The notes under the pieces are model-generated. The model was not told where the DNA came from. It did not search any database and was given only the letters and a program-made list of their open reading frames with translations. Of a stretch of 64,000 nucleotides of DNA, positions 1 to 64,000 are shown piece by piece (the stretch's first letter is position 1; each line of letters begins with the position of its first letter). This stretch comes from Nitrospira japonica (GTDB lineage Bacteria > Nitrospirota > Thermodesulfovibrionia > Thermodesulfovibrionales > SM23-35). The stretch spans positions 64,001-128,000 of the forward strand of contig DYFC01000034.1 of NCBI GenBank assembly GCA_020725385.1. The letters are read 5' to 3'. The translations under genes were made by a program, and so were the position numbers.

Positions 1-274
1 TTTCTACAAAAGGATTTGCATCGGGCGAGGGTGCTCTATAGAAAGTGCCTACAATTGGAGAAGTAATTGTAATAAGCCTTTGGGTTTCTTCTTCTTCCGG
101 GATGTCTGTAGTTTTAGTATGAATAACAGAAGGTTTTTGTAAAGGCATTTCTATAGATGTCAAGATTTTTTCTCTTTTAATTTTTACTCTGGTACCTTCT
201 TTTTCAACCTGAAGTTCTGTAATGTCTGTATCCTTGAGAAGTTCAATTAAAGCTTTTAAATCCTCAAGTTCCAT
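1..274 (-). CDS. accB: Acetyl-CoA carboxylase biotin carboxyl carrier protein (3' end outside window)
   Basis: Not in ORF track; manual translation from ATG at 274 (TAATG overlap with efp stop): [27 protein letters not shown]...ITSPIVGTFYRAPSPDANPFVE, the typical AccB N-terminus and SPxVGTFYRAPSP motif; efp-accB synteny. Confidence 0.93.
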   Translation of the reverse strand, partial: MELEDLKALIELLKDTDITELQVEKEGTRVKIKREKILTSIEMPLQKPSVIHTKTTDIPEEEETQRLITITSPIVGTFYRAPSPDANPFVE

Positions 275-837
275 TATTTTACCCTTTCTATATACTCTGA
301 AGTTCGAGTGTCTATTTTAATTACGTCTCCTTCATTTATATGAAAAGGAACTTTTACTACAGCGCCTGTCTCAAGTGTTGCTGGTTTGCCTCCGCCTGAA
401 GCTGTATCACCTTTAAAGCCTGCAGGGTCTGTTTTTATTACAGTTAGTTCAACAAAAGTCGGGATGTCAACACTTATTGGTATTTCTTTATGATATAGTA
501 TTTTGACTGTCATGTTTTCTTTAAGAAAGTTTTTTGCATCTCCAAGTTGCTCCACTGTTAATGGAATTTGTTCATATGTTTCGGTATCCATAAAGAAATA
601 CTGGTCTGCCTGGTTGTAAAGATATTGCATTGATTTTTCTTCAAGACCTGGCTTTTCGAGTTTTTCCCCTGATCTAAAGGTTTCCTCGATAATCGCACCT
701 GTTTTCAAATTCCTGAGTTTTGTTCTTACAATAGCACCACCCCTGCCCATCTTGACATGCTGAAAATCTACTATTTCGCAAGGTTCACCTTTAAATTCAA
801 CTTTTAAACCCCTTTTAAAATCACTTGTTGAAATCAA
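274..837 (-). CDS. efp: Translation elongation factor P
   Basis: [35 protein letters not shown] motifs; TTG start with GGAGG RBS. Confidence 0.97.
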
Positions 838-1025
838 ATCTAATACCTCCTGATAAGATGAGTATTATTTTAGCATTTTCTGCAAATTTTTCCACTATCT
901 TAACGGAGTTAACTAGTTATTCATTTGCTAACATAAAAAGAAAAAATAAAAAAATTTACTTGACATTAATTTTTAAGATATGTAACTCTACGTAGCATAT
1001 ATTTTTTATTAAAGGAGGGAATTGG

Positions 1026-2357
1026 ATGAAAAAGGGGTCTGTAGTAATGTTTAGCAGTATTTTTCTTGCAGTATTTACCATTTTATTCTTTTCTTGGGGT
1101 TCTGCTTTCGGAGCTGGATTCGCACTTATTGAGCAAAGCATGAGCGGTCTTGGAAATGCATATTCAGGAGGTTCAGCAATTGCTGAAGATTCATCAACAA
1201 TATTTTATAATCCTGCTGGAATGACAAGACTCAGCGGTAATCAAATTGTAGCCGGTACCCATGTAATTATGCCTTCCGTTGAATTTAATAATGAAGGCTC
1301 AAAACACGTAACAGGAGCGCCTTTAAGCGGTGGAAATGGAGGAGATGGTGGTGTAACGAAACTTGTACCCAATCTTTATTACAGCAGAAAAGTTACCGAT
1401 AAATTTGCTGTCGGTATTGGAATAAACGCTCCATTTGGACTTGCAACAGAATACGATAAAAATTGGGTCGGTCGCTATCATGCGGTTGAATCAGATGTTC
1501 TTACTGTAAATATTAATCCATCGGTAGCTTATAAAGTAAATGATAATCTTAGTATTGGAGCGGGTTTTAGCGCAATGTATTTAAAAGCCCTTCTTTCCAA
1601 TGCAATAGATTTTGGAACTGTTGGATATATGCTTAAAATTCCTGGCTTACTTCCTCAAAAAAATGATGGTTTTGTTGAACTCGAAGGAGATAGCTGGGCC
1701 TTTGGTTTTAATGCAGGTATCCTTTATGAATTCAATAAAAATACAAGAGCAGGTATAGCATATCGTTCAAGAGTAGAACATACTCTAAAGGGTGAAGCTG
1801 ATTTTTCAAAAGTTCCGGCACTATTAAAGTCTGCATTTAAGGATGGAGATGTTGAAGCAGATATTACTTTACCCGATAGTCTGTCAATAAGTTTATACCA
1901 TCAGTATAATCCTAAATGGGCTGTTATGGCTGATTTCACATGGACTAACTGGAGTGTATTTGACAAGCTTGTTGTAGAATTCGATAATCCTGCACAGAAA
2001 GACGCTGTTACAACTGAAAAATGGCAGGACAATTACCGTTATTCATTGGGCGTAACATATACTCCGGATGATAAGTGGAAATTCAGGGCTGGAACTGCGT
2101 ATGATACATCGGCAGTCGCAAGCTCAAAATATCGTACTCCAAGAATTCCTGATGGAGACAGAATATGGATAGCTTTGGGATTCGGTTATAAATTTACAGA
2201 CATGTTTGCGGTTGATTTCGGTTATGCACATCTTTTTGTGAATGACCCTGAAATAAACAAATCAGCAACAGGTGAAGATCAGCTTAAAGGTGCGTTGAAG
2301 GGCACATTTGATGCAGCTATTGATATACTTAGCGCCCAGTTGACATTAAGGTTTTAA
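1026..2357 (+). CDS. fadL: FadL/OmpP1 family outer-membrane long-chain fatty acid transporter
   Basis: Signal peptide then AGFALIEQS, NPAGM motif, RTPRIPDGDR, C-terminal F. Confidence 0.9.
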   Translation: MKKGSVVMFSSIFLAVFTILFFSWGSAFGAGFALIEQSMSGLGNAYSGGSAIAEDSSTIFYNPAGMTRLSGNQIVAGTHVIMPSVEFNNEGSKHVTGAPLSGGNGGDGGVTKLVPNLYYSRKVTDKFAVGIGINAPFGLATEYDKNWVGRYHAVESDVLTVNINPSVAYKVNDNLSIGAGFSAMYLKALLSNAIDFGTVGYMLKIPGLLPQKNDGFVELEGDSWAFGFNAGILYEFNKNTRAGIAYRSRVEHTLKGEADFSKVPALLKSAFKDGDVEADITLPDSLSISLYHQYNPKWAVMADFTWTNWSVFDKLVVEFDNPAQKDAVTTEKWQDNYRYSLGVTYTPDDKWKFRAGTAYDTSAVASSKYRTPRIPDGDRIWIALGFGYKFTDMFAVDFGYAHLFVNDPEINKSATGEDQLKGALKGTFDAAIDILSAQLTLRF

Positions 2358-3880
2358 TGCTTCTTCACCAGCATTTCATAAAAATAGCGAAAAGGTGCGG
2401 TGATAAATTTGCTTTTATTGACCGCACCTCTGATAAACGCATTACCTATTCAAAGGCTTTGATTGCCTCATTAATTCTTTCCGACAAGATAAAAAAATAT
2501 CATGAAGGATTTATTGGCATTATGATTCCAACATCAGCAGGTTGTGCTCTTTCGATACTCGGGACTTTGATGAGCGGAAAGATACCTGTAATGATTAATT
2601 ATTCAACAGGCGCTGCAACAAATGCTTTATACGCACAAAATAAATGCAGTTTCAAGACAATTATTACATCCAAAGCTTTGCTCGAAAAAATTAATTGCCC
2701 TGTAATTGATGGCATGGTATTTATCGAAGATATCATGGAAAGTGTTACGGCAGGCGATAAGCTGAAAGCTGCTTTCATATCTAAATTACCCGTTGCTGTA
2801 ATCCAAAGGCTCGTTTATAGCGGTAATGAGGATGACAATATTGTGATACTTTTTACGAGTGGAAGCGAGAAAGATCCAAAAGCTGTACAACTGACGCACA
2901 AAAATATATCATCCAATATAAGAGATTTCAGTCAGGTTATGAAAATGTTTGAAAATGATATTATGCTTGCAAATCTTCCATATTTCCATGTATTCGGCCT
3001 GACTGTAAATCTCTGGACACCGCTTTATTTTGGAATGACCATTGTATCATATGCAAATCCTCTGGATTATAAAATGATCTGCACCATCCTTAGAGAAGAG
3101 AGACCAACTGTAATGGTTGGCACCCCGAGCTTCTTGTGGGGGTATCTTCGCAAATCAGAATCCGGGGATTTCAGCAGCATTCGCCTTATTGTAAGTGGTG
3201 CTGATAAGTGTCCTGATGTACTTAGAAAAGAATTCAAGGAAAAGCACGGCATTACACTTTATGAAGGTTATGGTACTACCGAAACATCACCTGTTATTTC
3301 AGTAAATACACCCGAGTATAATAAACCTGGAAGTGTTGGCAGGGTATTGCCCAATGTTAAAGTTCGGATCGAAAATTATGAAACAGGAAATGAATGCAAA
3401 CCCGGCGAAGTTGGACGAATTCTTGTTAAAGGTGATCTTGTAATGAAGGGTTATCTTGATGATTTTGAAGAGACTTCTATGCGTATTAGACACGGATGGT
3501 ATGACACCGGCGATATGGGTTATATTGACAAGGATGGTTTTTTATGGCATTCCGGAAGATTAAAAAGATTTGTTAAGATAGGCGGGGAGATGGTATCGCT
3601 CGTAAAAGTTGAAGATGTATTGCAAAAACTTTTACCAGAAGATATTGCATGTTGTGTAGTTGAAGTGCCTGATGCATTGAAAGGTGTAAAGATTGTTGCT
3701 GCTGTAACCAAAAAGATTGATGAAAGAAAAATCCTCAAACAAATGTCAGCACATCTTCCTAATATAGCCCTGCCCAAACAATTTGTTGTTATAGAAGAAC
3801 TTCCTAAAATGGGAAGCGGCAAGATAGATTTCCGTACAGTAGCAAATATGCTGCATGAAATATTGAGGGAAAAGGGATAG
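2357..3880 (+). CDS. AMP-binding acyl-ACP/CoA synthetase (Aas synthetase-domain-like)
   Basis: FTSGSEKDPKAV, YEGYGTTETSP, YDTGD, RFVKIGGEMVSL motifs; translationally coupled to fadL. Confidence 0.88.
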   Translation: MLLHQHFIKIAKRCGDKFAFIDRTSDKRITYSKALIASLILSDKIKKYHEGFIGIMIPTSAGCALSILGTLMSGKIPVMINYSTGAATNALYAQNKCSFKTIITSKALLEKINCPVIDGMVFIEDIMESVTAGDKLKAAFISKLPVAVIQRLVYSGNEDDNIVILFTSGSEKDPKAVQLTHKNISSNIRDFSQVMKMFENDIMLANLPYFHVFGLTVNLWTPLYFGMTIVSYANPLDYKMICTILREERPTVMVGTPSFLWGYLRKSESGDFSSIRLIVSGADKCPDVLRKEFKEKHGITLYEGYGTTETSPVISVNTPEYNKPGSVGRVLPNVKVRIENYETGNECKPGEVGRILVKGDLVMKGYLDDFEETSMRIRHGWYDTGDMGYIDKDGFLWHSGRLKRFVKIGGEMVSLVKVEDVLQKLLPEDIACCVVEVPDALKGVKIVAAVTKKIDERKILKQMSAHLPNIALPKQFVVIEELPKMGSGKIDFRTVANMLHEILREKG

Positions 3881-3922
3881 TAATTTCGGAATTTTTTGCT
3901 TAATTTAGAAAATTTTTTGGGG

Positions 3923-5002
3923 TTAAATGATTTCAAGTTTTTTGGGCAATTGAGTAAGAACTTCGCAGCCTGCTTCTTTTACAATAACCATATCCTCAAT
4001 CCTTACACCTCCGAGTTCAGGTATGTATATCCCCGGTTCTATGGTAAATATCATATTATGTTTAAGAATTGTGTTCTGATTCCATGTGATTCTCGGAGCT
4101 TCGTGCACCTCAAGTCCTACCCCGTGTCCTGTTCCATGTCCAAAATAATTGCCGAAACCTTTTGCCTTTATATATTCTCTTGCAATTGAGTCAATTTTTT
4201 TGGATTTGATTCCGGGTTTAACAGATGAAATAGATTTTTGATTAGCCCTTAAAACAATATTATAAATAGCGGTTTTTTTTCTGTAGTCCTTACCACCATT
4301 TAATAGAAAAGTACGGGTCATATCCGAAAAATAACCATCCGCCTCTCCGCCCCAATCAATAATTATCATATCACCTTTCTGAAATCTTCTATCCGTGGGT
4401 TTTGCATGAGGCATTGCGGAATTAGGACCTGATGCTACAATAATATCAAATGGTAAACAGCGACATCCCTGTTTTTTTAACCTCTCTTCAAGTAGATTTG
4501 ATAGTTTTAATTCAGTTTGACCTTCTTTTATTAAAGGTTTTGTTTCAAGAAAAGCATTTTCAGCTCTTTTTATAGCCAGTTTTATTTTTTCGATTTCTTC
4601 TTCTTGTTTTATCAGACGTATCTGTTCAACAACACCATCAACATCTCTTAGGGTGGTCTTTGATTTTGTCAGCTTTCGATAGAAATTATATGATATACTC
4701 GATTCAAATCCTGTTATTTTTGAAAAAGTTTTTTTAATTAGTTTATCTATAATTTGAATACGATTCCCTGCTTCAATAATTATGTCCCAACCATTTATTT
4801 CTTTATGTGCCTGTTCTTTGTATCTAAAATCGGTTACAAATACATTATGTTTATGCGTTATAAATAAAAAACCCGATGAGCCTGTAAAACCTGTAAGATA
4901 CCTTATGTTAATAATATTAAATATGAGTAATGAATCTACCCCTATTTTTTTGATTGCTCTTTTAACAGCATCGAGTCTTGCCTGAAATGAAGATGTAAGC
5001 AT
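3923..5002 (-). CDS. Xaa-Pro dipeptidase/aminopeptidase (M24)
   Basis: Creatinase N-domain, DMTRT, HGTGHGVGLEVHEAP, TIEPGIY, GVRIED motifs. Confidence 0.93.
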   Translation of the reverse strand: MLTSSFQARLDAVKRAIKKIGVDSLLIFNIINIRYLTGFTGSSGFLFITHKHNVFVTDFRYKEQAHKEINGWDIIIEAGNRIQIIDKLIKKTFSKITGFESSISYNFYRKLTKSKTTLRDVDGVVEQIRLIKQEEEIEKIKLAIKRAENAFLETKPLIKEGQTELKLSNLLEERLKKQGCRCLPFDIIVASGPNSAMPHAKPTDRRFQKGDMIIIDWGGEADGYFSDMTRTFLLNGGKDYRKKTAIYNIVLRANQKSISSVKPGIKSKKIDSIAREYIKAKGFGNYFGHGTGHGVGLEVHEAPRITWNQNTILKHNMIFTIEPGIYIPELGGVRIEDMVIVKEAGCEVLTQLPKKLEII

Positions 5003-5062
5003 AATGATGTAGATACAATAACAAAAAATATCCTTAAATGTCTAAAGTGAAAATCTGTTATT

Positions 5063-5106
5063 AAAATTCTCAAATTCTCATTCTTATTTATCAAATTGAG
5101 AATTTT
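5063..5106. promoter_or_regulatory. Inverted repeat AAAATTCTCAA...TTGAGAATTTT, candidate enhancer (UAS) for a sigma54 activator
   Basis: 11-bp perfect inverted repeat with an extra AAATTCTCA copy, 80-120 bp upstream of the sigma54-like site. Confidence 0.4.
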
Positions 5107-5185
5107 TAGATATTTCAAAAATATATTAAGTCCGCATTTTTATATAACTATAGGAAAAATAAGTAAAAATTACATTGTAAGAATA

Positions 5186-5201
5186 TGGCATTTAATTTGC
5201 T
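5186..5201 (+). promoter_or_regulatory. sigma54 (-24/-12) promoter
   Basis: TGGCAT-TTAAT-TTGCT matches TGGCAC-N5-TTGCW with exact spacing, about 45 bp upstream of the sigma factor gene. Confidence 0.7.
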
Positions 5202-5244
5202 GCTATATTTTCAGATTGAAGTACAAATTAGTTTTAAGTAGCAG

Positions 5245-6555
5245 GTGATGTTTATGGAAGAAAACAATTTATTTGAGGATATTATACAACTGGGGTTAGA
5301 TAAAGGAAGTTTGACCTTCAATGACATAGATGAAGTAATACCGCCTGAATTTATGGTAAATAAAGATTTTGAATCATTTGTATATCAGATACAAGATGCA
5401 GGAATTAGATTAGAAGATGAAATTGAATCGGATTTGAAAAATAAGGAAAATAATGGAGACGATTTATTTGATGATATTGAAAATGACAATCTTGTCCGGA
5501 CTTATCTCCATTCAATGGGAAATATCAATATTTTTACAAAAAACGAGACTATCGAAATTGCAAGAAAAATCAAAGAAGGTAACAGGATTTTAATAAAAAG
5601 CATTTCACAGTTTCCGGTATATAAAAGAATTAAGAAGGAGAATCGGGAGAACGGTGGGCATAACAATAATATTACAAATAACAACAATGACCAGGAAATT
5701 TTAAAGAGGTGTATGGAGGTTTTAAAATCTCTTCTTGGAAAAAATAAAATTAAGGATATAATTGCTGAAACAGGTGTTAATTCAAAAGAGTTTAAAAAGA
5801 AATATGAAAAAATATTAGAAGTTCAGAAATTTATCGATGATGCAAAAAATGAATTTGTAATACACAATTTAAGGCTTGTTGTTAATATAGCAAAACAATA
5901 TATAGGAAGGGGGCTACCTCTGCTAGATTTAATACAGGAAGGAAATATAGGGCTCATGAAAGCTGTTGAAAGGTTTGATTATAGAAGAGGCTTCAAATTC
6001 AGTACTTATGCGGTCTGGTGGATTAGGCAGGCAATTTTAAGAGCTTTAATCGAGCAAACAAGAACTGTTAGATTGCCTGTTCATGTGATCGAGATGTATA
6101 ACAAAATGAATCAATCGGAGAAAGAGATAACTAATATGCTCGGAAGAAAACCCGGGATTGCTGAAATTGCCGATAAAACAGGTGTATCTTTTGAAAAAGT
6201 TGAAAATGTATATAATGCATTGCAGGATACTGTTTCAATGAACGAACCAATTGGAGATGACAAAACTTCTCTCGGCGAATATATCCCTGACACAAGAAGC
6301 TTGTCACCTTATGAAAGTACAGAACAGAAAAAAATGAGGGAATATCTGCTGAAAATACTTCATACACTTACACCTAAAGAAGAAAAAGTTATCAAAATGA
6401 GGTATGGAATAGGCTGTGACAGGGATTATACACTCGAAGAAATAGGCAAGCATTTATCTATTACAAGAGAACGTGTGAGACAGATTGAAGAGAAAGCAAT
6501 TAAAAAGCTCAGGCATCCAAAACGGCTTAAGGCAATAAGGGAAATGCTTCATTAA
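5245..6555 (+). CDS. RpoD-like sigma70 factor (paralogue)
   Basis: Regions 1.1/1.2, NLRLVVNIAK, DLIQEGNIGLMKAVERFDYRRGFKFSTYAVWWIRQAI, TLEEIG..TRERVRQIE; not next to dnaG. Confidence 0.92.
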   Translation: MMFMEENNLFEDIIQLGLDKGSLTFNDIDEVIPPEFMVNKDFESFVYQIQDAGIRLEDEIESDLKNKENNGDDLFDDIENDNLVRTYLHSMGNINIFTKNETIEIARKIKEGNRILIKSISQFPVYKRIKKENRENGGHNNNITNNNNDQEILKRCMEVLKSLLGKNKIKDIIAETGVNSKEFKKKYEKILEVQKFIDDAKNEFVIHNLRLVVNIAKQYIGRGLPLLDLIQEGNIGLMKAVERFDYRRGFKFSTYAVWWIRQAILRALIEQTRTVRLPVHVIEMYNKMNQSEKEITNMLGRKPGIAEIADKTGVSFEKVENVYNALQDTVSMNEPIGDDKTSLGEYIPDTRSLSPYESTEQKKMREYLLKILHTLTPKEEKVIKMRYGIGCDRDYTLEEIGKHLSITRERVRQIEEKAIKKLRHPKRLKAIREMLH

Positions 6556-6560
6556 ATAAT

Positions 6561-6700
6561 AAAAAGAAAAGGGACAGAGACTATGTGGGAGTCAATCCAC
6601 AGTGTAATATCGCCTCTGCCCCAACCTGAAATCTGTTTTTGAAGGTTCCTGAATACAGTTTCAGAAATCAAAGAGGCAGTGTTAATTTTTCAATTCTGAA
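6561..6700 (-). ncRNA. Candidate structured small RNA (unassigned)
   Basis: Two mutually exclusive stems with G-U pairs only on the minus strand, U-tract at the 3' end, TTGACA/TGnTAAAAT-like promoter at 6701-6731. Confidence 0.35.
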
Positions 6701-6937
6701 ATTTTACCATAATTTTAAAATAATTTGTCAATCAAATTGCTCAAAATAAATTGATTTATAAAAATTTTTGATGAAATAAAATTTACTATAATTCGAAGCA
6801 ACAGCCGGATATTCTGAAATTTGTGCTATACTTACTTATAATCCGTCTTCTCTATTCTTAGCTTTGAGCAATTGGTCCGGTTATTCTGGTTAACAATTGT
6901 AAATATTAAAGTAGCAAAGAATTATTTCATTATTAAA

Positions 6938-7600
6938 ATGAGTTCGAGATCAGAAGAAAAACTATATAAAACCAGTGAAGAAATAGTCCACGGGATTACA
7001 CATGGCATTGGTATTTTGTTTGCTCTTGCAGGTATGATAATTCTTTTGTACTTTGCTATAATGCACGGAACCTTCCGTCATATTATAAGCTGTACAATTT
7101 ATGGAGTATCACTGATTTTACTCTATACTACTTCAACCCTCTATCATAGCATTCAACGTCCTAAAACAAAAAAAATCTTAAGACAATTAGACCATACATC
7201 AATTTATATTTTAATTGCAGGCTCATATACACCCTTTACACTTGTTAATCTTCGTGGCATATGGGGATGGACATTATTCAGTATAGTGTGGGGGCTTGCA
7301 TTTGCCGGAATAATTATGCAATTATCTCCATTAAGAAAATGGAAAATAATAAGAATGCTCATTTATATAGTAATGGGTTGGATTGCAATAACTGCAATTA
7401 AACCCTTACTATTTTCTCTTCCTCTTAATGCTTTTATTCTTATAGTAGCAGGAGGGATAATTTATACCTCCGGAATAGTGTTTTATCTCTGGAGGCGCAT
7501 CCCTTTTAATCATGCTATATGGCATGTATTCGTTCTCGCAGGCAGTATAATGCATTATTTTGCAGTTCTTCTATCTTTAAACCGTTCATGGTCTTTATAA
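6938..7600 (+). CDS. Hemolysin III / PAQR family membrane protein (YqfA/TrhA-like)
   Basis: EEIVHGITHG, STLYHS, LDHTSIYILIAGSYTPF, HAIWHVFVL; ATG 6938 preferred over the ORF-track start at 6872. Confidence 0.9.
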   Translation: MSSRSEEKLYKTSEEIVHGITHGIGILFALAGMIILLYFAIMHGTFRHIISCTIYGVSLILLYTTSTLYHSIQRPKTKKILRQLDHTSIYILIAGSYTPFTLVNLRGIWGWTLFSIVWGLAFAGIIMQLSPLRKWKIIRMLIYIVMGWIAITAIKPLLFSLPLNAFILIVAGGIIYTSGIVFYLWRRIPFNHAIWHVFVLAGSIMHYFAVLLSLNRSWSL

Positions 7601-7766
7601 TCGAGACAATTCTATATTTTTTGACCATCAAGAATAAAAGCTTTATAGCATCTTTTGCATTTCGCAAATGCCTATGTGAAAACATAAAGCAAAAAGAAAC
7701 AATACCCGAACCCTCTTCAGGGCACCTCTCTCGGTAAAAATAAAAACAGATAATAATTCGTGATTT

Positions 7767-8108
7767 TTATAACCCGAGTGCTTCGGCTATTCTTTTCTTT
7801 TGTTTTTCTATTGTCCTCTGTCCGTGTTCAAGATTTTTTAAGAGTTCTTTTTTTGCATTATCCGAAATATCCTTGCCACTGTCAATAAGATCGGAGATTT
7901 TTTCTTTTACATCATCTGCAAAATCATTAATGGTATCAATTGCATCTTCAACGATATTTACAGTTTCTCTCTTGATTTTACGCGCTGTTCGTGCAATATC
8001 TTTTCTTGTATCTTTACCCGACTGCGGTGCGTAAAGTAACGCAATTCCGGCTCCTACTGCACCTCCAATTAAAAATGCAAGCGCTATTTTCTTATAATCT
8101 TCGTCCAT
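7767..8108 (-). CDS. YtxH domain protein
   Basis: FLIGGAVGAGIALLYAPQSGKDTR motif; ATG 8108 with GGAGG RBS. Confidence 0.88.
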   Translation of the reverse strand: MDEDYKKIALAFLIGGAVGAGIALLYAPQSGKDTRKDIARTARKIKRETVNIVEDAIDTINDFADDVKEKISDLIDSGKDISDNAKKELLKNLEHGQRTIEKQKKRIAEALGL

Positions 8109-8298
8109 TAATACCTCCTTCTTAGTAATTACTAAATTGCTAAGCTTAAACAAAGAATTTGCTATGTTTCACAATAAAATCTTAAATCAATACAGGTAAA
8201 ATGTGCCAACCGTAGAAACTATTTTCAAAATATTTTTGGTATTACCTAAATTATAATAGTTTGATTTTATTAATTCCAGCAAAATGTTGCAGAGCTTT

Positions 8299-9084
8299 TT
8301 AATATTTTAATAAATCCGATAGACGCGCAAATTCTTCGATTGTTAATGTCTCGGGTCTTCTATTAGGTTCTATTCCTGCACTCAATAGCCATTGCCCCGG
8401 GTTCTCATGCAGGGGTTTCAATGAATTCGAAAGCATTTTCCTTCTTTGTGAAAAGGCAGTCCTGATTATATTAAAAAATTTTTTTTCATTCGAGATAGTC
8501 ACCGGAGGTTTCTCTAAAATTTGCATATGTACTACCGCAGAATCAACCTTAGGTATCGGCCTGAAAGCTTCTTTTGGAATAATAAATTCAAAAGATGGCT
8601 TTGCATAATACTGAACCATTATTGTCAGTATGCCATAATCTTTACTACCAGGTTTAGCAACAATTCTTTCGGCGACTTCTTTTTGAATGCTCATTGTAAT
8701 TGATTTTAAATTACGTAAAAAATCTCCTTTTTCAGATTTAATTTCAAGTAAACGGAATATTATTGGAGTAGTTATATAATATGGAATATTTGCTACTACT
8801 TTAAAAGCAGGCAGTTTGTTGAAAGGATATTCAAGTGCATCTCCACATACCACTTCTATATTTTTATATATAGATAATTCTTTCTGTATCTTTTTATAAA
8901 GTTCTTCATCCAGCTCAATTGCTATTACTTTTTCGACTTTTTCCGCTATTATTTTAGTTAGTGTACCATGACCCGGACCTATTTCTACTACAAGATCATC
9001 AGGCTCAAGCCTCGCAACCTCAACTATTCTGCCAAGAATTTGAGGATTATAAAGAAAATGTTGTCCAAGTGATTTTTTTGCCAT
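8299..9084 (-). CDS. rsmA: 16S rRNA m6(2)A1518/1519 dimethyltransferase
   Basis: KKSLGQHFL, EIGPGHG, VANIPYYITTPI, PKVDSAVV, RRPETL. Confidence 0.97.
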   Translation of the reverse strand: MAKKSLGQHFLYNPQILGRIVEVARLEPDDLVVEIGPGHGTLTKIIAEKVEKVIAIELDEELYKKIQKELSIYKNIEVVCGDALEYPFNKLPAFKVVANIPYYITTPIIFRLLEIKSEKGDFLRNLKSITMSIQKEVAERIVAKPGSKDYGILTIMVQYYAKPSFEFIIPKEAFRPIPKVDSAVVHMQILEKPPVTISNEKKFFNIIRTAFSQRRKMLSNSLKPLHENPGQWLLSAGIEPNRRPETLTIEEFARLSDLLKY

Positions 9085-9117
9085 AGATTCTATTGCCTGT
9101 TGTGACTCCAGTATTAA

Positions 9118-10356
9118 TTAATTAGAGCCGTGATTTTGTTTTATATTAGGATAACCTCCTTTTACATTATAAAGTATAATTATTCCGGAAAGAAAAAACA
9201 TCGCTACAGAAAGAATAGCAGGTCTCTGGCTTCCGAAAGTACTTGATATATAACCGAAAACTATGGGGCCGATAATAGCAGAAGATTTCCCGGCGAGTGA
9301 ATATACTCCGAAATATTCTGCTTCTTTCCCTTCCGGTATAAATTGAGCAAAAAATGCTCTTGATGCAGCCTGTACAGTACCGAGTCCAAGACCTGCGAAT
9401 GAAGCGAGAAACCAGAACATTGTTTTAGTTTTTATAAAATATGCTACGATTGCAACGACTGTCCACATTAAAAGAGAGAGCATTACAACTTTTTTAGGCC
9501 CCCAGAAATCTATCGGTCTTGCCATTATGAAAGAGCCTGCAAGTGCAGTTGCCTGGACAATTAAGTATAGAAAAACAAGCTCCTGGGTATTAAATCCCAA
9601 TGTTACAGAAGCAAAGATACTTGAAAAGACAATTACAGTATTTACACCGTCTTCGTAAATAAAATAAGAAGTGAGAAATTTCAATGAATTTTTGTTTTGA
9701 AAAACCTCTATAAAAGTTTTGTATGTATATTTGAATCCTTTAATTCCAGAATCAAATAGGGAATCTTGTTTGCTATTTCCCGGAAGAAATAAAAATGCTG
9801 GCATAGAGAAAATTCCAAAGAAAGCTGCAACTGTAATCCATACTATCGTGAAATTTCCTGTTTTTATGAAGTAAAGAGCTATAAGCAACGCAGCAATAGA
9901 ACCGGCATATCCTACCATAAACCCCCATGCTGATACTCTTCCCAAAAATTCCTTTGGAGCAATCTGCGGTAGAAATGAATTATAAAAAACAAGACCTCCT
10001 TCCATTCCTACGTTTGCAATAACAATAAGCGTAAAACCAATTAAAGCCATACCTTTATCAAGTAATGAAAAACATGCAACAGAAGATATACAGATTGCTG
10101 TATAAATAAAAAGGAACCTTTTTCTTAATCCACCATAATCGGCAATTCCACCAAGAAATGGAGAACTGAATGCAACTATAGCCATACTTAAAGAGATAGC
10201 TCTCCCCCACCATAAATCACCCAGACCGCCTTCATTGCCAACAATGAAATTTGTATAATAAACAGGGAAGATTACTGCTGCGATTACTGCTGAATAACTT
10301 GAATTCGCAAAATCGAATAATGTCCAGCTAATTATATGTTTTTTATTCAAAGACAT
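9118..10356 (-). CDS. MFS transporter (UMF1/Atg22-like)
   Basis: WTLFDFANSSY, FYNSFLP, GRVSAWG, about 12 TM segments. Confidence 0.85.
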   Translation of the reverse strand: MSLNKKHIISWTLFDFANSSYSAVIAAVIFPVYYTNFIVGNEGGLGDLWWGRAISLSMAIVAFSSPFLGGIADYGGLRKRFLFIYTAICISSVACFSLLDKGMALIGFTLIVIANVGMEGGLVFYNSFLPQIAPKEFLGRVSAWGFMVGYAGSIAALLIALYFIKTGNFTIVWITVAAFFGIFSMPAFLFLPGNSKQDSLFDSGIKGFKYTYKTFIEVFQNKNSLKFLTSYFIYEDGVNTVIVFSSIFASVTLGFNTQELVFLYLIVQATALAGSFIMARPIDFWGPKKVVMLSLLMWTVVAIVAYFIKTKTMFWFLASFAGLGLGTVQAASRAFFAQFIPEGKEAEYFGVYSLAGKSSAIIGPIVFGYISSTFGSQRPAILSVAMFFLSGIIILYNVKGGYPNIKQNHGSN

Positions 10357-10459
10357 TCTTATATAATAAATGAATAAATTATTTATTTGTTAATATAAGA
10401 AATGCTATTACAATAATTCTGGTTTTAAGAAAGAATTTAGTTGAAATTGCTTAAATCTA

Positions 10460-11248
10460 TTAATTTCTTGGTTTTAGTAGCTTTCTAATTTCTGTGATTC
10501 TTTCATCGTCTATCGGATGAGTTGAAAGATAAACTAATGGTTGTTTTTCCTGCCTTCTTTGTTTCATCCTGTTTCAGAATTCTAAAGCTCCAATCGGATT
10601 ATATTCTGCTTTACTCATCAAATCAATCCCAATACGGTCGGCTTCCAGTTCCTGTTTTCTGCTAAATGGTAGAACTATACCTATTTCTGTCCCCAATCCA
10701 TAAGCTTGGTTTAATGCCTCAAGAACAATAGGATTATCAACATCCAAAATAAAGTTCAATGCAATCTGTCCCATCTTTGCAATTAATGCTATGCTCAACC
10801 GCTCTGCACCATGACGTGCTATTGCATGCCCTACCTCATGCCCAATCACTGCAGCCAACCCCTTTTCATCTTTAGTATAGGGTAGAATTCCTGTATAAAT
10901 TCCTATTTTCCCACCCGGGAGACAAAAGGCATTTACTATGTTATCATCTTCTATTACTATAAATTCCCATTTATAGTCTGAACGGCCAGAAGCTTCTGCA
11001 ATACGAGTTCCTACCTTTTTTACTTGGTTAATAAGATACTGGTTTTGGCTCAGTTTTAATTCTTTTTTGATTTTTCTTAAAGCATCTTCTCCTATTTTTA
11101 TTTCGCTTGATTCAGGGATAATAATCAATTGTTTTCGCTCTGTTAAGGGGGCTTCCTTACATGAAGCGAAGAATAAAACAATAGCAAATAATATAATAAT
11201 TGCTTTAAGTGATTCTTTTCTGCTTCTATTTTTTATAAACAAATTCAT
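10460..11248 (-). pseudogene. M48 (Oma1/LoiP-like) metallopeptidase lipoprotein interrupted by in-frame TGA
   Basis: NAFCLPGG, HEVGH, FSRKQELEAD; ORF stops at TGA 10574-10576 but the same frame continues NRMK...YLSTHPIDDERI to TAA at 10460-10462 (LSTHP is the conserved M48 C-terminal motif). Confidence 0.75.
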
Positions 11249-11982
11249 TCTGAACTATCTATAGCCTCTCGACCTTTTTGTTTTCTTATTCCTGATAGGA
11301 TATTCAAGGTTTCAACAAATCCAGAAAATCCCATCGCAAAATAAATATAGGCCTTTGGTATATGAAATTCCAAGCCCTCAGCTATTAAAGTAACTCCTAC
11401 CATAAGTAAAAAACTTAATGCAAGCATTTTCAATGAAGGATGACGATTGATAAAATTGCTTATAGCTTCTGAAGCTATTAGCATAAGTATCATTGCAATA
11501 ACTATAGCTGCTATCATGACTCCAATCTTCTGTGCCATACCTATTGCTGTAATCACAGAATCAATCGAGAATACAATATCAAACAAAATTATTTGTGTTA
11601 CAACTGCTGCAAAAGTAGCTTTTACTTTTGTAATTATCTCTTTATGTTCTTTTTCAAATATGCCATGTATTTCATGAGTTCCCTTATAAAGAAGGAAAAG
11701 ACCTCCAGCTATCAATATTAGATCTCGTACGGAAAAACTGATATTAAATAATGAAAATAAAGGTATTGTTAAGTTCGCCAGCCATGCGATACTCAGAAGA
11801 AATAGTAATCTTGTAATTAGAGCTAAACCAATGCCAATTTTGCGTGCTTTTGGTTGTTCTACATAAGGTAGTTTGCTTGTTAAAAGAGAAATCACTACAA
11901 TATTATCTATTCCTAGAATTATTTCTAATGTAGTAAGAGTTATTAGACTCACCCATATCTGTGAATCTGTTATCCATTCCAT
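11245..11982 (-). CDS. TerC family membrane protein (Mn-related, Alx/YkoY-like)
   Basis: LEIILGIDNIV, DIVFSIDSVITAIG, HPSLKMLALSFL. Confidence 0.92.
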   Translation of the reverse strand: MEWITDSQIWVSLITLTTLEIILGIDNIVVISLLTSKLPYVEQPKARKIGIGLALITRLLFLLSIAWLANLTIPLFSLFNISFSVRDLILIAGGLFLLYKGTHEIHGIFEKEHKEIITKVKATFAAVVTQIILFDIVFSIDSVITAIGMAQKIGVMIAAIVIAMILMLIASEAISNFINRHPSLKMLALSFLLMVGVTLIAEGLEFHIPKAYIYFAMGFSGFVETLNILSGIRKQKGREAIDSSE

Positions 11983-12016
11983 AGCCTCTCCTCTGAAAAC
12001 GTTATTCTATAAGTCG

Positions 12017-12295
12017 CTAATCGAAGATTTCTTCAAGGAATGACTTTATCTTGTGTTTTTTATGCTTGTGTTTATATTCATTTTCATATCTATGGTGTTT
12101 TGAATACCCCTCATATTCTCTCTTGTGTTCATTTCTTTCGCGATTTTCGCTATCTTGATAGGAAGCAGACCTATCAATAATCTTGTCAAGCTCACCTCTG
12201 TCAAGCCAAACTCCTCTACATTGAGGACAGTAGTCAATTTCGATTCCATGCCTTTCTGAAATCATTAATGATACATTGCATACTGGACACTTCAT
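12017..12295 (-). CDS. zf-TFIIB-like zinc ribbon protein with His/Lys-rich tail
   Basis: CPVC...IDYCPQCRGVWLDRGELDKI; GGAGG RBS. Confidence 0.88.
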   Translation of the reverse strand: MKCPVCNVSLMISERHGIEIDYCPQCRGVWLDRGELDKIIDRSASYQDSENRERNEHKREYEGYSKHHRYENEYKHKHKKHKIKSFLEEIFD

Positions 12296-12317
12296 TTTTA
12301 CCTCCTAATATTACCAT

Positions 12318-12366
12318 AAAAAAAGACCTTCACCACGAAATACAATTCTTATCGTGATAAAGGTCT
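12318..12366 (-). terminator. Riboswitch expression-platform terminator
   Basis: AGACCTTTATCACGA...TCGTGGTGAAGGTCT followed by a T-run; 5' arm overlaps the aptamer P1 3' strand. Confidence 0.8.
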
Positions 12367-12451
12367 TGCTTATTAGATTTATCTAACCAGTGGTACCAGT
12401 CTGATTAAATAGACGTATTGGTGATAGCCACTGCTCAGCTACTCCCCTTTA
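12358..12451 (-). ncRNA. yybP-ykoY (Mn2+) riboswitch
   Basis: Minus strand AAAGGGGAGTAGC ... GCAAGACCTTT signature upstream of a TerC-containing operon. Confidence 0.9.
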
Positions 12452-12557
12452 CTTCATTTAATAATATATAAACATGAAATATGAAGTCAATATGAATTCT
12501 CATTCAGGGGTTAAATAATAATAGCAATCTCTTTATTATTTATTTAAAATAATAACT

Positions 12558-13460
12558 GTGAATATTATTGTATGTGGTGGAAATGGTTTTATTGGCTCAA
12601 ATCTTGTACAGCATCTTCTGAGAAAAGGACATAGTGTAACAATACTTGATAGAAATAAGACACGCTATTCATTACCAAATCTAAAATCTTTTCAAATTGA
12701 TTTATTGAAACCTGACTTGTTTCAAGAAGAATGGTTTAATAATATAGATGCTGTAATCAATCTTAGCGGAAAAGATATTTTTACATTCTGGAATCAAGAA
12801 GCTAAGAAGCTGATCTGGGAAAGCAGGGTAACTGTAAATAAGAATCTTGTTGATTTTATAAGTAAGCTTCCCGAAAAACCAAAGACATTTGTATCTGCAT
12901 CTGCTGTAGGTTTCTATGGCAATAATGGTGATGATGAGCTTACTGAAGAATCTCCTCATGGTAGAGGTTTTCTTGCTGAGGTTTGTATTTCCTGGGAAAA
13001 AGAAGCTTTGGAATCTGAAAAATACGGGATTCGCTCGGTTCAGGTAAGAACAGCTCCTGTGCTTTTAAAAAATGGTGGGATAATGCATCAAATGATGAAG
13101 TCCATGCGATTCGGTTTTACTTTTGTTTTTGGAGATGGCAACCATTGGTTTCCGTGGATTCATATGCATGACCTTCTAAGAATTTACGAAGAAGTTACAG
13201 TTAATGATAGTTTCTCCGGGCCTGTAAATGCTTCTTCTCCGGAACCTGTAAGGTTTAAGGATTTTATTAAATCTCTTGTTAGTTTTAAAAAAGCTTTAAT
13301 AATTCCTTTCCCAGTTTTTTTACTGAAGTTGTTTCTTCAGGAAACATCAGATGTTCTATTGTTCAGTCAACGAGTTGTTCCTTCAAAACTACAAAAATAT
13401 GGATTCACTTTTGAATATCCAAATTTAAAAAATGCTCTTAAAGAAGTTTTTAAGAATTAA
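12558..13460 (+). CDS. TIGR01777/YfcH-like NAD-dependent epimerase
   Basis: GGNGFIG, SASAVGFYG, FLAEVCISWE, PWIH..D, SQRVVP. Confidence 0.88.
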   Translation: MNIIVCGGNGFIGSNLVQHLLRKGHSVTILDRNKTRYSLPNLKSFQIDLLKPDLFQEEWFNNIDAVINLSGKDIFTFWNQEAKKLIWESRVTVNKNLVDFISKLPEKPKTFVSASAVGFYGNNGDDELTEESPHGRGFLAEVCISWEKEALESEKYGIRSVQVRTAPVLLKNGGIMHQMMKSMRFGFTFVFGDGNHWFPWIHMHDLLRIYEEVTVNDSFSGPVNASSPEPVRFKDFIKSLVSFKKALIIPFPVFLLKLFLQETSDVLLFSQRVVPSKLQKYGFTFEYPNLKNALKEVFKN

Positions 13461-13466
13461 CAAACT

Positions 13467-14444
13467 TTAATTTTTTAGTTTTACCCCGAGCTTTATAGCT
13501 TCTATCATACTTGATGGATTAGCTATGCCTTTCCATGCTATATCATAGGCTGTTCCATGATCAGGTGATGTTCTTACAAAAGGGAGACCTACTGTAATAT
13601 TTACACCTTTATCGAAAGCAATCATTTTTAATGGAATCAAACCCTGATCATGGTACATACAAACAACTATATCAACTTCACGTTTATATGCTTTATGGAA
13701 TATTGTATCCGGTGGATAAGGTCCTTTAACCTCAATCCCCTCTTTACGGGCATCTTTAATTGCAGGAATTATTTTTTTAATTTCTTCATCCCCGAATATT
13801 CCTGATTCTCCTGCATGTGGATTAAGACCTGCAACTGCTATTTTCGGATTTTTTATAGAGAACATATCACATGCTTTCTTTGCAAGATTGATTGTTTTTA
13901 ATATTTTCTTCCTCGTAATTAAATCAGGTACATTTCTTAATGCAACGTGAATTGTTACAAGGATAACTCTTAAAAGCCCACCCGCAAGCATCATTGCATA
14001 ATCTTTAGTCCCCGAGAGATTTGCAAGCATTTCTGTATGACCATGCCATTTGCTACCAGCCATTTTGAGTGATTCTTTTGATATAGGAGCGGTAACTATA
14101 GCATCAACTTCTTTATTTAAAGCAAGTTCAACAGCCTTTTTAATAAATAAAATACATGCTCTTCCACTTTCAAGAGTAGGTTTACTCAAAATTTTATCTT
14201 TTACAGAATTGGATTGGTGAATTATATGAATAATATCTTCTGCTGGTTTAACCTCGTTTATTGATTTTATGACTTTTAATTTTGTTGAAAGTCTCAATAA
14301 TTTTTTTGCTGATTCAATTACATTTATATCCCCTATTACAATGGGCATACATATTTTTCTAACATCCGGCAAAGTAAGTGCCTTAAGAATGATTTCAGGA
14401 CCTATACCTCCTGAATCTCCCATTGTTATAGCTATTTTTTTCAT
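13467..14444 (-). CDS. pdxA: 4-hydroxythreonine-4-phosphate dehydrogenase
   Basis: MGDSGGIGPEI, GLNPHAGE, MYHDQGLIP, RTSPDHGTAYDIA. Confidence 0.96.
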   Translation of the reverse strand: MKKIAITMGDSGGIGPEIILKALTLPDVRKICMPIVIGDINVIESAKKLLRLSTKLKVIKSINEVKPAEDIIHIIHQSNSVKDKILSKPTLESGRACILFIKKAVELALNKEVDAIVTAPISKESLKMAGSKWHGHTEMLANLSGTKDYAMMLAGGLLRVILVTIHVALRNVPDLITRKKILKTINLAKKACDMFSIKNPKIAVAGLNPHAGESGIFGDEEIKKIIPAIKDARKEGIEVKGPYPPDTIFHKAYKREVDIVVCMYHDQGLIPLKMIAFDKGVNITVGLPFVRTSPDHGTAYDIAWKGIANPSSMIEAIKLGVKLKN

Positions 14445-14475
14445 TATTTGACTTTAGTTGTGAATCCTCTTTAGA

Positions 14476-14829
14476 TCAAGTATTGACAACTTTTTGTATT
14501 GCAGATGAAGGATTGTCTGCCTGCACAGTTGCTAAAAGCTCAAAGCCATGCTCCCTAAGATTATTCATATGCCAATTATTACCATTTACTCCTACTATAA
14601 TGTAAATTCCTAACTCAAGAATAATAACCATTATGGAAGTTTCGGCATTATTATAATATATCTCGATTGAAGTCAATAAAATAATACTGCACACAACGAT
14701 AAAAGCGTGTACCCATAACTTTTTTATTACAAGCCAGATAACTGAAAACAAAAACCCGGGCCACGAAAAACCAATCTTAACAGCCTGGTAACCAAGCGCA
14801 TAATGTTTAAAAACATTAAAGGTTTTCAT
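14476..14829 (-). CDS. DUF2628-like small membrane protein
   Basis: AVKIGFSWPGFLFSVIWL..KKLW, GNNW motif. Confidence 0.7.
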   Translation of the reverse strand: MKTFNVFKHYALGYQAVKIGFSWPGFLFSVIWLVIKKLWVHAFIVVCSIILLTSIEIYYNNAETSIMVIILELGIYIIVGVNGNNWHMNNLREHGFELLATVQADNPSSAIQKVVNT

Positions 14830-14870
14830 TCCATTCTGAAAAGTATTTTAATTAAAAGGCCTATTTATTT

Positions 14871-15365
14871 TTAAAGTTGAATTTTTATACACGTTCTTTG
14901 TTTTAGTTCATTAATATGTAATTTAAGATGCTCATTAAGTTGTCTTTCAATAAGATAGGTTTCAATCTCATCCCAGACATCTTCTACCTGTTTTCCTTCA
15001 AACTTTTCGGGATTGGCTCTGTAAAAGTTGTGTATATCTTCTTCTTTTATTCTAATAAGAGCTTTTATTTTAAGATCTATATAATCATTTAGAATTTCTT
15101 CTTCTGTCGGCGCTTCAAGTCTGATTTTTTTTGCTTCGCCAAGCAAAAGAACCCTGTTTATCATAGTATTTAGAACTTCCTCTATTTTTATATCAGGCAA
15201 AATTTTTTTCGTTTCCGAGAATTTATTTTCAAGTTCACTCAAAGTAATTGCCTGTGTATCCACATACGCAACGATTCTATCATTTATTCCGCCAAAAACA
15301 ATTGAGTTGAAAGATAATATTAAAATTAAAATGAGTATAATTTCTTCTTTCATAATTTTTAGCAT
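14871..15365 (-). CDS. SurA N-terminal-domain-like periplasmic protein
   Basis: Signal peptide, DRIVAYVD..AITLSEL; between the bamA-like gene and pdxA; no PPIase domain seen. Confidence 0.65.
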   Translation of the reverse strand: MLKIMKEEIILILILILSFNSIVFGGINDRIVAYVDTQAITLSELENKFSETKKILPDIKIEEVLNTMINRVLLLGEAKKIRLEAPTEEEILNDYIDLKIKALIRIKEEDIHNFYRANPEKFEGKQVEDVWDEIETYLIERQLNEHLKLHINELKQRTCIKIQL

Positions 15366-15387
15366 AATAATTTAAATTTAAATGGAA

Positions 15388-18072
15388 TTAAAAAGCATGG
15401 CCGATACTAAAATGTATTTCACCGGCACTTTCACCTGCTTCTTTTTGCAGTTTTCTGCCATAATCAATTCTTACAGGTCCAACAGGTGTATTATACCTTA
15501 ACCCCAGTCCGGCAGTGAATTTAACATCGGATATATTTATATCTCCGGTCTTTATCCAGACGTTTCCACCATCAAGAAATGCAACGATACCAAAATTTTT
15601 ACTGACTGAAGTCCTTAGCTCGACATTCTCCATAAGAAATGTATTCCCACCAATGGGGTTACCATCACTTCCTTTAGGACCGAGAGTATCCTGGTCATAT
15701 CCCCTTACAGTTGTTCTTCCGCCGAGAAAGAAACGCTCAACAATGGGGAGTTCATTCGTGTTAAAAAAACCCTGCGCTACACCGCCGCGTAATGAAGCAG
15801 CTAAAACCACCCCCTTTGCTATTTCATGGTAAATATTTCCGTAAAGCATTAATTTTGCAAAATTTGTTTCGGATAAAAAAACAGGTGCGGTGAACTTCAA
15901 CGTAGCACCTGCGAAAATACCCTTCTTCGGATAAAACTGGTTATCTCTTGTATCATAAATAAGTCCCAATCTAAGTCCGCTGATTATTAGGGTGCCTGTA
16001 TCTTCCTTACTAAGGACAACATCTGGCTTTACATCGAATGTATTCACAAGTGAAAAATCGTAATACAGTTCTCCCCGTAATACATTCCCTATTTTTCTCT
16101 CGAAACCCGCTGCAACAGTATGTCTTATAAGTTTATAACGGGTTTCTCTTGTATCTATATTAATCTCTCTTTTATCTTCGCCAAGAATAAAAAGTCTAAA
16201 TGGCAACTCCTTTTGCATGAACCATGGCTCATAAAATTGCATGATATACCGTTTTTCAAGAGAACTCAATTCCAGGCGCAAAGAGGCTTCTCTGTTCATT
16301 CCCATAAGATTTCTGTAAGATAAATCGATTGTTCCTCTATACAGTTCATATTCGGCATATCCGAGACTAATCTCTACTGCTCCGGCATTTCCCTCCCTGA
16401 GTTTAATGAGTACATCCTTTTGACCATTAAATGTATCAAGTGGTTCCATATATATATCCGAGAATAAACCAAGTTTGTAAAGCTTCTGTCTCTCTTTAGA
16501 TAGAAGACTGGCGTCAAATGGAGCATTCTCTTTCTGTTGCAATTCTCTTCTTACTACATCATATTTTGTTTTTTGATTGCCGGTTACAATTGTCTTTCCG
16601 AAAAGAACTAAATTGCCCTCATATATATTGAATGCTAAGGAAGCGCTTCCATTTTTTATCTCGCGTTTAACCTCAACTTTTACATCAGGGAAACCTTTCG
16701 ATGTAAATAACTCTATAATTTTGTACCGTGCGTTCGAAATATCAACTTCATTATAAGCATCTCCGATTCTTATATTTATTAGATTCCTTAATTCGATTTC
16801 CGGGACAGAAGTTGTGCCAGATATTTGAATTTCATTTATTACGGTTTTTTTACCTTCATTTAATGTTACATATATATCCATTTTTTTATTATCGCTATCA
16901 TATACAGCCTGAACTTCCTCAACATTAGCATTAAGATAGCCGAGTGCATTATAAAAGTCCTTAATCGCATCTGTATCTGAATCAAGCATCTCGGAATTAT
17001 AGCTTTTACCTTCTTTGAGGGACATAATTTCTTTAAGCTTTTCTTGTTTAATCGTGTTACCATTAAAAAGTATTTTTCCTACGTTTATCTCCGGACCTTC
17101 AAATATAAAAAAAGTTACATCGATAATATTATTTTTTTCTGAAACAATAGGCGCAATCTGGGCGAATTCATAACCTTCGGTATGATATATATGAAGCAAT
17201 CTACTTAAAGATTCCTGCAAAATATCGTCATTGAAATCTTCTGCTTCTAAAAAAGGAAGTTCCCTTAAAAGCCTCCTATCCGATATTGAACTATTACCGC
17301 TTATATTTATTTTAAGTTGTTTCCCGGGACTTACTGAAAAAGAGAGAATACCATCTTTAAACTGTGGCTCACTTATCACAGGCTTAAAATAATCTCTTTT
17401 CTTATAATATGATCTTATTCGTTCTAAATCTTTTTTTAGGGTTGACCGGTTAAATATACTTCCGGTAGTTAGTTTCATAATTGACTTTACTTCTTCAGGA
17501 CCATTAATATCTATTCTTTTTATTATTTCAGGAACACCGGTATTAACTTTAAGTTTAATATCAACCTTATAGGGAGACTTAAGTCTAACGGTGCGGATAC
17601 TAATATCCGGGTTAGGGAATCCAAGATAAGATAGCTCTTTTTTTAGTTCATCAACTGCTCTGTCAAAAGGCTCACAGGAAAGATATTGCCCTTCTTTTAT
17701 CTGAAAAATTTCTCTTATTTTTCTTGATGAAATATCATGCTGTCCGGATATTGAAATTTTCCTGACAGAATCCTTTTCCTTTACCGAAACAAATACTTTT
17801 ACCCTTTCACCGTCTTCAGCACTAACCGAAATATCATCGAATATTCCTTTTAAAAAAGCTCTTTTTATGCCTCTACGGACAATATCAGGATCTATATTTT
17901 CACCCGCTTGAATACCAAGAAGATATAGCAATTCATCCTTTTGAATCGAAGAAAGCCCTTTAATTTCCACTTCAGAAACTATCGAGGCATGTGCACATAT
18001 TGCAAATGAGGAAATAATAACCAAGCAAAAAAGAAAGATAAACCGGATCCTATCAATAGCAAATCTTTTCAT
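15388..18072 (-). CDS. Omp85 family protein (BamA/TamA-like) with extended POTRA array
   Basis: Repeated POTRA units, RFFLGGRTTVRGY, GLRYNTPVGPVRIDYG, C-terminal IGHAF. Confidence 0.9.
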   Translation of the reverse strand: MKRFAIDRIRFIFLFCLVIISSFAICAHASIVSEVEIKGLSSIQKDELLYLLGIQAGENIDPDIVRRGIKRAFLKGIFDDISVSAEDGERVKVFVSVKEKDSVRKISISGQHDISSRKIREIFQIKEGQYLSCEPFDRAVDELKKELSYLGFPNPDISIRTVRLKSPYKVDIKLKVNTGVPEIIKRIDINGPEEVKSIMKLTTGSIFNRSTLKKDLERIRSYYKKRDYFKPVISEPQFKDGILSFSVSPGKQLKINISGNSSISDRRLLRELPFLEAEDFNDDILQESLSRLLHIYHTEGYEFAQIAPIVSEKNNIIDVTFFIFEGPEINVGKILFNGNTIKQEKLKEIMSLKEGKSYNSEMLDSDTDAIKDFYNALGYLNANVEEVQAVYDSDNKKMDIYVTLNEGKKTVINEIQISGTTSVPEIELRNLINIRIGDAYNEVDISNARYKIIELFTSKGFPDVKVEVKREIKNGSASLAFNIYEGNLVLFGKTIVTGNQKTKYDVVRRELQQKENAPFDASLLSKERQKLYKLGLFSDIYMEPLDTFNGQKDVLIKLREGNAGAVEISLGYAEYELYRGTIDLSYRNLMGMNREASLRLELSSLEKRYIMQFYEPWFMQKELPFRLFILGEDKREINIDTRETRYKLIRHTVAAGFERKIGNVLRGELYYDFSLVNTFDVKPDVVLSKEDTGTLIISGLRLGLIYDTRDNQFYPKKGIFAGATLKFTAPVFLSETNFAKLMLYGNIYHEIAKGVVLAASLRGGVAQGFFNTNELPIVERFFLGGRTTVRGYDQDTLGPKGSDGNPIGGNTFLMENVELRTSVSKNFGIVAFLDGGNVWIKTGDINISDVKFTAGLGLRYNTPVGPVRIDYGRKLQKEAGESAGEIHFSIGHAF

Positions 18073-18078
18073 AACTAT

Positions 18079-21000
18079 TTATTTAAACTCAAATCTGAAT
18101 TTGATATCACCACCGATACTTCCTCTTTCATCTCTAAGACCTATCAGGGATATATTTTTTCCGACTAAGTATTCAATTTTTATTATTTGTTCTTCCGATG
18201 CTCCAATTGAATTAGTATATGTAACAAACAACCTGTCTCCGATTAATCTTTTTGATACTGTAAACTGAGGTCCGATAGTTCCGGTTTTTGTTGAAACATA
18301 TGGTTCAACCTGAAATCGGTCAAGTCCTGTAATAGAGCGCAATCTTTCTTCGATAACGTCCTGCACTTTGCCGGTTATAAATGATGTTGCTTCTCCGGCA
18401 CCGATTCCACCTTCAAGACCTTTTAGCTGTTTACCAACCTGCCCTACTGTTAATAAAGCAAGAATATCAACTTCATCGAGTCGCGGGTCAGAAGATAGAG
18501 CAAGGTTAAAATGATCCATTTGCCCTTCAAGGGCAAGTCTTATATTATAGCCTTTTACCAGAGTTTCAGCGGTAAGATTGATAATGGGTTTTATTCTATT
18601 TGGATCGGCAAAATCAACACTTGCAAATATAATTTTGAACTCATTATTTCGAAAATATACATATCCCTCATTTGATTCGACTCTTCCAAAAATAACAGGA
18701 CTTGAAATTGAACCTTTGAGTATCATATCTCCTCTGATTTTCACCGGTGTTCTTGCAATATTATTATCAATCAAAATATTTTCATCTCCGGAAATTCTTA
18801 TATTCAACTGTGCTTTTTCAAAAATAGAGACTTCGGGTCTGATAGTCTCTTTTGGCTTTACTGCAAGGAGCCAGCTTCTCCACTCCACCATTTCTTTATA
18901 ACGTCCTTTCTTTATCTTCACATCCCCGGTAATGTTCATTGAGTCAGATGTTCCTCTACAAAGCAATTTACCATCAAATGTCACACTAAAATCTTTTGAA
19001 TAAGTGGTTGTAACATTATCAACGCTTGCCTGAATATAATATCTTTTAATTGATAGACCCTTAAGATAAACAACTCCTGAAAGAGAAACATCTCCTCCAC
19101 CGATTTTCCCGGATAAGCTTTCAAGAACAATTCTATCTTCATCTATATTGAGACGACCGTTAATTGAACTTATATACGAAGGAAAATCCTTAAGTCCGAA
19201 TGAAGTATCTTTTAATATCATATTTCCATTGATCTCCGGATCATCCCACCTCCCGCTTATTGATAGTTTAAACTCGGAGTCACCTTTAAGATAACCGATT
19301 TTTCTCGAAAGCCCCTTCAATGGAGCAAGATTTGATCTTCCTTCAAACATTAAATCATATTCTTTTCCTATTTCAAAACCACCGGAAAGTTTAAAAGAAG
19401 ATGCACCGCTTTTTATGGTCGCCATCTTTATTGAAAATTTTTTATTATTTAAAGAACAATGTAACGGTGTATCATTAGTAAAAGTTTGACCATAGAGTGA
19501 AAGATTAAAATGTTCAATATTTGCGGTAGCGGAAAGATTATTTCTATCACCTTTAAGGTCAATAATCCCTTCAAGATTTAGCTGTAGATCTTCGGGAATT
19601 TCCTTGAAGAAAGTACTTGCAATAAAATCATACCTTCCCTGCTGGATTGTTATTTCTGCATTCCATGGCAGTTTTTCATCAAAATATCCGTTTCCTTTTA
19701 TTTTAAGACTTTCATTGAATAGAGAACCGTTTATAGATATATCCCTGTTTTTAATAGATGCTGTTAATGTACCATTTATTATATTTTTACCCCTGAAAGT
19801 TCCTCCTGTTGCTTTTGCAAGAAAAAATATATCAGGATTATCAAAAGTACCGTGTCCTTTTGATTCAAATGAAAAAACAGCATTCTCCGGCGCTTTTCCG
19901 TATGTGGCATCCTTTAAATAAAATTTTTCTGATGATGCATTATATGTGAATTTATCTCCTGAAGAGAAAGAAGCCCCTGCTTTTATTAAAGAATCGCCTT
20001 TTCGGATTATTGCATCTGTCAAGAAAAATGTATGATTGGAATATTCAAATTTTGAAGCTCCTGAATCAAATGGTAATTTGAATACAGTAGCTTTTTCAAC
20101 AGTTCCTTTTCCTTTAACCTGGGGAGATTCCCCTTTGCCGGTTAATTTTATATCAGCATTCATTTTACCGGTGCCATCGAAGTCCCTGTAAAAAATCTTT
20201 ACTGCTTTTCCGAAGTCCGCATTCTTAATAGTTGCACTAATATCATAAATAGGTTTTGAAAGGTCAAAGAGTTTTTGTGCTTCTGGAAATAATATTTTCC
20301 CTTTAATAGAGTGTTGCTCGTTTTCTGATTTAAAAACACCCTCATACACTTCGAGCAGGTTTTTTTGATAATTAATAAAGGCTTCTATACTTAAGACAGG
20401 ATATTCTTCAATAACACTTTTTGTCATAACAACTTTTCCCGAGATTTTTGGGTCATCAAAAGTACCCTTAATATCTCCTGAAAAATCACCTATGCCTTTA
20501 ATTTCTTTATAATAAGGCAGTGCAAGATCAGAAGAATCTTCTGAGTGTAATTTCGCTCTTAAATTAATAGTTTTTGCTTTAATATCAAGAACCCCGTTAA
20601 GTTCGGCATTTGTCAGGTTTGTATTAATCAAAAGATTAGAAAGAGATAGCACATCATGGTTTAAAGAAAAAGCGCCCTTAATGGATTTTATTCTGTAAAG
20701 AACATCATCTACCGGTTTGCTGGAGTCCTTAACCCAGGTTCTTTGTCCCTGAATATGTGATCTATAAATAAAATTGCCGATAGGGTTAAAGTACCTTCCT
20801 TCTGAAAATAATTCTCCGTCTGCTTTACCCGGTGGTATTCCCGGATCCCATCCAATAAGATTCAAAAGAGGCTTACTATCAGCATCCTGAAATTTAATAT
20901 TTAGCGTGAAATGATCGACTACCGGTAAATGTATCGATGCTTCTGCCAATGCAGAACCATTATAAAGATGAGCATTACCATTTTTGAACTCCATTAAACC

Positions 21001-22116
21001 ATTTTTATAAGTAATTTCAGTTGCAAGAGTATTTATATCGACACCGAATAGATTTCCATTTTTCATGTTTGCTTTTCCTCTGGCTAATATGTCATTAAGC
21101 CTTCCTGTTATCTGTCCTTCAAAATTCGTGAACCCCTCAACTTTTTCCTTAACTCTCAATATTTCCATGAGCGTCTGCAAATAGAATCCCCCGCTTAATT
21201 TCAAATCAAGCACGACATTATCAAGATTAATTTTGGTTTGTGAGGAATTTTTTTCGGTTAACATCCTGCCATGTTCATTTCCAATTAAATTGATATTCCC
21301 TTTAACAGATACACTACCTTCACCGCTTGTTTCAAGTTTGAGAAGTTTTTTAATTGATCTGACTATTAAAGAAATTTCTGTTGAAAAAGCTCCTTTGCCT
21401 TCAGAATAATAACCGGAACTCCTTATTTTTGAACCATATGCATCTATTTGAAGTTTCTTTATTTCTATCCGATCTTTTTTGAAATCCATAGCTGAAGATG
21501 TACTACATGATATTTCAGGCCAGCCTTCCTTCAGCAACTTAAGTTCTTTTGTTTTTGCATCAAGTTTCTGTATATCACCAATAATAAATTCACCGCTCAA
21601 GCCTTTTATTTCAGCTCTTGCATTAAGCATTTCATCGCTAAGGAATAAATCACCTTTGAAAACTTCGACAACTTTAATTTTTACCTTAAATGCTTCTTCT
21701 CTTTCTTTTTCAAGATAAGCTTTTACACGTTTTATTATCTCTTCTAATTTATTTTTAGACACACCAATGACCGGTCCTTCAATAACAAGCCTTCTTAGAA
21801 TTATTCTTTTGTTAAATATTTCTGAAAGAGATGCATAAGCTTTGACTTCCTTAGCTGAAAGAATAGTATTACCTGTCGGTTCTTTTATAATTAAATCTTT
21901 TGCAACAATATATAGTGGTAGAATATTTATAGAAAATTTTTTTGCTTCTAATTTTTGGCCTGTTGCGAGCTCAAGCTCAGGGACTATAATATTTTTTATA
22001 GTATCAGATATAAACTGGCTATGAAAAAGGATAGTCAATCCAAAAAAAATAAGGACAAATAGAAACAACAATCCTATTTTTAGACGATTATTTTTTTGTT
22101 CTTTGTTCTCGGGCAT
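18079..22116 (-). CDS. tamB: Translocation and assembly module TamB (DUF490)
   Basis: N-terminal anchor, long beta-rich body, LSSDPRLDEVDILALL and C-terminal GGDIKFRFEFK; adjacent to Omp85. Confidence 0.85.
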   Translation of the reverse strand: MPENKEQKNNRLKIGLLFLFVLIFFGLTILFHSQFISDTIKNIIVPELELATGQKLEAKKFSINILPLYIVAKDLIIKEPTGNTILSAKEVKAYASLSEIFNKRIILRRLVIEGPVIGVSKNKLEEIIKRVKAYLEKEREEAFKVKIKVVEVFKGDLFLSDEMLNARAEIKGLSGEFIIGDIQKLDAKTKELKLLKEGWPEISCSTSSAMDFKKDRIEIKKLQIDAYGSKIRSSGYYSEGKGAFSTEISLIVRSIKKLLKLETSGEGSVSVKGNINLIGNEHGRMLTEKNSSQTKINLDNVVLDLKLSGGFYLQTLMEILRVKEKVEGFTNFEGQITGRLNDILARGKANMKNGNLFGVDINTLATEITYKNGLMEFKNGNAHLYNGSALAEASIHLPVVDHFTLNIKFQDADSKPLLNLIGWDPGIPPGKADGELFSEGRYFNPIGNFIYRSHIQGQRTWVKDSSKPVDDVLYRIKSIKGAFSLNHDVLSLSNLLINTNLTNAELNGVLDIKAKTINLRAKLHSEDSSDLALPYYKEIKGIGDFSGDIKGTFDDPKISGKVVMTKSVIEEYPVLSIEAFINYQKNLLEVYEGVFKSENEQHSIKGKILFPEAQKLFDLSKPIYDISATIKNADFGKAVKIFYRDFDGTGKMNADIKLTGKGESPQVKGKGTVEKATVFKLPFDSGASKFEYSNHTFFLTDAIIRKGDSLIKAGASFSSGDKFTYNASSEKFYLKDATYGKAPENAVFSFESKGHGTFDNPDIFFLAKATGGTFRGKNIINGTLTASIKNRDISINGSLFNESLKIKGNGYFDEKLPWNAEITIQQGRYDFIASTFFKEIPEDLQLNLEGIIDLKGDRNNLSATANIEHFNLSLYGQTFTNDTPLHCSLNNKKFSIKMATIKSGASSFKLSGGFEIGKEYDLMFEGRSNLAPLKGLSRKIGYLKGDSEFKLSISGRWDDPEINGNMILKDTSFGLKDFPSYISSINGRLNIDEDRIVLESLSGKIGGGDVSLSGVVYLKGLSIKRYYIQASVDNVTTTYSKDFSVTFDGKLLCRGTSDSMNITGDVKIKKGRYKEMVEWRSWLLAVKPKETIRPEVSIFEKAQLNIRISGDENILIDNNIARTPVKIRGDMILKGSISSPVIFGRVESNEGYVYFRNNEFKIIFASVDFADPNRIKPIINLTAETLVKGYNIRLALEGQMDHFNLALSSDPRLDEVDILALLTVGQVGKQLKGLEGGIGAGEATSFITGKVQDVIEERLRSITGLDRFQVEPYVSTKTGTIGPQFTVSKRLIGDRLFVTYTNSIGASEEQIIKIEYLVGKNISLIGLRDERGSIGGDIKFRFEFK

Positions 22117-22437
22117 TTTAAATATAAGTCTTTCTGTATATCAGCCGAATTATAGACAGACAGAGAATATTTAATTAAATTAAGGCAGAAATCATGCAAA
22201 TCTATACTCCAGAAAACTGATGAATTAATAAGCATCTGTTGTCCCATCATATTTATCTAAACCAAATAATAATTTATTTTTTAGAATTTTTATATTTTAA
22301 CAATAACTTCATATGCTTGACTACTAATTCATTATCAAACCTTTGTGATTCGTTAACATAAAAATGCATTTAAAATAATGCAACTTTTGCAAATCCGTTA
22401 TCCATATAAAAATACGGATATAATGAACAATTCTAAC

Positions 22438-22489
22438 GTCATTGCCCGACTTGCCTGCCCGCTGTTTTTGTGGCGGGATCGGGGAAGCC
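22438..22489. repeat. GC-rich REP-like palindrome with nested hairpin
   Basis: GTCATTGCCCGACTTG[CCTGCCCGCTGTTTTTGTGGCGGG]ATCGGGGAAGCC in very AT-rich intergenic DNA; outer part resembles the reverse complement of 56441-56469. Confidence 0.55.
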
Positions 22490-22795
22490 GGTTTTGACGC
22501 TTTAATTCTTACAATTTAAGAAAATATCATAAATTCATATAATTATAAATAAATATATATTAATAAATAAAATAGCAATAGCAAATTTATTTCTTGACTT
22601 TCAATACCTTTCCCATATATATTGCTTTATATTTGAATTGTTATAAAGACATTAATTAATAATGTTTTGTTATATTTTTTTAAAGAGCATATTATGTAGC
22701 TTTTTTAAAGTTATTTTTATAAGCAGGAAGGGGGTGAATATTTCTTATATTTATAAGTTTATCTTATTGATTAATCAAATGAAGGAGGGTGACAA

Positions 22796-24058
22796 ATGGG
22801 TTTTTTAAGAAAGACTTATGATTTTTTCATGGCTGCTTCAATAGCTCATGCTAAATGGGATTATGAAGTATCCATGAATATCATTAGAAACCGGAAAAAA
22901 CTTCTTATTATCTTCATACTTCTCCTGCCTATTCTTGCTATTTCATGGATTAATGCAGCTGATATTATTGGTGGCAAGACAGCATATGCGCCTGCCCATT
23001 ATTCAAACCTAATCTTTGCTGTCTCGATTGCAGTTGGTCTTGCAGCAGGTCTGATTACAGGATGTATCGGTGCAGGTGGTGGTTTTATTATTACCCCTGC
23101 TTTAATGGCAGCTGGTGTTAAAGGTATTCTTGCTGTTGGAACAGATGTTTTCCATATATTTGCAAAAGCAATCATGGGAACGACTGTTCATAAAAAACTC
23201 GGAAATGTTTCTGTAAAACTTGCGATAGCTTTTTTAATTGGTTCAGGTGGTGGCACATTTATAGGCGGTGCAATAAATAAAGGTCTTTATAATAAAGATC
23301 CGCTCTTAAGCGAGGCTTTCATCAGTACTGTTTATGCAACTCTTCTGGGATTTCTTGGATTCTATGCCCTTGCAGATTTTATTAAATCAACGAGAAAATC
23401 ATCAGGAGGTGGTGGAGGAGGGCATGGACATGACGCTCATGGTGGTCCTTCGGGCATGACAAATCTTGCAATCAGTCTTCAAAAAATAAACATCCCGCCT
23501 ATGATAACTTTTGACGAAGACTTTGGCGGAAGAAGAATATCATGGCTGTTTGTAGCAATAGGCGGTGTTATTGTTGGAATGCTTGCAGCAATTATGGGAG
23601 TTGGTGGTGGTTTTGTAACATTTCCTATGTTTGTTTATATTTTTGGTGTTTCAACAGCAACAACAGTTGGAACAGATATTTTACAAATAATATTTACAGC
23701 AGGACTTGCATCAATAGCTCAGTATGCGATTTACGGTTATGTTTTCTATACACTCGCAATGGGAATGTTAATTAGTTCATTGATAGGAATTCAGGTTGGA
23801 GCACTTACAACAAAAGTTGTTAAAGGAATCCACATCAGGGGATTCTATGCAATGTCAATTATAGCCGGTTTTGTAAATAGAGCTTCTACATTGCCTAAGA
23901 AATTAACGGAACTCGAGTATATAAATATGAATAAGTCTCTTATTAACAACATTGAATTTGCAGGTAATATAGTTTTCTGGATTGTTGTAGGTTTCTTCGG
24001 GTTCTGGGTTTTAAGTAAATTTTTTGTGAACATTGGCAAATTAAGAGAGGAGGGCTAA
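22796..24058 (+). CDS. TauE/SafE (TSUP) family exporter
   Basis: GCIGAGGGFIITP, AVGTD, MGVGGGFVTFP, TVGTDILQ. Confidence 0.9.
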   Translation: MGFLRKTYDFFMAASIAHAKWDYEVSMNIIRNRKKLLIIFILLLPILAISWINAADIIGGKTAYAPAHYSNLIFAVSIAVGLAAGLITGCIGAGGGFIITPALMAAGVKGILAVGTDVFHIFAKAIMGTTVHKKLGNVSVKLAIAFLIGSGGGTFIGGAINKGLYNKDPLLSEAFISTVYATLLGFLGFYALADFIKSTRKSSGGGGGGHGHDAHGGPSGMTNLAISLQKINIPPMITFDEDFGGRRISWLFVAIGGVIVGMLAAIMGVGGGFVTFPMFVYIFGVSTATTVGTDILQIIFTAGLASIAQYAIYGYVFYTLAMGMLISSLIGIQVGALTTKVVKGIHIRGFYAMSIIAGFVNRASTLPKKLTELEYINMNKSLINNIEFAGNIVFWIVVGFFGFWVLSKFFVNIGKLREEG

Positions 24059-24059
24059 G

Positions 24060-24830
24060 ATGGCAGGTTCGGCAAAGAAACATATGGGTCTTGGAATAAT
24101 AATGGCCCTGTCTTTTTTTGTAATACTTTTTCTGATGTTTTCACCTATTTTCCCAAAGACTTCAGACGGGCAGCCCCAGAATGGTTTACAATGGGCTGAT
24201 GAGATGTTCAACCAGCTTGCAAAGGGTTCATCTTATTTTATACCGAAAGTTGCAAAAAGTAATGAAAAGTTCATGGGTAGAATGTTTACAGCTACGTTTA
24301 AAGTTGATAAACCAGAAGATAAACCCGGTGATGCCGAAAAAAGAGCTCAAAGAGCATCGCAACTTTTTATTGTTAATCCCGGAGCAAAAGTTGAAGTTAA
24401 TGGCGCTGAATTAAAAATCGAGGGAGACCTCGGCATGGTATTGAAAGCCGCTTTAGAGGATGCAGATGTAATGTTTAAGAATGAAGGAGATAAACTGAAA
24501 GCAAAATATGCAGCAGCAATGGGAACTGACGATGTTAAACAGATTTTCAGACAGTGGAACAATGTTCTTCCCAAAATCGACAAACTTTTCAAGAAAGAAG
24601 GAAAAATAGAGGAATCTAAAATTGTATCGGATGTTACCAAAAAAACAGTAGAAGCTGCATATAATTTCTACGGAGTACAGGCAGTGCAGGTTAAAGAAAA
24701 AGCAGGGCTGATGACATTTCTTCTCGTTTTTTACGTTATTTATACAATGTGGTGGGGCTTTGCGATATTTTACATATTCGAAGGTCTTGGGTTAAGCATG
24801 AAAAAAGCTAAAGAAAAGAAAGAAGTCTAA
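24060..24830 (+). CDS. Conserved membrane protein associated with TauE
   Basis: Two terminal TM segments, NGLQWADEMFNQLAKGSSYFIP, YTMWWGFAIFYIFEGLGL. Confidence 0.75.
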   Translation: MAGSAKKHMGLGIIMALSFFVILFLMFSPIFPKTSDGQPQNGLQWADEMFNQLAKGSSYFIPKVAKSNEKFMGRMFTATFKVDKPEDKPGDAEKRAQRASQLFIVNPGAKVEVNGAELKIEGDLGMVLKAALEDADVMFKNEGDKLKAKYAAAMGTDDVKQIFRQWNNVLPKIDKLFKKEGKIEESKIVSDVTKKTVEAAYNFYGVQAVQVKEKAGLMTFLLVFYVIYTMWWGFAIFYIFEGLGLSMKKAKEKKEV

Positions 24831-24841
24831 AGGAGGATAAA

Positions 24842-25276
24842 ATGAAGATACTCGTTCCTGTAGACGGTTCAAAATATTCAATGGAAGGCGTTAAAATTGC
24901 TCTTGATTATGCTAAGACAAAAAAAGCTGATATAACTCTGATGACAGTTACTCCTTTTATTTCAGGACTTGACCTTGAAATATCAGCAAAAGAAATTGAG
25001 AGCATAAATGAAACAATGAGACGCAATGGTGAAGATGTGCTTGATAAAGCAAAAAATATTTTGAGCGCTGAAGGTATAACTGCCAAAACAATACTATTAT
25101 CAGCTATTTCTGCAGCAGATGAAATTTTAAATACAGCTGAAAAGGAAAAGATAGACCTTATTATAATTGGAAATCGTGGACTTGGTGGAACTGCTACAAG
25201 ATTTCTAATGGGTAGTGTTGCATCCAAGGTTGCTACAAATGCGCCTTGCTCGGTCTATGTTGTAAAAACAGCCTGA
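24842..25276 (+). CDS. Universal stress protein
   Basis: ILVPVDGS, DLIIIGNRG, GSVASKV. Confidence 0.92.
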   Translation: MKILVPVDGSKYSMEGVKIALDYAKTKKADITLMTVTPFISGLDLEISAKEIESINETMRRNGEDVLDKAKNILSAEGITAKTILLSAISAADEILNTAEKEKIDLIIIGNRGLGGTATRFLMGSVASKVATNAPCSVYVVKTA

Positions 25277-25297
25277 TTTCAGCCCCTCTACTTTATT

Positions 25298-25327
25298 AAA
25301 GGGCCTCATCATAAGAGGCCCTTTTTT
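25298..25327 (+). terminator. Intrinsic terminator
   Basis: AAAGGGCCTC-N7-GAGGCCCTTT plus T-run after the USP gene. Confidence 0.85.
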
Positions 25328-25526
25328 GTTTTCTTTAACCAAAAAATGCAGTTTAAAAAGCTAACAAGCTATCAAATTCTTAAGAAAAAAGCTAAGAGCA
25401 AAAACACACCCCTCACCCCTCTTGATAGAGGGTAAGAGCTAATAAGCTAAATAATTAGAGCAATATCTGTATTATTTGGGTAAAATTAGATACAATAATC
25501 ATAAAAAAATAAAGGAGAAAACATTT

Positions 25527-26477
25527 ATGGAAAGAATGTGTCCGGTTCCAAGAATTCTTCTGCCAATTGATGGAAGTGAAAATTCTATAAGAGCTGTTCG
25601 TTTTGCAGGATATCTTACCTCAGCCTTGAAAAATGATCTTTTGCATATAACATTATTAAGGGTTATAACAGGAGGGTTCATAAGTCAGCATCTTTCTTAT
25701 ATTGATCTTATGGCTGATGTAGTTGGAGAAACTGACACATTCAAGAAAATAAAAGATGAACATATTGATAAGAATATCAAACCAGCATTGGAGCAAGCAG
25801 AGAAAATTTTTAAGGACATTGGTGCCAGAGTTGAAATTGAGAAAGTTGTCGCTGAGGGGGATGCTGCAAAGAAAATTGTAGAGATAGCAGATAAAAAACA
25901 CTGTTCAACAATTATTATGGCCAAGAGAGGGCTCTCGGAAATTAAAGGGTTCTTTCTTGGGAGTGTAACGAATAAGGTTATACATTCTGTTAAGAATCAG
26001 AGTATTTATATTGTTGGCCAGAGAATATTAGAAGATAGTGAATGTCCTTTACCTGATATTCTGATTCCAATTGATGGCTCTCAATATTCTTTGAAAGGTG
26101 TCGAACATGCTGTCTGTCTTGCATCCAGGATAGGTTCTGTCAAAAAAATAACGCTATTAAGAGTAATTAATCTTGCTGTAATTATGGAGCGTCTTCAGGG
26201 AGGAATGGAACCGATGGAGGAGGCAAACAAAATATTCGAAGAGGCTAAGAAAATTATTCTGAATACCGGAATATCCGAAAATGTTATACAGCCATTAATT
26301 AAAGTTGGGATTCCCGCTGAAGAAATACTCAAGGAGGCTGATAAAGGTAGTTATTCTTTGATAGTAATAGGTAGAAAAGGTCGTTCCGCAGTGAAAGATC
26401 TTGTACTTGGAAGTGTGAGTTCAGTTGTGATAGAGAGAAGTAAAAATCCAACAATTGTGATAGTAAGTAATGATTAA
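25527..26477 (+). CDS. Tandem-domain universal stress protein
   Basis: Two USP domains (ILLPIDGS..GSVTNKV; ILIPIDGS..GSVSSVV); ATG 25527 with AGGAG RBS. Confidence 0.9.
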   Translation: MERMCPVPRILLPIDGSENSIRAVRFAGYLTSALKNDLLHITLLRVITGGFISQHLSYIDLMADVVGETDTFKKIKDEHIDKNIKPALEQAEKIFKDIGARVEIEKVVAEGDAAKKIVEIADKKHCSTIIMAKRGLSEIKGFFLGSVTNKVIHSVKNQSIYIVGQRILEDSECPLPDILIPIDGSQYSLKGVEHAVCLASRIGSVKKITLLRVINLAVIMERLQGGMEPMEEANKIFEEAKKIILNTGISENVIQPLIKVGIPAEEILKEADKGSYSLIVIGRKGRSAVKDLVLGSVSSVVIERSKNPTIVIVSND

Positions 26478-26564
26478 CCTGAATAAGCCAATTAATAAGC
26501 CATTTTTAAGTTTAATAATTATTGATTTTAACTAATTAAATAATTTGTTATAATATAAAGCAAG

Positions 26565-26969
26565 ATGATTGGATGGAACCAGATATGGCTTGGTATAATT
26601 GCAATAGCTGTTGCAGTTACAGCAGGTTATATAATTTCACTTATAATTGAATTAAAAAAGACGATAAATTCTGTTAATGTTGTTCTAAAATCAATTGAAG
26701 AAAATCTCAATCCTGTTCTTGATGAATTACAGTTGACACTTAAAAGTCTGCGAAATATATCCGATGATGTTAATGAAGTTACTTCTGATGTAAAAGTGCT
26801 ATCTAAATCAGTTAAAGATATAGGAACTAATATAAGTCGTGCGAGCAGTTTTATTGGTACCGCTGCTTCGCTGGCTACGATAAGGGCTTCAGGATTGAAA
26901 GCAGGGTTAAAAACAGGATTGGGTTTTTTAATTAGTAATATTTTTTCGAGGATAGGAGGCAGAAAATGA
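26565..26969 (+). CDS. DUF948/YoxC-like protein
   Basis: N-terminal TM plus coiled coil, upstream of YtxH. Confidence 0.75.
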   Translation: MIGWNQIWLGIIAIAVAVTAGYIISLIIELKKTINSVNVVLKSIEENLNPVLDELQLTLKSLRNISDDVNEVTSDVKVLSKSVKDIGTNISRASSFIGTAASLATIRASGLKAGLKTGLGFLISNIFSRIGGRK

Positions 26970-27286
26970 GAGAAGAAGGTGGATATGGCGCAGGAAGTAT
27001 AATACTGTCCTTTTTGCTTGGAGGTGTAGTAGGCGCTGGAGTTGCATTACTTCTCGCACCTCAATCAGGCAGGGAAACAAGACAAAAAATAATGCAAATG
27101 ACAGAAGATGTTAAAGGAAAAGCCATGGATTATGTTGGTGATGTTAAAGAAAAAATTACAGGCAGCATTGATAAAGGTAAGGAATTCTTTGATGAAAAGA
27201 AATCAATTATTACATCAGCAATAGAAGCGGGTAAAGAAGCTTACGAAAGAGAAAAAGAGAGATTGTCCCGAGAAGAAAATGCATGA
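26966..27286 (+). CDS. YtxH domain protein
   Basis: FLLGGVVGAGVALLLAPQSGRETR. Confidence 0.88.
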   Translation: MREEGGYGAGSIILSFLLGGVVGAGVALLLAPQSGRETRQKIMQMTEDVKGKAMDYVGDVKEKITGSIDKGKEFFDEKKSIITSAIEAGKEAYEREKERLSREENA

Positions 27287-27623
27287 AGTTGGAATAGCTC
27301 AAGGGATTCTTGATATTGCACTTAATACATGTAAGAATAATAATTACACAAAAGTTGATTCAATAAAAGTTAGAATTGGTAAAGCTGCAGGAGTATTGCC
27401 TGATTCTTTAATTTTTGCTTTTGAGACAATGAAAATTGGCACAGAAGCTGAAAATGCCACTCTTATAATTGAAGAAGTTCCTGTAAGCGGTGTTTGTAAT
27501 AGTTGTAAAGAAAATTTTTCTGTTGATGATCCTTATATAATACAATGCCCAAATTGTGGAAACATATCATTACGTATCGATACGGGTCGTGAACTAAATG
27601 TATATGAGCTGGAGGTTTCTTAA
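27279..27623 (+). CDS. hypA: Hydrogenase nickel incorporation protein HypA
   Basis: MHE start, two CxxC pairs, GREL. Confidence 0.95.
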   Translation: MHEVGIAQGILDIALNTCKNNNYTKVDSIKVRIGKAAGVLPDSLIFAFETMKIGTEAENATLIIEEVPVSGVCNSCKENFSVDDPYIIQCPNCGNISLRIDTGRELNVYELEVS

Positions 27624-27626
27624 GTT

Positions 27627-28280
27627 ATGAAAGTTAAGGTTGTTACAAATATTCTCGAGGCAAATGACAGACTGGCTGCTGAAAACCAGAAAATATTTGA
27701 TGAACTCGGGGTCTTCGTAATAAATCTCATGAGCGGTCCCGGTGCTGGTAAAACTTCTGTGCTTGAAAGTACAATTAAAGAAGTAAATGGAAAAATAAAG
27801 ATCGGCGTAATAGAAGGTGACATAGCCGGTGATGATGATGCCCGCAGGATTGAAAGTCTAAATATACCTGTTGTGCAGATAAATACAGGAGGTGCCTGTC
27901 ATCTTGATGCAAACATGATCAGGGTTGTAATGAATGAGCTTCCTTTAAAAGATATTGATTTGCTTTTTATCGAAAATGTCGGAAATCTCGTTTGCCCTGC
28001 TGAATTCAATGTTGGTGAAGATATTAAAGTAATGCTATTAAGCATTGCAGAAGGTCATGATAAACCATTGAAATATCCTTTGATGTTTCAAACATCTTCT
28101 GCTTTAATTTTAAATAAAATAGATCTTTTGCCTTATACAAATGCAGATATTCAAAAGATAAAGAAAGATGCATTATCTCTTAATCCCGGGTTGAAGATTT
28201 TTGAGGTTTCATGCAAAACAGGAGAAGGTGTCTCTGAATGGGTTAAATGGTTGTATTCAATTGTTAATAATAAACCTTAG
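27627..28280 (+). CDS. hypB: Hydrogenase nickel incorporation GTPase HypB
   Basis: GPGAGKT, GGACHLDA, ENVGNLVCPA, KPLKYP, NKIDL. Confidence 0.96.
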   Translation: MKVKVVTNILEANDRLAAENQKIFDELGVFVINLMSGPGAGKTSVLESTIKEVNGKIKIGVIEGDIAGDDDARRIESLNIPVVQINTGGACHLDANMIRVVMNELPLKDIDLLFIENVGNLVCPAEFNVGEDIKVMLLSIAEGHDKPLKYPLMFQTSSALILNKIDLLPYTNADIQKIKKDALSLNPGLKIFEVSCKTGEGVSEWVKWLYSIVNNKP

Positions 28281-28306
28281 AGTCTGGAGCTAAGAATATA
28301 CTTTTT

Positions 28307-28340
28307 AAAGGGTTCAGATTTTTCAAACTGAACCCTTTTT
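28307..28340 (+). terminator. Intrinsic terminator
   Basis: AAAGGGTTCAG...CTGAACCCTTT plus T-run after hypB. Confidence 0.75.
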
Positions 28341-28497
28341 ATTGCCTTAAATAAAAAAGTTTCAACCCGTGTAAACCATATAAAATGTGTAAACCGTTAA
28401 ATTGTTTAAGTCGTTTGAACAACTCTTTGCTCTTCGCTATCTGGCATTTTAGCTTTTTTATCTGCATTTTTTGGGTAAGATTAAGTTATCATTAAAT

Positions 28498-30858
28498 ATG
28501 GATAAAAAACGGGTAAGGATTTTTGTTAAAGGCATAGTGCAGGGAGTAGGTTTCAGACCATTTGTGTATAATCTTGCAGAATTACTGGGACTTAAAGGTT
28601 ATGTGATAAATTCTTCAAAAGGCGTAACAATTGAAATAGAAGGAGATAAAATTGATTCTTTTATTCATAAATTAAAAAATGAAGCCCCTCCTTTATCTCA
28701 AATCCTGAGTGTAGAAATTATTGAACTGCCATATCATGGTTATAAAGATTTTAGAATTCAAGAAAGCAAAGATGAAGGTAGTTTTACTTTAATTTCTCCA
28801 GATGTCTCAATTTGTAATGACTGCTTTAATGAAATGCTTGATAGGAATGATAGGCGTTATTTATATCCTTTCATTAACTGCACAAATTGCGGTCCGAGAT
28901 ACACAATCACAAAATGTGTTCCTTACGATAGACCTAATACTACCATGGCTGTCTTTAAAATGTGCAAGGATTGTTTTAGAGAATATGATGATCCCCGTAA
29001 CAGGCGTTTCCATGCACAACCAAACGCATGTCCCGTATGTGGACCACAGGTTGAACTTTTTTATAAAGGGGAAAAATTAAAGGATAAAAGACAAAATCCA
29101 ATAAAACAAGCCATTGAAATTTTAAAAAAAGGAGAAATAGTAGCTGTCAAAGGTCTCGGAGGTTTTCACATTGCCTGTGATGCTTTAAATAAAGATGCTG
29201 TTGAAAGACTAAGAAGAGAGAAGAGAAAAAATAATAAACCATTTGCTTTGATGTCCCCTGATATTGAAACAATAGAAAAATATTGCTATGTATCTGAAGA
29301 TGAAGAAAAAATCCTGAAATCAAATAAAAGACCAATTGTTTTATTAAGAAAGAAGAAGAATAATTTGCCGGAGGCAATAGCTCCTGACAATCCTTCTATT
29401 GGTTTCATGCTTCCTTATACTCCCTTACATTATCTTTTATTCTATTATCCTCTTGAAAAAGAAAGTTGCAAAGGAAAACCGAGTCCAAATTTTGAAGCCT
29501 TAGTTATGACAAGCGGAAACATTTCAGAAGAACCAATTGTCACTGATAACAAAGAGGCTAGAAAGAAATTATCTGGAATAGCTGATGCATTTCTTGTCCA
29601 CAACAGGGATATTTTTATGAGAGTTGACGATTCTGTGATACGAATTATAGATAAAAAACCGTTGAAAAAATTAAAAGAACGCAACGGTATGGAATCTATA
29701 ATTTATTTTATAAGACGTTCGCGTGGTTTTGTACCTGATCCTGTTCAACTTCATGAAGAAGGGCCTGAGGTACTTGGCTGCGGTGCTGACATGAAAAATA
29801 TTTTTACCTTAACAAAGGGCAGCTTTGCTATACCATCCCAGCATATAGGTGATATGGAGAATTATGAGACACTACAATTTTTTGAGGAAAGCCTGAATAA
29901 TCTTAAATCTGTATATAGAGTTAAGCCTGTGGCTCTTGCGTATGACCTGCATCCAATGTACCTGTCAACACAATGGGCATTGAGGCAAAAAAATATAAAA
30001 AAGACACCTATTCAACATCATTATGCCCATGTTGCTTCTATAATGGCTGAAAAAGGTATTAAAGACAAAATAATCGGAGTTTCATTTGATGGAACAGGAT
30101 ATGGAACAGACGGCAATCTATGGGGTGGGGAATTTCTTATCGCTGATATAAAAGGCTTCGAGAGGGCAGGGCATTTAAAGTATATACCACTACCCGGAGG
30201 AGAAAAAGCTGTAAAAGAACCATGGAGAATAGCACTAAGTTATATCCATTCTTGTTTTAAGAATAAAACTTTATCCACCCTGCAATCTATAGGATTCACA
30301 AATAAATACGGGATAGATAATATTAATAGTATCCTGTCTATTATTAACAATACACAGTTTTCTCCTTTATCATCTGGAGCCGGCAGGTTATTTGATGCAG
30401 TATCAGCATTGATAGGAATATGTGATAAAAATACTTTTGAAGGTGAAGCAGCAATTGCTCTTGAAGCAGCGGTCAGCAATAATATTAAAGGTAATTATCC
30501 GGTGAATTTAATATTTAACAATTGCTATGAAATTGATTTTTCCCCAACATTTTTAAATATTGTTAATGATTTGAATAAAAAGACAGATAAAGGTATTATA
30601 TCTGCTAAGTTTCATAATACTGTTGTTAAGGTTATAGTTGAGATTGTTTTAAAACTTTCTGAAAAATATTCAATAAAGGATGTAGCCTTATGCGGCGGGG
30701 TATTTCAGAACATGTATTTGCTTTATAAAACAATTGAAGGACTATCTATAAAAAATTTAAACATTCATATACATGATAAGGTGCCAACAAATGATGCAGG
30801 TATATCGCTTGGCCAGGCTTATATTATACGGGAAAGAATTAAAATAGGAATTGAATAA
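28498..30858 (+). CDS. hypF: Carbamoyltransferase HypF
   Basis: GIVQGVGFRPFVY, two zinc fingers, QHHYAH, DGTGYG, NDAGISLGQ; ATG 28498 preferred. Confidence 0.96.
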   Translation: MDKKRVRIFVKGIVQGVGFRPFVYNLAELLGLKGYVINSSKGVTIEIEGDKIDSFIHKLKNEAPPLSQILSVEIIELPYHGYKDFRIQESKDEGSFTLISPDVSICNDCFNEMLDRNDRRYLYPFINCTNCGPRYTITKCVPYDRPNTTMAVFKMCKDCFREYDDPRNRRFHAQPNACPVCGPQVELFYKGEKLKDKRQNPIKQAIEILKKGEIVAVKGLGGFHIACDALNKDAVERLRREKRKNNKPFALMSPDIETIEKYCYVSEDEEKILKSNKRPIVLLRKKKNNLPEAIAPDNPSIGFMLPYTPLHYLLFYYPLEKESCKGKPSPNFEALVMTSGNISEEPIVTDNKEARKKLSGIADAFLVHNRDIFMRVDDSVIRIIDKKPLKKLKERNGMESIIYFIRRSRGFVPDPVQLHEEGPEVLGCGADMKNIFTLTKGSFAIPSQHIGDMENYETLQFFEESLNNLKSVYRVKPVALAYDLHPMYLSTQWALRQKNIKKTPIQHHYAHVASIMAEKGIKDKIIGVSFDGTGYGTDGNLWGGEFLIADIKGFERAGHLKYIPLPGGEKAVKEPWRIALSYIHSCFKNKTLSTLQSIGFTNKYGIDNINSILSIINNTQFSPLSSGAGRLFDAVSALIGICDKNTFEGEAAIALEAAVSNNIKGNYPVNLIFNNCYEIDFSPTFLNIVNDLNKKTDKGIISAKFHNTVVKVIVEIVLKLSEKYSIKDVALCGGVFQNMYLLYKTIEGLSIKNLNIHIHDKVPTNDAGISLGQAYIIRERIKIGIE

Positions 30859-30905
30859 AAAGAAGAACTAATTTGAAATAGATTAATCAGAGGAGGGAGT
30901 TGTAA

Positions 30906-31976
30906 ATGCAAAGGATAATAAAAAAAATTCACAGTTTAATGAAAACCATTAACAAACCTGTAAAACTTATGGAAGTTTGTGGTACTCATACTGTTGCTAT
31001 TTTCAGGCATGGCATAAGAGGTGTAATACCAAAAGAAATTGTTTTATTAAGTGGACCCGGTTGTCCTGTATGTGTTACCCCAATCAAAGATGTTGATATA
31101 GCAATAGCAATAGCAAAAAAAGATGGATATATACTTACAACATTCGGAGATATGATGCGAGTTCCGGGGAGTAAAAAACAATCTTTATTTCATGCGCAGG
31201 CAGAAGGCGCAAATATAAACATTGTATATTCTCCTATGGATGCTCTTAATATTGCCATAAAGAATAAAGAAAAGAAAGTTGTATTTTTTGCAACTGGTTT
31301 CGAGACAACATCTCCTTCTATCGCGGGAACCCTTTATCAGGCCGAGCATCTTGGTGTCAAAAATTTTTTTATATATTCTGCTCATAAAGTTGTTCCGCCT
31401 GCATTAAAAGCTCTGGTAAATTCACCTGATTTAAAACTTGATGGTTTTATACTGCCTGGGCATGTTAGCACAATAATAGGAAGCAAGCCTTATGAATTTA
31501 TTGCTACCGAATACAAAATCCCATCTGTTATAACAGGATTCGATGCTGAAGATATTCTTACATCAATAATGATGCTTCTTACACAGATAGCAGAAGGCAG
31601 GGCTGAGATTGAAATACAATATACAAGTGTGGTTAAACCCGAAGGAAATCGTAAAGCTTTGGAATTGATTAATGAATATTTTGAACCATGTGATGCAAAC
31701 TGGAGAGGTATTGGTGTTATACCGGGCAGCGGACTGAAATTAAGAAGAAGCAAGAAACATTTTGATATTAATACTATACTCAAGATAGATGTTGCCGAAT
31801 CAGCAGAACCCAAAGGCTGTCAATGCGGTCATGTTCTCAGAGGTGTTAAAATACCTACAGAATGTAAATTATTCGGAAAAGCATGTACACCGGAACATCC
31901 TGTCGGAGCTTGCATGGTCAGTACAGAAGGTAGCTGCGCAGCATATTATAAATATTCAGGAACGGTAAGATTTTAA
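30906..31976 (+). CDS. hypD: Hydrogenase maturation protein HypD
   Basis: MEVCGTHT, GPGCPVCVT, GFETT, PGHVS, GACMVSTEGSCAAYY. Confidence 0.97.
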   Translation: MQRIIKKIHSLMKTINKPVKLMEVCGTHTVAIFRHGIRGVIPKEIVLLSGPGCPVCVTPIKDVDIAIAIAKKDGYILTTFGDMMRVPGSKKQSLFHAQAEGANINIVYSPMDALNIAIKNKEKKVVFFATGFETTSPSIAGTLYQAEHLGVKNFFIYSAHKVVPPALKALVNSPDLKLDGFILPGHVSTIIGSKPYEFIATEYKIPSVITGFDAEDILTSIMMLLTQIAEGRAEIEIQYTSVVKPEGNRKALELINEYFEPCDANWRGIGVIPGSGLKLRRSKKHFDINTILKIDVAESAEPKGCQCGHVLRGVKIPTECKLFGKACTPEHPVGACMVSTEGSCAAYYKYSGTVRF

Positions 31977-32210
31977 TGTTAAGAATTAAATTAGAGAAAC
32001 AAACATAATAATATAATTAACAAATTACTAAGCTATCACTTAGCAATCTCGAAAGCCTAAACAACTTGCTGATTTATCGAGAAATTTTATTGTTTAAAAA
32101 ACAAACGTTAATATTGCTTTATTTCTAAAATATAATCACAAATTTAGTTAAAATAAAAACAAAGGTGTTCAAAAAAATTAACTAAAAATAGTTTTTAACT
32201 TAATTCCATT

Positions 32211-33359
32211 ATGAAAGAACTGACAATTCTTCTTCCATGTCTAAATGAAGCAGAGACAATCGGTCAATGCATTAAAAGAGCAAGGAAACTTCTTGATGAT
32301 CATGGAATTGATGGTGAAATACTTATTTCAGATAATGGTTCAACCGATGGTAGCCAGGCAATATCAAATAAACTTGGTGCCAGGGTAGTTGAATGCCCTA
32401 TTAGAGGGTACGGGGCTGCTTTACAATTTGGAATTGAAAGAGCTGAAGGTAAATTTATCTTAATGGGAGACGCTGATGACAGCTATCATTTTGATGAAGC
32501 GTTTCCTATGATTCAAAAACTTAGGGAAGGTTATGATATCTGTATCGGAACACGACTAAAAGGTAAAATAATGAAAAATGCGATGCCGTTTCTCAACAGG
32601 TATCTCGGTACGCCTGTAATAACTAAAATTGGAAAAATATTTTTTAAAGTTGCTCTTAGTGATTACAATTGTGGAATGAGAGCGTTTAGAAGGGATAAGC
32701 TTCTTGAACTGAATCTTGTTACAACCGGCATGGAATGGGCATCCGAGATGATTATTAAGTCTAAACTTGCGGGTCTAAAAATGACGGAAGTTCCTATTAC
32801 ATTATATAAAGATGGCAGAAGCAGACCTCCTCATCTCAGACGATGGAGGGATGGCTGGCGTCATATAAGGTTTATGCTTCTTCATTCACCTAAATGGCTT
32901 TTTACAATTCCCGGGATTGTCATGATAGCAGTTGGTATAACCGGTGAAATTTTATTAATGCCCGGTGTATTTAAAATCGGAAATGTTAATTTTGATGTTC
33001 ATACTCTTACTGCTATGGCTATTTTAACTATTGTTGGTACACAGGTAATGTTCACAGGAATTTTTGCAAATTTATATTCACACATTACCGGTATTCTTCC
33101 TGAAGATGAAAAATATAGAAATTTAATAAAGAAATTTTCATTGGAAAAAGTTCTCGTGTTCTGTTTAATTCTTTTCATTTTTGGATTAACAGGGTTTTTA
33201 TATACATTATGGGAGTGGTATAGGGTAAATTTTTCTGAATTGAATTATCAGGTAACAATGAGACAGCTTGTACCATCGCTTACGCTCATAGCTATTTCAA
33301 TTCAAGGAATGTTCAATGGCTTTATGCTATCATTACTTTTTTTAAGAACAAAAAAGTAA
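32211..33359 (+). CDS. GT2 glycosyltransferase, DPM1/polyprenol-phosphate type with C-terminal TMs
   Basis: PCLNEA, DNGSTDGS, GYGAAL, DADDSY, RRWRDGWRH, C-terminal TM helices. Confidence 0.9.
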   Translation: MKELTILLPCLNEAETIGQCIKRARKLLDDHGIDGEILISDNGSTDGSQAISNKLGARVVECPIRGYGAALQFGIERAEGKFILMGDADDSYHFDEAFPMIQKLREGYDICIGTRLKGKIMKNAMPFLNRYLGTPVITKIGKIFFKVALSDYNCGMRAFRRDKLLELNLVTTGMEWASEMIIKSKLAGLKMTEVPITLYKDGRSRPPHLRRWRDGWRHIRFMLLHSPKWLFTIPGIVMIAVGITGEILLMPGVFKIGNVNFDVHTLTAMAILTIVGTQVMFTGIFANLYSHITGILPEDEKYRNLIKKFSLEKVLVFCLILFIFGLTGFLYTLWEWYRVNFSELNYQVTMRQLVPSLTLIAISIQGMFNGFMLSLLFLRTKK

Positions 33360-33386
33360 CATTTTTAATATTGCATATTTTCATTT

Positions 33387-33932
33387 ATGAAAAAGCTTGA
33401 TTATATTTTACAGAATTGGAGATATTCAATGGTTATTTCATTTATTCCATCTGGTTCTGAAATACTTGATATAGGCGGATATGACGGTTCGTTTTTACTA
33501 AAAGTAAAGAATAAAATCAAAAAAGGATATTGTATTGACCCGCTGATTAGTCCATTCAAAGATGATAAACTTGAATTTATAAAAGAACAAGTAAATAACA
33601 AATTGCCCTTTGCAGACTCATCATTTGATGTAATTACAATGATTGCTGTTTTTGAACATTTAAGAAAAAGCAGAACAATTGCAGTTTCTGAAGCATATCG
33701 GCTCTTAAAAAAAGGTGGAATAGCAATACTAACCATACCCGACAAATTTGTTGACAATATATTAAAAATTTTATCTACGCTAAAGCTAATTGATGGCATT
33801 TCTATTGAAGAACATGATAATTATGAAGTATCTGAGACTATTGAAATATTTTCTAAATATGGTTTTACATTACAAAAGTGGCAAAAGTTTCAGCTCGGCT
33901 TGAATAATCTTTTTATCTTCAAAAAAAAATGA
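33387..33932 (+). CDS. Class I SAM-dependent methyltransferase
   Basis: LDIGGYDG, LPFADSSFDVIT..AVFEHL. Confidence 0.85.
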   Translation: MKKLDYILQNWRYSMVISFIPSGSEILDIGGYDGSFLLKVKNKIKKGYCIDPLISPFKDDKLEFIKEQVNNKLPFADSSFDVITMIAVFEHLRKSRTIAVSEAYRLLKKGGIAILTIPDKFVDNILKILSTLKLIDGISIEEHDNYEVSETIEIFSKYGFTLQKWQKFQLGLNNLFIFKKK

Positions 33933-33945
33933 GGAGGCAATATTT

Positions 33946-36354
33946 TTGCCAGATAAGTTAAATAAATCTTTTTTTCTTCAATTAATATTCCTTTTTTCTG
34001 TTTTTTTGCTCTCCATTATTAAGATAGAAGACACAGATAGCTGGATGCATCTTAGTTTTGGAAGGCTGATCTGGGAAAATAAAGGGTTACCAGCCACAGA
34101 ACAATTTGTATATCCAAGTTTTGGTATGCCTTTTTCTTATAGCTCATGGCTTTTTGGAGTTATATATTATCTTTCATATTTATTTTTAGATATTCCGGGT
34201 ATTATTCTTCTCAAGGCTACTACAATAACCTTAGCTTTTTACATAATTTTAAAAGATTCTTTAAGGCCATATAAGAATCTGATTGTATCCCTTCTCATTA
34301 TGATGTTAATTGTGATTATCACCCGTCACCGTTTTGCGGAAAGACCCGAAACATTTATGTTGATATTTCTATCCTTCAGTATTTTCAGTTTGAATGCTTA
34401 TCTATACGACAAAAAGAAATATATCTATTGGCTTCCTTTTATCCATATGTTATGGGCAAATTGTCATTCAAGCATAAATATAATGGTGGTTCCATTTTTA
34501 GTTTTCATTATTGGAGGATTAGCTAATCAATATCTTGATAAAAAAGGTATTAAAGTCGAAATTAGTCCATCTAATGATCAAATTAAGACTATTCTGATTA
34601 TTTTTGTTTTGTCATTTCTTTCTTCTTTAATAAGCCCTTATTTTATAAGTCAGTATTTTTTTGCAACCCAGTATCTTTCCGAACCATGGTTTAAACAGGA
34701 AATTCTCGAACTTCAAAGTCCTGAATGGTACATTAAAAAGTGGCTTTATATTGGAACCGGGATTGTAATTGCAAGCTTTGTTTTAAACAGTAAAAAAATA
34801 TCAATCATAAATTTCTTGATGATTATTCCATTTGCATATCTTTCATTTACAGCAAAACGATTTTTACTTCTTTACGCTGTTATTGCTGCTCCTATTGTGA
34901 TTAAAAATATTTCAGCTTTCATCAGAGGAAGGAAATGGGAAAGATTCAATGATAAGAAAATTATGTTGGCCTTTACATTATTGTGGGTAATAGGATTTAC
35001 ATTTTTAGCAATATTCAAAGGTACCCCGTTTGACGGTAATAGAAAAAAATTCGGATTTGGCGTTGAATATAAGTATGTCCCTGAAGGAGCTCTTAAATAT
35101 CTTGATAAAAATAATATTTATGGAAGAGTTTTTAATATTTTTGAGTGGGGCGGATATATTATCTGGCGGGATTTCCCTAAAAGAATTGTATTTGTTGACC
35201 CCCGGGGGTATCTGCCAGCAGGTCTTCATGAAAAATTAAATCTCGCTATGGGAAGGCCTTATCTTTTAGATGCATTGGAGAATAAATATGGATTTGATGT
35301 TGTGCTTACCGGGTACCCGGAAGTTAGTACAAATGTTGAAAATATTGATTTAGCTTTATTGCATCCTGGGTGGGCTTTAGTATATTGGGATGATAAGGCT
35401 CTGGTTTATTTAAAGAAAGATGGTAAGTATAGGGAAATTGCTAATAGAGATATATATAATTTTGTTAAGCCTGCCAATGGACTGAGCAATCTTAAAAGTA
35501 TTTTGGAGGACAAAGAAAATAGAATAAAAACAATCGAGGAATTAAAAAGAAATATAGATAGTACCAATTCTCAAATCGGAAAGATGTTTCTCGGATATTC
35601 ATATAATGAGATTGGAGAATATAACAAAGCTCTGGATATTTTTTCAGAGTTGGAAAAAACTAATTCTTCAGAATATCTTTTGCAGTCATATAGCGGGGTT
35701 GCTTTTGCCTATGAAAGACTTGGAGATTTTAAAAAAGCTATCGAATATAACGAGAAGATAATAGGTTATAAAAAAGAGGCCGGTGTATTTTATGAAATTG
35801 GCAGATTATATCTAAAATTGAATGATGTGAAGAATTCATTAAAATACCTAAGAAAAGCTTTAGATAAAGATCGTGATTATCTTCCTGTCTACCCTTTAAT
35901 TTTAGATATTTACCGTAAGGAAGGGATGAGTCATGAATACGATAAATTAAAAAAGTACTATGACGAACTTTCTATCAGGAGTACTGCGATGGAACATTTT
36001 CAGAGTGGAGTAAATGCATATTTAAATGGAAAATTTGATGAAGCCCTGGCTGAGTTTAATAAAGCTATTGAATTGAATCCACTGGACGCAAAATCTTACA
36101 GCAACATAGGTTATATTTATTATGATAGAGGTGATATGATAAACGCTTTTATATACCAGAAAAAAGCAATAGATATAGATCCGAAATTTGCGAATGCTCA
36201 CTTCGGGCTGGCTATGATTTATAAAAAACATGGTGATTTTTTAAATGAAAAAAAGCATCTTGAAGAATATCTGAAACTTGAACCTTCGGGTTATTATTCC
36301 AGAAGGGCGATGGAAGAGATTGACATCCTGAATAAATTTTTGAAAAAACGATAA
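33946..36354 (+). CDS. Polytopic membrane protein (GT-C-fold-like) with C-terminal TPRs
   Basis: DTDSWMHLSFGR first-loop motif, ERPE, LWANCH, about 10 TMs, then TPR repeats. Confidence 0.7.
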   Translation: MPDKLNKSFFLQLIFLFSVFLLSIIKIEDTDSWMHLSFGRLIWENKGLPATEQFVYPSFGMPFSYSSWLFGVIYYLSYLFLDIPGIILLKATTITLAFYIILKDSLRPYKNLIVSLLIMMLIVIITRHRFAERPETFMLIFLSFSIFSLNAYLYDKKKYIYWLPFIHMLWANCHSSINIMVVPFLVFIIGGLANQYLDKKGIKVEISPSNDQIKTILIIFVLSFLSSLISPYFISQYFFATQYLSEPWFKQEILELQSPEWYIKKWLYIGTGIVIASFVLNSKKISIINFLMIIPFAYLSFTAKRFLLLYAVIAAPIVIKNISAFIRGRKWERFNDKKIMLAFTLLWVIGFTFLAIFKGTPFDGNRKKFGFGVEYKYVPEGALKYLDKNNIYGRVFNIFEWGGYIIWRDFPKRIVFVDPRGYLPAGLHEKLNLAMGRPYLLDALENKYGFDVVLTGYPEVSTNVENIDLALLHPGWALVYWDDKALVYLKKDGKYREIANRDIYNFVKPANGLSNLKSILEDKENRIKTIEELKRNIDSTNSQIGKMFLGYSYNEIGEYNKALDIFSELEKTNSSEYLLQSYSGVAFAYERLGDFKKAIEYNEKIIGYKKEAGVFYEIGRLYLKLNDVKNSLKYLRKALDKDRDYLPVYPLILDIYRKEGMSHEYDKLKKYYDELSIRSTAMEHFQSGVNAYLNGKFDEALAEFNKAIELNPLDAKSYSNIGYIYYDRGDMINAFIYQKKAIDIDPKFANAHFGLAMIYKKHGDFLNEKKHLEEYLKLEPSGYYSRRAMEEIDILNKFLKKR

Positions 36355-36355
36355 A

Positions 36356-36976
36356 ATGTCTTCGGCAGATTTATATATCAATAGTATAGATTTCAAGAAA
36401 TATTTAAATGAATCTGAATGCTGTGAATGTGGTTTCTCTTCATGTAATGACTTTTTTGTTGCACTAAAGGATGGAAAGGTTGATATTCAACTATGTAAAT
36501 TTATTGATGGAAATAGGTTGAATGCTTTAGAAGCAATAAAAAAGATTGAAACGATCTGGCCTGAAGTGCCTTTAATAACTTTTCCAAGACCGGCATATAC
36601 TGGACTTATAGAGCTCAATAATCCTGATGAAAAATCAATTATTCTTATTACAGGAAATAATGAGTTTACAGAACAGGTTGTGCTAACGGTTCTCGGGACA
36701 ACTTCATGTCCATTTTATGTTCTGTTTGTTGATACCGATGGGAATACAATAGATATGTCCATGATTTACAATACTTTCAATGCTGAGAGGGTATTGGATG
36801 CATTAAGAAAAACAGGGTTACTGAATATATCTACTGGAAAAAATATTGTAATTCCCGGACTTGCACATGGTATAGAAAGCGAAATTAATAAACTTACGGG
36901 CTTTAATATTAAAACAGGGCCGGTTTGTGTAGCAGAATTGCCGCTTTTTTTAGCGAACATATGGATACCACCATAA
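36356..36976 (+). CDS. Fe-S domain fused to an AcsC/CdhE-type corrinoid-binding domain
   Basis: CCECGFSSC...C N-terminal Fe-S motif; C-terminal ITGN..VDTDG..IPGLA..GPV pattern of the CFeSP/HgcA cobalamin domain. Confidence 0.7.
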   Translation: MSSADLYINSIDFKKYLNESECCECGFSSCNDFFVALKDGKVDIQLCKFIDGNRLNALEAIKKIETIWPEVPLITFPRPAYTGLIELNNPDEKSIILITGNNEFTEQVVLTVLGTTSCPFYVLFVDTDGNTIDMSMIYNTFNAERVLDALRKTGLLNISTGKNIVIPGLAHGIESEINKLTGFNIKTGPVCVAELPLFLANIWIPP

Positions 36977-37084
36977 ACTACAATACATTTATGATGAACG
37001 AATTTTTTTAAGCAATGTTTACATTGTTTGGGTTAAAATAATTCAGTCTATACGGACTGTTTAAAAAGCAGAGGGGTGAGTTAA

Positions 37085-38083
37085 ATGGAAAGAATATTAT
37101 TAGGACATGGAAGCGGTGGAAAGCTTATGTATCAATTGATTAGAGAACATTTTGTTCCTGAGTTTAAGCTCAAGTCTTTGAATGATTCGGCGGTTCTTAA
37201 AGGGTTAAATAAAGGTAAGATTGCTGTTACAACCGATTCTTATGTGGTTTCCCCTATTTTTTTCCCGGGTGGCAATATTGGTGAGCTTGCTGTTTACGGG
37301 ACAGTAAATGATCTTTCAATGGTAGGTGCAACACCTCTTTATATTACGTCGGGATTTATACTTGAAGAAGGGTTTCCACTCGAAGATTTAAAGAAAATTT
37401 TAACCTCTATGTCGGAAGCAGCAAAAAAAGCAGGTATAAAAATAGTTGCAGGTGATACTAAAGTTGTAAATAAAGGAAAAGCAGATGGTATCTTTATTAA
37501 CACATCAGGCGTTGGAATTGTCGGGGAAAATACGGACATTTCACCATTAAAAGTAAAGCCCGGGGATAGAGTAATCCTAAGCGGTCCAATCGGTAATCAT
37601 GGTATCTCGATTATTGCAGAAAGAAATGGTTTAAGGTTTAATCCTCCTGTATTGAGTGATACGGCTCCTTTGAATGTACTTGTTAAGGAAATGTTGAAAC
37701 ACACAAAGAAAATACACGCAATGCGTGACCCTACCCGCGGAGGACTTGCAACCACTCTCAAAGAAATAGCGAATGATTCAAAATGTTGCATTACTATTTT
37801 TGAAGAATCAATACCCGTGCCTTCTGGTGTCAGAGGAGCGTGTGAACTTCTCGGACTCGATCCGCTTTATGTGGCTAATGAAGGCATTTTAATTGCAATA
37901 GTATCTGCGGATGTAGCCGATTCACTCGTAAAAAAAATGAGGAAAATATCTGTTGCGCGCGAATCGTGTATAATTGGTGAAGTTACAAAAAATCCTGCAG
38001 GTATGGTACTTCTTAAAACATCTATTGGTGGAACAAGAATGATCGAGATGCTTTCCGGTGACCAATTACCAAGAATATGTTAG
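37085..38083 (+). CDS. hypE: Hydrogenase maturation protein HypE
   Basis: HGSGG, TTDSYVV, GTVNDL, MRDPTRGG, C-terminal PRIC. Confidence 0.97.
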   Translation: MERILLGHGSGGKLMYQLIREHFVPEFKLKSLNDSAVLKGLNKGKIAVTTDSYVVSPIFFPGGNIGELAVYGTVNDLSMVGATPLYITSGFILEEGFPLEDLKKILTSMSEAAKKAGIKIVAGDTKVVNKGKADGIFINTSGVGIVGENTDISPLKVKPGDRVILSGPIGNHGISIIAERNGLRFNPPVLSDTAPLNVLVKEMLKHTKKIHAMRDPTRGGLATTLKEIANDSKCCITIFEESIPVPSGVRGACELLGLDPLYVANEGILIAIVSADVADSLVKKMRKISVARESCIIGEVTKNPAGMVLLKTSIGGTRMIEMLSGDQLPRIC

Positions 38084-38092
38084 AGGTATAAT

Positions 38093-38803
38093 ATGATATT
38101 AGGTGTTAATATTGATCATATTGCTACATTAAGACAGGCACGTCGTGGAATTGAGCCTGACCCAATTTTGGCTGCCCCGCTTGCTATATTGGGTGGTGCT
38201 GATGGCATTACAGTTCATCTTAGGGAAGATCGAAGACATATTCAGGACAGGGATCTTGAAATATTGAAAAGAATTGTTCCTGTTGAATTAAATCTCGAAA
38301 TGGCTGTTACAGAAGAAATGCTCTTAATCGCAGAAAAAATAAAACCTGATCTTGTAACCATTGTGCCGGAAAAAAGAATGGAACTTACAACCGAAGGCGG
38401 ATTGGATGTAAAAAAACATAAAAAAAATGTAATGGAAGCAATCAAAAGACTTCATAGAAAAGATATACCTGTTAGCCTTTTTATAAATCCGGATAAAGGG
38501 GATATAGAATTATCTGGGAAAATTGGTTCCGATATGGTTGAGATTCATACCGGGACATATGCAAATACAAAGGGAAAAAGTCAGGAAAAAGAGTTCGCAA
38601 GAGTGAAAAATGCGGTTAATTATGCATTAGAATGCAGGCTTTTAGTTAATGCAGGTCACGGATTAAATTACTTTAATGTTCAAAGAATTGCTTTGATTGA
38701 AGGTTTAAGGGGGCTTTATATAGGCCATAGCATTATATCAAGAGCAGTTTTTGTAGGGCTTGAACGGGCTGTTAGAGAAATGAAACAAATTATTCACAGA
38801 TAA
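38093..38803 (+). CDS. pdxJ: Pyridoxine 5'-phosphate synthase
   Basis: LGVNIDHIATLRQAR, HLREDRRHIQD, TTEGGLDV, AGHGLNY. Confidence 0.97.
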   Translation: MILGVNIDHIATLRQARRGIEPDPILAAPLAILGGADGITVHLREDRRHIQDRDLEILKRIVPVELNLEMAVTEEMLLIAEKIKPDLVTIVPEKRMELTTEGGLDVKKHKKNVMEAIKRLHRKDIPVSLFINPDKGDIELSGKIGSDMVEIHTGTYANTKGKSQEKEFARVKNAVNYALECRLLVNAGHGLNYFNVQRIALIEGLRGLYIGHSIISRAVFVGLERAVREMKQIIHR

Positions 38804-38806
38804 CTT

Positions 38807-39940
38807 CTATTTTTTTGTTTTTACTTTGTTAGTTTTTTGTTCGGAAGGACTTGGTATTGATTTTGGATATGTCTCCGGGTTATGGTCTTTATCATGGCAG
38901 TTAAGATAACATTGTCCTGCACCGGGGCCAAAAGATATATATAAAAGTTTACCACTGGATGAGGGTCTTATATTCAAAGAGTTTTCAAAATCTATCAGGT
39001 GCTGAAACCGCTTGCTTCCGTGAGGGTTGTGACAATTTCTACAGGAAACACCGATGTTCGATATATGCTGGTTATGATAGGTAAAGCTTTCATTATTTAA
39101 AATGCTATCTCTTCTGTGACAACTATAACATAGTTCATATTGTTGAATGCTCTCGGGTCTATCATCTGAAGAAAAGTTTTTAGAAAGTAAATTTTTATAT
39201 CTTGAACCATGAGGGCCTTTCGGGCCCAAAGGATCATCATTTCCATGACAATTGGTACATTTTATCTGGGTAGAATAAGAAAGAGGAATGATAAGACTTG
39301 GCACAAAACTGTTCTTACCCGGACCTATAACAGGATGATAGGAAGGGTTTGAAATATTGAAAAGTTCTGCTTTATTAGTCTGGTATGAAGGCAAGTTTGC
39401 ACTATATGAATGGCAGTTGAAACACAATTCATATTCATTGGTTATGCCCACTTTTGACCTCTGAGCAGAAGTCCCTTTTATACCAATGAAAGGATTGTCT
39501 TTTGAGACAAAATGATGGTGATGACAATCTCCGCACTCAACGTGTCTTGGCTTTGATGAATCTATCTCCGGCAATATTTCATCATTAGTATGTATCCCGG
39601 TTTTTTCAACCGGATGTCTGTAAGGTTTTTCAAATTCTTTTTTCAGGTTTTTTGATGTGAAGCTCCTGGAAACTATCCCGTTATTTTTTGCTTTTTCTGT
39701 TGAGCTTTCGTCACCGTGACAGATAAAGCAAAAATTATTTTTTGTATCCGGAAGCATAGCTGTGCCAGGTCTTCCATGACCTACATGGCAGCTTGCACAC
39801 CCTTTTGGCACTTTTGTTTTATCAAAATGGGTTATATCGATATTTTTAGAATAGCACCTTGAAAACAAACTGAGAATAAATATAGACCCTATTGTAAAAA
39901 AGAAAAAAACTATAAATATTATTTTTTTTAATACGGCCAT
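38807..39940 (-). CDS. Multiheme cytochrome c (7 CxxCH plus 1 CxxxCH)
   Basis: CASCH, CFICH, CGDCH, CFNCH, CTNCH, CYSCH, CRNCH, CYLNCH; N-terminal signal/anchor; start 39940 or 39961. Confidence 0.9.
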   Translation of the reverse strand: MAVLKKIIFIVFFFFTIGSIFILSLFSRCYSKNIDITHFDKTKVPKGCASCHVGHGRPGTAMLPDTKNNFCFICHGDESSTEKAKNNGIVSRSFTSKNLKKEFEKPYRHPVEKTGIHTNDEILPEIDSSKPRHVECGDCHHHHFVSKDNPFIGIKGTSAQRSKVGITNEYELCFNCHSYSANLPSYQTNKAELFNISNPSYHPVIGPGKNSFVPSLIIPLSYSTQIKCTNCHGNDDPLGPKGPHGSRYKNLLSKNFSSDDRPESIQQYELCYSCHRRDSILNNESFTYHNQHISNIGVSCRNCHNPHGSKRFQHLIDFENSLNIRPSSSGKLLYISFGPGAGQCYLNCHDKDHNPETYPKSIPSPSEQKTNKVKTKK

Positions 39941-40752
39941 ATCTTGTATGATTCCCCGCAATCATTATAGTGACAGACAAAACAAACATCGTTATATGAA
40001 GTTCCCTGCCAGAATGGGGGCCATTTTACCCCGTTGTTTTCTTCCAACGACCTATTGGTATGAGGATTATGGCAGGAAGTACATTGAACCCCCATGCCTC
40101 CACCCTGATTTTCAGTAGGATACAATTTAACAGGAGAGGTTCTATTGGATGGCGGTGGATTTAGCCAGCAGCTATTCGTAATATTGCTATTATTTCTTTT
40201 TGATACAAGTGAATTATCGTAAACAATTGAAATCGGATGGCCACCGGAAAGATCAGTGCCGATATAACCGCTGCAACCTGAACCGGGAATAAGTTTTCCA
40301 GAGGCATCAATGCAGTTGCTAATATTCATTAATATTTCTTCCCATCTGCTATTTACCGAACCAACGGCTACTGTTCCATCATGACAACTGAGACAGAGTT
40401 TTGAAAATCCGTCAATTTTCCATGCCTGACTTTCAGCTTCGGTATATGATTGCAATGTGTTACTCCAATAAACTTTATATGTTTGTACAGCAGATAGTTC
40501 ATGATTCCAGAGAGGCTGAACAGGATTTGCATTATGTGGTGTATGGCAAAAAATACATATCTCCGGCTCATAAACTGCTTTTACAGTATTGCTTGGAGAA
40601 GGCCATCTGCTCAATGAACCTGAAAGATTGTGTTTTGTATAAACTATGCTGGTCTGGGGTGGATCTTTTGCCTGAACCAGTGCAGATAAAAATGTTACAC
40701 TGATTAAAATAACAGATACCATGAATTTTATTATTTTGCTTATACTTGACAT
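39928..40752 (-). CDS. Tetraheme cytochrome c, OmcE-like
   Basis: Signal peptide; TKHNLS, ICIFCHTPHNA, PLWNH, CLSCHDG, GTDLSGGHPI, CTSCHNPH, CFVCH in the motif order I recall for Geobacter OmcE. Confidence 0.8.
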   Translation of the reverse strand: MSSISKIIKFMVSVILISVTFLSALVQAKDPPQTSIVYTKHNLSGSLSRWPSPSNTVKAVYEPEICIFCHTPHNANPVQPLWNHELSAVQTYKVYWSNTLQSYTEAESQAWKIDGFSKLCLSCHDGTVAVGSVNSRWEEILMNISNCIDASGKLIPGSGCSGYIGTDLSGGHPISIVYDNSLVSKRNNSNITNSCWLNPPPSNRTSPVKLYPTENQGGGMGVQCTSCHNPHTNRSLEENNGVKWPPFWQGTSYNDVCFVCHYNDCGESYKIWPY

Positions 40753-40758
40753 ATTTTA

Positions 40759-41808
40759 TTATTCCTTATTTTTGAGATATTTAAAAACCTGAATTCTATG
40801 ATTATATGAATCAGCCACATAGATAAAATCATCATTATCAATGAAAATACCGGCAGGTAATATCATCTCTCCGTTTCCGGTTCCTGTTTTCCCGAACACC
40901 AGCAGGAGTCTGCCTTCCTTATCAAATATCTGGACATTATCAAAATTCGAATCTGAAACATATATATGTCCTTCAGAATCTACAGCAACTCCTTTCGGTC
41001 TGGAAAGGTCTCCGGAGCCATCGCCTGCTTTTCCAAACATTGAAAGAAAGTTACCATCTTTATCAAAAATCTGTATCCTGAAATTTAAAGAGTCTGTGAT
41101 ATATAAAATTTCCTGTTTATCTATAAAAATATTCGTAGGATAATTGAATTCACCTTTTTGGTTTCCCTGATTACCAAAACTGAATAAGAATTCACCTTTT
41201 TTATTAAATACTAACACACGGTGGGAGTGAGTATCAATTACATAAATTCTATCACTGGTTAAAGCAATGCCCGATGGTCTCAAAAATAGATTAGATGAGC
41301 CTATTTCATACTTAAATTTGCCATTTCTATCAAAAACAAAAACTTTTTTAAGTGATGAATCTGTCACATAAATTTTTCCATCTTCATCAACAGCAATGCC
41401 TATAGGTGATTGTAATTCTGCTTGACCAGCATCTTTAATAAGAAAATATTTGCCATTTGAATCATAAACATGAACTATGTGCGCTCCGGGATCTGTAATA
41501 TACAAATTTCTATTAAATGCATATATCCCATGCGGTCTAATCATAGTGCCATAGAATTGTTCTTTGCCGAAGAAGATTTCAATTGTCTGTTCTACCCATG
41601 ATTTGTTTATGCCAAAATCCGATGGGGTATAGATACATGTTAGGAATTTAATTTTAGGAATCTGGGGGTAGGGTGGCCATACCAATGTTGATTCTCGGGA
41701 ATCAATGTTATTATATATAATATTTTTTGAATTACTACAGGAAATTATTAAAAAAAAGATTAATATTATTGAAAGGTTAACTTTGCCTTTAAATATATTT
41801 TCTTTCAT
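40759..41808 (-). CDS. NHL-repeat beta-propeller lipoprotein
   Basis: Lipobox IISC, VWPPYP, repeated F.YP..I.VD..YV.DS.N.RIQ; start 41808 or 41856. Confidence 0.9.
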   Translation of the reverse strand: MKENIFKGKVNLSIILIFFLIISCSNSKNIIYNNIDSRESTLVWPPYPQIPKIKFLTCIYTPSDFGINKSWVEQTIEIFFGKEQFYGTMIRPHGIYAFNRNLYITDPGAHIVHVYDSNGKYFLIKDAGQAELQSPIGIAVDEDGKIYVTDSSLKKVFVFDRNGKFKYEIGSSNLFLRPSGIALTSDRIYVIDTHSHRVLVFNKKGEFLFSFGNQGNQKGEFNYPTNIFIDKQEILYITDSLNFRIQIFDKDGNFLSMFGKAGDGSGDLSRPKGVAVDSEGHIYVSDSNFDNVQIFDKEGRLLLVFGKTGTGNGEMILPAGIFIDNDDFIYVADSYNHRIQVFKYLKNKE

Positions 41809-41812
41809 AATA

Positions 41813-43912
41813 TTAAAAAGTTCTTGATGCTTTAAGATTAAAACGTCTTGTTTCACTTATAGCATATCCTTCATCCAGTTTTGTTGAAGTCAACTCAAGT
41901 GAGAAAAACATCTGTCTCCATGTGTAATACAAATCAAATTCATAATCTCTTGTTCTTGTATCTGTATAGAATTCTCTATTTGTTGTAAGAATGCCGGTAT
42001 TCCACCATCCTTTGCTCCTGAATTCCTCTCTCCACCATGCTGTAAAATTAAGTCCTCTGAAGAAAGTATAATTAAACCTTCCTTCATAATTGTATTTTCT
42101 TATATCCTGTGAATTGGTCTGACCTGTTGTGTAACTTCCGCTTAATATTATTGAGCCTCTTTTTAAGATTGGATATCTAAAATGGCATGATGCAGTATAG
42201 TGTCTTATTTTCTTTGCATTCTGGCTTTCACCCAGCCATACAGATTCAAAGGAATTTAATTTATTGCCCGAGGAATCCATAAAACGGGCTTCTAATTCAA
42301 CAGACCATGAAGCTTTCCAGGGGCCTCTTACATGGGAGCCTAACCGGGCTTTATGTTCAACTGTGGAAGAATTATCTCCTAAGTCGGATTCGGTTTCATA
42401 AGGGGAATTGAAAGAATATTTAAAAGTCCTGTAACTGAATCTATAGCCGGCAAATATCTTGCCCCATTTATATTTTCTTGTTGACAGGTTTAAATCCAGA
42501 CTATTTTCCATGAAACTTAAATCATTGCTATTTTTTTCCTGAGAAAGAATAAAGTTATACAACGCATTAAAGTCATATATTTTGTAAGGTTTGCCGTAGT
42601 TGAAGGTAGTGTCAAGTTTATATGCGTAACGATCATCATCATTAACTGTTCCATATTGAATGCGCATATTAGCTCTCGCAAATATTCTGTTGGAAATTCT
42701 ATAACGCCAGATGCCCGCAAGGGTATATCTGTCCGAAGTTTGCTCACCGGATTTTGAAGATGTAAATTCAAAATTATAATCATGGTAGATATTTTTTAAT
42801 GGCTGGGGTTTATAATCAGCAGAAAAACTAATAAGTCTGGATGTATCGATTTTATAATATTGAAATGCAGTCCATAGAGAATTGCCTTTATTAAACTGGG
42901 TTTTTGTATTTAAGGTTATTCTGGTTGAACTGAAATCTCTATTGGGATATGAATATTTGGATAATGAATAAACGAGAAAATATTTTGTTTTGATTGCATT
43001 CCAGTTGCCGCTTAAGGTGGTGTCCAGTTTATCAATACTGAATTTATATTCAACTTTTTCTTTTATAATGTCGAAACCTCCCAGAAATTCATCATAGGCT
43101 CTCTTACCGGTCATCCTATCGGTTGAATAGTCCCAGTGTGAATATTCTATGCGAATATTAGGAAATTTTTTTAAGGTTGAATAGAATCTGGCGCCGTAAA
43201 AATTTGATACAGAATCCCCGTCAAAGACTGTAACACCATCCATTTTGTTGTATGAACGTGTAGCAAAAACATCAAGCGAGACAGGCCTTGTTGGCAGAAA
43301 TGTAGTTGATAATGTGTATGAAATATCCCTTGCATTCCAGGTCGAATCATCGGCTGCTTTATATTTAGTTTTACTGTTGTTAAATGTGATTTCGGCAAAA
43401 TAGTTAAGTAGTTTTGGGTGGTAAATGAAACCATTTGCTCTTAGTCTGAATTTTTGCTCGAATGTTTGTGAAGAAGATTTGAATTTATTCCCCATATATT
43501 TAGTTTCGGTATTATAATCTTTATAGTTAAGCTCGATCAGTCCGCTAAAACGTAAAGAGTATCTTGCCTTAACCGGGCTACCGTATAATTGGGTATATGA
43601 AAGAGCCCCTGCAGTTGAAGCGCTTTCACCACCGGATTTAGACATGGATTTTGACATTGATTTGGACATGGATGACATGGATGACATTGATGACATGGAC
43701 GACATGGATGACATGGATGACATGGATGACATTGATGACATAGCTAATGAAAATTCAGATGAGGTCAAGACAAATATAAAACATAGAGAAAAAGAGAGAA
43801 GAATGAAACGAAAGAATCTACTTAATAAAAAATTTGATATTAGATGCCATAAAGTGATGCAAATCAATAAAATGGAAAAATAGACTGGCTTTTTGAGTTC
43901 TATTATTGTCAT
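41813..43912 (-). CDS. Putative outer-membrane beta-barrel (porin-cytochrome conduit component) with (SSM)n N-terminal repeat
   Basis: Hydrophobic leader, aromatic-rich alternating beta strands, C-terminal NLKASRTF; located among cytochromes. Confidence 0.65.
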   Translation of the reverse strand: MTIIELKKPVYFSILLICITLWHLISNFLLSRFFRFILLSFSLCFIFVLTSSEFSLAMSSMSSMSSMSSMSSMSSMSSMSSMSKSMSKSMSKSGGESASTAGALSYTQLYGSPVKARYSLRFSGLIELNYKDYNTETKYMGNKFKSSSQTFEQKFRLRANGFIYHPKLLNYFAEITFNNSKTKYKAADDSTWNARDISYTLSTTFLPTRPVSLDVFATRSYNKMDGVTVFDGDSVSNFYGARFYSTLKKFPNIRIEYSHWDYSTDRMTGKRAYDEFLGGFDIIKEKVEYKFSIDKLDTTLSGNWNAIKTKYFLVYSLSKYSYPNRDFSSTRITLNTKTQFNKGNSLWTAFQYYKIDTSRLISFSADYKPQPLKNIYHDYNFEFTSSKSGEQTSDRYTLAGIWRYRISNRIFARANMRIQYGTVNDDDRYAYKLDTTFNYGKPYKIYDFNALYNFILSQEKNSNDLSFMENSLDLNLSTRKYKWGKIFAGYRFSYRTFKYSFNSPYETESDLGDNSSTVEHKARLGSHVRGPWKASWSVELEARFMDSSGNKLNSFESVWLGESQNAKKIRHYTASCHFRYPILKRGSIILSGSYTTGQTNSQDIRKYNYEGRFNYTFFRGLNFTAWWREEFRSKGWWNTGILTTNREFYTDTRTRDYEFDLYYTWRQMFFSLELTSTKLDEGYAISETRRFNLKASRTF
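43635..43742 (-). repeat. Coding tandem repeat, 9-nt then 12-nt units
   Basis: About 8 copies of ATGTCATCC/ATGTCATCA, then 12-nt units encoding MSKS x3. Confidence 0.9.
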
Positions 43913-43961
43913 GCATAGAAATCATTATTTAAAGTTGTCATAATTTATAAATAAATGCTTT

Positions 43962-45026
43962 TTATTTTTTTTCTTTAAGATATTGAAAAACCTGAACACG
44001 TCTATTAAAAGTATCCGATATATAAATAATGTCTTTATTATCAATGAACATTCCCGATGGGAGAGAAAATTCCCCAGGCTTGGTTCCGCCCTGTCCTACC
44101 CATAATAGAAGTTTTCCCGTGTCATTGAATATCTGGAAATTGTTAAAAGCTGTATCAACAACATAGATATGTCCGTCAGAGTCAATCCCGATTCCGGCAG
44201 GTCTTGAGAAATTTCCTGATGTATCACCAAGTCTGCCAAATTTTCTAATAAATCTTCCTTCTGAATCGAAAATCTGAACTCTGAAATTAAATGAATCGAC
44301 TACATATAAATAACCTTTTTTATCAACCGCAAGGTAACTTGGAAAATTGAATTCCCCGTTATCATTACCTTTTTTCCCGATAGTTGCAATGGATTTTCCT
44401 GTATCGTCGAATACTCTTACTACATGATTTTTTGTGTCTGAAACATATAGTTTGTTATTAATTTCATCATAAGCTAACCCTGAAGGATTCTTAAGCATCC
44501 CTATGCTTCCAATATCGATCAGGACTCTTCCTGAATTTTTATCAATCCCGAAAACTTTGTCTATTCTTGAATCGGATACAAAAATAATTCCTTTTTTATT
44601 ATTAATGGCGAGTCCGATTGGAGCTGAGACAACTCCTTCACCAAGAAAGCGAAGTCTGCCCTGTTCCTGATCAAAAACGAAGATAACACCGTGCTCGGAG
44701 TCAGCGACATATACATTACCTGCATTATCGGCAACAACACCATTCGGTCTTCTCAGTCGAATGCCTCTTTCTTCGCCAACAAGTATATTGAGAACCTTAC
44801 TCGGTCTTCCAAAATCATATTTATGAAACCATTGTCTTACCCATTTAATTCGTGGTTGTTCTGGTGGAGAAGGCCATACATATTCAGAAAAATCCTGGTC
44901 AGAAATTTCTGTCGAAGTTGTTGCACATCCTGTAAAGATTATATTTAATAGTAGTAGAATGATTATTATTTCCGGGAAAAACCTATTATTTTTGAAAGGA
45001 TTTTTACACTTTAGTATTTGTGGCAT
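43962..45026 (-). CDS. NHL-repeat beta-propeller lipoprotein
   Basis: Lipobox FTGC, VWPSPPEQPRI, six NHL repeats; paralogue of 40759-41808. Confidence 0.9.
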   Translation of the reverse strand: MPQILKCKNPFKNNRFFPEIIIILLLLNIIFTGCATTSTEISDQDFSEYVWPSPPEQPRIKWVRQWFHKYDFGRPSKVLNILVGEERGIRLRRPNGVVADNAGNVYVADSEHGVIFVFDQEQGRLRFLGEGVVSAPIGLAINNKKGIIFVSDSRIDKVFGIDKNSGRVLIDIGSIGMLKNPSGLAYDEINNKLYVSDTKNHVVRVFDDTGKSIATIGKKGNDNGEFNFPSYLAVDKKGYLYVVDSFNFRVQIFDSEGRFIRKFGRLGDTSGNFSRPAGIGIDSDGHIYVVDTAFNNFQIFNDTGKLLLWVGQGGTKPGEFSLPSGMFIDNKDIIYISDTFNRRVQVFQYLKEKK

Positions 45027-45796
45027 TTAAGGCATATCCTTTGTACTGGAAATAACTTGGAATAGTCTGAACTATGAGGGTTATGACAGCTAACACAGCT
45101 TAAATCTTTTCCCGGTACCTTCGGGTCAGGCATTTCAATTTGTCTTTTTGGATTGACAGGATCGGGTACTTTAATTATTTTTAAGGTGCTTATGTCTTTT
45201 ACATCTTTTATCGGATGAATTTTCCCGCCGGGCAAAGCAACAATATGAATTCCCGATGATTGAGCTTTATGACACGTTGTACATAGGTCATTTATTGGAT
45301 TTGGAAGCAAAGAAGGGTTATTGCTTGCATGGGGGTTATGGCATGTGCTGCAACCTATTACATTTATTACCTTATGAGTATATTTTTTTTCGAACTTGTT
45401 TTTATCATGGCAACTGAAACATAATTCTCTATTTGTAAGTTTCAGGAGTTTTTCATTGTTTGAACTATGTGGATTATGGCATCCTGTGCACATTCCCTTT
45501 GAAACCGGTGGATGAATAGTTTTACCTTTAAGTTTTGTTTCATCATGGCAGTTATAGCAAAGCCCCGGCATAGTTTGAACAAGGATTATGCTTCCTTTCT
45601 CGGGATGATTCTTACCGGGCATTGACTTATGACATGCTTCGCAGCCCATTGTTATGGGATTATGAATGTATTTTGCTTCCTTTAAATTTGCATGGCACAT
45701 AAGGCAGGGATTTGCTTCTTGTGAAAATGAAGTATTTATAAGTGAAAAAAATAAAAATAAAACATGAAAAGTAAGAATAGAAATAAATTTTTTCAT
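45011..45796 (-). CDS. Nonaheme periplasmic cytochrome c
   Basis: 9 CxxCH motifs, several CxxCHNPH; signal peptide. Confidence 0.9.
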   Translation of the reverse strand: MKKFISILTFHVLFLFFSLINTSFSQEANPCLMCHANLKEAKYIHNPITMGCEACHKSMPGKNHPEKGSIILVQTMPGLCYNCHDETKLKGKTIHPPVSKGMCTGCHNPHSSNNEKLLKLTNRELCFSCHDKNKFEKKYTHKVINVIGCSTCHNPHASNNPSLLPNPINDLCTTCHKAQSSGIHIVALPGGKIHPIKDVKDISTLKIIKVPDPVNPKRQIEMPDPKVPGKDLSCVSCHNPHSSDYSKLFPVQRICLKCHKY

Positions 45797-45973
45797 CAGG
45801 TTTATTTTTTTCCTTATTTAGATGATATTTTAATTAAATTAAATTTTATTTTTTAACAATTTATTTTAACTTTAGATATTGTCTTTGTCAATAAAATTTG
45901 TTGTTAATTCAGTAATTTCATAAAGTTTTCATAATCTTTTTAAAATAGAATTTTTAGGGAGTAATATTATCAT

Positions 45974-46007
45974 AAAAAAAGCCCCGGAAAAATTCACCGG
46001 GGCTTTT
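45974..46007 (-). terminator. Intrinsic terminator
   Basis: AAAAGCCCCGG-N9-CCGGGGCTTTT with a T-run on the minus strand after the dodecaheme pair. Confidence 0.8.
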
Positions 46008-46022
46008 GTATAAGTAAACAAA

Positions 46023-46958
46023 TTATTTGCTTATTGATTTTGAAGGAAGATCATGTGCGCCAACATGGCAATCGGCACAATTCGGGAACTTCTTAAGTAA
46101 AGCTTCTCCATGTGGTTTACTATGACAATCTTCACATTTAGGTATAAATCTGTGTTTTGTATGGCAGCTTGCACAGGTTAATGTAGAATGTTTGCTTGCG
46201 TTTGCTTTTAATTTTCCATAAACAACGCCGTGGCAGGAACCACAAATATCATTGGCTGTTGATATTGGATAACTTATCTTTAATGGCGAATGTGCAGGAT
46301 GACAGGCAAGACATTCTTTTACGGTCAAAGTCGAAGTGTGTGGCTTATGGCATTCCATACATGACGGGATATATCCATGTTTGTCATGATGGCAAGAAGA
46401 GCATGCAACATTTGTGTGCTTACTGACATTTGTTTTTATTTCCTGTCCGACTTTTGTATGGCAATCGCCACAAACTTTGGACATTTCAGCACTCATGGTC
46501 ATCTGTGTTTTTGGAGCATGAGGATTGGAATGACATGTGGCACATGCTGCAAATTTTTCTCCATGAATCAAACCATGACATGTTTTACACTGGGGCATGA
46601 TCTCATTCCAGTTCTGTTTTATCGGATTATATTGATGGAATTTGGTATGGCATTTCTGGCAATCAAATTTGTGTTTTCCGCCCTCGGCCTTAATTTCATT
46701 AAATACTCCAGGGTGACAACGGGCACAGTCAGCAGGTGTTAAGGGTGAAATTTCCATTTCATAAATGTCTTTTGGTTTGGGCGCAGGTTTTGGTGGTTCA
46801 ACCACAGGCTGTTGAGCAGGTACCTGTGTTGCTGCGGCAACTTGCTGTGGTGATTGCTGGGCAGGTGGTGGAGCTACCGGAGCTGCTGCACATGCAATTA
46901 TTACAAGCAATAAAAGCAAGGTACAGCCGGTTAGTAAAACTATCTTTTTTTGTTTCAT
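46023..46958 (-). CDS. Dodecaheme cytochrome c lipoprotein
   Basis: 12 CxxCH; lipobox IIAC, Pro/Gln-rich linker; ATG 46958 (TAATG coupling). Confidence 0.9.
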   Translation of the reverse strand: MKQKKIVLLTGCTLLLLLVIIACAAAPVAPPPAQQSPQQVAAATQVPAQQPVVEPPKPAPKPKDIYEMEISPLTPADCARCHPGVFNEIKAEGGKHKFDCQKCHTKFHQYNPIKQNWNEIMPQCKTCHGLIHGEKFAACATCHSNPHAPKTQMTMSAEMSKVCGDCHTKVGQEIKTNVSKHTNVACSSCHHDKHGYIPSCMECHKPHTSTLTVKECLACHPAHSPLKISYPISTANDICGSCHGVVYGKLKANASKHSTLTCASCHTKHRFIPKCEDCHSKPHGEALLKKFPNCADCHVGAHDLPSKSISK

Positions 46959-47782
46959 TATTTTGAAGCCTCCTTTCCTAAACTGTGTGCACTTGTATGG
47001 CACATATTACATTTCGGGAATTTTGCAACCATTCCTGCAGGATGGGGTGAACCATGACAATTTTCACAAGCCGGCACATTCCTATGTTTGTCTTTATGGC
47101 AATAAACACAGGCAAGTTTTGCATGTTTTGTGTCAGTACCGGTTAAAGTATCGTAAATATTCTTATGACAGGATGCACAGGTTTTTGAAGGCATATCGGC
47201 ACCATAAGTAATAGTCAAAGGTTGATGGGCTGGATGACAGACCTGACAATCTTTTTCTGTCATATCAGAGGAATGGGGACGGTGACATTGCATACAAGGT
47301 GGAATCTGCTTATGAGCTTTATGGCATGTTGTGCAGAAAAATTTTGAATGCTTGGTCTGATGTGTTTTCATTTCTTCACCCTGTTTTTCATGACAGGAAA
47401 GACACGGTGCTGTAAGATTTGCAGCAAGTTTCATATCAACAGGTGCATGGGGATTTGAGTGACATGTTTTACAGTTACCAATTTCATAATGTTTTTTGCC
47501 TGCATGACATGCACTGCAGACAGGGATTATTTTGTCTTTACTGACCATTGGAGGATGCCCCTTATGGCAGTCGAGGCAGGAGACAGCAGTTTTGTGTTTA
47601 TTACCCTTTGCATCAACTATCTCCTGTACAGCTTTGTGACATTTCACACAGTCATCGTTTGATAATTGTGCTGCAGCAAGGCTTTCAGAATGAATTCCTG
47701 CTATAAATAGTACAGTGATTATGAGGACGAATAATGGCAGGAAAACATCAAATCTTTTCCTGAAACCATGAATCAGGTTCAT
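46958..47782 (-). CDS. Dodecaheme periplasmic cytochrome c
   Basis: 12 CxxCH; signal peptide; paralogue of the downstream gene. Confidence 0.9.
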   Translation of the reverse strand: MNLIHGFRKRFDVFLPLFVLIITVLFIAGIHSESLAAAQLSNDDCVKCHKAVQEIVDAKGNKHKTAVSCLDCHKGHPPMVSKDKIIPVCSACHAGKKHYEIGNCKTCHSNPHAPVDMKLAANLTAPCLSCHEKQGEEMKTHQTKHSKFFCTTCHKAHKQIPPCMQCHRPHSSDMTEKDCQVCHPAHQPLTITYGADMPSKTCASCHKNIYDTLTGTDTKHAKLACVYCHKDKHRNVPACENCHGSPHPAGMVAKFPKCNMCHTSAHSLGKEASK

Positions 47783-47932
47783 TTTACAACCCCCTTTTTA
47801 AAAATTTATACAATATTGTTTGCCTGTAAATTATATTTTAGCTAACTAATTCTTTTATGATGAATAGTATTAAAGCCAGCATACACTTATACCATCTTTT
47901 TTAATTATCTGTCAAGGAAAAAATTACAGAAA

Positions 47933-48961
47933 TTAGTACCAGATAACAGTGCCATCTTTTGATTTTACAGGCACTTTTCTTAAAGGCAGATGTTTTTCCC
48001 AGATATGTTTATTTTCAATATACCATTGGATTGTATTTTTGAGTCCATCTTCAAATTTGGTCAAAGGTGTAAATCCAAATATATCATTTGCTTTTTTATA
48101 AGTTGCAATATGTTTTTGGACCTGTCCGAATCTATCAGGAATATAGTCAAAACGGGTTTCATCGAGATTAAATATTTTAATAACTTTTCTGGCAATTTGA
48201 AGAATACTTAATGATTCGCCTGTGCCGATATTGAAAACTTCACCTTTAACCTTTTCTATAGGTGCATGAAGCACAAGGTCAATGGCATTAGAAGTATCTG
48301 AAGCATGTACCCAGTCTCTTTCTGCAGAACCATCACCATGAATAGTAAGTTTTTCGCCGAGTATGCAACTTGTGATAAAGCGTGGTACTACTTTTTCAAG
48401 ATGTTGTTTCGGGCCATAATTATTGAAAGGTCTTAAGATAACAGCAGGTATATCATAGGCAATTATATAAGAAGACACAAGTCTGTCGGCTCCGGCTTTT
48501 GCAGCAGCGTAAGGGCTGGTAGGATTTAGTGGATGATCTTCATCCATGGGTTCATAAATAGCAGTGCCATAAACTTCGGAAGTGGATATATGAATAAACC
48601 GCTCTATTTTTTCGGCATATTTCACAACAGCATTTACGACCGATTGTGTGCCAAGTACATCTGTTATGAAGAATTCTCTATGGGAGTAAAGAGAGCGTGC
48701 AACATGAGTTTCTGCTGCAAAATGAACAATTATATCGGACTTTTTAACAAGGTCGCTGACGAGGTCTAAATTATTGACATCACCGTACCAGAACTCAAAT
48801 CTTTCCGATTCTCTGATTTCCCTGCTTATGTTTTCAATGTCTCCAGCATAGGTAAGGTAATCAAGGACAATAATTTTGTAATTGGAATATTTATTGTAAA
48901 TATGTTCTATGAAGTTACTTCCTATAAATCCGGCTCCACCTGTAACTAATAAAGTCTTCAT
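47933..48961 (-). CDS. rfbB: dTDP-glucose 4,6-dehydratase-like SDR
   Basis: VTGGAGFIGSN, LTYAG, HFAAETHV, ISTSEVYG, YAAAK, NNYGP; STSE rather than STDE, so substrate uncertain. Confidence 0.7.
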   Translation of the reverse strand: MKTLLVTGGAGFIGSNFIEHIYNKYSNYKIIVLDYLTYAGDIENISREIRESERFEFWYGDVNNLDLVSDLVKKSDIIVHFAAETHVARSLYSHREFFITDVLGTQSVVNAVVKYAEKIERFIHISTSEVYGTAIYEPMDEDHPLNPTSPYAAAKAGADRLVSSYIIAYDIPAVILRPFNNYGPKQHLEKVVPRFITSCILGEKLTIHGDGSAERDWVHASDTSNAIDLVLHAPIEKVKGEVFNIGTGESLSILQIARKVIKIFNLDETRFDYIPDRFGQVQKHIATYKKANDIFGFTPLTKFEDGLKNTIQWYIENKHIWEKHLPLRKVPVKSKDGTVIWY

Positions 48962-49057
48962 TCTTCCCCCGTTGCTATATTTTGCCATATCTGCTTAATT
49001 AAAGCATGTATATAAATTTAACATAAAAAATATTTTTTGTTTTTTAATATTGGTATT

Positions 49058-50959
49058 TTATCGGTCTTTTGATACTTGTTTTTTGTATAGAAAGCAATAT
49101 ATTTTGAATGTAAGGTCAAACAGCACAATTAGCGCGAGCCCTGCCATTAATATTACGAGAAACGCATCTATTTTGAAAGTTAATTTTTCAGTATGTGATA
49201 ATGTATGTGAAGCTTTTTCAATAAATATCCAAATTAATTTCCACGAAGCTGTAAGAGTTGTTGTGAACATAAAAAGCATTGGAAGAAAAGTTATCCATGA
49301 ATATCTTGCTTTTCCTGATTTGATTATAAAAACCGTTCCAACTCCAAATGCTATCGCAGCAAGCAATTGATTGGCTACCCCGAACATAGGCCAGATGGTA
49401 GATACGCTTCCGGAATAAATTAGAAAAGACCATGCAGAGACAACCATAAGGCTTGTTATTATATTTCCCGGAAGCCAGCCTGTTCGGGCTAAAGGTTTGT
49501 AGATTATACCTCCGAGTTCCTGTAAAAGAAATCTTGCTACTCTTGTTCCTGCATCTACTGTAGTCAAAATAAATAAAGCTTCAAACATTAAAGCAAAGTT
49601 ATACCAGTAAGGCATAAGTGAATACATGCCCGGTAATCCTGATAATATTGAAGCCATGCCAACTGCAAGAGACACAGCGCCTCCGGGTCTTCCAACAACG
49701 TTTGTTCCAACCATCTGTGAGAATTCATTTACTTTTTCAACAGGAAAGCCGAGAGCTGCTATAGCATCAAAAGACAGTTTTGAATTAATCGCAAAATAAT
49801 CTCCCGGAATAAGTATAGTTGCTGCAATGAGAGCCATTACAGCGACAAATCCCTCTGTGAGCATTGCTCCAAAACCGATCACCGGAATATCTTTTTCATT
49901 CATAAGCATCTTTGGAGTAGTACCCGATGAAATAAGGGAGTGAAATCCAGAAATGGCTCCGCAGGCTATTGTAATAAACATAAAAGGGAACAGTGTCCCC
50001 GGTATTATAGGTCCTCCACCTTTTGTAAATTTCGTAACAGCAGGCATCTGAATATATGGAGCGATAAAAATAACGCCAAGCGCAAGTAATGCTATTGTGC
50101 CTATTTTCATATATGTTGAAAGGTAATCTCTTGGAGCAAGAAGAAGCCAGACAGGCAATACAGAAGCAATGAATCCATAGATAGCGATACTTAAAACAAG
50201 CGAGTTTCTTGATAGATTAAATACAGGTTCAAGGAATGAGCCCGGTATATAATGACCTGTGAACACAGCAATCAAAAGTAGAAAAACACCGATAGCGCTC
50301 ATTTCAAATACTTTGCCGGGTCTAAGACTATGCATGTAAACACCCATCAGAAGTGCTATTGGAATTGTAAGAAAAATTGTAAATGCACCCCATGGACTTT
50401 CAAACAGAGCGTTAACGACAGCAAGACCAAGTCCTGCAAGAGCAACTATAATTATAAAAAGTATTGCGATAGCTGCTGCAAGCCCGCCAACAGGTCCGAT
50501 CTCTTCTTTTGCAATCTGGGCGAGAGATTTACCATTTTTTCTTACAGAAGCAAATAAAATAACCATGTCATGGACAGCTCCACCAAAGGCAGCACCAATA
50601 AGTATCCATAGAAAACCGGGAAGATACCCGAATTGGGCAGCAAGCATGGGCCCGATTAAAGGACCTGCACCTGCAATCGCTGCAAAATGATGACCGAATA
50701 GAATCCAGCGATTTGTTGGATGATAATCAATACCATCAAAAAGTTTCCTGGCAGGAGTTATTCTTTTTTCATCAATTATAAGGACTTTAGAAGTAATAAA
50801 TGCTGCATAAAATCTGTAAGTTATGACATAAAAACATGCTGTTGCCGTAACAAGCCAGAGTGCGTTTATTTTTTCTGCAGGATGAAATATGCCGGTGGCT
50901 ATTGAAAGGGAAACGGCAGCAATTATGGATATGGAAAACCATATAGTTTTCTTAATCAT
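49058..50959 (-). CDS. cstA: Carbon starvation CstA family transporter
   Basis: FGHHFAAIAGAGPLIGP, APRDYLSTY, ACGAISGFH, DAGTRVARF. Confidence 0.93.
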   Translation of the reverse strand: MIKKTIWFSISIIAAVSLSIATGIFHPAEKINALWLVTATACFYVITYRFYAAFITSKVLIIDEKRITPARKLFDGIDYHPTNRWILFGHHFAAIAGAGPLIGPMLAAQFGYLPGFLWILIGAAFGGAVHDMVILFASVRKNGKSLAQIAKEEIGPVGGLAAAIAILFIIIVALAGLGLAVVNALFESPWGAFTIFLTIPIALLMGVYMHSLRPGKVFEMSAIGVFLLLIAVFTGHYIPGSFLEPVFNLSRNSLVLSIAIYGFIASVLPVWLLLAPRDYLSTYMKIGTIALLALGVIFIAPYIQMPAVTKFTKGGGPIIPGTLFPFMFITIACGAISGFHSLISSGTTPKMLMNEKDIPVIGFGAMLTEGFVAVMALIAATILIPGDYFAINSKLSFDAIAALGFPVEKVNEFSQMVGTNVVGRPGGAVSLAVGMASILSGLPGMYSLMPYWYNFALMFEALFILTTVDAGTRVARFLLQELGGIIYKPLARTGWLPGNIITSLMVVSAWSFLIYSGSVSTIWPMFGVANQLLAAIAFGVGTVFIIKSGKARYSWITFLPMLFMFTTTLTASWKLIWIFIEKASHTLSHTEKLTFKIDAFLVILMAGLALIVLFDLTFKIYCFLYKKQVSKDR

Positions 50960-51206
50960 CGCAATTTATTTTAACCCGAATAATCCGGATATTGCTAAAA
51001 AATTATTTATAACTTTCAGCTATGGCAGGATCATTTCGGAGAGAAAAACTTCTTCATCAAGAATAGATAATTTTTTTAGTTTGACTATAGATGTATTGAT
51101 AAAACAGATTGAGAACCAAAAAGACAACAAAGGGCATATTATATTTTTGACATATTTGTTTAATCTGTTCCCTTAGTTTAAATATAACAAATGTTAAATT
51201 TACTTA

Positions 51207-51770
51207 TTAATCAGGTGTTATTCTGCTAAATTTAGCACCTTTTATCGAAACTCCTCCCATTATACCCTTCTGATCAAAAACAAATCCGGCAACAGGATGC
51301 TGGCTACGAAGTGTTTCTACAGAAGCTTCAGTTCCGACATCAATAAGTGTGACTTCAGCGTCAACTCCAGCTTCCCATCCTTCACTTTTTCTGAATTTAT
51401 TTAGCACTTCATCAGTCATAAAAAGAATAATCATATCATACTTAACTGCTCCAATCTGCCATCCAATTGAACCTTCAGCAATACTATAATAGTCAACAGG
51501 TTTTCCTTCAATCAATAATGCACCCTGTCCGTACTTTCCACCAATTATGAAACCGGCTTTAGTAATATCAGGCATGACAAGGACACCTTTTGCACCTTTA
51601 AGATAATTAGTTCCACCTTTAACCTGTTTATTGAAACGAGTCATGGCAGCATTGACACTTGCATTTATCTCTTCTTTAGTTTTTGCATAACAGAATGAAG
51701 AAAGAACCGAAAGAAAAAGAGATAAACAAAATAAAGCAACGAAAATTGTTGAAAAATTACGTCTAAACAT
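51207..51770 (-). CDS. YSC84/SYLF-related lipid-binding periplasmic protein
   Basis: Signal peptide, AKGVLVMP..KAGFIIGGKYGQG, GWQIG, KGIMGGVSIKG. Confidence 0.8.
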   Translation of the reverse strand: MFRRNFSTIFVALFCLSLFLSVLSSFCYAKTKEEINASVNAAMTRFNKQVKGGTNYLKGAKGVLVMPDITKAGFIIGGKYGQGALLIEGKPVDYYSIAEGSIGWQIGAVKYDMIILFMTDEVLNKFRKSEGWEAGVDAEVTLIDVGTEASVETLRSQHPVAGFVFDQKGIMGGVSIKGAKFSRITPD

Positions 51771-51945
51771 TTTAACACCTCCTTATTGACTTTCTGAATC
51801 AATCATATCATATTATGAAATTGTTTGCATTTTGCTCATTTAACTTTTTGCTCTTCGCTCTATGCTCTACGCTTTTTTGCAGACTTGCCAGCGTATAAGC
51901 TTTTTATTGGTTGAAATATTTCTTTCATAATGACAGACTAATTCT

Positions 51946-52686
51946 ATGCAAATAATTACTGCAAAAGCATTGACGAAAAGATATGGAACCCTTGTTGCTG
52001 TTGATTCAGTTGATTTTAATATATTCAAAGGTGAGTGTTTCGGTTTTTTAGGTCCAAATGGCGCAGGGAAGACCACAGTTATGAAAATCATTTATTGTTT
52101 TCTACCTCCGGATTCAGGTGAAGTTAGGGTTTTCGGTCTGGATGTTAAAGAATCTTCAAGCTTAATAAAAGCCCGAACAGGTGTGATGCCACAGGAAGAT
52201 AATCTTGATCCTGATCTTTCGGTTCTGGAAAATCTTATTGTTTATGCAAGATATTTTGATATGCCAAAGAAAAAATCTTTTCCTATCGCAATGGAACTTC
52301 TTGATTTTGTTGATTTGAAAGATAGGCCAAATACGAAAATTACGGATCTTTCCGGAGGAATGAAAAGAAGACTTGTATTAGCCCGTTCACTTATCAATAA
52401 TCCGGAACTGTTGATTCTTGATGAACCGACAACAGGGCTGGATCCGCATAGCCGTAGAAATGTGTGGGAAAAACTGAATTATCTAAAATCAAGAAATACA
52501 ACACTTATTCTTACTACTCATTATATGGAAGAGGCAGAAAGATTATGCGATAGAGTTGCGATTATGGATTCAGGGAAAATAATAACCATTGATACTCCGG
52601 CAAAACTTATGGAAACACACGGAGGACATCTTGAGGATGTTTATCTGAAACTTACAGGGAAGCAACTTATCGAGAGAGCAATATGA
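51946..52686 (+). CDS. ABC-2 exporter ATP-binding subunit (NodI-like)
   Basis: GPNGAGKTT, LSGGMKRR, LDEPTTGLDP. Confidence 0.92.
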   Translation: MQIITAKALTKRYGTLVAVDSVDFNIFKGECFGFLGPNGAGKTTVMKIIYCFLPPDSGEVRVFGLDVKESSSLIKARTGVMPQEDNLDPDLSVLENLIVYARYFDMPKKKSFPIAMELLDFVDLKDRPNTKITDLSGGMKRRLVLARSLINNPELLILDEPTTGLDPHSRRNVWEKLNYLKSRNTTLILTTHYMEEAERLCDRVAIMDSGKIITIDTPAKLMETHGGHLEDVYLKLTGKQLIERAI

Positions 52687-53438
52687 AATTAAGACGTGCA
52701 TTTAGAGTATGGCAAAGAAATTTTACTGTTTATACAAAGCTTTATAAATCAAGCTTTGCTCTGAATTTTGTAGAACCTGTTCTTTATTTAACAGCAATGG
52801 GTTTAGGACTCGGTGCGTTTGTACATGAAATAAATGGTGTGCCGTATATACAATTCATAGCCCCGGGTATAATTGCATCATCTTCAATGTTTGCAGCAAT
52901 ATACGAGTGCACTTATGGCACTTATGTAAGAATGACATACCAGAAAACATTCGATGCTATTCTTGCAACCCCTGTGAATGTTTATGACCTTATAGCCGGC
53001 GAGCTTATCTGGGGAGCAACTAAAAGCATTATTTATGGAACGACAATCATAATCGTAATTTCTTTGTTCGGGCTTGTAAAATCAGCTTTAATAATTTTAG
53101 TTGTACCATTTCTTTTCATTACAGGAATAATTTTTGCAGAAATATCAATTATTTTTGTAGCTATTGTTCCCGGCATAGATTCTTTCAATTATTTTTATAC
53201 GTTGTTTATGACACCGATGTTTCTTTTTTCCGGAATATTTTTCCCTCTTGATAATCTTCCTGCAATTGTTCAGAAAATTGCTTTCTTTACGCCATTATAT
53301 CATCTTGTGAATATATGTCGTGGATTCGCTTCAGGAGATATTAAATACTGTTTGTGGGATATTTTATGGATTACAGTAGTGGTAATAATTCTTGCCCCAT
53401 ATCCTTTCAGACTAATGAGAAGAAGGATATTGAAGTAA
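52683..53438 (+). CDS. ABC-2 exporter permease (NodJ-like)
   Basis: EPVLYL, FIAPG, FSGIFFP, 6 TMs. Confidence 0.9.
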   Translation: MKLRRAFRVWQRNFTVYTKLYKSSFALNFVEPVLYLTAMGLGLGAFVHEINGVPYIQFIAPGIIASSSMFAAIYECTYGTYVRMTYQKTFDAILATPVNVYDLIAGELIWGATKSIIYGTTIIIVISLFGLVKSALIILVVPFLFITGIIFAEISIIFVAIVPGIDSFNYFYTLFMTPMFLFSGIFFPLDNLPAIVQKIAFFTPLYHLVNICRGFASGDIKYCLWDILWITVVVIILAPYPFRLMRRRILK

Positions 53439-53498
53439 ACATTTTATTGGATCATTTTCTAAAGACTTTTAGTGTTTAAATTAGTCATTTTTTTTGTG

Positions 53499-53527
53499 TT
53501 GACACCTTGAAGTCAATTGCTTATTAT
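53499..53527 (+). promoter_or_regulatory. sigma70 promoter of the hsd operon
   Basis: TTGACA (53499-53504)-17 nt-TATTAT (53522-53527). Confidence 0.7.
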
Positions 53528-53563
53528 ATAAGTGTTAATTATTTAACTTATATAATAAGCAAT
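53516..53563. promoter_or_regulatory. Perfect 18-bp inverted repeat, candidate operator
   Basis: ATTGCTTATTATATAAGT-N12-ACTTATATAATAAGCAAT overlapping the -10 box and start site. Confidence 0.65.
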
Positions 53564-53574
53564 AAAGATATAAA

Positions 53575-55341
53575 ATGGTACCTAAGTGGGTTGAAAAAAG
53601 GTATAAGGAGCTATGGAATTCATATAAAGATTCTCCTTTTCGCTTTGAAGATGCAGCAGATGTCCTCAGAAAGAAAATGAAAGATAGCGAAGAACAGGTA
53701 AATGTGATTCTTTCTGAGTTAAGAAAAGGGGGATGGCTAAAGGTAGATTTTGATCCAGAAGATGCAAGAAAAAGAATATACACATTAAAAAGCAGTGAAG
53801 AAATCATTACTCAGATACTTTCTATAAATAATAGCAAGCTAACCAGAAGTGACCTTGAAGGTCTATTAAAGAAAGCAGCCGATCTTATTAGAACACGTGT
53901 TGATTATGCATTTATCCTTTTTCTTCTATTTTATAAAAGGATCAGTGATAAATGGGAAAATGAGTTTGAAAATGCTTATAAGGAAGCTATTGAAGATGGT
54001 CTGAACGAAGAAGAAGCAAAGGAAGAAGCAAAAAATTCAATCTATCATGACTTCGATATTTCACAAGATCTTCTTTGGGAAAATATAAGAAAAGACCCTG
54101 CTCGATTACCAGAAAATTTTTCAAAGGCTATGAAGATTCTGGCAGAAAGAAATCCTGAGTTAAAAGATGTTTTTGAAAATGTTGATTTTGTACAGTTCAC
54201 TACAAACAGGGAAAATGTTGAAATACTAAGACAGCTCGTTGAATTATTCAGTGCCAAGCCGCTACATCACGTCTCTCCTGATATTCTTGGTGATGCATAT
54301 GAATGGATTTTACGCTACTTTGCTCCACAGAAAGCTAAAGAAGGAGAAGTTTATACACCCAGAGAAGTTATAAAACTCATTGTTGAAATACTTAGCCCCC
54401 GACCAGGTGAAAGCGTTTATGACCCTGCACTCGGATCATCAGGCATGTTAATAGCTTCATATAAATATGTAAAGGATGAAAAAGGGAAAAGCGAGGCTGA
54501 TAAGCTTTTTCTTTTTGGTCAGGAAGCCAATCATAAGACCCTTGCGTTGTCGGAAATGAATCTTTTTATCCATGACATAAGAAATGCTCAGATCGCGCTT
54601 GGCGACACCTTGCTTTATCCGAAATTTAAGGAGGGGGAAGGAATCAAGACCTTTGATGTTGTTATTGCTAATCCACCATGGAATCAGGATGGATATGCAG
54701 AGGAGACTTTGAAAAAAGCAGAGTTCTGGAGGGAGAGGTTTAATAAATACGGGTTCCCGCCAAATCAATCAGCAGACTGGGCATGGATAGAGCATATGCT
54801 GTCATCTGCAAACAATAGAAATGGAAGGGTTGGTGTTGTTATTGACAATGGCTGTCTTTTCAGAAGCGGAAAGGAAAAGGCAATAAGAACAGGAATCGTC
54901 AAAGATGATCTTATAGACACTGTTATCCTTCTACCTGAAAAGCTTTTTTATAACACGGGTGCACCAGGAGCAATTATCATTCTTAACAAAAACAAACAAA
55001 AAGAAAGAAAAGGAACGATTTTATTTATAAATGCAAGTAAAGAATATGAACAACATCCAGAGGTCAGAAAGCTAAATCGCTTAGGTGATGAGCATATCAA
55101 TAAAATTGTGAAAGCATACAGAGAATTCACTAATATTGACGGTTTCTCTATGGTTGTAGCGCACGAGAAGATAAAAGAAAATGACTATAATCTGAATGTT
55201 ACCCTTTATGTTTTTCCTGAGGAAGAAACTGAAGAGATAGATATAGAGAAAGAGTGGGAGGAAGCGCATAAGATCGAAAAAGAGCTAAAGGAGATCGAGA
55301 AAAAAATTGAAGACTATCTCCTTGAATTAAAGGAAGGCTGA
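53575..55341 (+). CDS. hsdM: Type I R-M methyltransferase with N-terminal winged-HTH extension
   Basis: LGDAYEWIL, GEVYTPREV, YDPALGSSG, ANPPW; first about 80 aa MarR-like (LSELRKGGWL..DPEDARKRIYTL). Confidence 0.93.
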   Translation: MVPKWVEKRYKELWNSYKDSPFRFEDAADVLRKKMKDSEEQVNVILSELRKGGWLKVDFDPEDARKRIYTLKSSEEIITQILSINNSKLTRSDLEGLLKKAADLIRTRVDYAFILFLLFYKRISDKWENEFENAYKEAIEDGLNEEEAKEEAKNSIYHDFDISQDLLWENIRKDPARLPENFSKAMKILAERNPELKDVFENVDFVQFTTNRENVEILRQLVELFSAKPLHHVSPDILGDAYEWILRYFAPQKAKEGEVYTPREVIKLIVEILSPRPGESVYDPALGSSGMLIASYKYVKDEKGKSEADKLFLFGQEANHKTLALSEMNLFIHDIRNAQIALGDTLLYPKFKEGEGIKTFDVVIANPPWNQDGYAEETLKKAEFWRERFNKYGFPPNQSADWAWIEHMLSSANNRNGRVGVVIDNGCLFRSGKEKAIRTGIVKDDLIDTVILLPEKLFYNTGAPGAIIILNKNKQKERKGTILFINASKEYEQHPEVRKLNRLGDEHINKIVKAYREFTNIDGFSMVVAHEKIKENDYNLNVTLYVFPEEETEEIDIEKEWEEAHKIEKELKEIEKKIEDYLLELKEG

Positions 55342-55343
55342 TA

Positions 55344-56381
55344 ATGTTTAAGCCCAATTTTCACTATACAGATAAAATCGTTAATGATCTTACCCAAATC
55401 GCTGTTGCCAGAGAAGTCATTTTAAATTCTCCCTTCATTCCAAAATGGGAAGTCTCTCTTAGGAGAGAAGCGATAATCAGGAGTGCTCACTCATCTACAG
55501 CGATTGAAGGAAACAGACTTTCACTTGAACAGGTTAGTGAACTGGCGCACGGACGCGAGGTAATGGCAACCCGGAAAGATAAACAAGAGGTCTTAAATTA
55601 TCTTAGGGTTCTTGAATCCATTGACAAGTTGACTGACGGCAAAAAAATTACTGAAAAAGATGTTTTAAAGGCTCATAAAATGATAACACAAGATACCCTT
55701 GAGGATCCTTCTGATTGCGGTGTCTATCGTAATCGTTACGTAATAGTCGGGAACAGATTGACTGGAGAGATTATTTTCAGGCCACCTTTGAATGAAGATG
55801 TCCCGAAATTGATGAAGGCATTGATTGAGTGGTTGAATTCTCCTGAAGCACAGGCTCTCGATCCTGTTATTGAGGCTGGTATAGCTCACTATGAATTTGT
55901 GAGAATCCATCCTTTTGTAGATGGCAATGGCAGAACTGCCCGTGTTCTTGCCACTTTGATACTTTATCTGCGGGGCTTTGATACCAAACAATTCTTCTGT
56001 CTCGATGACTACTACGATTCAGACAGACCATCGTATTATCGGGCTCTCCAGAGCATTGATCAGAAAACCCTCGACATAACTTCCTGGCTTGAATACTTTG
56101 TTACAGGTGTTAAACTGAGCATTGCTACTGTAAAGGAGAGAGTTATACGACTTAGCAGCGAAAGATTACGAAAAACCAAAAAGGGTCAGATTGCCTTGAC
56201 TGAAAGACAGATGAGAATTGTGGAGAAGATGATTCAGAACAATAAAGTCAGTATTAGTGATGTTGCAGAGATGTTCAAAATAACAAGGCAAGCTGCACTA
56301 AAAGAGATGACCAAATTGTCGAAACAGGGGGTTGTACAACTCATTGGAAAAGGCCGAGGCGCTTACTATGAGCTGGTTTGA
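55344..56381 (+). CDS. Fic family protein with C-terminal HTH
   Basis: HPFVDGNGRTAR catalytic motif; SSTAIEGN inhibitory-type motif; C-terminal wHTH. Confidence 0.93.
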   Translation: MFKPNFHYTDKIVNDLTQIAVAREVILNSPFIPKWEVSLRREAIIRSAHSSTAIEGNRLSLEQVSELAHGREVMATRKDKQEVLNYLRVLESIDKLTDGKKITEKDVLKAHKMITQDTLEDPSDCGVYRNRYVIVGNRLTGEIIFRPPLNEDVPKLMKALIEWLNSPEAQALDPVIEAGIAHYEFVRIHPFVDGNGRTARVLATLILYLRGFDTKQFFCLDDYYDSDRPSYYRALQSIDQKTLDITSWLEYFVTGVKLSIATVKERVIRLSSERLRKTKKGQIALTERQMRIVEKMIQNNKVSISDVAEMFKITRQAALKEMTKLSKQGVVQLIGKGRGAYYELV

Positions 56382-56385
56382 AGAT

Positions 56386-56421
56386 GGTTGTCATTTAAGT
56401 TGTCATTTAGGTTGTCGATTA
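56386..56421. repeat. 3 x 12-nt tandem repeat
   Basis: GGTTGTCATTTA AGTTGTCATTTA GGTTGTCGATTA directly after the fic stop. Confidence 0.7.
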
Positions 56422-56637
56422 TATACTTCCTTTGTGAAAGCTGGATTTCCCGATTGATTCGGGGAATGATAAGAGGGTGGGAACGCCGAAGAGTGTTTAT
56501 TTACTTATAACCTCCTTAGTAATGATTATAGAAGGTACACATTTAGTGGATGTCATTCAGAGTCCGCCAAAGGCAGACGAAGAATCTCGTACCTGTGCTT
56601 ATTACATGTGCGATAGTCGAGTCGCCCGAAATAAAAA

Positions 56638-56665
56638 GTATGGGCACGTTTCAACGTGCCCATAT
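56638..56665. repeat. REP-like palindrome upstream of RAYT
   Basis: TATGGGCACGTT-TC-AACGTGCCCATA; variant of the 56953-56980 palindrome. Confidence 0.8.
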
Positions 56666-56681
56666 GTTGCATGAATAAAAT

Positions 56682-57236
56682 ATATATAACCCAGCGATAT
56701 ACCATCGCTGTTCGATACGATTAAAAAATTATGATTATTCACATACAGGAGCATATTTTGTGACCATATGTTCATGGAACAGAGAATGTATGTTTGGAGA
56801 TGTTGTGGATGGTGAAATGCGTTTAAATAAATATGGACAGATTGTGAAGAAAGAATGGTTACAGACAGGAGACATTCGCCAACTTGTGGAATTAGATGAA
56901 TTTATTGTAATGCCTAATCATGTTCATGGGATTTTGGAAATAACCGATTATGGTAGGGGCACGTTGCAACGTGCCCCTACGAAAGAACATTTTGGCAAAC
57001 CTGTACCCAATTCATTACCTACAATTATTCGTTTATTTAAATCCGCATCAACAAAACAAATAAACATATTACGCAACACGCCTGGTTTTCCTGTCTGGCA
57101 ACGGAATTACTATGAACATATCATCCGCAATGAAGATGAATTAAACCGTATCCGAAAATACATCATAACTAATCCATTAAAATGGGATGAGGATGAAAAT
57201 AATCCGATAAATATTAAACATTATGGGGTTTTATAA
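56682..57236 (+). mobile_element. REP-associated tyrosine (Y1/HUH) transposase, RAYT/IS200-like; canonical start codon apparently lost
   Basis: Frame extends upstream of GTG 56760 as IYNPAIYHRCSIRLKNYDYSHTGAYFVTIC; MPNHVHGI, VWQRNYYEHIIR, YIITNP. Confidence 0.85.
56953..56980. repeat. Perfect 28-bp REP-like palindrome inside the RAYT coding sequence
   Basis: GTAGGGGCACGTTG|CAACGTGCCCCTAC, read in frame as GRGTLQRAPT. Confidence 0.9.
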
Positions 57237-57253
57237 ACAAAATAAATAAAAAT

Positions 57254-58609
57254 ATGAAACTGCAAGAATTCAAACAAACAGAGATTGGAAGAATACCAAA
57301 AGAGTGGGAAGTGGTAAGGCTTGGTGATGTTATCACATATATTAAAGGCAAAAAGCCAGCAAAAATATTAGAAGAGTACAAAGAAAATTGTTTACCTTAT
57401 CTATCAACGGAATATTTGCGAAAAAATAAAACAACAACTTATGTGCCTATTTCAGGTGATGTAGTTTCTGTCAATGATGAGGATTTAATTTTGTTATGGG
57501 ATGGTTCAAATGCTGGAGAAATCTTTTTAGGAAAAAGAGGGGTTCTCTCTTCAACTATGGTTAAATTTGAATTGAGAGAAAATAAATATATTCCTAACTT
57601 CTTATTTTATTTATTAAAAATAAAAGAAAACTGTTTAAAGGGACAAACAAAAGGAACGGGAATACCTCATGTTGATGGAAATGTTTTAAATGCTCTTCAC
57701 CTCCCCCTTCCTCCTCTCCCTGAACAGAAAAAAATTGCTGAGATTCTTTCGACGGTTGATGAAGCAATACAGAAGGTAGATGAAGCCATAACGAAAACTG
57801 AAAGATTGAAAAAGGGGTTGATGCAGGAATTATTAACAGGTAGACGAAGAGTAGTAGATAGCAGACAGCATATGGCATATAGTAGACAGCAAATAGTAGA
57901 CAGCATACAGCATACGGTAGAAAGGGAAAAAACTGATACCCCCCAGTCTACAGTCTACTGTCTACAGTCTACTGAATACAAGGAAACCGAAATCGGAAGG
58001 ATACCGAAGGAGTGGGAAGTAGTGAAGATCGGCGATATCGCCTTAGATTTTTTAGGTGGAGGTACGCCGTCTACCTCTAATCAAAGTTATTGGGATGGTG
58101 ATATTGCATGGATGACAAGCGCTCATATAAATGATAGAAACGTAACAACGGGACAACGATATATTACGAAAGAGGGGTTAAGAAACAGTGCTGCCAATTT
58201 AGTTCCAAAGGATAATTTACTCATTGCGACAAGGGTTGGTATAGGCAAAGTTGCTGTAAATAAAGTTGATATTGCTATAAGTCAAGATTTAACAGGCGTG
58301 ATTATTGATAAAACGAAAGCGATGAGCGATTTTTTATATTGGAACATTAGCACACAGGAAAGAAAATTAAAATCCTTAGCTCAAGGAAGTACTATAAAAG
58401 GTATTTTGAGAGAGGAGTTGGGGAAATTAAAGATCCCCCTTCCTCCTCTTCCCGAACAGAAAAAAATCGCTGAAATCTTAAGTACGGTTGATAGGAAAAT
58501 AGAGTTGTTAAGAGAGAGGAAAAAAAGATTCGAAAGAATAAAAAAAGGTTTGATGAATGATTTGCTTACGGGAAGGAAGAGAGTCAAAACAGCATACAGT
58601 AGTCGGTAA
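57254..58609 (+). CDS. hsdS: Type I R-M specificity subunit with an in-frame repeat insertion in the central linker
   Basis: Two TRDs, TEIGRIPKEWEVV x2, PLPPLPEQKKIAEILSTVD x2, KKGLM.xLLTG x2. Confidence 0.93.
   Translation: MKLQEFKQTEIGRIPKEWEVVRLGDVITYIKGKKPAKILEEYKENCLPYLSTEYLRKNKTTTYVPISGDVVSVNDEDLILLWDGSNAGEIFLGKRGVLSSTMVKFELRENKYIPNFLFYLLKIKENCLKGQTKGTGIPHVDGNVLNALHLPLPPLPEQKKIAEILSTVDEAIQKVDEAITKTERLKKGLMQELLTGRRRVVDSRQHMAYSRQQIVDSIQHTVEREKTDTPQSTVYCLQSTEYKETEIGRIPKEWEVVKIGDIALDFLGGGTPSTSNQSYWDGDIAWMTSAHINDRNVTTGQRYITKEGLRNSAANLVPKDNLLIATRVGIGKVAVNKVDIAISQDLTGVIIDKTKAMSDFLYWNISTQERKLKSLAQGSTIKGILREELGKLKIPLPPLPEQKKIAEILSTVDRKIELLRERKKRFERIKKGLMNDLLTGRKRVKTAYSSR
57851..57974. repeat. 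Heptamer inverted-array element inside hsdS
   Basis: About 11 x AYAGYAK units, short spacer, 4 x CWGTCTA complementary units; 41 codons in frame. Confidence 0.85.
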
Positions 58610-59116
58610 CCAGGAGAAAACAAATATGCAAACATCAACAGGCAGACAGGGAAAAGCAAATAGGTTCGAAGATTTAGAGGTATGGAAGAAGTCTCATGAA
58701 TTGGTGTTGAAAATTTATAAGATTACAAAAGAATTTCCTTCAGAAGAAAAATTTGGATTAGTGTCGCAGATGCGGCGGTCTGCTGTTTCTATCCCAGCAA
58801 ATATTGCTGAGGGATTTAAGAAAAGAGGTCTCAAAGATAAATCAAATTTCTATAACATAGCGCAGGGTTCTCTTGAGGAGTTGAGATACTATTTAATTTT
58901 ATCAAAAGATCTTGGATATTATGACAATAAAAAGGATTTTCATGAATTAATGGAAATAATTGGAAAAATGCTTTATGGACTGGTTAAAAGTATACAGTAA
59001 ACAGCATACAGTAGACAGCATACTGGGAGGCAGTAAAAACACGCAGCAAAAAGTAGATGGAGGAATAAATCAGTTTACAGTTTACAGTTTACCGTTTACT
59101 GTTTACTATCTGCTAC
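58587..59116 (+). mobile_element. Putative heptamer-repeat cassette carrying the four-helix-bundle gene
   Basis: 16-bp direct repeat AAACAGCATACAGTAG at 58587-58602 and 58999-59014; heptamer arms on both sides; complementary CWGTTTA array at 59071-59116. Confidence 0.55.
58626..59000 (+). CDS. Four helix bundle protein (23S rRNA IVS protein family)
   Basis: FEDLEVWKKSHEL..IYKITKEFPSEEKFGLVSQMRRSAVSIPANIAEG..IAQGSLEE; ATG 58626 with GGAG RBS. Confidence 0.92.
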   Translation: MQTSTGRQGKANRFEDLEVWKKSHELVLKIYKITKEFPSEEKFGLVSQMRRSAVSIPANIAEGFKKRGLKDKSNFYNIAQGSLEELRYYLILSKDLGYYDNKKDFHELMEIIGKMLYGLVKSIQ

Positions 59117-59125
59117 ATAAGAGAT

Positions 59126-62100
59126 ATGTCAAACTTTAGTGAAAAAACCCTTATCGAGGATTATATCCTTCAACGTTTGATTGAAAAAGGCTGGAAGTTT
59201 GTTCCTGCAGACAATCTTGAGCGGGACAGTTATAAGGAGCCTCTGCTTGTTCCAAATCTTTCGAGGGCAATTAGAAGAATCAATACAGCAAAAGGCACAC
59301 GGCAAACAACAGACAGGGAAAGTAAAGCCACTTTCAGTATACATTCTATTGTCTCCAGTTTACAACTCGGTGATGAAGAAATTAACAGGGCGTTGAATGA
59401 ACTTATGCTCACGGGTTCAGGCATTGAAGGTTCAAAAAAGATTTTAAGTTTCTACAAATTCGGTATCCCTGTAAAATTTGAAAAAGAGAGGGTTGTTAAT
59501 TATATCCGCCTTTTTGATTTTAACGACATTAGTAACAACGAGTTTATTGTAACAAGGCAGGTCAATTATGACGGCAGGGAAAGGATAAGAACAGACTTAG
59601 TCCTCTATATTAATGGTATTCCTCTTGTAAACATTGAATGTAAAAACCCTGCGAGCATTTCTGAAAACTGGTATAACGCATATAAACAGATCAAAGATTA
59701 TGAAAAGATTGTTCCTGAACTCTATAAGTATATTCAAATTGGAGTTGCAGCTGAAAGTGTTGCCAAGTTCTTCCCTGTTGTTCCCTGGCAAGAGGAAGTC
59801 AAGATAAATGAATGGAAGGTTGATAATAAAGATTCTATGGATTCAATTATCGAGATGCTCTCACAAGACTCACTCCTCGATATTATAGAAAATTTTCTGT
59901 TCTTCAGGATAGAGCGCGGGGAAGCAACGAAAGTTGTAACACGTTATATGCAATATAGAGCAGCAAATAAAATAGTTAACAGAGTCAAAGAGTTTTTAGA
60001 GGCGACAAGGTCAATAGGGTCAATAGAGTCAAAGGAGCAAGGATACGGCACTCTAGACTCTTTAGACCCTATGACTCTTAGACCTAAAAATAAAGGGCTT
60101 ATCTGGCACTGGCAGGGAAGCGGTAAAACCCTCACTATGATATTTGCCGCAAATAAACTTTATTACTCAAATCTGCTTGAAAATCCAACGGTCTTTTTTA
60201 TTGTTGATAGAGTTGAAATAGAGGAACAGCTTTACAAAGAATTCTACTCGTTGGATATTGTTGAACCAGAAATTATCGGCTCAGTCTGGGAACTTAAGGA
60301 GATTCTTAAATATGATGACTATAGGGGCAAGAGGGGTATATTTATAATCTTAATTCATAAATTCAGACAGGAAGAACTGAGAGAGTTGCAAAAAGAGATT
60401 GAACAGGTTTCAGAACTCAAAGAAACCATAATGAACAGAAAAAATGTAATTGCTTTTGTGGATGAGGGACATAGGACACAATATGGAACTCTTGCAGCGC
60501 AAATGAAAGCCATGCTTAAGAACGCCTTTTTCTTCGCTTTTACTGGCACGCCTATATCAAAAACGGGAAGAGATACCTATATGGAATTCAGTTATCCTCC
60601 CGATGAACTTTATCTTGATAGATATTTTATTACTGACTCGATTAAAGACAAGTTTACTGTCAAAATAGTTTATCAGCCACGACTTGAAAAGGAAGCTCAT
60701 CTTAAAAAGGATATGTTGGAAGCCTTTTTAGAAGCGGAACTCGAAGAAATCCCTGAGGATATACGAGATGATATTCAAGACAAAGTCAAAAAAAGACTTA
60801 ATGCAATAAAGATATTCCTTGAAAATCCGCAAAGAATAAAAGTAATCGCTGAGGATATAGCAGCACATTTTAAAGAAAACATTGATGGCAAATTTAAGGC
60901 TATGGTTGTAGCAGGAAGCAGAAAAGCTTGCGAGCTTTACAGAAAGGAATTATATAAACATTTACCTGAGGAATACGTGCATACAATTATTACTCTCGGC
61001 AGAGAGGAAGAACCTTTACTGAAGGAAGCAGTGGCTGAAGCAAAGGCACAGTATGGGAAAGATATAGAAGATATAAGAAAAGAAACAATTGAAAAATATA
61101 AAGAAGAGGAATTCCCCAAAATATTGATTGTCACTGATATGTTGCTTACAGGTTTTGATGCTCCGATACTTCAGGTTATGTACCTTGACAAGCCTCTTAA
61201 GGAACACAGACTTTTACAGGCAGTAGCGAGAACAAATAGACCATATAGTGATTTAAAAAATGCTGGGGTTGTGATTGATTATGTTGGTGTGTTGAAAGAA
61301 TTCAAGAAAGCCCTTGAGATGTATAGCGAGAATGATATAAAAGGAGCGCTTTTTAGTTACGACGACATAAGAGAAGAATTTATCCTCTTAATTCAGGAGA
61401 TTCTTGAGATATTGAAAGATGTGCCCAGGAATTACGAAAGAGGAACGTTACTCAAAGCTATAGAGATACTCACTTCCGATGAAGAAAAAGAGAAAGATTT
61501 TGTCGAGAAATATAAAAATCTAAGAAAGACTTTTGAATTGCTCGGACCTGATGAGATTAAACTTGAGTATTTTGAGGATTATAAATGGCTATCTTCTATT
61601 TACACTTATTACATAAAAGTAGTTGTTCAAAAACCTGTTTATGGAGACATCATCCAGAAATATTACGATAAAACCATAAGATTTATTCATAAGGCTACCG
61701 AGATAGATACATTGGATAAAGACCTCCCTATAATTTCATTTGACAGCGATTATCTCGAGAAGTTAGAAGACAAAGTTAAAAATAAACAAGAAAAGGCAGC
61801 AAATATTCTCTTTGCTCTTAATAGATTAGTGCTTGTGGAGAGACATCGCAATCCCATCTATGAATCATTGGTGGAAAAAGTGGAAAGACTACTTGAGTTA
61901 TGGAAGGAAAAGACAAAAGATTATAAGAAGATTTACTTAGAAGGTACAAATATATTTAAGGATATTGCAACACTCTCTGAACGACAAAAATCTTTAGAAT
62001 TTTCAGATGCTGAATATGCAATGCTCCTTGAACTTGAGAAAAAGTTAGATGGTAAAGTTGAACTTATTAATGAAGTGAAGAAACTTTCAAAGCAATTAAA

Positions 62101-62272
62101 ACAATATATGTTTTCTGGATGGATCAATCAAACAACAGTAAAAAAAGAAGCAGAGCGTGAAATAAGAAAATTTGTCAGAGGGATAAAAGCAAAATATAAT
62201 CTCACTTTTGATGAAATGAACGATTTGCATGATAAGTTAGTAGAAAGTGTTAAAAATTATGGAACTGCGTGA
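59126..62272 (+). CDS. hsdR: Type I R-M restriction subunit with two in-frame repeat insertions
   Basis: DLVLYINGIPLVNIECK nuclease, HWQGSGKT, DEGH, FTGTP, TGFDAP, QAVARTNR. Confidence 0.95.
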   Translation: MSNFSEKTLIEDYILQRLIEKGWKFVPADNLERDSYKEPLLVPNLSRAIRRINTAKGTRQTTDRESKATFSIHSIVSSLQLGDEEINRALNELMLTGSGIEGSKKILSFYKFGIPVKFEKERVVNYIRLFDFNDISNNEFIVTRQVNYDGRERIRTDLVLYINGIPLVNIECKNPASISENWYNAYKQIKDYEKIVPELYKYIQIGVAAESVAKFFPVVPWQEEVKINEWKVDNKDSMDSIIEMLSQDSLLDIIENFLFFRIERGEATKVVTRYMQYRAANKIVNRVKEFLEATRSIGSIESKEQGYGTLDSLDPMTLRPKNKGLIWHWQGSGKTLTMIFAANKLYYSNLLENPTVFFIVDRVEIEEQLYKEFYSLDIVEPEIIGSVWELKEILKYDDYRGKRGIFIILIHKFRQEELRELQKEIEQVSELKETIMNRKNVIAFVDEGHRTQYGTLAAQMKAMLKNAFFFAFTGTPISKTGRDTYMEFSYPPDELYLDRYFITDSIKDKFTVKIVYQPRLEKEAHLKKDMLEAFLEAELEEIPEDIRDDIQDKVKKRLNAIKIFLENPQRIKVIAEDIAAHFKENIDGKFKAMVVAGSRKACELYRKELYKHLPEEYVHTIITLGREEEPLLKEAVAEAKAQYGKDIEDIRKETIEKYKEEEFPKILIVTDMLLTGFDAPILQVMYLDKPLKEHRLLQAVARTNRPYSDLKNAGVVIDYVGVLKEFKKALEMYSENDIKGALFSYDDIREEFILLIQEILEILKDVPRNYERGTLLKAIEILTSDEEKEKDFVEKYKNLRKTFELLGPDEIKLEYFEDYKWLSSIYTYYIKVVVQKPVYGDIIQKYYDKTIRFIHKATEIDTLDKDLPIISFDSDYLEKLEDKVKNKQEKAANILFALNRLVLVERHRNPIYESLVEKVERLLELWKEKTKDYKKIYLEGTNIFKDIATLSERQKSLEFSDAEYAMLLELEKKLDGKVELINEVKKLSKQLKQYMFSGWINQTTVKKEAEREIRKFVRGIKAKYNLTFDEMNDLHDKLVESVKNYGTA
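59285..59364. repeat. Degenerate heptamer inverted array inside hsdR
   Basis: ACAGCAA AAGGCAC ACGGCAA ACAACAG ACAGGGA ... CAGTATA CATTCTA TTGTCTC CAGTTTA. Confidence 0.65.
59981..60086. repeat. 8/9-mer inverted array inside hsdR
   Basis: AGGTCAATA GGGTCAATA GAGTCAAAG ... CTCTAGACTC TTTAGACCC TATGACTC TTAGACCT. Confidence 0.7.
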
Positions 62273-62816
62273 TATACCATACAAAGTATCTTATAGAAAT
62301 ATAAAATACCCACGAATTGAATTTATCACAGGGAAACTGTTGCTTGTACTTCCATTAAATAGCAGACCTGAAGTCATTTTGCAGAAACATAAAAGGTGGA
62401 TAGAGAATAAAAAGAAATTAATTGAGGAATGTTTGAATCATTCAGATGGCATACAGTTAATCAAGAGAGACGATGATAGATTTAAAGAATTAATATATAT
62501 GAATTCTAAAAATGCAGAACGTGATTTTAACGTAAAGTTTCATGTCATATACTTCAGGAGAATGAAAACCAAATGGGCAAGTTTAAGCTCCAGAAAAAGT
62601 TTAACTATTAATACATTGATGAGATACTTGCCTGCTCATTTAATAAAGTATGTTGTTTATCATGAAGCAGCCCATCTCATTGAGAAAAGGCATAATGGCA
62701 GATATTGGGAGATAATACAAAAGCAATTTAAGAATTATAAAAAAATGGAGAAAGATATGTTTGTTTATTGGTTTAAAATTAATAAAAAAGAGTATAAAAA
62801 GAAGAATGTTGGATAA
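62259..62816 (+). CDS. YgjP/DUF45-like metallopeptidase
   Basis: MKTKWASLS, YVVYHEAAHL..RH motif; usual companion of hsdR. Confidence 0.85.
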   Translation: MELRDIPYKVSYRNIKYPRIEFITGKLLLVLPLNSRPEVILQKHKRWIENKKKLIEECLNHSDGIQLIKRDDDRFKELIYMNSKNAERDFNVKFHVIYFRRMKTKWASLSSRKSLTINTLMRYLPAHLIKYVVYHEAAHLIEKRHNGRYWEIIQKQFKNYKKMEKDMFVYWFKINKKEYKKKNVG

Positions 62817-62916
62817 TACTGCTTTACCTGTGAGTGCATTTCAAGAGAAATCTGGGGTAAGAAGTAAGAATCAGGAAAAATGGTAGTATCCGGTCATTTA
62901 TTTCTGGCATAATTAA

Positions 62917-64000
<1,084 letters not shown>

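What the first reader, a model, noticed from the sequence alone, without database searches (positions are those of the whole stretch)
38807..47782. Porin-NHL-multiheme cytochrome cluster (about 45 hemes) suggesting extracellular electron transfer
Seen: eight co-oriented genes: 12-heme, 12-heme lipoprotein, terminator, 9-heme, NHL lipoprotein, beta-barrel, NHL lipoprotein, OmcE-like 4-heme, 8-heme. Known: porin-cytochrome conduits and the Geobacter omcE neighbourhood combine multiheme cytochromes with NHL proteins. Inference: a periplasm-to-surface conduit plus filament or anchor machinery, in an organism whose low GC argues against Geobacter.
Basis: partly seen in the sequence, partly recalled or inferred. 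Interest (0 to 1): 0.75.

Follow-up and report, generated by a model that had tools for sequence, protein, structure and literature searches.

The report
Nitrospirota OmcE-type outer-membrane cytochrome cluster
This is a real eight-gene set for carrying electrons across the outer membrane of a sulfate-reducer-like Nitrospirota bacterium, built around a relative of the Geobacter "nanowire" protein OmcE, and it belongs to a kind of cluster that recent papers have already described.

Summary
Eight co-oriented minus-strand genes (38807-47782) encode five multihaem cytochromes with 44 CxxCH motifs and one conserved CX3CH, two paralogous NHL propeller lipoproteins, and a 699-aa protein that folds confidently (pLDDT 89) as a 28-strand outer-membrane barrel. 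The 4-haem protein matches the solved OmcE filaments (7TFS, E 2e-21). The 9-haem protein matches MtrA of the Mtr complex (E 9e-21).

The gene order is conserved in the same genus and family, which is Nitrospirota by the labels of the closest MAGs. The genome carries dsrA and hmcA.

The component set equals the published minimal omcE nanowire cluster, which is reported in five phyla including Nitrospirota, and overlaps the published uet cluster. So this is a new member of a known kind. This scan reached the same verdict on other genomes.

Three things differ here:
- The OmcE-like protein sits in a sub-clade that is almost always followed by, or fused to, an 8-haem domain (UetJ-like undecahaem proteins elsewhere).
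- The genome has no second, stand-alone OmcE.
- Two 12-haem paralogues form a separate upstream transcription unit.

Filament formation, cellular location and direction of electron flow are inferred, not shown.

The parts
46958..47782 (-). c12a: 274-aa cytochrome with 12 CxxCH and a Sec-type signal peptide. Probable periplasmic haem wire.
   Evidence: 12 CxxCH, 27 His. Pfam Cytochrom_c3_2 57.1 bits and Cytochrome_C7 38.3 bits. Weak match to the small tetrahaem cytochrome STC/CctA, 1M1P, E 1.6e-4. 41% identical to c12b.
46023..47003 (-). c12b: 12-CxxCH cytochrome, paralogue of c12a. It has a lipoprotein-like signal (…LLLLVIIAC) followed by a linker of about 50 residues rich in Pro, Gln and Ala. 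The likely start is the ATG at 46958, which overlaps the stop of c12a.
   Evidence: Lipobox, linker and alternative start were read from the translation by eye.
45974..46007 (-). Intrinsic terminator between the c12a-c12b unit and the six-gene unit.
   Evidence: Sequence. Fold: 11-pair GC-rich stem, 9-base loop, then a run of seven T; z -3.26.
45863..45891 (-). Sigma-70-like promoter match (TTGACA, 17-base spacer, TAAAAT) ahead of the 9-haem gene.
   Evidence: 11 of 12 positions, the best match in the region. It is a consensus match only, and the number of matches in the region equals the shuffle expectation.
45011..45796 (-). c9: 261-aa, 9-CxxCH, MtrA/DmsE-like periplasmic cytochrome with a Sec signal peptide.
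   Evidence: Paired_CXXCH_1 148.6 bits. DmsE family 108.5 bits, below the 192.2 cut-off. MtrA chain of 6R2Q, E 8.8e-21.
43962..45026 (-). NHL1: 354-aa NHL beta-propeller lipoprotein (lipobox FTGC).
   Evidence: Pfam NHL 111.5 bits and 6-bladed propeller DUF5128. 42% identical to NHL2.
41813..43912 (-). Large outer-membrane beta-barrel, 699-aa ORF. It has a signal-like N-terminus ending …SLA, then (MSS)8(MSKS)3, then about 28 strands, and ends in Phe.
   Evidence: No Pfam, NCBIfam or PDB sequence match. AlphaFold2 with a 44-sequence alignment: pLDDT 89.1, pTM 0.75, 28 strands. Foldseek and VIA-align return only outer-membrane barrels; the MtrB TM-score is 0.43 and the best VIA Z is 17.3. The family has 266 representatives at E<=1e-3.
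43634..43741 (-). Coding tandem repeat (period 9, 8.6 copies; period 12, 3.3 copies) that gives the MSS/MSKS tail at the mature N-terminus of the barrel.
   Evidence: One same-genus genome has 10 MSS copies and another has none.
40759..41856 (-). NHL2: 365-aa NHL beta-propeller lipoprotein (lipobox IISC).
   Evidence: Pfam NHL 127.2 bits. In 59 of 65 fused and 11 of 11 split type-B loci, an NHL gene sits directly upstream of the OmcE-like gene.
39928..40752 (-). OmcE-family tetrahaem cytochrome, 274 aa, Sec signal peptide. It has 4 CxxCH plus the four conserved distal His (H41, H73, H172, H231).
   Evidence: 7TFS E 2.2e-21 and 9YUQ E 2.2e-10. Conserved columns. Placed in the 'type B' clade. 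It is the only OmcE-family gene in the genome.
38807..39961 (-). c8: 384-aa cytochrome with 7 CxxCH and a C-terminal CX3CH, and its own signal sequence. It is homologous to the C-terminal part of the 11-CxxCH (UetJ-like) proteins of other phyla.
   Evidence: Homologues and fusions. CX3CH in 63 of 82 homologues. 454 homologues at E<=1e-10; the named ones are Nitrospirota or Thermodesulfovibrionales MAGs.

Best explanation
The region encodes an OmcE/Uet-type trans-outer-membrane electron-transfer module in a dsrAB-bearing Nitrospirota bacterium.

Shown:
- the gene content;
- the homologies (OmcE family, MtrA-like, NHL propellers);
- the barrel fold prediction;
- two transcription units separated by a terminator;
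- conservation of the whole order in relatives.

Inferred mechanism:
- The two 12-haem cytochromes, one soluble and one lipid-anchored on a long linker, carry electrons across the periplasm between an inner-membrane complex such as Hmc and the outer membrane.
- The MtrA-like 9-haem protein sits in or under the 28-strand barrel and spans the outer membrane.
- The two NHL lipoproteins scaffold or chaperone the assembly.
- The OmcE-like 4-haem protein and its obligate 8-haem partner form the outer, surface-exposed part. These two together equal the single undecahaem (11 CxxCH plus the CX3CH) UetJ-like polypeptide of other phyla. They act either as a 12-haem heterodimer or as an OmcE-like polymer with the 8-haem protein as its base.

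The direction of flow is open: export to minerals, or uptake from minerals or partner cells to feed sulfate reduction.
For: - OmcE family: 7TFS E 2.2e-21 with all eight haem ligands aligned.
- c9 matches MtrA of 6R2Q, E 8.8e-21.
- Barrel: pLDDT 89.1, 28 strands; only outer-membrane barrels come back from the fold searches; 6 of 44 family members hit Pfam OMP_b-brl; terminal Phe and signal peptides in relatives.
- The same eight-gene order occurs in G005, G001, G009 and G015. G004 shows it from a contig start, and L004 also has it.
- Barrel homologues occur in 4 of 5 same-genus genomes and 12 of 24 same-family genomes.
- Across 79 loci from many phyla: 75 hold a type-B OmcE-like gene, 39 of those also hold a barrel hit, and 38 hold a stand-alone OmcE-like gene.
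- Fusion of the OmcE-like and c8-like parts in 65 ORFs argues that the two window proteins work together.
- Literature: the minimal omcE cluster is two multihaem cytochromes, two propeller lipoproteins, OmcE and a large barrel, found in five phyla including Nitrospirota (PMC13712944, sections 7-9 and passages read). The uet cluster has UetA 4-haem, UetC barrel, UetH/I NHL and UetJ 11-haem (bioRxiv 10.1101/2022.05.06.490989, passages).
- dsrA and hmcA score above their curated cut-offs in this genome.
Against: - No experiment or expression data exist for this organism.
- The 4-haem protein is not the orthologue of the filament-forming OmcE. It falls in a separate clade (SH-aLRT 95) with fused 11-haem proteins, while the genes from canonical-type Desulfobacterota clusters group elsewhere (quick tree, deep branches weak).
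- The barrel shares only an 84-column N-terminal stretch with the barrels of canonical-type clusters (hhalign 98%, E 1.7e-13).
- It shares no sequence similarity with MtrB.
- Gene order differs from the Desulfobacterota clusters.
- Cellular location of every cytochrome is inferred from signal peptides and homology only.
Confidence: 0.62

Rival explanations
1. A true cytochrome nanowire. The 4-haem protein polymerises head-to-tail like OmcE, with His41 ligating a haem of the next subunit. The barrel is its secretion pore or anchor, and the 8-haem protein is the base that links the wire to the MtrA-like cytochrome.
For: - All four CxxCH and all four distal His of OmcE are conserved, including the N-terminal TKHNLS histidine.
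- Profiles of both OmcE-like sub-clades hit both solved filaments strongly (148.6-179.2 bits for 7TFS, 139.3-139.6 for 9YUQ).
- The published discussion proposes a porin-mounted wire and an OmcE-like anchor protein (PMC13712944, Discussion passages).
- It is the only OmcE-family gene in the genome, so if there is a wire this protein makes it.
Against: - Its clade is dominated by fusions to an 8-haem domain: 65 fused against 11 split ORFs among the loci examined. That is not what a repeating wire subunit is expected to look like.
- It groups apart from the genes of canonical clusters.
- No filament from this clade has been imaged.
Confidence: 0.3
2. A non-filamentous Mtr-like conduit only. The MtrA-like c9 sits inside the barrel, and the OmcE-like:c8 heterodimer acts as a 12-haem surface cap analogous to MtrC.
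For: - c9 is MtrA-like.
- Among the top 50 Foldseek rows, MtrB has the highest TM-score to the barrel model (0.43).
- In the loci of other phyla an MtrA-like 5- to 11-haem gene mostly sits next to the barrel gene.
- The fused 11-CxxCH homologues suggest one elongated surface cytochrome. The Tenderiales preprint predicts this for UetJ, and the peat preprint models it for its EET clusters.
Against: - No sequence relation to MtrB or MtrC. PF22113 reaches only 19.6 bits against a cut-off of 30.
- The role of two propeller lipoproteins has no counterpart in Mtr.
Confidence: 0.3
3. A purely periplasmic redox network, for example storage or detoxification. In this reading the barrel is an unrelated porin or an assembly factor that happens to be linked.
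For: All cytochromes have only Sec or lipoprotein signals. No export signal beyond the periplasm is recognisable (by eye).
Against: - Barrel, propeller genes and OmcE-like genes co-occur across many phyla (39 of 75 loci, limited by locus ends), and the order is fixed within the family.
- The passages read in PMC9070056 and the Tenderiales preprint say that the Geobacter metallireducens genes Gmet_0556 (NHL), Gmet_0557 (OmcP) and Gmet_0558 (OmcO) matter for Fe(III) oxide reduction. That the window trio corresponds to them rests on matching architecture only, not on a sequence test.
Confidence: 0.06

Closest known systems
omcE cytochrome-nanowire gene cluster of Desulfuromonadia (OmcE filaments 7TFS and 9YUQ; Petersen et al., mBio 2026, PMC13712944)
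   Same: Same parts list as the published 'smallest cluster': two multihaem cytochromes, two beta-propeller lipoproteins, an OmcE-family tetrahaem protein and a large outer-membrane barrel. All eight haem ligands of OmcE are conserved. The paper lists Nitrospirota among the five phyla with such homologues.
   Different: - Order here is c9-NHL-barrel-NHL-OmcE-c8. In the Desulfobacterota loci I fetched it is c9-c9-NHL-OmcE-(NHL)-barrel.
- The second cytochrome is a c8 (7 CxxCH + CX3CH), not a second MtrA-like one.
- The OmcE-like protein belongs to another sub-clade.
- The barrel is alignable only over 84 N-terminal columns.
- Two 12-haem genes are added upstream.
- The genomes behind the Desulfobacterota loci are unnamed, so calling them 'canonical' rests on their match to the paper's description (resB-like gene and triheme gene upstream).
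uet (undecahaem electron transfer) cluster of 'Ca. Tenderia electrophaga' (bioRxiv 10.1101/2022.05.06.490989)
   Same: Barrel (UetC), two NHL proteins (UetH/I) directly upstream of an 11-CxxCH cytochrome (UetJ), and an OmcE-like tetrahaem protein (UetA). Gammaproteobacterial loci with this order were recovered with the window's OmcE-like protein as query (L026, L027, L050, L066, L077, L078). Their 11-haem proteins align to the window's OmcE-like protein and c8 end to end.
   Different: - The UetJ equivalent is split into two genes here.
- The genome has no UetA-type stand-alone tetrahaem gene.
- The cluster has no triheme c7, cupredoxin or PPIase genes.
Gmet_0556 (NHL) / Gmet_0557 (OmcP) / Gmet_0558 (OmcO) of Geobacter metallireducens; GSU2913 and GSU2912 of G. 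sulfurreducens
   Same: A trio of NHL protein, OmcE-family 4-haem protein and a following multihaem cytochrome. OmcE and OmcP are one homology group (PMC11492766, passages). Unnamed Desulfobacterota loci L116, L124 and L125 show NHL, 4-haem and 7-CxxCH genes in that order, with c8 homologues at E 4e-80, 2e-74 and 4e-81.
   Different: No barrel gene lies beside those trios. I could not confirm that L116, L124 and L125 are the named Geobacter genes.
MtrCAB and porin-cytochrome (Pcc) conduits; 'EET1 porin-scaffold-cytochrome' clusters of peat Acidobacteriota (bioRxiv 10.64898/2026.05.27.727921)
   Same: An MtrA-like periplasmic cytochrome beside a very large barrel. The peat preprint describes porin, scaffold and OmcE-like cytochrome clusters and reports them as expressed (section 9 read).
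   Different: No sequence relation to MtrB or MtrC. The barrel is predicted with 28 strands.
DFE_448-451 and DFE_461-465 clusters of Desulfovibrio ferrophilus IS5 (Deng et al. 2018, PMC5815863)
   Same: A sulfate reducer with outer-membrane multihaem cytochromes co-expressed with two NHL propeller proteins, proposed to take up electrons from solids (passages). This genome also has dsrA and hmcA.

Membership tests
omcE nanowire gene cluster (Desulfuromonadia type) | OmcE-family tetrahaem protein: 4 CxxCH plus 4 distal His | tested here: met
   7TFS E 2.2e-21 over residues 17-234. H41, H73, H172 and H231 and the four CxxCH are invariant or nearly so in 22 relatives.
omcE nanowire gene cluster (Desulfuromonadia type) | Large outer-membrane beta-barrel encoded in the cluster | tested here: met
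   pLDDT 89.1, 28 strands. Only outer-membrane barrels among the fold matches.
omcE nanowire gene cluster (Desulfuromonadia type) | Two beta-propeller lipoproteins | tested here: met
   NHL 111.5 and 127.2 bits. Lipoboxes FTGC and IISC by eye. The two are 42% identical.
omcE nanowire gene cluster (Desulfuromonadia type) | Two accompanying multihaem cytochromes | tested here: met
   c9 and c8. In the Desulfobacterota loci both are MtrA-like; here only c9 is.
omcE nanowire gene cluster (Desulfuromonadia type) | The tetrahaem protein is the orthologue of filament-forming OmcE | tested here: not met
   The window protein lies in a 37-row clade (SH-aLRT 95) of fused and split type-B proteins. The six genes from canonical-type clusters lie outside it. 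Quick tree; the deep order is weakly supported.
omcE nanowire gene cluster (Desulfuromonadia type) | Barrel homologous to the barrel of the canonical cluster | tested here: inconclusive
   hhalign probability 98%, E 1.7e-13, but only 84 N-terminal columns. HMM E-values of 5e-4 to 3.3 on the large ORFs.
omcE nanowire gene cluster (Desulfuromonadia type) | Polymerisation into a filament with inter-subunit His-haem ligation | not testable with these tools
   Needs cryo-EM or haem-aware multimer modelling.
uet cluster (Tenderiales type) | Extracellular undecahaem UetJ preceded by NHL genes | tested here: inconclusive
   4 + 7 CxxCH on two adjacent genes that align to single 11-CxxCH proteins. An NHL gene lies directly upstream. 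UetJ itself was not compared.
uet cluster (Tenderiales type) | Separate tetrahaem UetA | tested here: not met
   Only one OmcE-family match in the 96.6%-complete genome.
uet cluster (Tenderiales type) | Triheme c7 cytochromes, cupredoxin and PPIase in the cluster | tested here: not met
   None among the eight genes or their neighbours.
MtrCAB / porin-cytochrome conduit | MtrA/DmsE-type periplasmic multihaem cytochrome | tested here: met
   6R2Q chain A, E 8.8e-21. The DmsE family model gives 108.5 bits, below its 192.2 cut-off, and there are 9 haems, not 10.
MtrCAB / porin-cytochrome conduit | MtrB-family barrel | tested here: inconclusive
   No Pfam, NCBIfam or PDB sequence match. Fold likeness is generic: TM 0.43; VIA Z 15.4 against 17.3 for a TonB-dependent receptor.
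MtrCAB / porin-cytochrome conduit | MtrC/OmcA-type surface decahaem cytochrome | tested here: not met
   PF22113 reaches only 18.7-19.6 bits against a cut-off of 30.

The most novel reading that the evidence does not exclude
Across many phyla these clusters carry two kinds of OmcE-family protein. One is a free tetrahaem protein (UetA/OmcE-like). The other is an OmcE-like domain welded to, or immediately followed by, an 8-haem domain (UetJ-like; the window's 4-haem plus 8-haem pair).

The second kind could be the missing base or anchor of cytochrome nanowires. Its OmcE-like domain would seed or terminate the polymer through the shared His-haem interface, and its 8-haem tail would plug the wire into the barrel-bound MtrA-like cytochrome.

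In this Nitrospirota lineage, which has lost or never had the free subunit, the split 4-haem protein would then act as both wire subunit and adaptor. That would give a minimal self-anchoring wire in a sulfate reducer, possibly used for electron uptake.
Probability: 0.2. Interest if true: 0.7.

Novelty: new member of a known kind. Interest (0 to 1): 0.4.

Why it matters
It adds a well-conserved, compact example of the OmcE/Uet-type outer-membrane electron module in dsrAB-bearing Nitrospirota. These uncultured organisms are common in hot-spring and subsurface metagenomes. Their ability to exchange electrons with minerals or partner cells would bear on sulfur and iron cycling and on syntrophy.

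The cluster is small, at six genes plus two. Its UetJ-like cytochrome is naturally split. The genome has a single OmcE-family gene. These features make it a clean system for three open questions about cytochrome wires: what the propeller lipoproteins and the barrel do, whether the OmcE fold polymerises outside Desulfuromonadia, and how such wires are anchored. As a discovery it is incremental, because the kind is already published and this scan has met it repeatedly.

Tried and rejected
- Complex prediction of the barrel (alignment A3, residues 29-614) with c9 (A7, residues 27-261) gave 'no answer' (score 0.00 in both runs, controls not run). It counts neither for nor against binding.
- The first AlphaFold run, with only 6 sequences, gave pLDDT 44.1. 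It was replaced by the 44-sequence run.
- The look-up of sequencing runs listed no RNA holder.
- Laying the contigs of four DNA runs on 43300-44000 showed contigs breaking inside the MSS repeat, and no run spanned it. Repeat-length variation within populations could therefore not be read.
- The pattern scan found no terminator between the 12-haem and 9-haem genes because of its loop limit. Reading and folding the sequence found it.
I named the taxon from labelled homologues and from a neighbouring housekeeping gene that is 78-79% identical and syntenic in three MAGs labelled Nitrospirota, Nitrospira or Nitrospiraceae.
- The supplement of PMC13712944 and the OmcE structure paper (PMC9357133) could not be read. 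The exact inter-subunit ligand numbering and the list of Nitrospirota homologues used by those authors are therefore unseen.
- I considered that the 4-haem and 8-haem genes are one gene broken by a frameshift. I rejected this because the split, with a signal-like N-terminus on the second protein, recurs in L002-L004 and in five of the six same-genus and same-family loci.
- I considered c8 as an inner-membrane NapC/NrfH-type quinol dehydrogenase. I rejected this because the matches are weak (20.4 and 22.1 bits, below the cut-offs) and the domain is C-terminal in the fused forms.
- The residue after PLWN is His here, in 7 of 8 matched split proteins and 11 of 15 matched stand-alone proteins. It is Arg in 43 of 56 matched fused proteins and 5 of 6 canonical ones. 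I could draw no conclusion about a ninth histidine as an anchor mark.

Full report
**What is there**

The window's minus strand between 38807 and 47782 carries eight ORFs with short gaps or overlaps. Counting motifs gives 12, 12, 9, 4 and 7 CxxCH in the five cytochromes, plus CYLNCH near the C-terminus of the last one. That motif is CX3CH. It lies in the last 45 residues of 63 of 82 homologues examined, so an eighth haem is likely. The total is 44 CxxCH plus 1 CX3CH. In the whole 2.46-Mb genome only 27 ORFs have three or more CxxCH, and five of them are here.

The two non-haem 354- and 365-aa proteins are NHL beta-propellers (111.5 and 127.2 bits against a cut-off of 20). They are 42% identical to each other and by eye carry lipoboxes (FTGC, IISC). 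The two 12-haem proteins are 41% identical paralogues. The second has a lipoprotein-like signal and a Pro/Gln/Ala-rich linker of about 50 residues, read.

Just after the stop of the second 12-haem gene lies a clear intrinsic terminator at 46007-45974: an 11-pair stem, a 9-base loop and a run of seven T (z -3.26). The best promoter-like match of the region follows at 45891-45863, with 11 of 12 positions. So there are probably two transcription units: c12a-c12b, and c9-NHL1-barrel-NHL2-OmcE-like-c8.

**The parts**

*The 4-haem protein.* It matches the solved OmcE filament of G. sulfurreducens (7TFS, E 2.2e-21, residues 17-234) and the D. soudanensis OmcE bundle (9YUQ, E 2.2e-10). The four CxxCH and four further histidines (H41 in TKHNLS, H73, H172, H231) are invariant or nearly so among 22 relatives, and they align with the corresponding OmcE residues.

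*The 9-haem protein.* It matches MtrA in the Mtr complex structure (6R2Q chain A, E 8.8e-21) and the DmsE family model, though below its cut-off.

*The 12-haem proteins.* Only weak likeness to small tetrahaem cytochromes (1M1P, E 1.6e-4).

*The 8-haem protein.* No informative solved relative.

*The 699-aa protein.*
- It has no Pfam, NCBIfam or PDB sequence match.
- The word-index search found only five relatives besides itself.
- A profile search of 1.84 billion representatives found 266 at E<=1e-3 and 57 at E<=1e-30.
- With six sequences the fold was poor (pLDDT 44.1).
- With 44 sequences it is confident: pLDDT 89.1, pTM 0.75, 28 beta-strands and no plug.
- Foldseek and VIA-align return only outer-membrane barrels: ushers, TonB-dependent receptors, LptD and MtrB. 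The highest TM-score among the top 50 Foldseek rows is 0.43, to MtrB. VIA Z values are 13-17 with no stand-out.
- 6 of 44 family members hit Pfam OMP_b-brl.
- The protein ends in Phe. Relatives have plain signal peptides cleaved just before the first strand.

**Whose genome**

The genome has 71 contigs, is 96.6% complete and has 34.7% G+C. The named homologues of the barrel, the OmcE-like protein and c8 are MAGs labelled Nitrospirae, Nitrospirota, Thermodesulfovibrionia or Thermodesulfovibrionales.

A neighbouring housekeeping gene (hypE-like, 37085-38083) is 78-79% identical in the three closest MAGs, which are labelled Nitrospirota, Nitrospira and Nitrospiraceae. In at least two of them it lies beside the cluster on the same contig. 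That argues for vertical descent rather than recent transfer. The genome encodes dsrA (590.5 bits, cut-off 392.85) with a dsrB-like gene beside it, and the 16-haem HmcA (504 bits, cut-off 400). It therefore looks like a sulfate- or sulfite-reducing member of that lineage.

**Conservation**

The barrel profile finds strong matches in 4 of 5 other genomes of the genus and 12 of 24 of the family. Over all 41 genomes searched, the window's own included, 23 have a match.

- The full eight-gene order recurs in G005, G001, G009 and G015.
- G004 shows it from a contig start.
- G013 has the six-gene unit.
- G012 has it in fragments.

In these loci:
- 75 of the 79 hold what I call a type-B gene. This is an OmcE-like domain that is either fused to a c8-like domain (65 ORFs, mostly 11 CxxCH, 535-1000 aa) or followed by a separate c8-like gene (11 ORFs).
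- An NHL gene lies directly upstream in 59 of 65 fused cases and 11 of 11 split cases.
- 39 of the 75 also hold a barrel-profile hit.
- 38 also hold a stand-alone OmcE-like tetrahaem gene.
- 26 hold both.

Loci are cut at 10 kb or at contig ends, so these are lower bounds.

**Where the 4-haem protein sits in its family**

A FastTree of 120 OmcE-like domains and an IQ-TREE quick tree of 94 both place the window protein with the split proteins of L002-L004 (98-99 support). That group lies inside a clade of fused and split type-B proteins (37 rows, SH-aLRT 95). The second tree kept every third fused row and added 16 fetched Desulfobacterota loci.

To find the canonical arrangement I sampled 401 Desulfobacterota genomes, of which 44 had a match at E<=1e-15, and fetched 16 regions. 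Four of them (L115, L120, L122, L130) show a triheme gene, a resB-like gene, two MtrA-like cytochromes, NHL, a 4-haem gene, an optional second NHL, and a 746-807-aa ORF ending in Phe. This fits the published description of the Desulfuromonadia omcE region (PMC13712944, section 8). L119 and L128 show related orders. The 4-haem genes of all six loci fall outside the type-B clade.

Profiles of stand-alone (A4) and type-B (A5) domains both hit the two solved filaments strongly: 148.6 and 179.2 bits for 7TFS, 139.3 and 139.6 for 9YUQ. So family membership is certain, but orthology to the filament former is not.

The canonical-type barrels align with the window's barrel family only over 84 N-terminal columns (hhalign 98%, E 1.7e-13).

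**What is already known**

- Petersen et al. (mBio 2026, PMC13712944; abstract, sections 8 and 9 and passages read) state that the smallest omcE clusters always encode two multihaem cytochromes, two beta-propeller lipoproteins, OmcE and a large barrel. They find OmcE homologues with a nearby porin in five phyla including Nitrospirota. They say that how wires are secreted, anchored and terminated is unknown.
- The Tenderiales preprint (10.1101/2022.05.06.490989, passages) defines uetABCDEFGHIJ with tetrahaem UetA, barrel UetC, NHL proteins UetH/I and undecahaem UetJ. My gammaproteobacterial loci have that layout.
- The peat preprint (10.64898/2026.05.27.727921, section 9) describes expressed porin-scaffold-cytochrome clusters with OmcE-like cytochromes in Acidobacteriota and Verrucomicrobiota.
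- OmcE and OmcP form one homology group (PMC11492766, passages). Gmet_0557 (OmcP) and Gmet_0558 (OmcO) are needed for Fe(III) oxide respiration, and the NHL protein Gmet_0556 is reported as important for extracellular iron reduction (PMC9070056 and the Tenderiales preprint, passages). Unnamed Desulfobacterota loci L116, L124 and L125 have exactly such NHL, 4-haem and 7-CxxCH trios, with c8 homologues at E 4e-80, 2e-74 and 4e-81.
- Deng et al. 2018 (PMC5815863, passages) tie NHL-associated outer-membrane cytochromes of a sulfate reducer to electron uptake.
- Earlier reports of this scan reached the same 'OmcE-type cluster, known kind' verdict on at least 12 other genomes, three of them Nitrospirota.

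**How it most likely works**

Shown: gene content, homologies, the barrel prediction, operon structure and conservation.

Inferred:
- Electrons pass between an inner-membrane complex (Hmc is present) and the outer membrane through the two 12-haem proteins.
- They cross the outer membrane through the MtrA-like c9 held in or under the 28-strand barrel.
- They reach the outside through the OmcE-like protein and its 8-haem partner, which together equal one UetJ-like polypeptide.
- The propeller lipoproteins scaffold or chaperone the assembly.

I put about 0.6 on this general module. Within it, an OmcE-like polymer and a non-polymeric 12-haem cap are about equally likely. Direction of flow is open. 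The sulfate-reducer context and the D. ferrophilus and Tenderia precedents make uptake as plausible as export.

**Verdict**

The cluster is a new member of a known kind, so the interest is moderate. The points worth keeping are the natural split of the UetJ-like cytochrome, the absence of any second OmcE-family gene, the pair of 12-haem genes as a separate unit, and the idea that type-B proteins are the wire's base. That idea is testable and would address a question the field has posed explicitly.

Noticed in passing
window 43634-43741 (minus strand; N-terminus of the barrel): A coding tandem repeat gives (MSS)8(MSKS)3 right after the predicted signal-peptide cleavage site. A same-genus genome (G005) has 10 MSS copies. 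Another (G001) has none, and other family members start directly with the first strand. This is a species-specific, length-variable periplasmic tail of unknown use. Short-read contigs break inside it.
   Followed up: partly
window 28471-38083 (plus strand): The hydrogenase maturation genes hypF, hypD and hypE are interrupted between hypD and hypE by four genes: a family-2 glycosyltransferase, a 181-aa ORF, an 802-aa membrane protein with C-terminal TPR repeats, and a 206-aa CdhD/Fe-S-like protein. Published omcE regions of Geobacter are followed by glycosyltransferase and TPR genes. By eye, an 815-aa ORF after the barrel in L127 starts with a similar N-terminus. The link to the cytochrome cluster was not tested.
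   Followed up: partly
own genome, contig C45 9541-30767; C23 5017-6708; C17 11429-13186: There is a second cytochrome island with 26-, 16-, 7-, 6- and three 5-CxxCH ORFs on C45. Elsewhere there is a 16-haem HmcA (504 bits, above the cut-off) and a 13-haem ORF. The organism is cytochrome-rich for a 2.5-Mb genome.
   Followed up: partly
own genome, contig C53 64380-66763: dsrA is above the curated cut-off (590.5 bits), with a dsrB-like gene next to it. The organism probably respires sulfate or sulfite.
   Followed up: partly
L136 (G012:C2:91000-107000): In one same-family genome the cluster looks decayed or badly assembled. c9 is in four pieces, the OmcE-like ORF has 70 aa and c8 has 121 aa, while the barrel, both NHL genes and both 12-haem genes are whole.
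   Followed up: no
L117, L121, L126 (unnamed Desulfobacterota genomes): OmcE-like tetrahaem genes lie directly upstream of giant cytochromes of 2393-2753 aa with 46-57 CxxCH. In L121 and L126 a roughly 1000-aa NHL protein gene comes before them. Together with L118, which has the large NHL gene and ends at its contig end, the four tetrahaem genes form their own clade (SH-aLRT 96).
   Followed up: no
L138 (G030:C1:918000-936000; same order, other family): A complete 2.37-Mb genome of the same order has the other layout: NHL, a stand-alone 4-haem gene, NHL, barrel, NHL, and a fused 10-CxxCH 704-aa protein. Split and fused forms therefore both occur within one order.
   Followed up: partly

Follow-up and report, generated by a model that had tools for sequence, protein, structure and literature searches.

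Four-helix-bundle (4HB) genes of the canonical PF05635/TIGR02436 subfamily, which belong to a very large bacterial family of small genes, are typically packaged between complementary arms of short tandem repeats with a fixed polarity, and one such gene lies at the hsdS/hsdR junction of a type I restriction–modification (R–M) operon in the window, that is, the whole 64-kb stretch of DNA analysed here. We consider it probable that the element is an intervening sequence (IVS)-type, likely mobile, co-transcribed cassette; since the packaging is common to relatives across phyla, it looks like an rRNA-type intervening element inside ordinary operons.

The 4HB gene is on the same strand as hsdM, hsdS and hsdR (Table 1). 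An earlier note on this DNA had described a 16-bp direct repeat bracketing the gene, and two exact copies of AAACAGCATACAGTAG are indeed present at 58587–58602 and 58999–59014, with no further exact copies across the 64-kb window. A third copy with two mismatches lies inside the hsdS array (57905–57920); shuffled sequence gave 0.05 matches at up to two mismatches and reached three copies in 0/100 shuffles. On translation, the upstream arm supplies the final codons of hsdS (K T A Y S S R and the stop), and AGGAG stands 9–13 nt 5′ of the ATG of the 4HB gene. Heptamer-like units of the upstream arm also run on into codons 1–12 of the 4HB ORF (58628–58664; repeat family D1), an extension overlooked in the earlier note. 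The downstream arm begins within the last codons of the ORF, contains the second copy of the 16-bp repeat and was detected by Tandem Repeats Finder (TRF) at 58985–59023 with period 7/14; formerly taken to continue to about 59060, it is clear up to 59025 and merely degenerate past that point. The complementary antiarm proposed at 59071–59116, which ends 10 nt 5′ of the hsdR start codon, contains a period-7 array (TRF 59071–59106, 5.1 copies, 93% matches), and an inverted repeat search paired 58989–59025 with 59071–59107 (37 nt, 76% complementary, 45 nt apart; inverted pair I2). The sequence observation behind the earlier note is confirmed.

Table 1. Coordinates of the 4HB cassette, its host operon and the gene-less hairpins, as positions in the window.
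Feature	Coordinates	Strand	Evidence
hsdM, first gene of the type I R–M operon hosting the cassette	53575–55341	+	Pfam N6_Mtase 1.9e-113, HsdM_N
hsdS	57254–58609	+	Pfam Methylase_S 2.2e-60, two stretches
Gene-less hairpin in hsdS, purine-rich heptamer arm	57854–57921	+	TRF period 7/21
Gene-less hairpin in hsdS, complementary antiarm, CAGTCTA units	57944–57980	+	TRF period 7, 4.1 copies, 90% matches; inverted pair I6
Upstream arm, copy 1 of exact 16-bp direct repeat	58587–58602	+	Window sequence, repeat search
4HB (23S rRNA IVS protein/S23p family) gene, 124 aa	58626–59000	+	PF05635, TIGR02436, PDB 2gsc
Downstream arm, same sense as upstream arm	58985–59025	+	TRF 58985–59023, inverted repeat search
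Spacer/loop of downstream hairpin, degenerate heptamers	59026–59070	+	Window sequence, repeat search
Antiarm, CAGTTTA units, pyrimidine-rich	59071–59116	+	TRF; duplex with downstream arm
hsdR	59126–62272	+	TIGR00348 2.6e-187; HSDR_N, SWI2_SNF2, ResIII
Gene-less hairpin insert, probably decayed, hsdR N-terminal domain, residues 54–81	59285–59368	+	Homolog comparison
Second gene-less hsdR hairpin, 9-nt units, in frame	59988–60082	+	TRF 60009–60032; RNA fold

The product of the ORF at 58626–59000 matched PF05635 with 134.8 bits (cut-off 33.8; profile positions 1–105 of 106) and TIGR02436 with 129 bits (cut-off 24), which bears out the earlier identification of a 4HB gene and, judged by these profiles, places it in the canonical subfamily. 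It also matched the sequence of PDB 2gsc (E 3.9e-22), a four-helix bundle that assembles into a pentamer. Across 19 sequences, Q48, S55, N59, E62 and E85 are invariant and R51 nearly so; R51, S55, N59 and E62 spell out R-x3-S-x3-N-x2-E, part of the family motif quoted in the passages of PMC3936711 on this family.

Terminal inverted repeats enclosing the ORF are the norm for the family (83/104 loci, see below), whereas the window copy supports a downstream hairpin only. The duplex of downstream arm and antiarm reached −26.6 kcal/mol (z −2.86; 2/300 shuffles as good), and the fold of 58975–59130 had a z-score of −1.61, with 16/200 shuffles equally good, indicating an only moderately stable hairpin. 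The suggestion that the upstream arm pairs with the distal antiarm and loops out the whole gene is not supported in this copy, in which that duplex (−19.0 kcal/mol, z −0.87) was at chance level relative to shuffles. The position of the 4HB gene, in the 5′ arm instead of the loop, means that good support is confined to one stem, the hairpin separating the gene from hsdR. Elsewhere in the family, unlike in the window copy, a gene-in-loop layout is the norm.

Gene-less arm–loop–antiarm copies within hsdS and, twice, within hsdR are, by comparison with homologs, true in-frame insertions. The array reported earlier inside hsdS was substantiated by two TRF arrays (57854–57921 and 57944–57980), by the RNA fold of 57845–57990 (−31.6 kcal/mol, z −2.43) and by its presence as a ~39-aa in-frame insert that is absent from seven homologs. 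The companion claim for hsdR holds in part: 59285–59368 is an insertion relative to homologs of roughly 1001 aa, but TRF found no array there and folding was no better than that of shuffles (z −0.42). We regard this copy as decayed because the same site has a clearer arm–loop–antiarm in two homologs (P0123 and P0126). A second hsdR hairpin (59988–60082), overlooked in the earlier note, folds at −32.3 kcal/mol (z −3.75, matched by 0/200 shuffles) and is an insert relative to most homologs.

The genome encodes eight PF05635 matches, of which seven have an arm and an antiarm by eye, with a different unit in each, and five reach a lag-periodicity score of at least 20 out of a possible 28, against 19 at the 99th percentile for 1000 random windows. 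The predicted enrichment of 7–9-nt arrays beside other family members was found: 7/62 arrays in this genome are no more than 150 nt away from a 4HB gene versus 0.13 expected (53-fold), the other 55 being gene-less and away from any 4HB gene. Seventeen of the 25 loci open to evaluation in relatives passed the lag-periodicity score. A divergent subfamily served as negative control and had no arms in this genome's own copy on contig C37 or in 4/4 loci of relatives.

Packaging in complementary arms with fixed polarity is typical of the canonical subfamily across many phyla, in a sample drawn by one peptide pattern. TRF arrays of period 6–9 were present in at least one flank of 93/104 loci and in both flanks of 50/104 (median copy number 4.4–4.6), and 59/80 loci passed the lag-periodicity score. 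Array density over 80 loci was 3.2 per kb in the 130-nt flanks versus 0.26 per kb elsewhere in the same loci, a 12-fold difference. Flank-to-flank complementarity exceeded the 95th percentile of mismatched locus pairs in 83/104 loci and the 99th percentile in 56/104. Upstream arms were more than 60% purine in 72% of cases and less than 40% purine in 1.4%, while 67.5% of downstream arms were less than 40% purine. The arm unit is usually 7 nt (53/72 upstream and 63/80 downstream arms), less often 8 or 9 nt, in about four to five copies, and its sequence varies between loci, following protein identity only above ~60%; complementarity is kept at all distances, and the architecture is conserved across phyla despite the change of unit.

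Insertion sites are diverse. Neighbouring ORFs are co-oriented with the 4HB gene in 58/73 cases upstream and 54/74 downstream and belong to about 100 unrelated, mostly housekeeping Pfam families, with examples at sdhA–sdhB, pheS–pheT and cas4–cas1 junctions; two of this genome's own copies occupy spacer slots of CRISPR arrays, one of them adjoining a type III RT-Cas1-Cas2 module. Filled and empty alleles, another expectation of the earlier note, occur at orthologous sites: two genera carry a cassette with the same unit at the hisA–hisF junction, where this genome has a gap of 15 nt, a histidine kinase–response regulator (HK–RR) junction and one other site are empty here and filled in relatives, and one orthologous site carries a gene-less array alone in this genome. 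In one complete genome, two cassette copies share 97% identity across 499 bp, and their flanks are unrelated. A comparison of filled with empty sites revealed no target-site duplication. The cassette is not accompanied by a recombinase or any other mobility enzyme, and no recurrent recombinase family figures in the top 25 Pfam families of neighbouring genes (58 upstream, 53 downstream). Reads with the 412-bp deletion between the direct repeats, also anticipated earlier, were not found, contigs of four public runs containing the filled form only. Gene-less arrays were absent in ~200 kb sampled from two genomes with five family matches each, and two of four genomes without 4HB genes had one or two arrays, such that the tie between 4HB genes and gene-less arrays across genomes is only a trend.

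The unit comprises an ORF of ~120 codons that lacks an evident own promoter (promoter-like sites around the 4HB gene showed no excess, 10 versus 8.8 ± 3.0 in shuffles) and short arrays on both sides, purine-rich 5′ of the gene and their pyrimidine-rich reverse complement 3′, and is inserted co-directionally into a host transcription unit, here at the hsdS/hsdR junction. As an IVS-type cassette, it would be transcribed within the hsd operon RNA, in which the arms could form a ~30-bp stem; RNase III, the gene for which (rnc) is present in the genome, may cleave this stem as in the homologous S23p-encoding 23S rRNA IVSs, which would set the 4HB message free and cut the host transcript in two. This processing step is extrapolated from the rRNA IVSs of distant bacteria. 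The entire unit, arms included, would be mobile now or have been so formerly, generating or leaving gene-less hairpins. That a 4HB oligomer binds the arm repeats is a tentative guess. A further and, in our view, unlikely proposal is that there is an unrecognised class of mobile element with no known transposase, of which canonical 4HB genes represent the autonomous form. The 4HB oligomer would recognise the 7-nt units of its own arms in RNA or folded single-stranded DNA and promote copying or insertion of the stem-loop into transcribed DNA, possibly by way of an RNA excised by RNase III and with the help of a reverse transcriptase or Cas1-type integrase of the host; if true, it would account for rRNA IVSs and for the many gene-less in-frame heptamer hairpins.

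An alternative interpretation, to which we give a low probability, is that the arms act as DNA, as hairpin or cruciform recombination sites, in principle like integron attC sites or REP/REPIN hairpins, through which a host enzyme or replication template-switching mobilises both the gene and the gene-less copies; any RNA processing would be incidental. Orthologous sites with and without the cassette, at which the arms move together with the gene, the near-identical 499-bp pair with different flanks and the resemblance of the window copy to an insertion of the gene into one arm, with 16-bp direct repeats on either side, are all consistent with this interpretation. So are the stem mismatches (99 of G·U type versus 154 of A·C type; per locus 17 versus 26, P 0.22), in that the lack of a sense-strand G·U excess is predicted by double-strand-symmetric pairing at the DNA level and gives no positive sign of selection on sense RNA rather than DNA. 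However, the purine/pyrimidine polarity relative to the coding strand persists though the units have diverged past recognition, which a purely DNA-symmetric role leaves unexplained, and cassettes in operons, rRNA and pre-crRNA units run in the direction of their host unit. In favour of a DNA role there is also a REP-associated tyrosine-transposase (RAYT)-like ORF 18 nt before hsdS (NF047646 at 68.8 bits, under its 80-bit cut-off); against it, none of the remaining Y1-transposase-like matches of the genome adjoins an array, and no recombinase recurs among the top 25 neighbour families.

It is improbable, in our estimation, that the cassette is instead a domesticated regulatory module, in which the stem governs how the 4HB message is translated or how stable it is, or else the relative expression of the flanking operon genes, and the protein works for the host, for instance as a modulator of nucleic-acid enzymes such as those of R–M and CRISPR systems. 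The roughly 100 neighbour families lack a functional theme, occurrence is patchy among close relatives (0–12 family matches per genome), Shine–Dalgarno-like motifs are not enriched in upstream arms (25/68 versus 33 expected from shuffles), and pseudogenised copies exist, including the one on contig C56 of this genome and copies with internal stops in a survey of close relatives; these observations stand against the intact ORFs with conserved polar residues (five of them invariant across 19 sequences), the insertions at hisA–hisF and at an NHL gene that are kept across genera, the location of the window copy in an R–M operon and the enrichment in cas loci reported in the sections of PMC3936711 and PMC10910872 that concern this family. 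That the arrays are ordinary slippage-prone simple repeats, associated with 4HB genes by chance or as an AT-rich intergenic by-product, we regard as extremely improbable: although many arrays (55/62) are not beside a 4HB gene and the fold z-score of the window hairpin is modest, this is contradicted by the 53-fold enrichment at 4HB genes here and the 12-fold enrichment within loci across phyla, by locus-specific complementarity relative to mismatched pairs and consistent polarity, and by 43 arrays of period 7 in this genome against 2, 4, 3, 0 and 0 of periods 5, 6, 8, 10 and 11.

PF05635/TIGR02436 genes have been noticed before in rRNA intervening sequences and in CRISPR–Cas loci. The IVS-type cassette would unite rRNA fragmentation by IVSs, the ‘23S_rRNA_IVP’ genes of cas loci and genomic heptamer arrays as one element, the same packaged unit being found co-directional in rRNA, pre-crRNA units and ordinary operon junctions of many phyla, and it would account for hairpins inserted in frame in proteins, HsdS and HsdR among them. 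For annotation work, such cassettes are a source of assembly breaks and over-extended ORFs.

Rickettsia palindromic elements, REP/REPIN sequences with their RAYTs and cyanobacterial STRR heptamers are scattered hairpin or heptameric repeats, some of which are tolerated in frame, as are the hsdS and hsdR inserts. To our knowledge, each of these families has a consensus sequence and no associated 4HB gene, unlike the present units, which are locus-specific and repeated in tandem within each arm. Identity with a REP/REPIN–RAYT system was rejected: the palindrome beside the RAYT-like ORF occurs merely three times in the genome, unlike REP/REPIN sets, and the heptamer arms vary by locus. Integron cassettes consist of small promoterless ORFs and an attC imperfect palindrome of variable sequence and conserved structure, and the window layout of gene plus downstream hairpin between short direct repeats is similar. 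Unlike in integrons, the arms are tandem short repeats, usually on both sides, and insertions are scattered over operon junctions; the annotated window ORFs around the locus include no integron integrase, and no cassette array lies nearby. Avd, of diversity-generating retroelements (DGRs), shares the fold family and is a weak sequence relative (PF22296 bAvd, E 2.4e-10), and we know of no Avd gene with heptamer arms. DGR/Avd identity was likewise rejected, as neither an adjacent reverse transcriptase nor a template/variable repeat was found and NF033474 scored 34.9 bits, below its 80-bit cut-off. The genome's one RVT_1 match belongs to a CRISPR adaptation module on a different contig (C29), with cas1 and cas2 alongside. 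The homology of PF05635 and Avd is discussed in parts of PMC10053308.

Like the 23S_rRNA_IVP genes of cas loci, which are wedged in defence operons such as cmr3/cmr2 (passages on these genes in PMC3936711), the window copy interrupts a defence operon and two of the genome's own copies sit in CRISPR arrays. Where those reports treat the gene (PMC3936711; PMC10910872), it is viewed as a candidate cas-associated function and repeat arms go unmentioned in the passages concerned, whereas the neighbours here are mostly housekeeping genes. The closest known system is the S23p-encoding 23S rRNA IVS. In Coxiella burnetii, according to the portions of PMC4990558 on this IVS, tandem heptamers (GACAGAT) of strain-variable copy number precede the S23p start, RNase III cuts at the heptamer-repeat stem, and S23p is, in the authors' view, probably untranslated; the same portions cite an S23p-encoding IVS of Leptospira and the mobility of such IVSs as proposed in 1993, and name a selfish or mobile origin as a hypothesis of long standing. 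The description of the element as undescribed is accordingly true only in part, given that tandem heptamers and an RNase III-cut stem flanking an S23p ORF are known from that IVS. Shared with rRNA IVSs are the protein family, the sense orientation in the host transcript, a similar size of ~430–490 nt and, as described for Coxiella in those portions, tandem heptamers at the ORF start (here 58587–58602 and 58628–58664). Stem-forming terminal inverted repeats are a further likeness at the level of the family, this copy supporting the downstream hairpin only. Unlike rRNA IVSs, the window element sits between two protein-coding operon genes, hsdS and hsdR (no Rfam family matched in the 64-kb window), with its gene outside the best stem; other family copies lie in CRISPR arrays and many operon junctions, tandem arrays with a locus-specific unit stand on both sides, and gene-less derivatives occur in frame inside ORFs.

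The cassette in the window is real, and it is one instance of what is apparently an undescribed general property of a very large gene family. Its four-helix-bundle (4HB) gene encodes a 124-aa protein that scores 134.8 bits against PF05635 and 129 bits against TIGR02436 (curated cut-offs of 33.8 and 24, respectively); the closest solved structure by sequence is XCC0516 (PDB 2gsc; E = 3.9e-22), and the DGR protein Avd is a weak relative (PF22296, E = 2.4e-10; NF033474, under its cut-off). The host is a type I restriction-modification operon in which hsdM, a Fic-domain ORF, a RAYT-like ORF, hsdS, the 4HB gene, hsdR and a YgjP-like peptidase gene follow one another, all co-directional with the 4HB gene. 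Promoter-like sites around the 4HB gene were not in excess (10, against 8.8 ± 3.0 in shuffles), and Rfam gave zero family matches across the entire 64-kb window.

Several neighbouring features deserve record in their own right. The Fic/DOC-domain protein also has an HTH domain. The RAYT-like ORF is similar to REP-associated tyrosine transposases, scoring 68.8 bits against NF047646 (under the 80-bit cut-off) and 22.1 bits against Pfam Y1_Tnp; it has an HVH motif, but its extended frame lacks an ATG start. The perfect palindrome GGCACGT-N4-ACGTGCC occurs both upstream of this ORF and within it, and has just three copies genome-wide. The 9-nt array at the start of the table may be a coding repeat.

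Features of the window, with positions in nucleotides
Feature	Position	Strand	Remarks
Tandem array of GACATGGAT	43634-43741		9-nt unit, 8.6 copies, 92% matches; preceded by a 12-nt array
Fic/DOC-domain gene	55344-56381	+	between hsdM and hsdS
Palindrome, one copy	~56643		upstream of RAYT-like ORF
RAYT-like ORF	56691-57236	+	between Fic gene and hsdS
Palindrome, another copy	~56958		within RAYT-like ORF
hsdS	57254-58609		
hsdS gene-less array, arm	57854-57921		fold of array, z = -2.43
hsdS gene-less array, antiarm	57944-57980		
16-bp direct repeat, upstream copy	58587-58602		
4HB ORF	58626-59000		
Downstream arm	58985-59025		basis: TRF, repeat search
16-bp direct repeat, downstream copy	58999-59014		
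Antiarm	59071-59107		37 nt; 76% complementary to downstream arm, 45-nt spacer between
hsdR array	59285-59368		
Second hsdR hairpin	59988-60082		in frame; 9-nt units; z = -3.75, folds very well

Both copies of the exact 16-bp direct repeat described in the earlier note were recovered, and a third copy with two mismatches lies inside the hsdS array (shuffles gave 0.05 matches at up to two mismatches). The layout of downstream arm, spacer and antiarm was likewise borne out by TRF and a repeat search of the window, while the upstream arm exceeds the extent first described, its heptamer-like units running on through codons 1-12 of the ORF. The region from 58975 to 59130 folds with moderate stability (-32 kcal/mol, z = -1.61). 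Since the duplex between the upstream arm and the antiarm is at chance level (-19.0 kcal/mol, z = -0.87) and that between the downstream arm and the antiarm reaches z = -2.86 (-26.6 kcal/mol), what is supported in the window copy is a hairpin between the 4HB gene and hsdR rather than a stem enclosing that gene. No arm-antiarm stem enclosing the gene appeared in the MFE structure of the whole-cassette RNA (58570-59125), and the suggestion that pairing of the upstream arm with the antiarm loops out the whole gene was therefore dropped for this copy.

Gene-less hairpins had also been described within the flanking genes. The one in hsdS is real, its arm and antiarm encoding an insert of ~39 aa placed exactly where the central conserved region gives way to the second target-recognition domain, a point at which seven HsdS homologs (51-65% identity) have a short linker only. 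Because the residues preceding this internal hairpin mimic the C-terminus of HsdS and those following it mimic the N-terminus, the protein sequence suggests an origin of the insert as an intergenic hairpin separating two half-genes, or else its arrival through recombination between hsdS copies. HsdS itself looks like two half-subunits fused. The hsdR array stood in part: residues 54-81 are indeed extra relative to homologs of ~1,001 aa, but the fold is at chance (z = -0.42). At the same site, the HsdR homologs P0123 and P0126 have a clearer arm-loop-antiarm and P0125 and P0134 have other, differing short inserts; the position after ‘RIN’ (window residues 51-53) exists in at least three states among homologs.

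The same genome holds eight PF05635 matches, seven of which have, on reading of their flanks by eye, tandem short repeats upstream and the reverse complement downstream, with a different repeat unit in each copy; five of the eight score at least 20 of 28 matches for lag periodicity (random-window 99th percentile, 19). Strict period-7 arrays number 43 genome-wide, compared with 16 of period 9 and 2, 4, 3, 0 and 0 of periods 5, 6, 8, 10 and 11. The predicted enrichment of arrays beside 4HB genes is clear here, with 7 of 62 arrays within 150 nt of one (0.13 expected), and a complementary partner lies within 300 nt of 36 of the 62. Two copies, on contigs C29 (C29:42369-43318, locus L217) and C4 (C4:10221-10749), fill CRISPR spacer slots and are co-oriented with the repeats. 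The C29 array stands after a type III module with separate RT, Cas1 and Cas2 on the same strand, and consists of eight repeats spaced at 73-82 nt except for one 480-nt interval, which contains the cassette. Beyond its last repeat, a second arm begins ahead of a different sequence.

Two further repeat patterns were observed in this genome. Tandem 9-nt units of another family (GTTTAC plus three variable bases, and the complement) form arm-antiarm hairpins at ~12 sites (for example, C9:1960-2073, C45:12508-12634 and C3:22768-22811), and at one of these sites a relative has a 4HB cassette. AGAGCNN/GCTCTNN heptamer arrays are dotted at the gene starts of a minus-strand operon that lies outside the window (C45:11000-30000) and encodes lipoproteins, multihaem cytochromes and NHL-repeat proteins. 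Read in the gene frame, the purine arm gives K/R/E/Q-rich repeats and the pyrimidine arm gives hydrophobic L/F/A/C/S runs ending at lipobox-like or AxA-like sites, so translation of the arrays seems to yield the n- and h-regions of signal peptides.

Of the 31 genomes in its order (this one counted), 24 have PF05635 matches, with 0-12 per genome across the set. Relatives' flanks carry arm-antiarm pairs built from many differing units, and 17 of 25 evaluable loci pass the periodicity score. A wider scan of one genome per GTDB species with a peptide pattern from a seven-sequence alignment gave at least 598 matches, and the best 80 of these, being the best matches to one pattern, sample the subfamily near the window protein rather than all of PF05635. 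Record titles place these best 80 in Planctomycetota, Chloroflexota, Nitrospirota, Verrucomicrobiota, Acidobacteriota, Bacteroidota, Patescibacteria, several proteobacterial classes and others; 59 of them pass the periodicity score, with period 7 best in most, and arrays are 12 times as dense in their 130-nt flanks as elsewhere in the locus.

A filtered set of 104 loci (ORF of at least 95 aa, each flank at least 80 nt, no N) omitted L093 and L099 (broken ORF calls), relatives' rows with partial, interrupted or divergent ORFs (L007 at 2298 and 2962, L003, L028, L023 and L019) and copies of own loci or a twin (L005, L029 and L026). TRF arrays of period 6-9 lie on at least one flank in 93 of these and on both in 50; the arrays have a median of 4.4-4.6 copies (interquartile range ~3.7-5.3) and a median length of 31-33 nt. 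Duplex folding of 150-nt flanks discriminates poorly (control s.d. 9 kcal/mol), placing four of the eight own copies, the window copy not among them, under the 5th percentile, and 7-mers shared between flanks were set aside as noisy in AT-rich DNA (control mean 2.1); flank pairing was measured instead by local alignment against mismatched locus pairs. Complementarity exceeded the 95th percentile of these controls in 83 of the 104 loci and the 99th in 56, and in 12 same-sense repeats are also common to both flanks, as in the window copy.

The coding strand has a consistent polarity, with purine-rich upstream arms and pyrimidine-rich downstream arms. Arms resemble one another between loci only where the proteins are more than ~60% identical, which argues for inheritance of the arms along with the gene and for faster divergence of the arms than of the gene; even so, the arms of any one locus remain complementary. 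A divergent subfamily is armless (the copy on contig C37, its orthologs L021 and L022, and L023 and L024). Shine-Dalgarno-like motifs were not enriched in upstream arms (25 of 68, against 33 expected), and avoidance of stop triplets was not seen overall (upstream, 203 against 171.5 expected; downstream, 79 against 76.7). Arm copy numbers are compatible with, and not diagnostic of, the speculation that five subunits are matched to seven bases each.

Cassettes adjoin ~100 unrelated Pfam families, and neighbouring ORFs are mostly co-oriented with them (upstream 58 of 73, downstream 54 of 74, from crude ORF calls). Examples are a fumarate reductase/succinate dehydrogenase flavoprotein followed by its Fe-S subunit, pheS followed by pheT, CODH/ACS subunits, and cas4 or cas1; in relatives, histidine-kinase/response-regulator and hisA/hisF junctions are also occupied. 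Two armed cassettes lie within coding sequences (L012:785-1166 in G008 and L014:1489-1845 in G006), one between the N and G1 boxes of a histidine-kinase ATPase domain and one in an integrase-like ORF.

Filled and empty alleles at orthologous sites, which the earlier note had anticipated, do occur. The hisA/hisF junction is filled in two genera with the same unit and boundaries and is a 15-nt gap in the genome studied here; the histidine-kinase/response-regulator site (L002) and the L016 site, filled in relatives, are empty and without arms; the L011 site, also filled in relatives, has a gene-less 9-mer array only; and an NHL-gene site is filled in both. No target-site duplication was evident at the compared sites. 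One complete genome carries a pair of cassettes with 97% identity over 499 bp; each is bounded by CRISPR repeats, and the two arrays concerned differ in their remaining spacers. The predicted joint from loss of the 412 bp between the direct repeats was not seen in contigs of four DNA runs (three studies), which are short and broken at arrays and say nothing where cover is missing; these contigs show the filled form of the window cassette, including in a second strain with 95-99% similarity. Among public RNA runs, none was listed as carrying the locus. Among 30 relatives, the HsdR query matched G017 only, and the HsdS query had no match there; that match (G017:C347, loci L115 and L116) begins at query residue 82, just past the hairpin insert, where the contig itself begins. 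As this contig and those of the public runs end at arrays, arrays appear to break short-read assemblies. Across nine related genomes, the dependence of gene-less arrays on 4HB genes is a loose trend only.

Matches to the 4HB family and period-7 arrays by genome
Genome	4HB matches	Period-7 arrays	Sampled
G000 (own genome)	8	7.8 per 400 kb	whole genome
G024	7	22	400 kb
G012	5	5	200 kb
G019	5	0	195 kb
G026	5	0	200 kb
G025	0	1	400 kb
G028	0	2	200 kb
G020	0	0	200 kb
G029	0	0	135 kb

Beyond the observed architecture, its conservation despite changing sequence, the polarity, host-gene co-orientation, site presence or absence and in-frame gene-less inserts, homology with rRNA intervening sequences (IVSs) suggests a mechanism. 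The arms would pair within the host transcript and RNase III, whose gene (rnc) is present in this genome, would cut the paired arms, which would sever the host RNA and liberate a 4HB message whose ends are paired. More speculatively, CRISPR-embedded copies might have arisen through uptake of excised RNA by the neighbouring RT-Cas1 module. Several results fit this mechanism imperfectly: stems show no excess of G.U on the sense strand (99 G.U against 154 A.C mismatches), the stability of the window hairpin is modest, no mobility enzyme travels with the cassette, and the link between 4HB genes and gene-less arrays is loose across the nine genomes. Two other explanations are live alongside transcript cleavage, namely that the arms act through a hairpin mechanism at the DNA level, and that the cassette is domesticated and has a regulatory role.

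In open full-text literature we came across no account of repeat-armed 4HB cassettes anywhere but in rRNA, of family-wide tandem-repeat arms or arm polarity, of armed cassettes at operon junctions or CRISPR spacer slots, or of gene-less in-frame derivatives, though an earlier description may exist elsewhere. Published accounts place family members in cas loci (PMC3936711; PMC10910872) and in insertion sequences within the rRNA genes (16S and 23S) of CPR bacteria (10.1101/2024.02.27.582315), and homology to Avd is discussed in PMC10053308. The nearest known system is the 23S rRNA IVS of Coxiella: Warrier et al. (PMC4990558) describe terminal inverted repeats that form a stem with an S23p ORF in its loop, and tandem heptamers directly 5' of the start codon that number three or four depending on the strain. 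They showed in vitro that RNase III cleaves the stem, with RACE mapping of the ends, consider it doubtful that S23p protein is produced in Coxiella, and refer to earlier proposals that treat IVSs as remnants of mobile elements. The present cassette is best filed as a new type of S23p-encoding intervening sequence, one that resides not in rRNA genes but in mRNA operons and CRISPR arrays.
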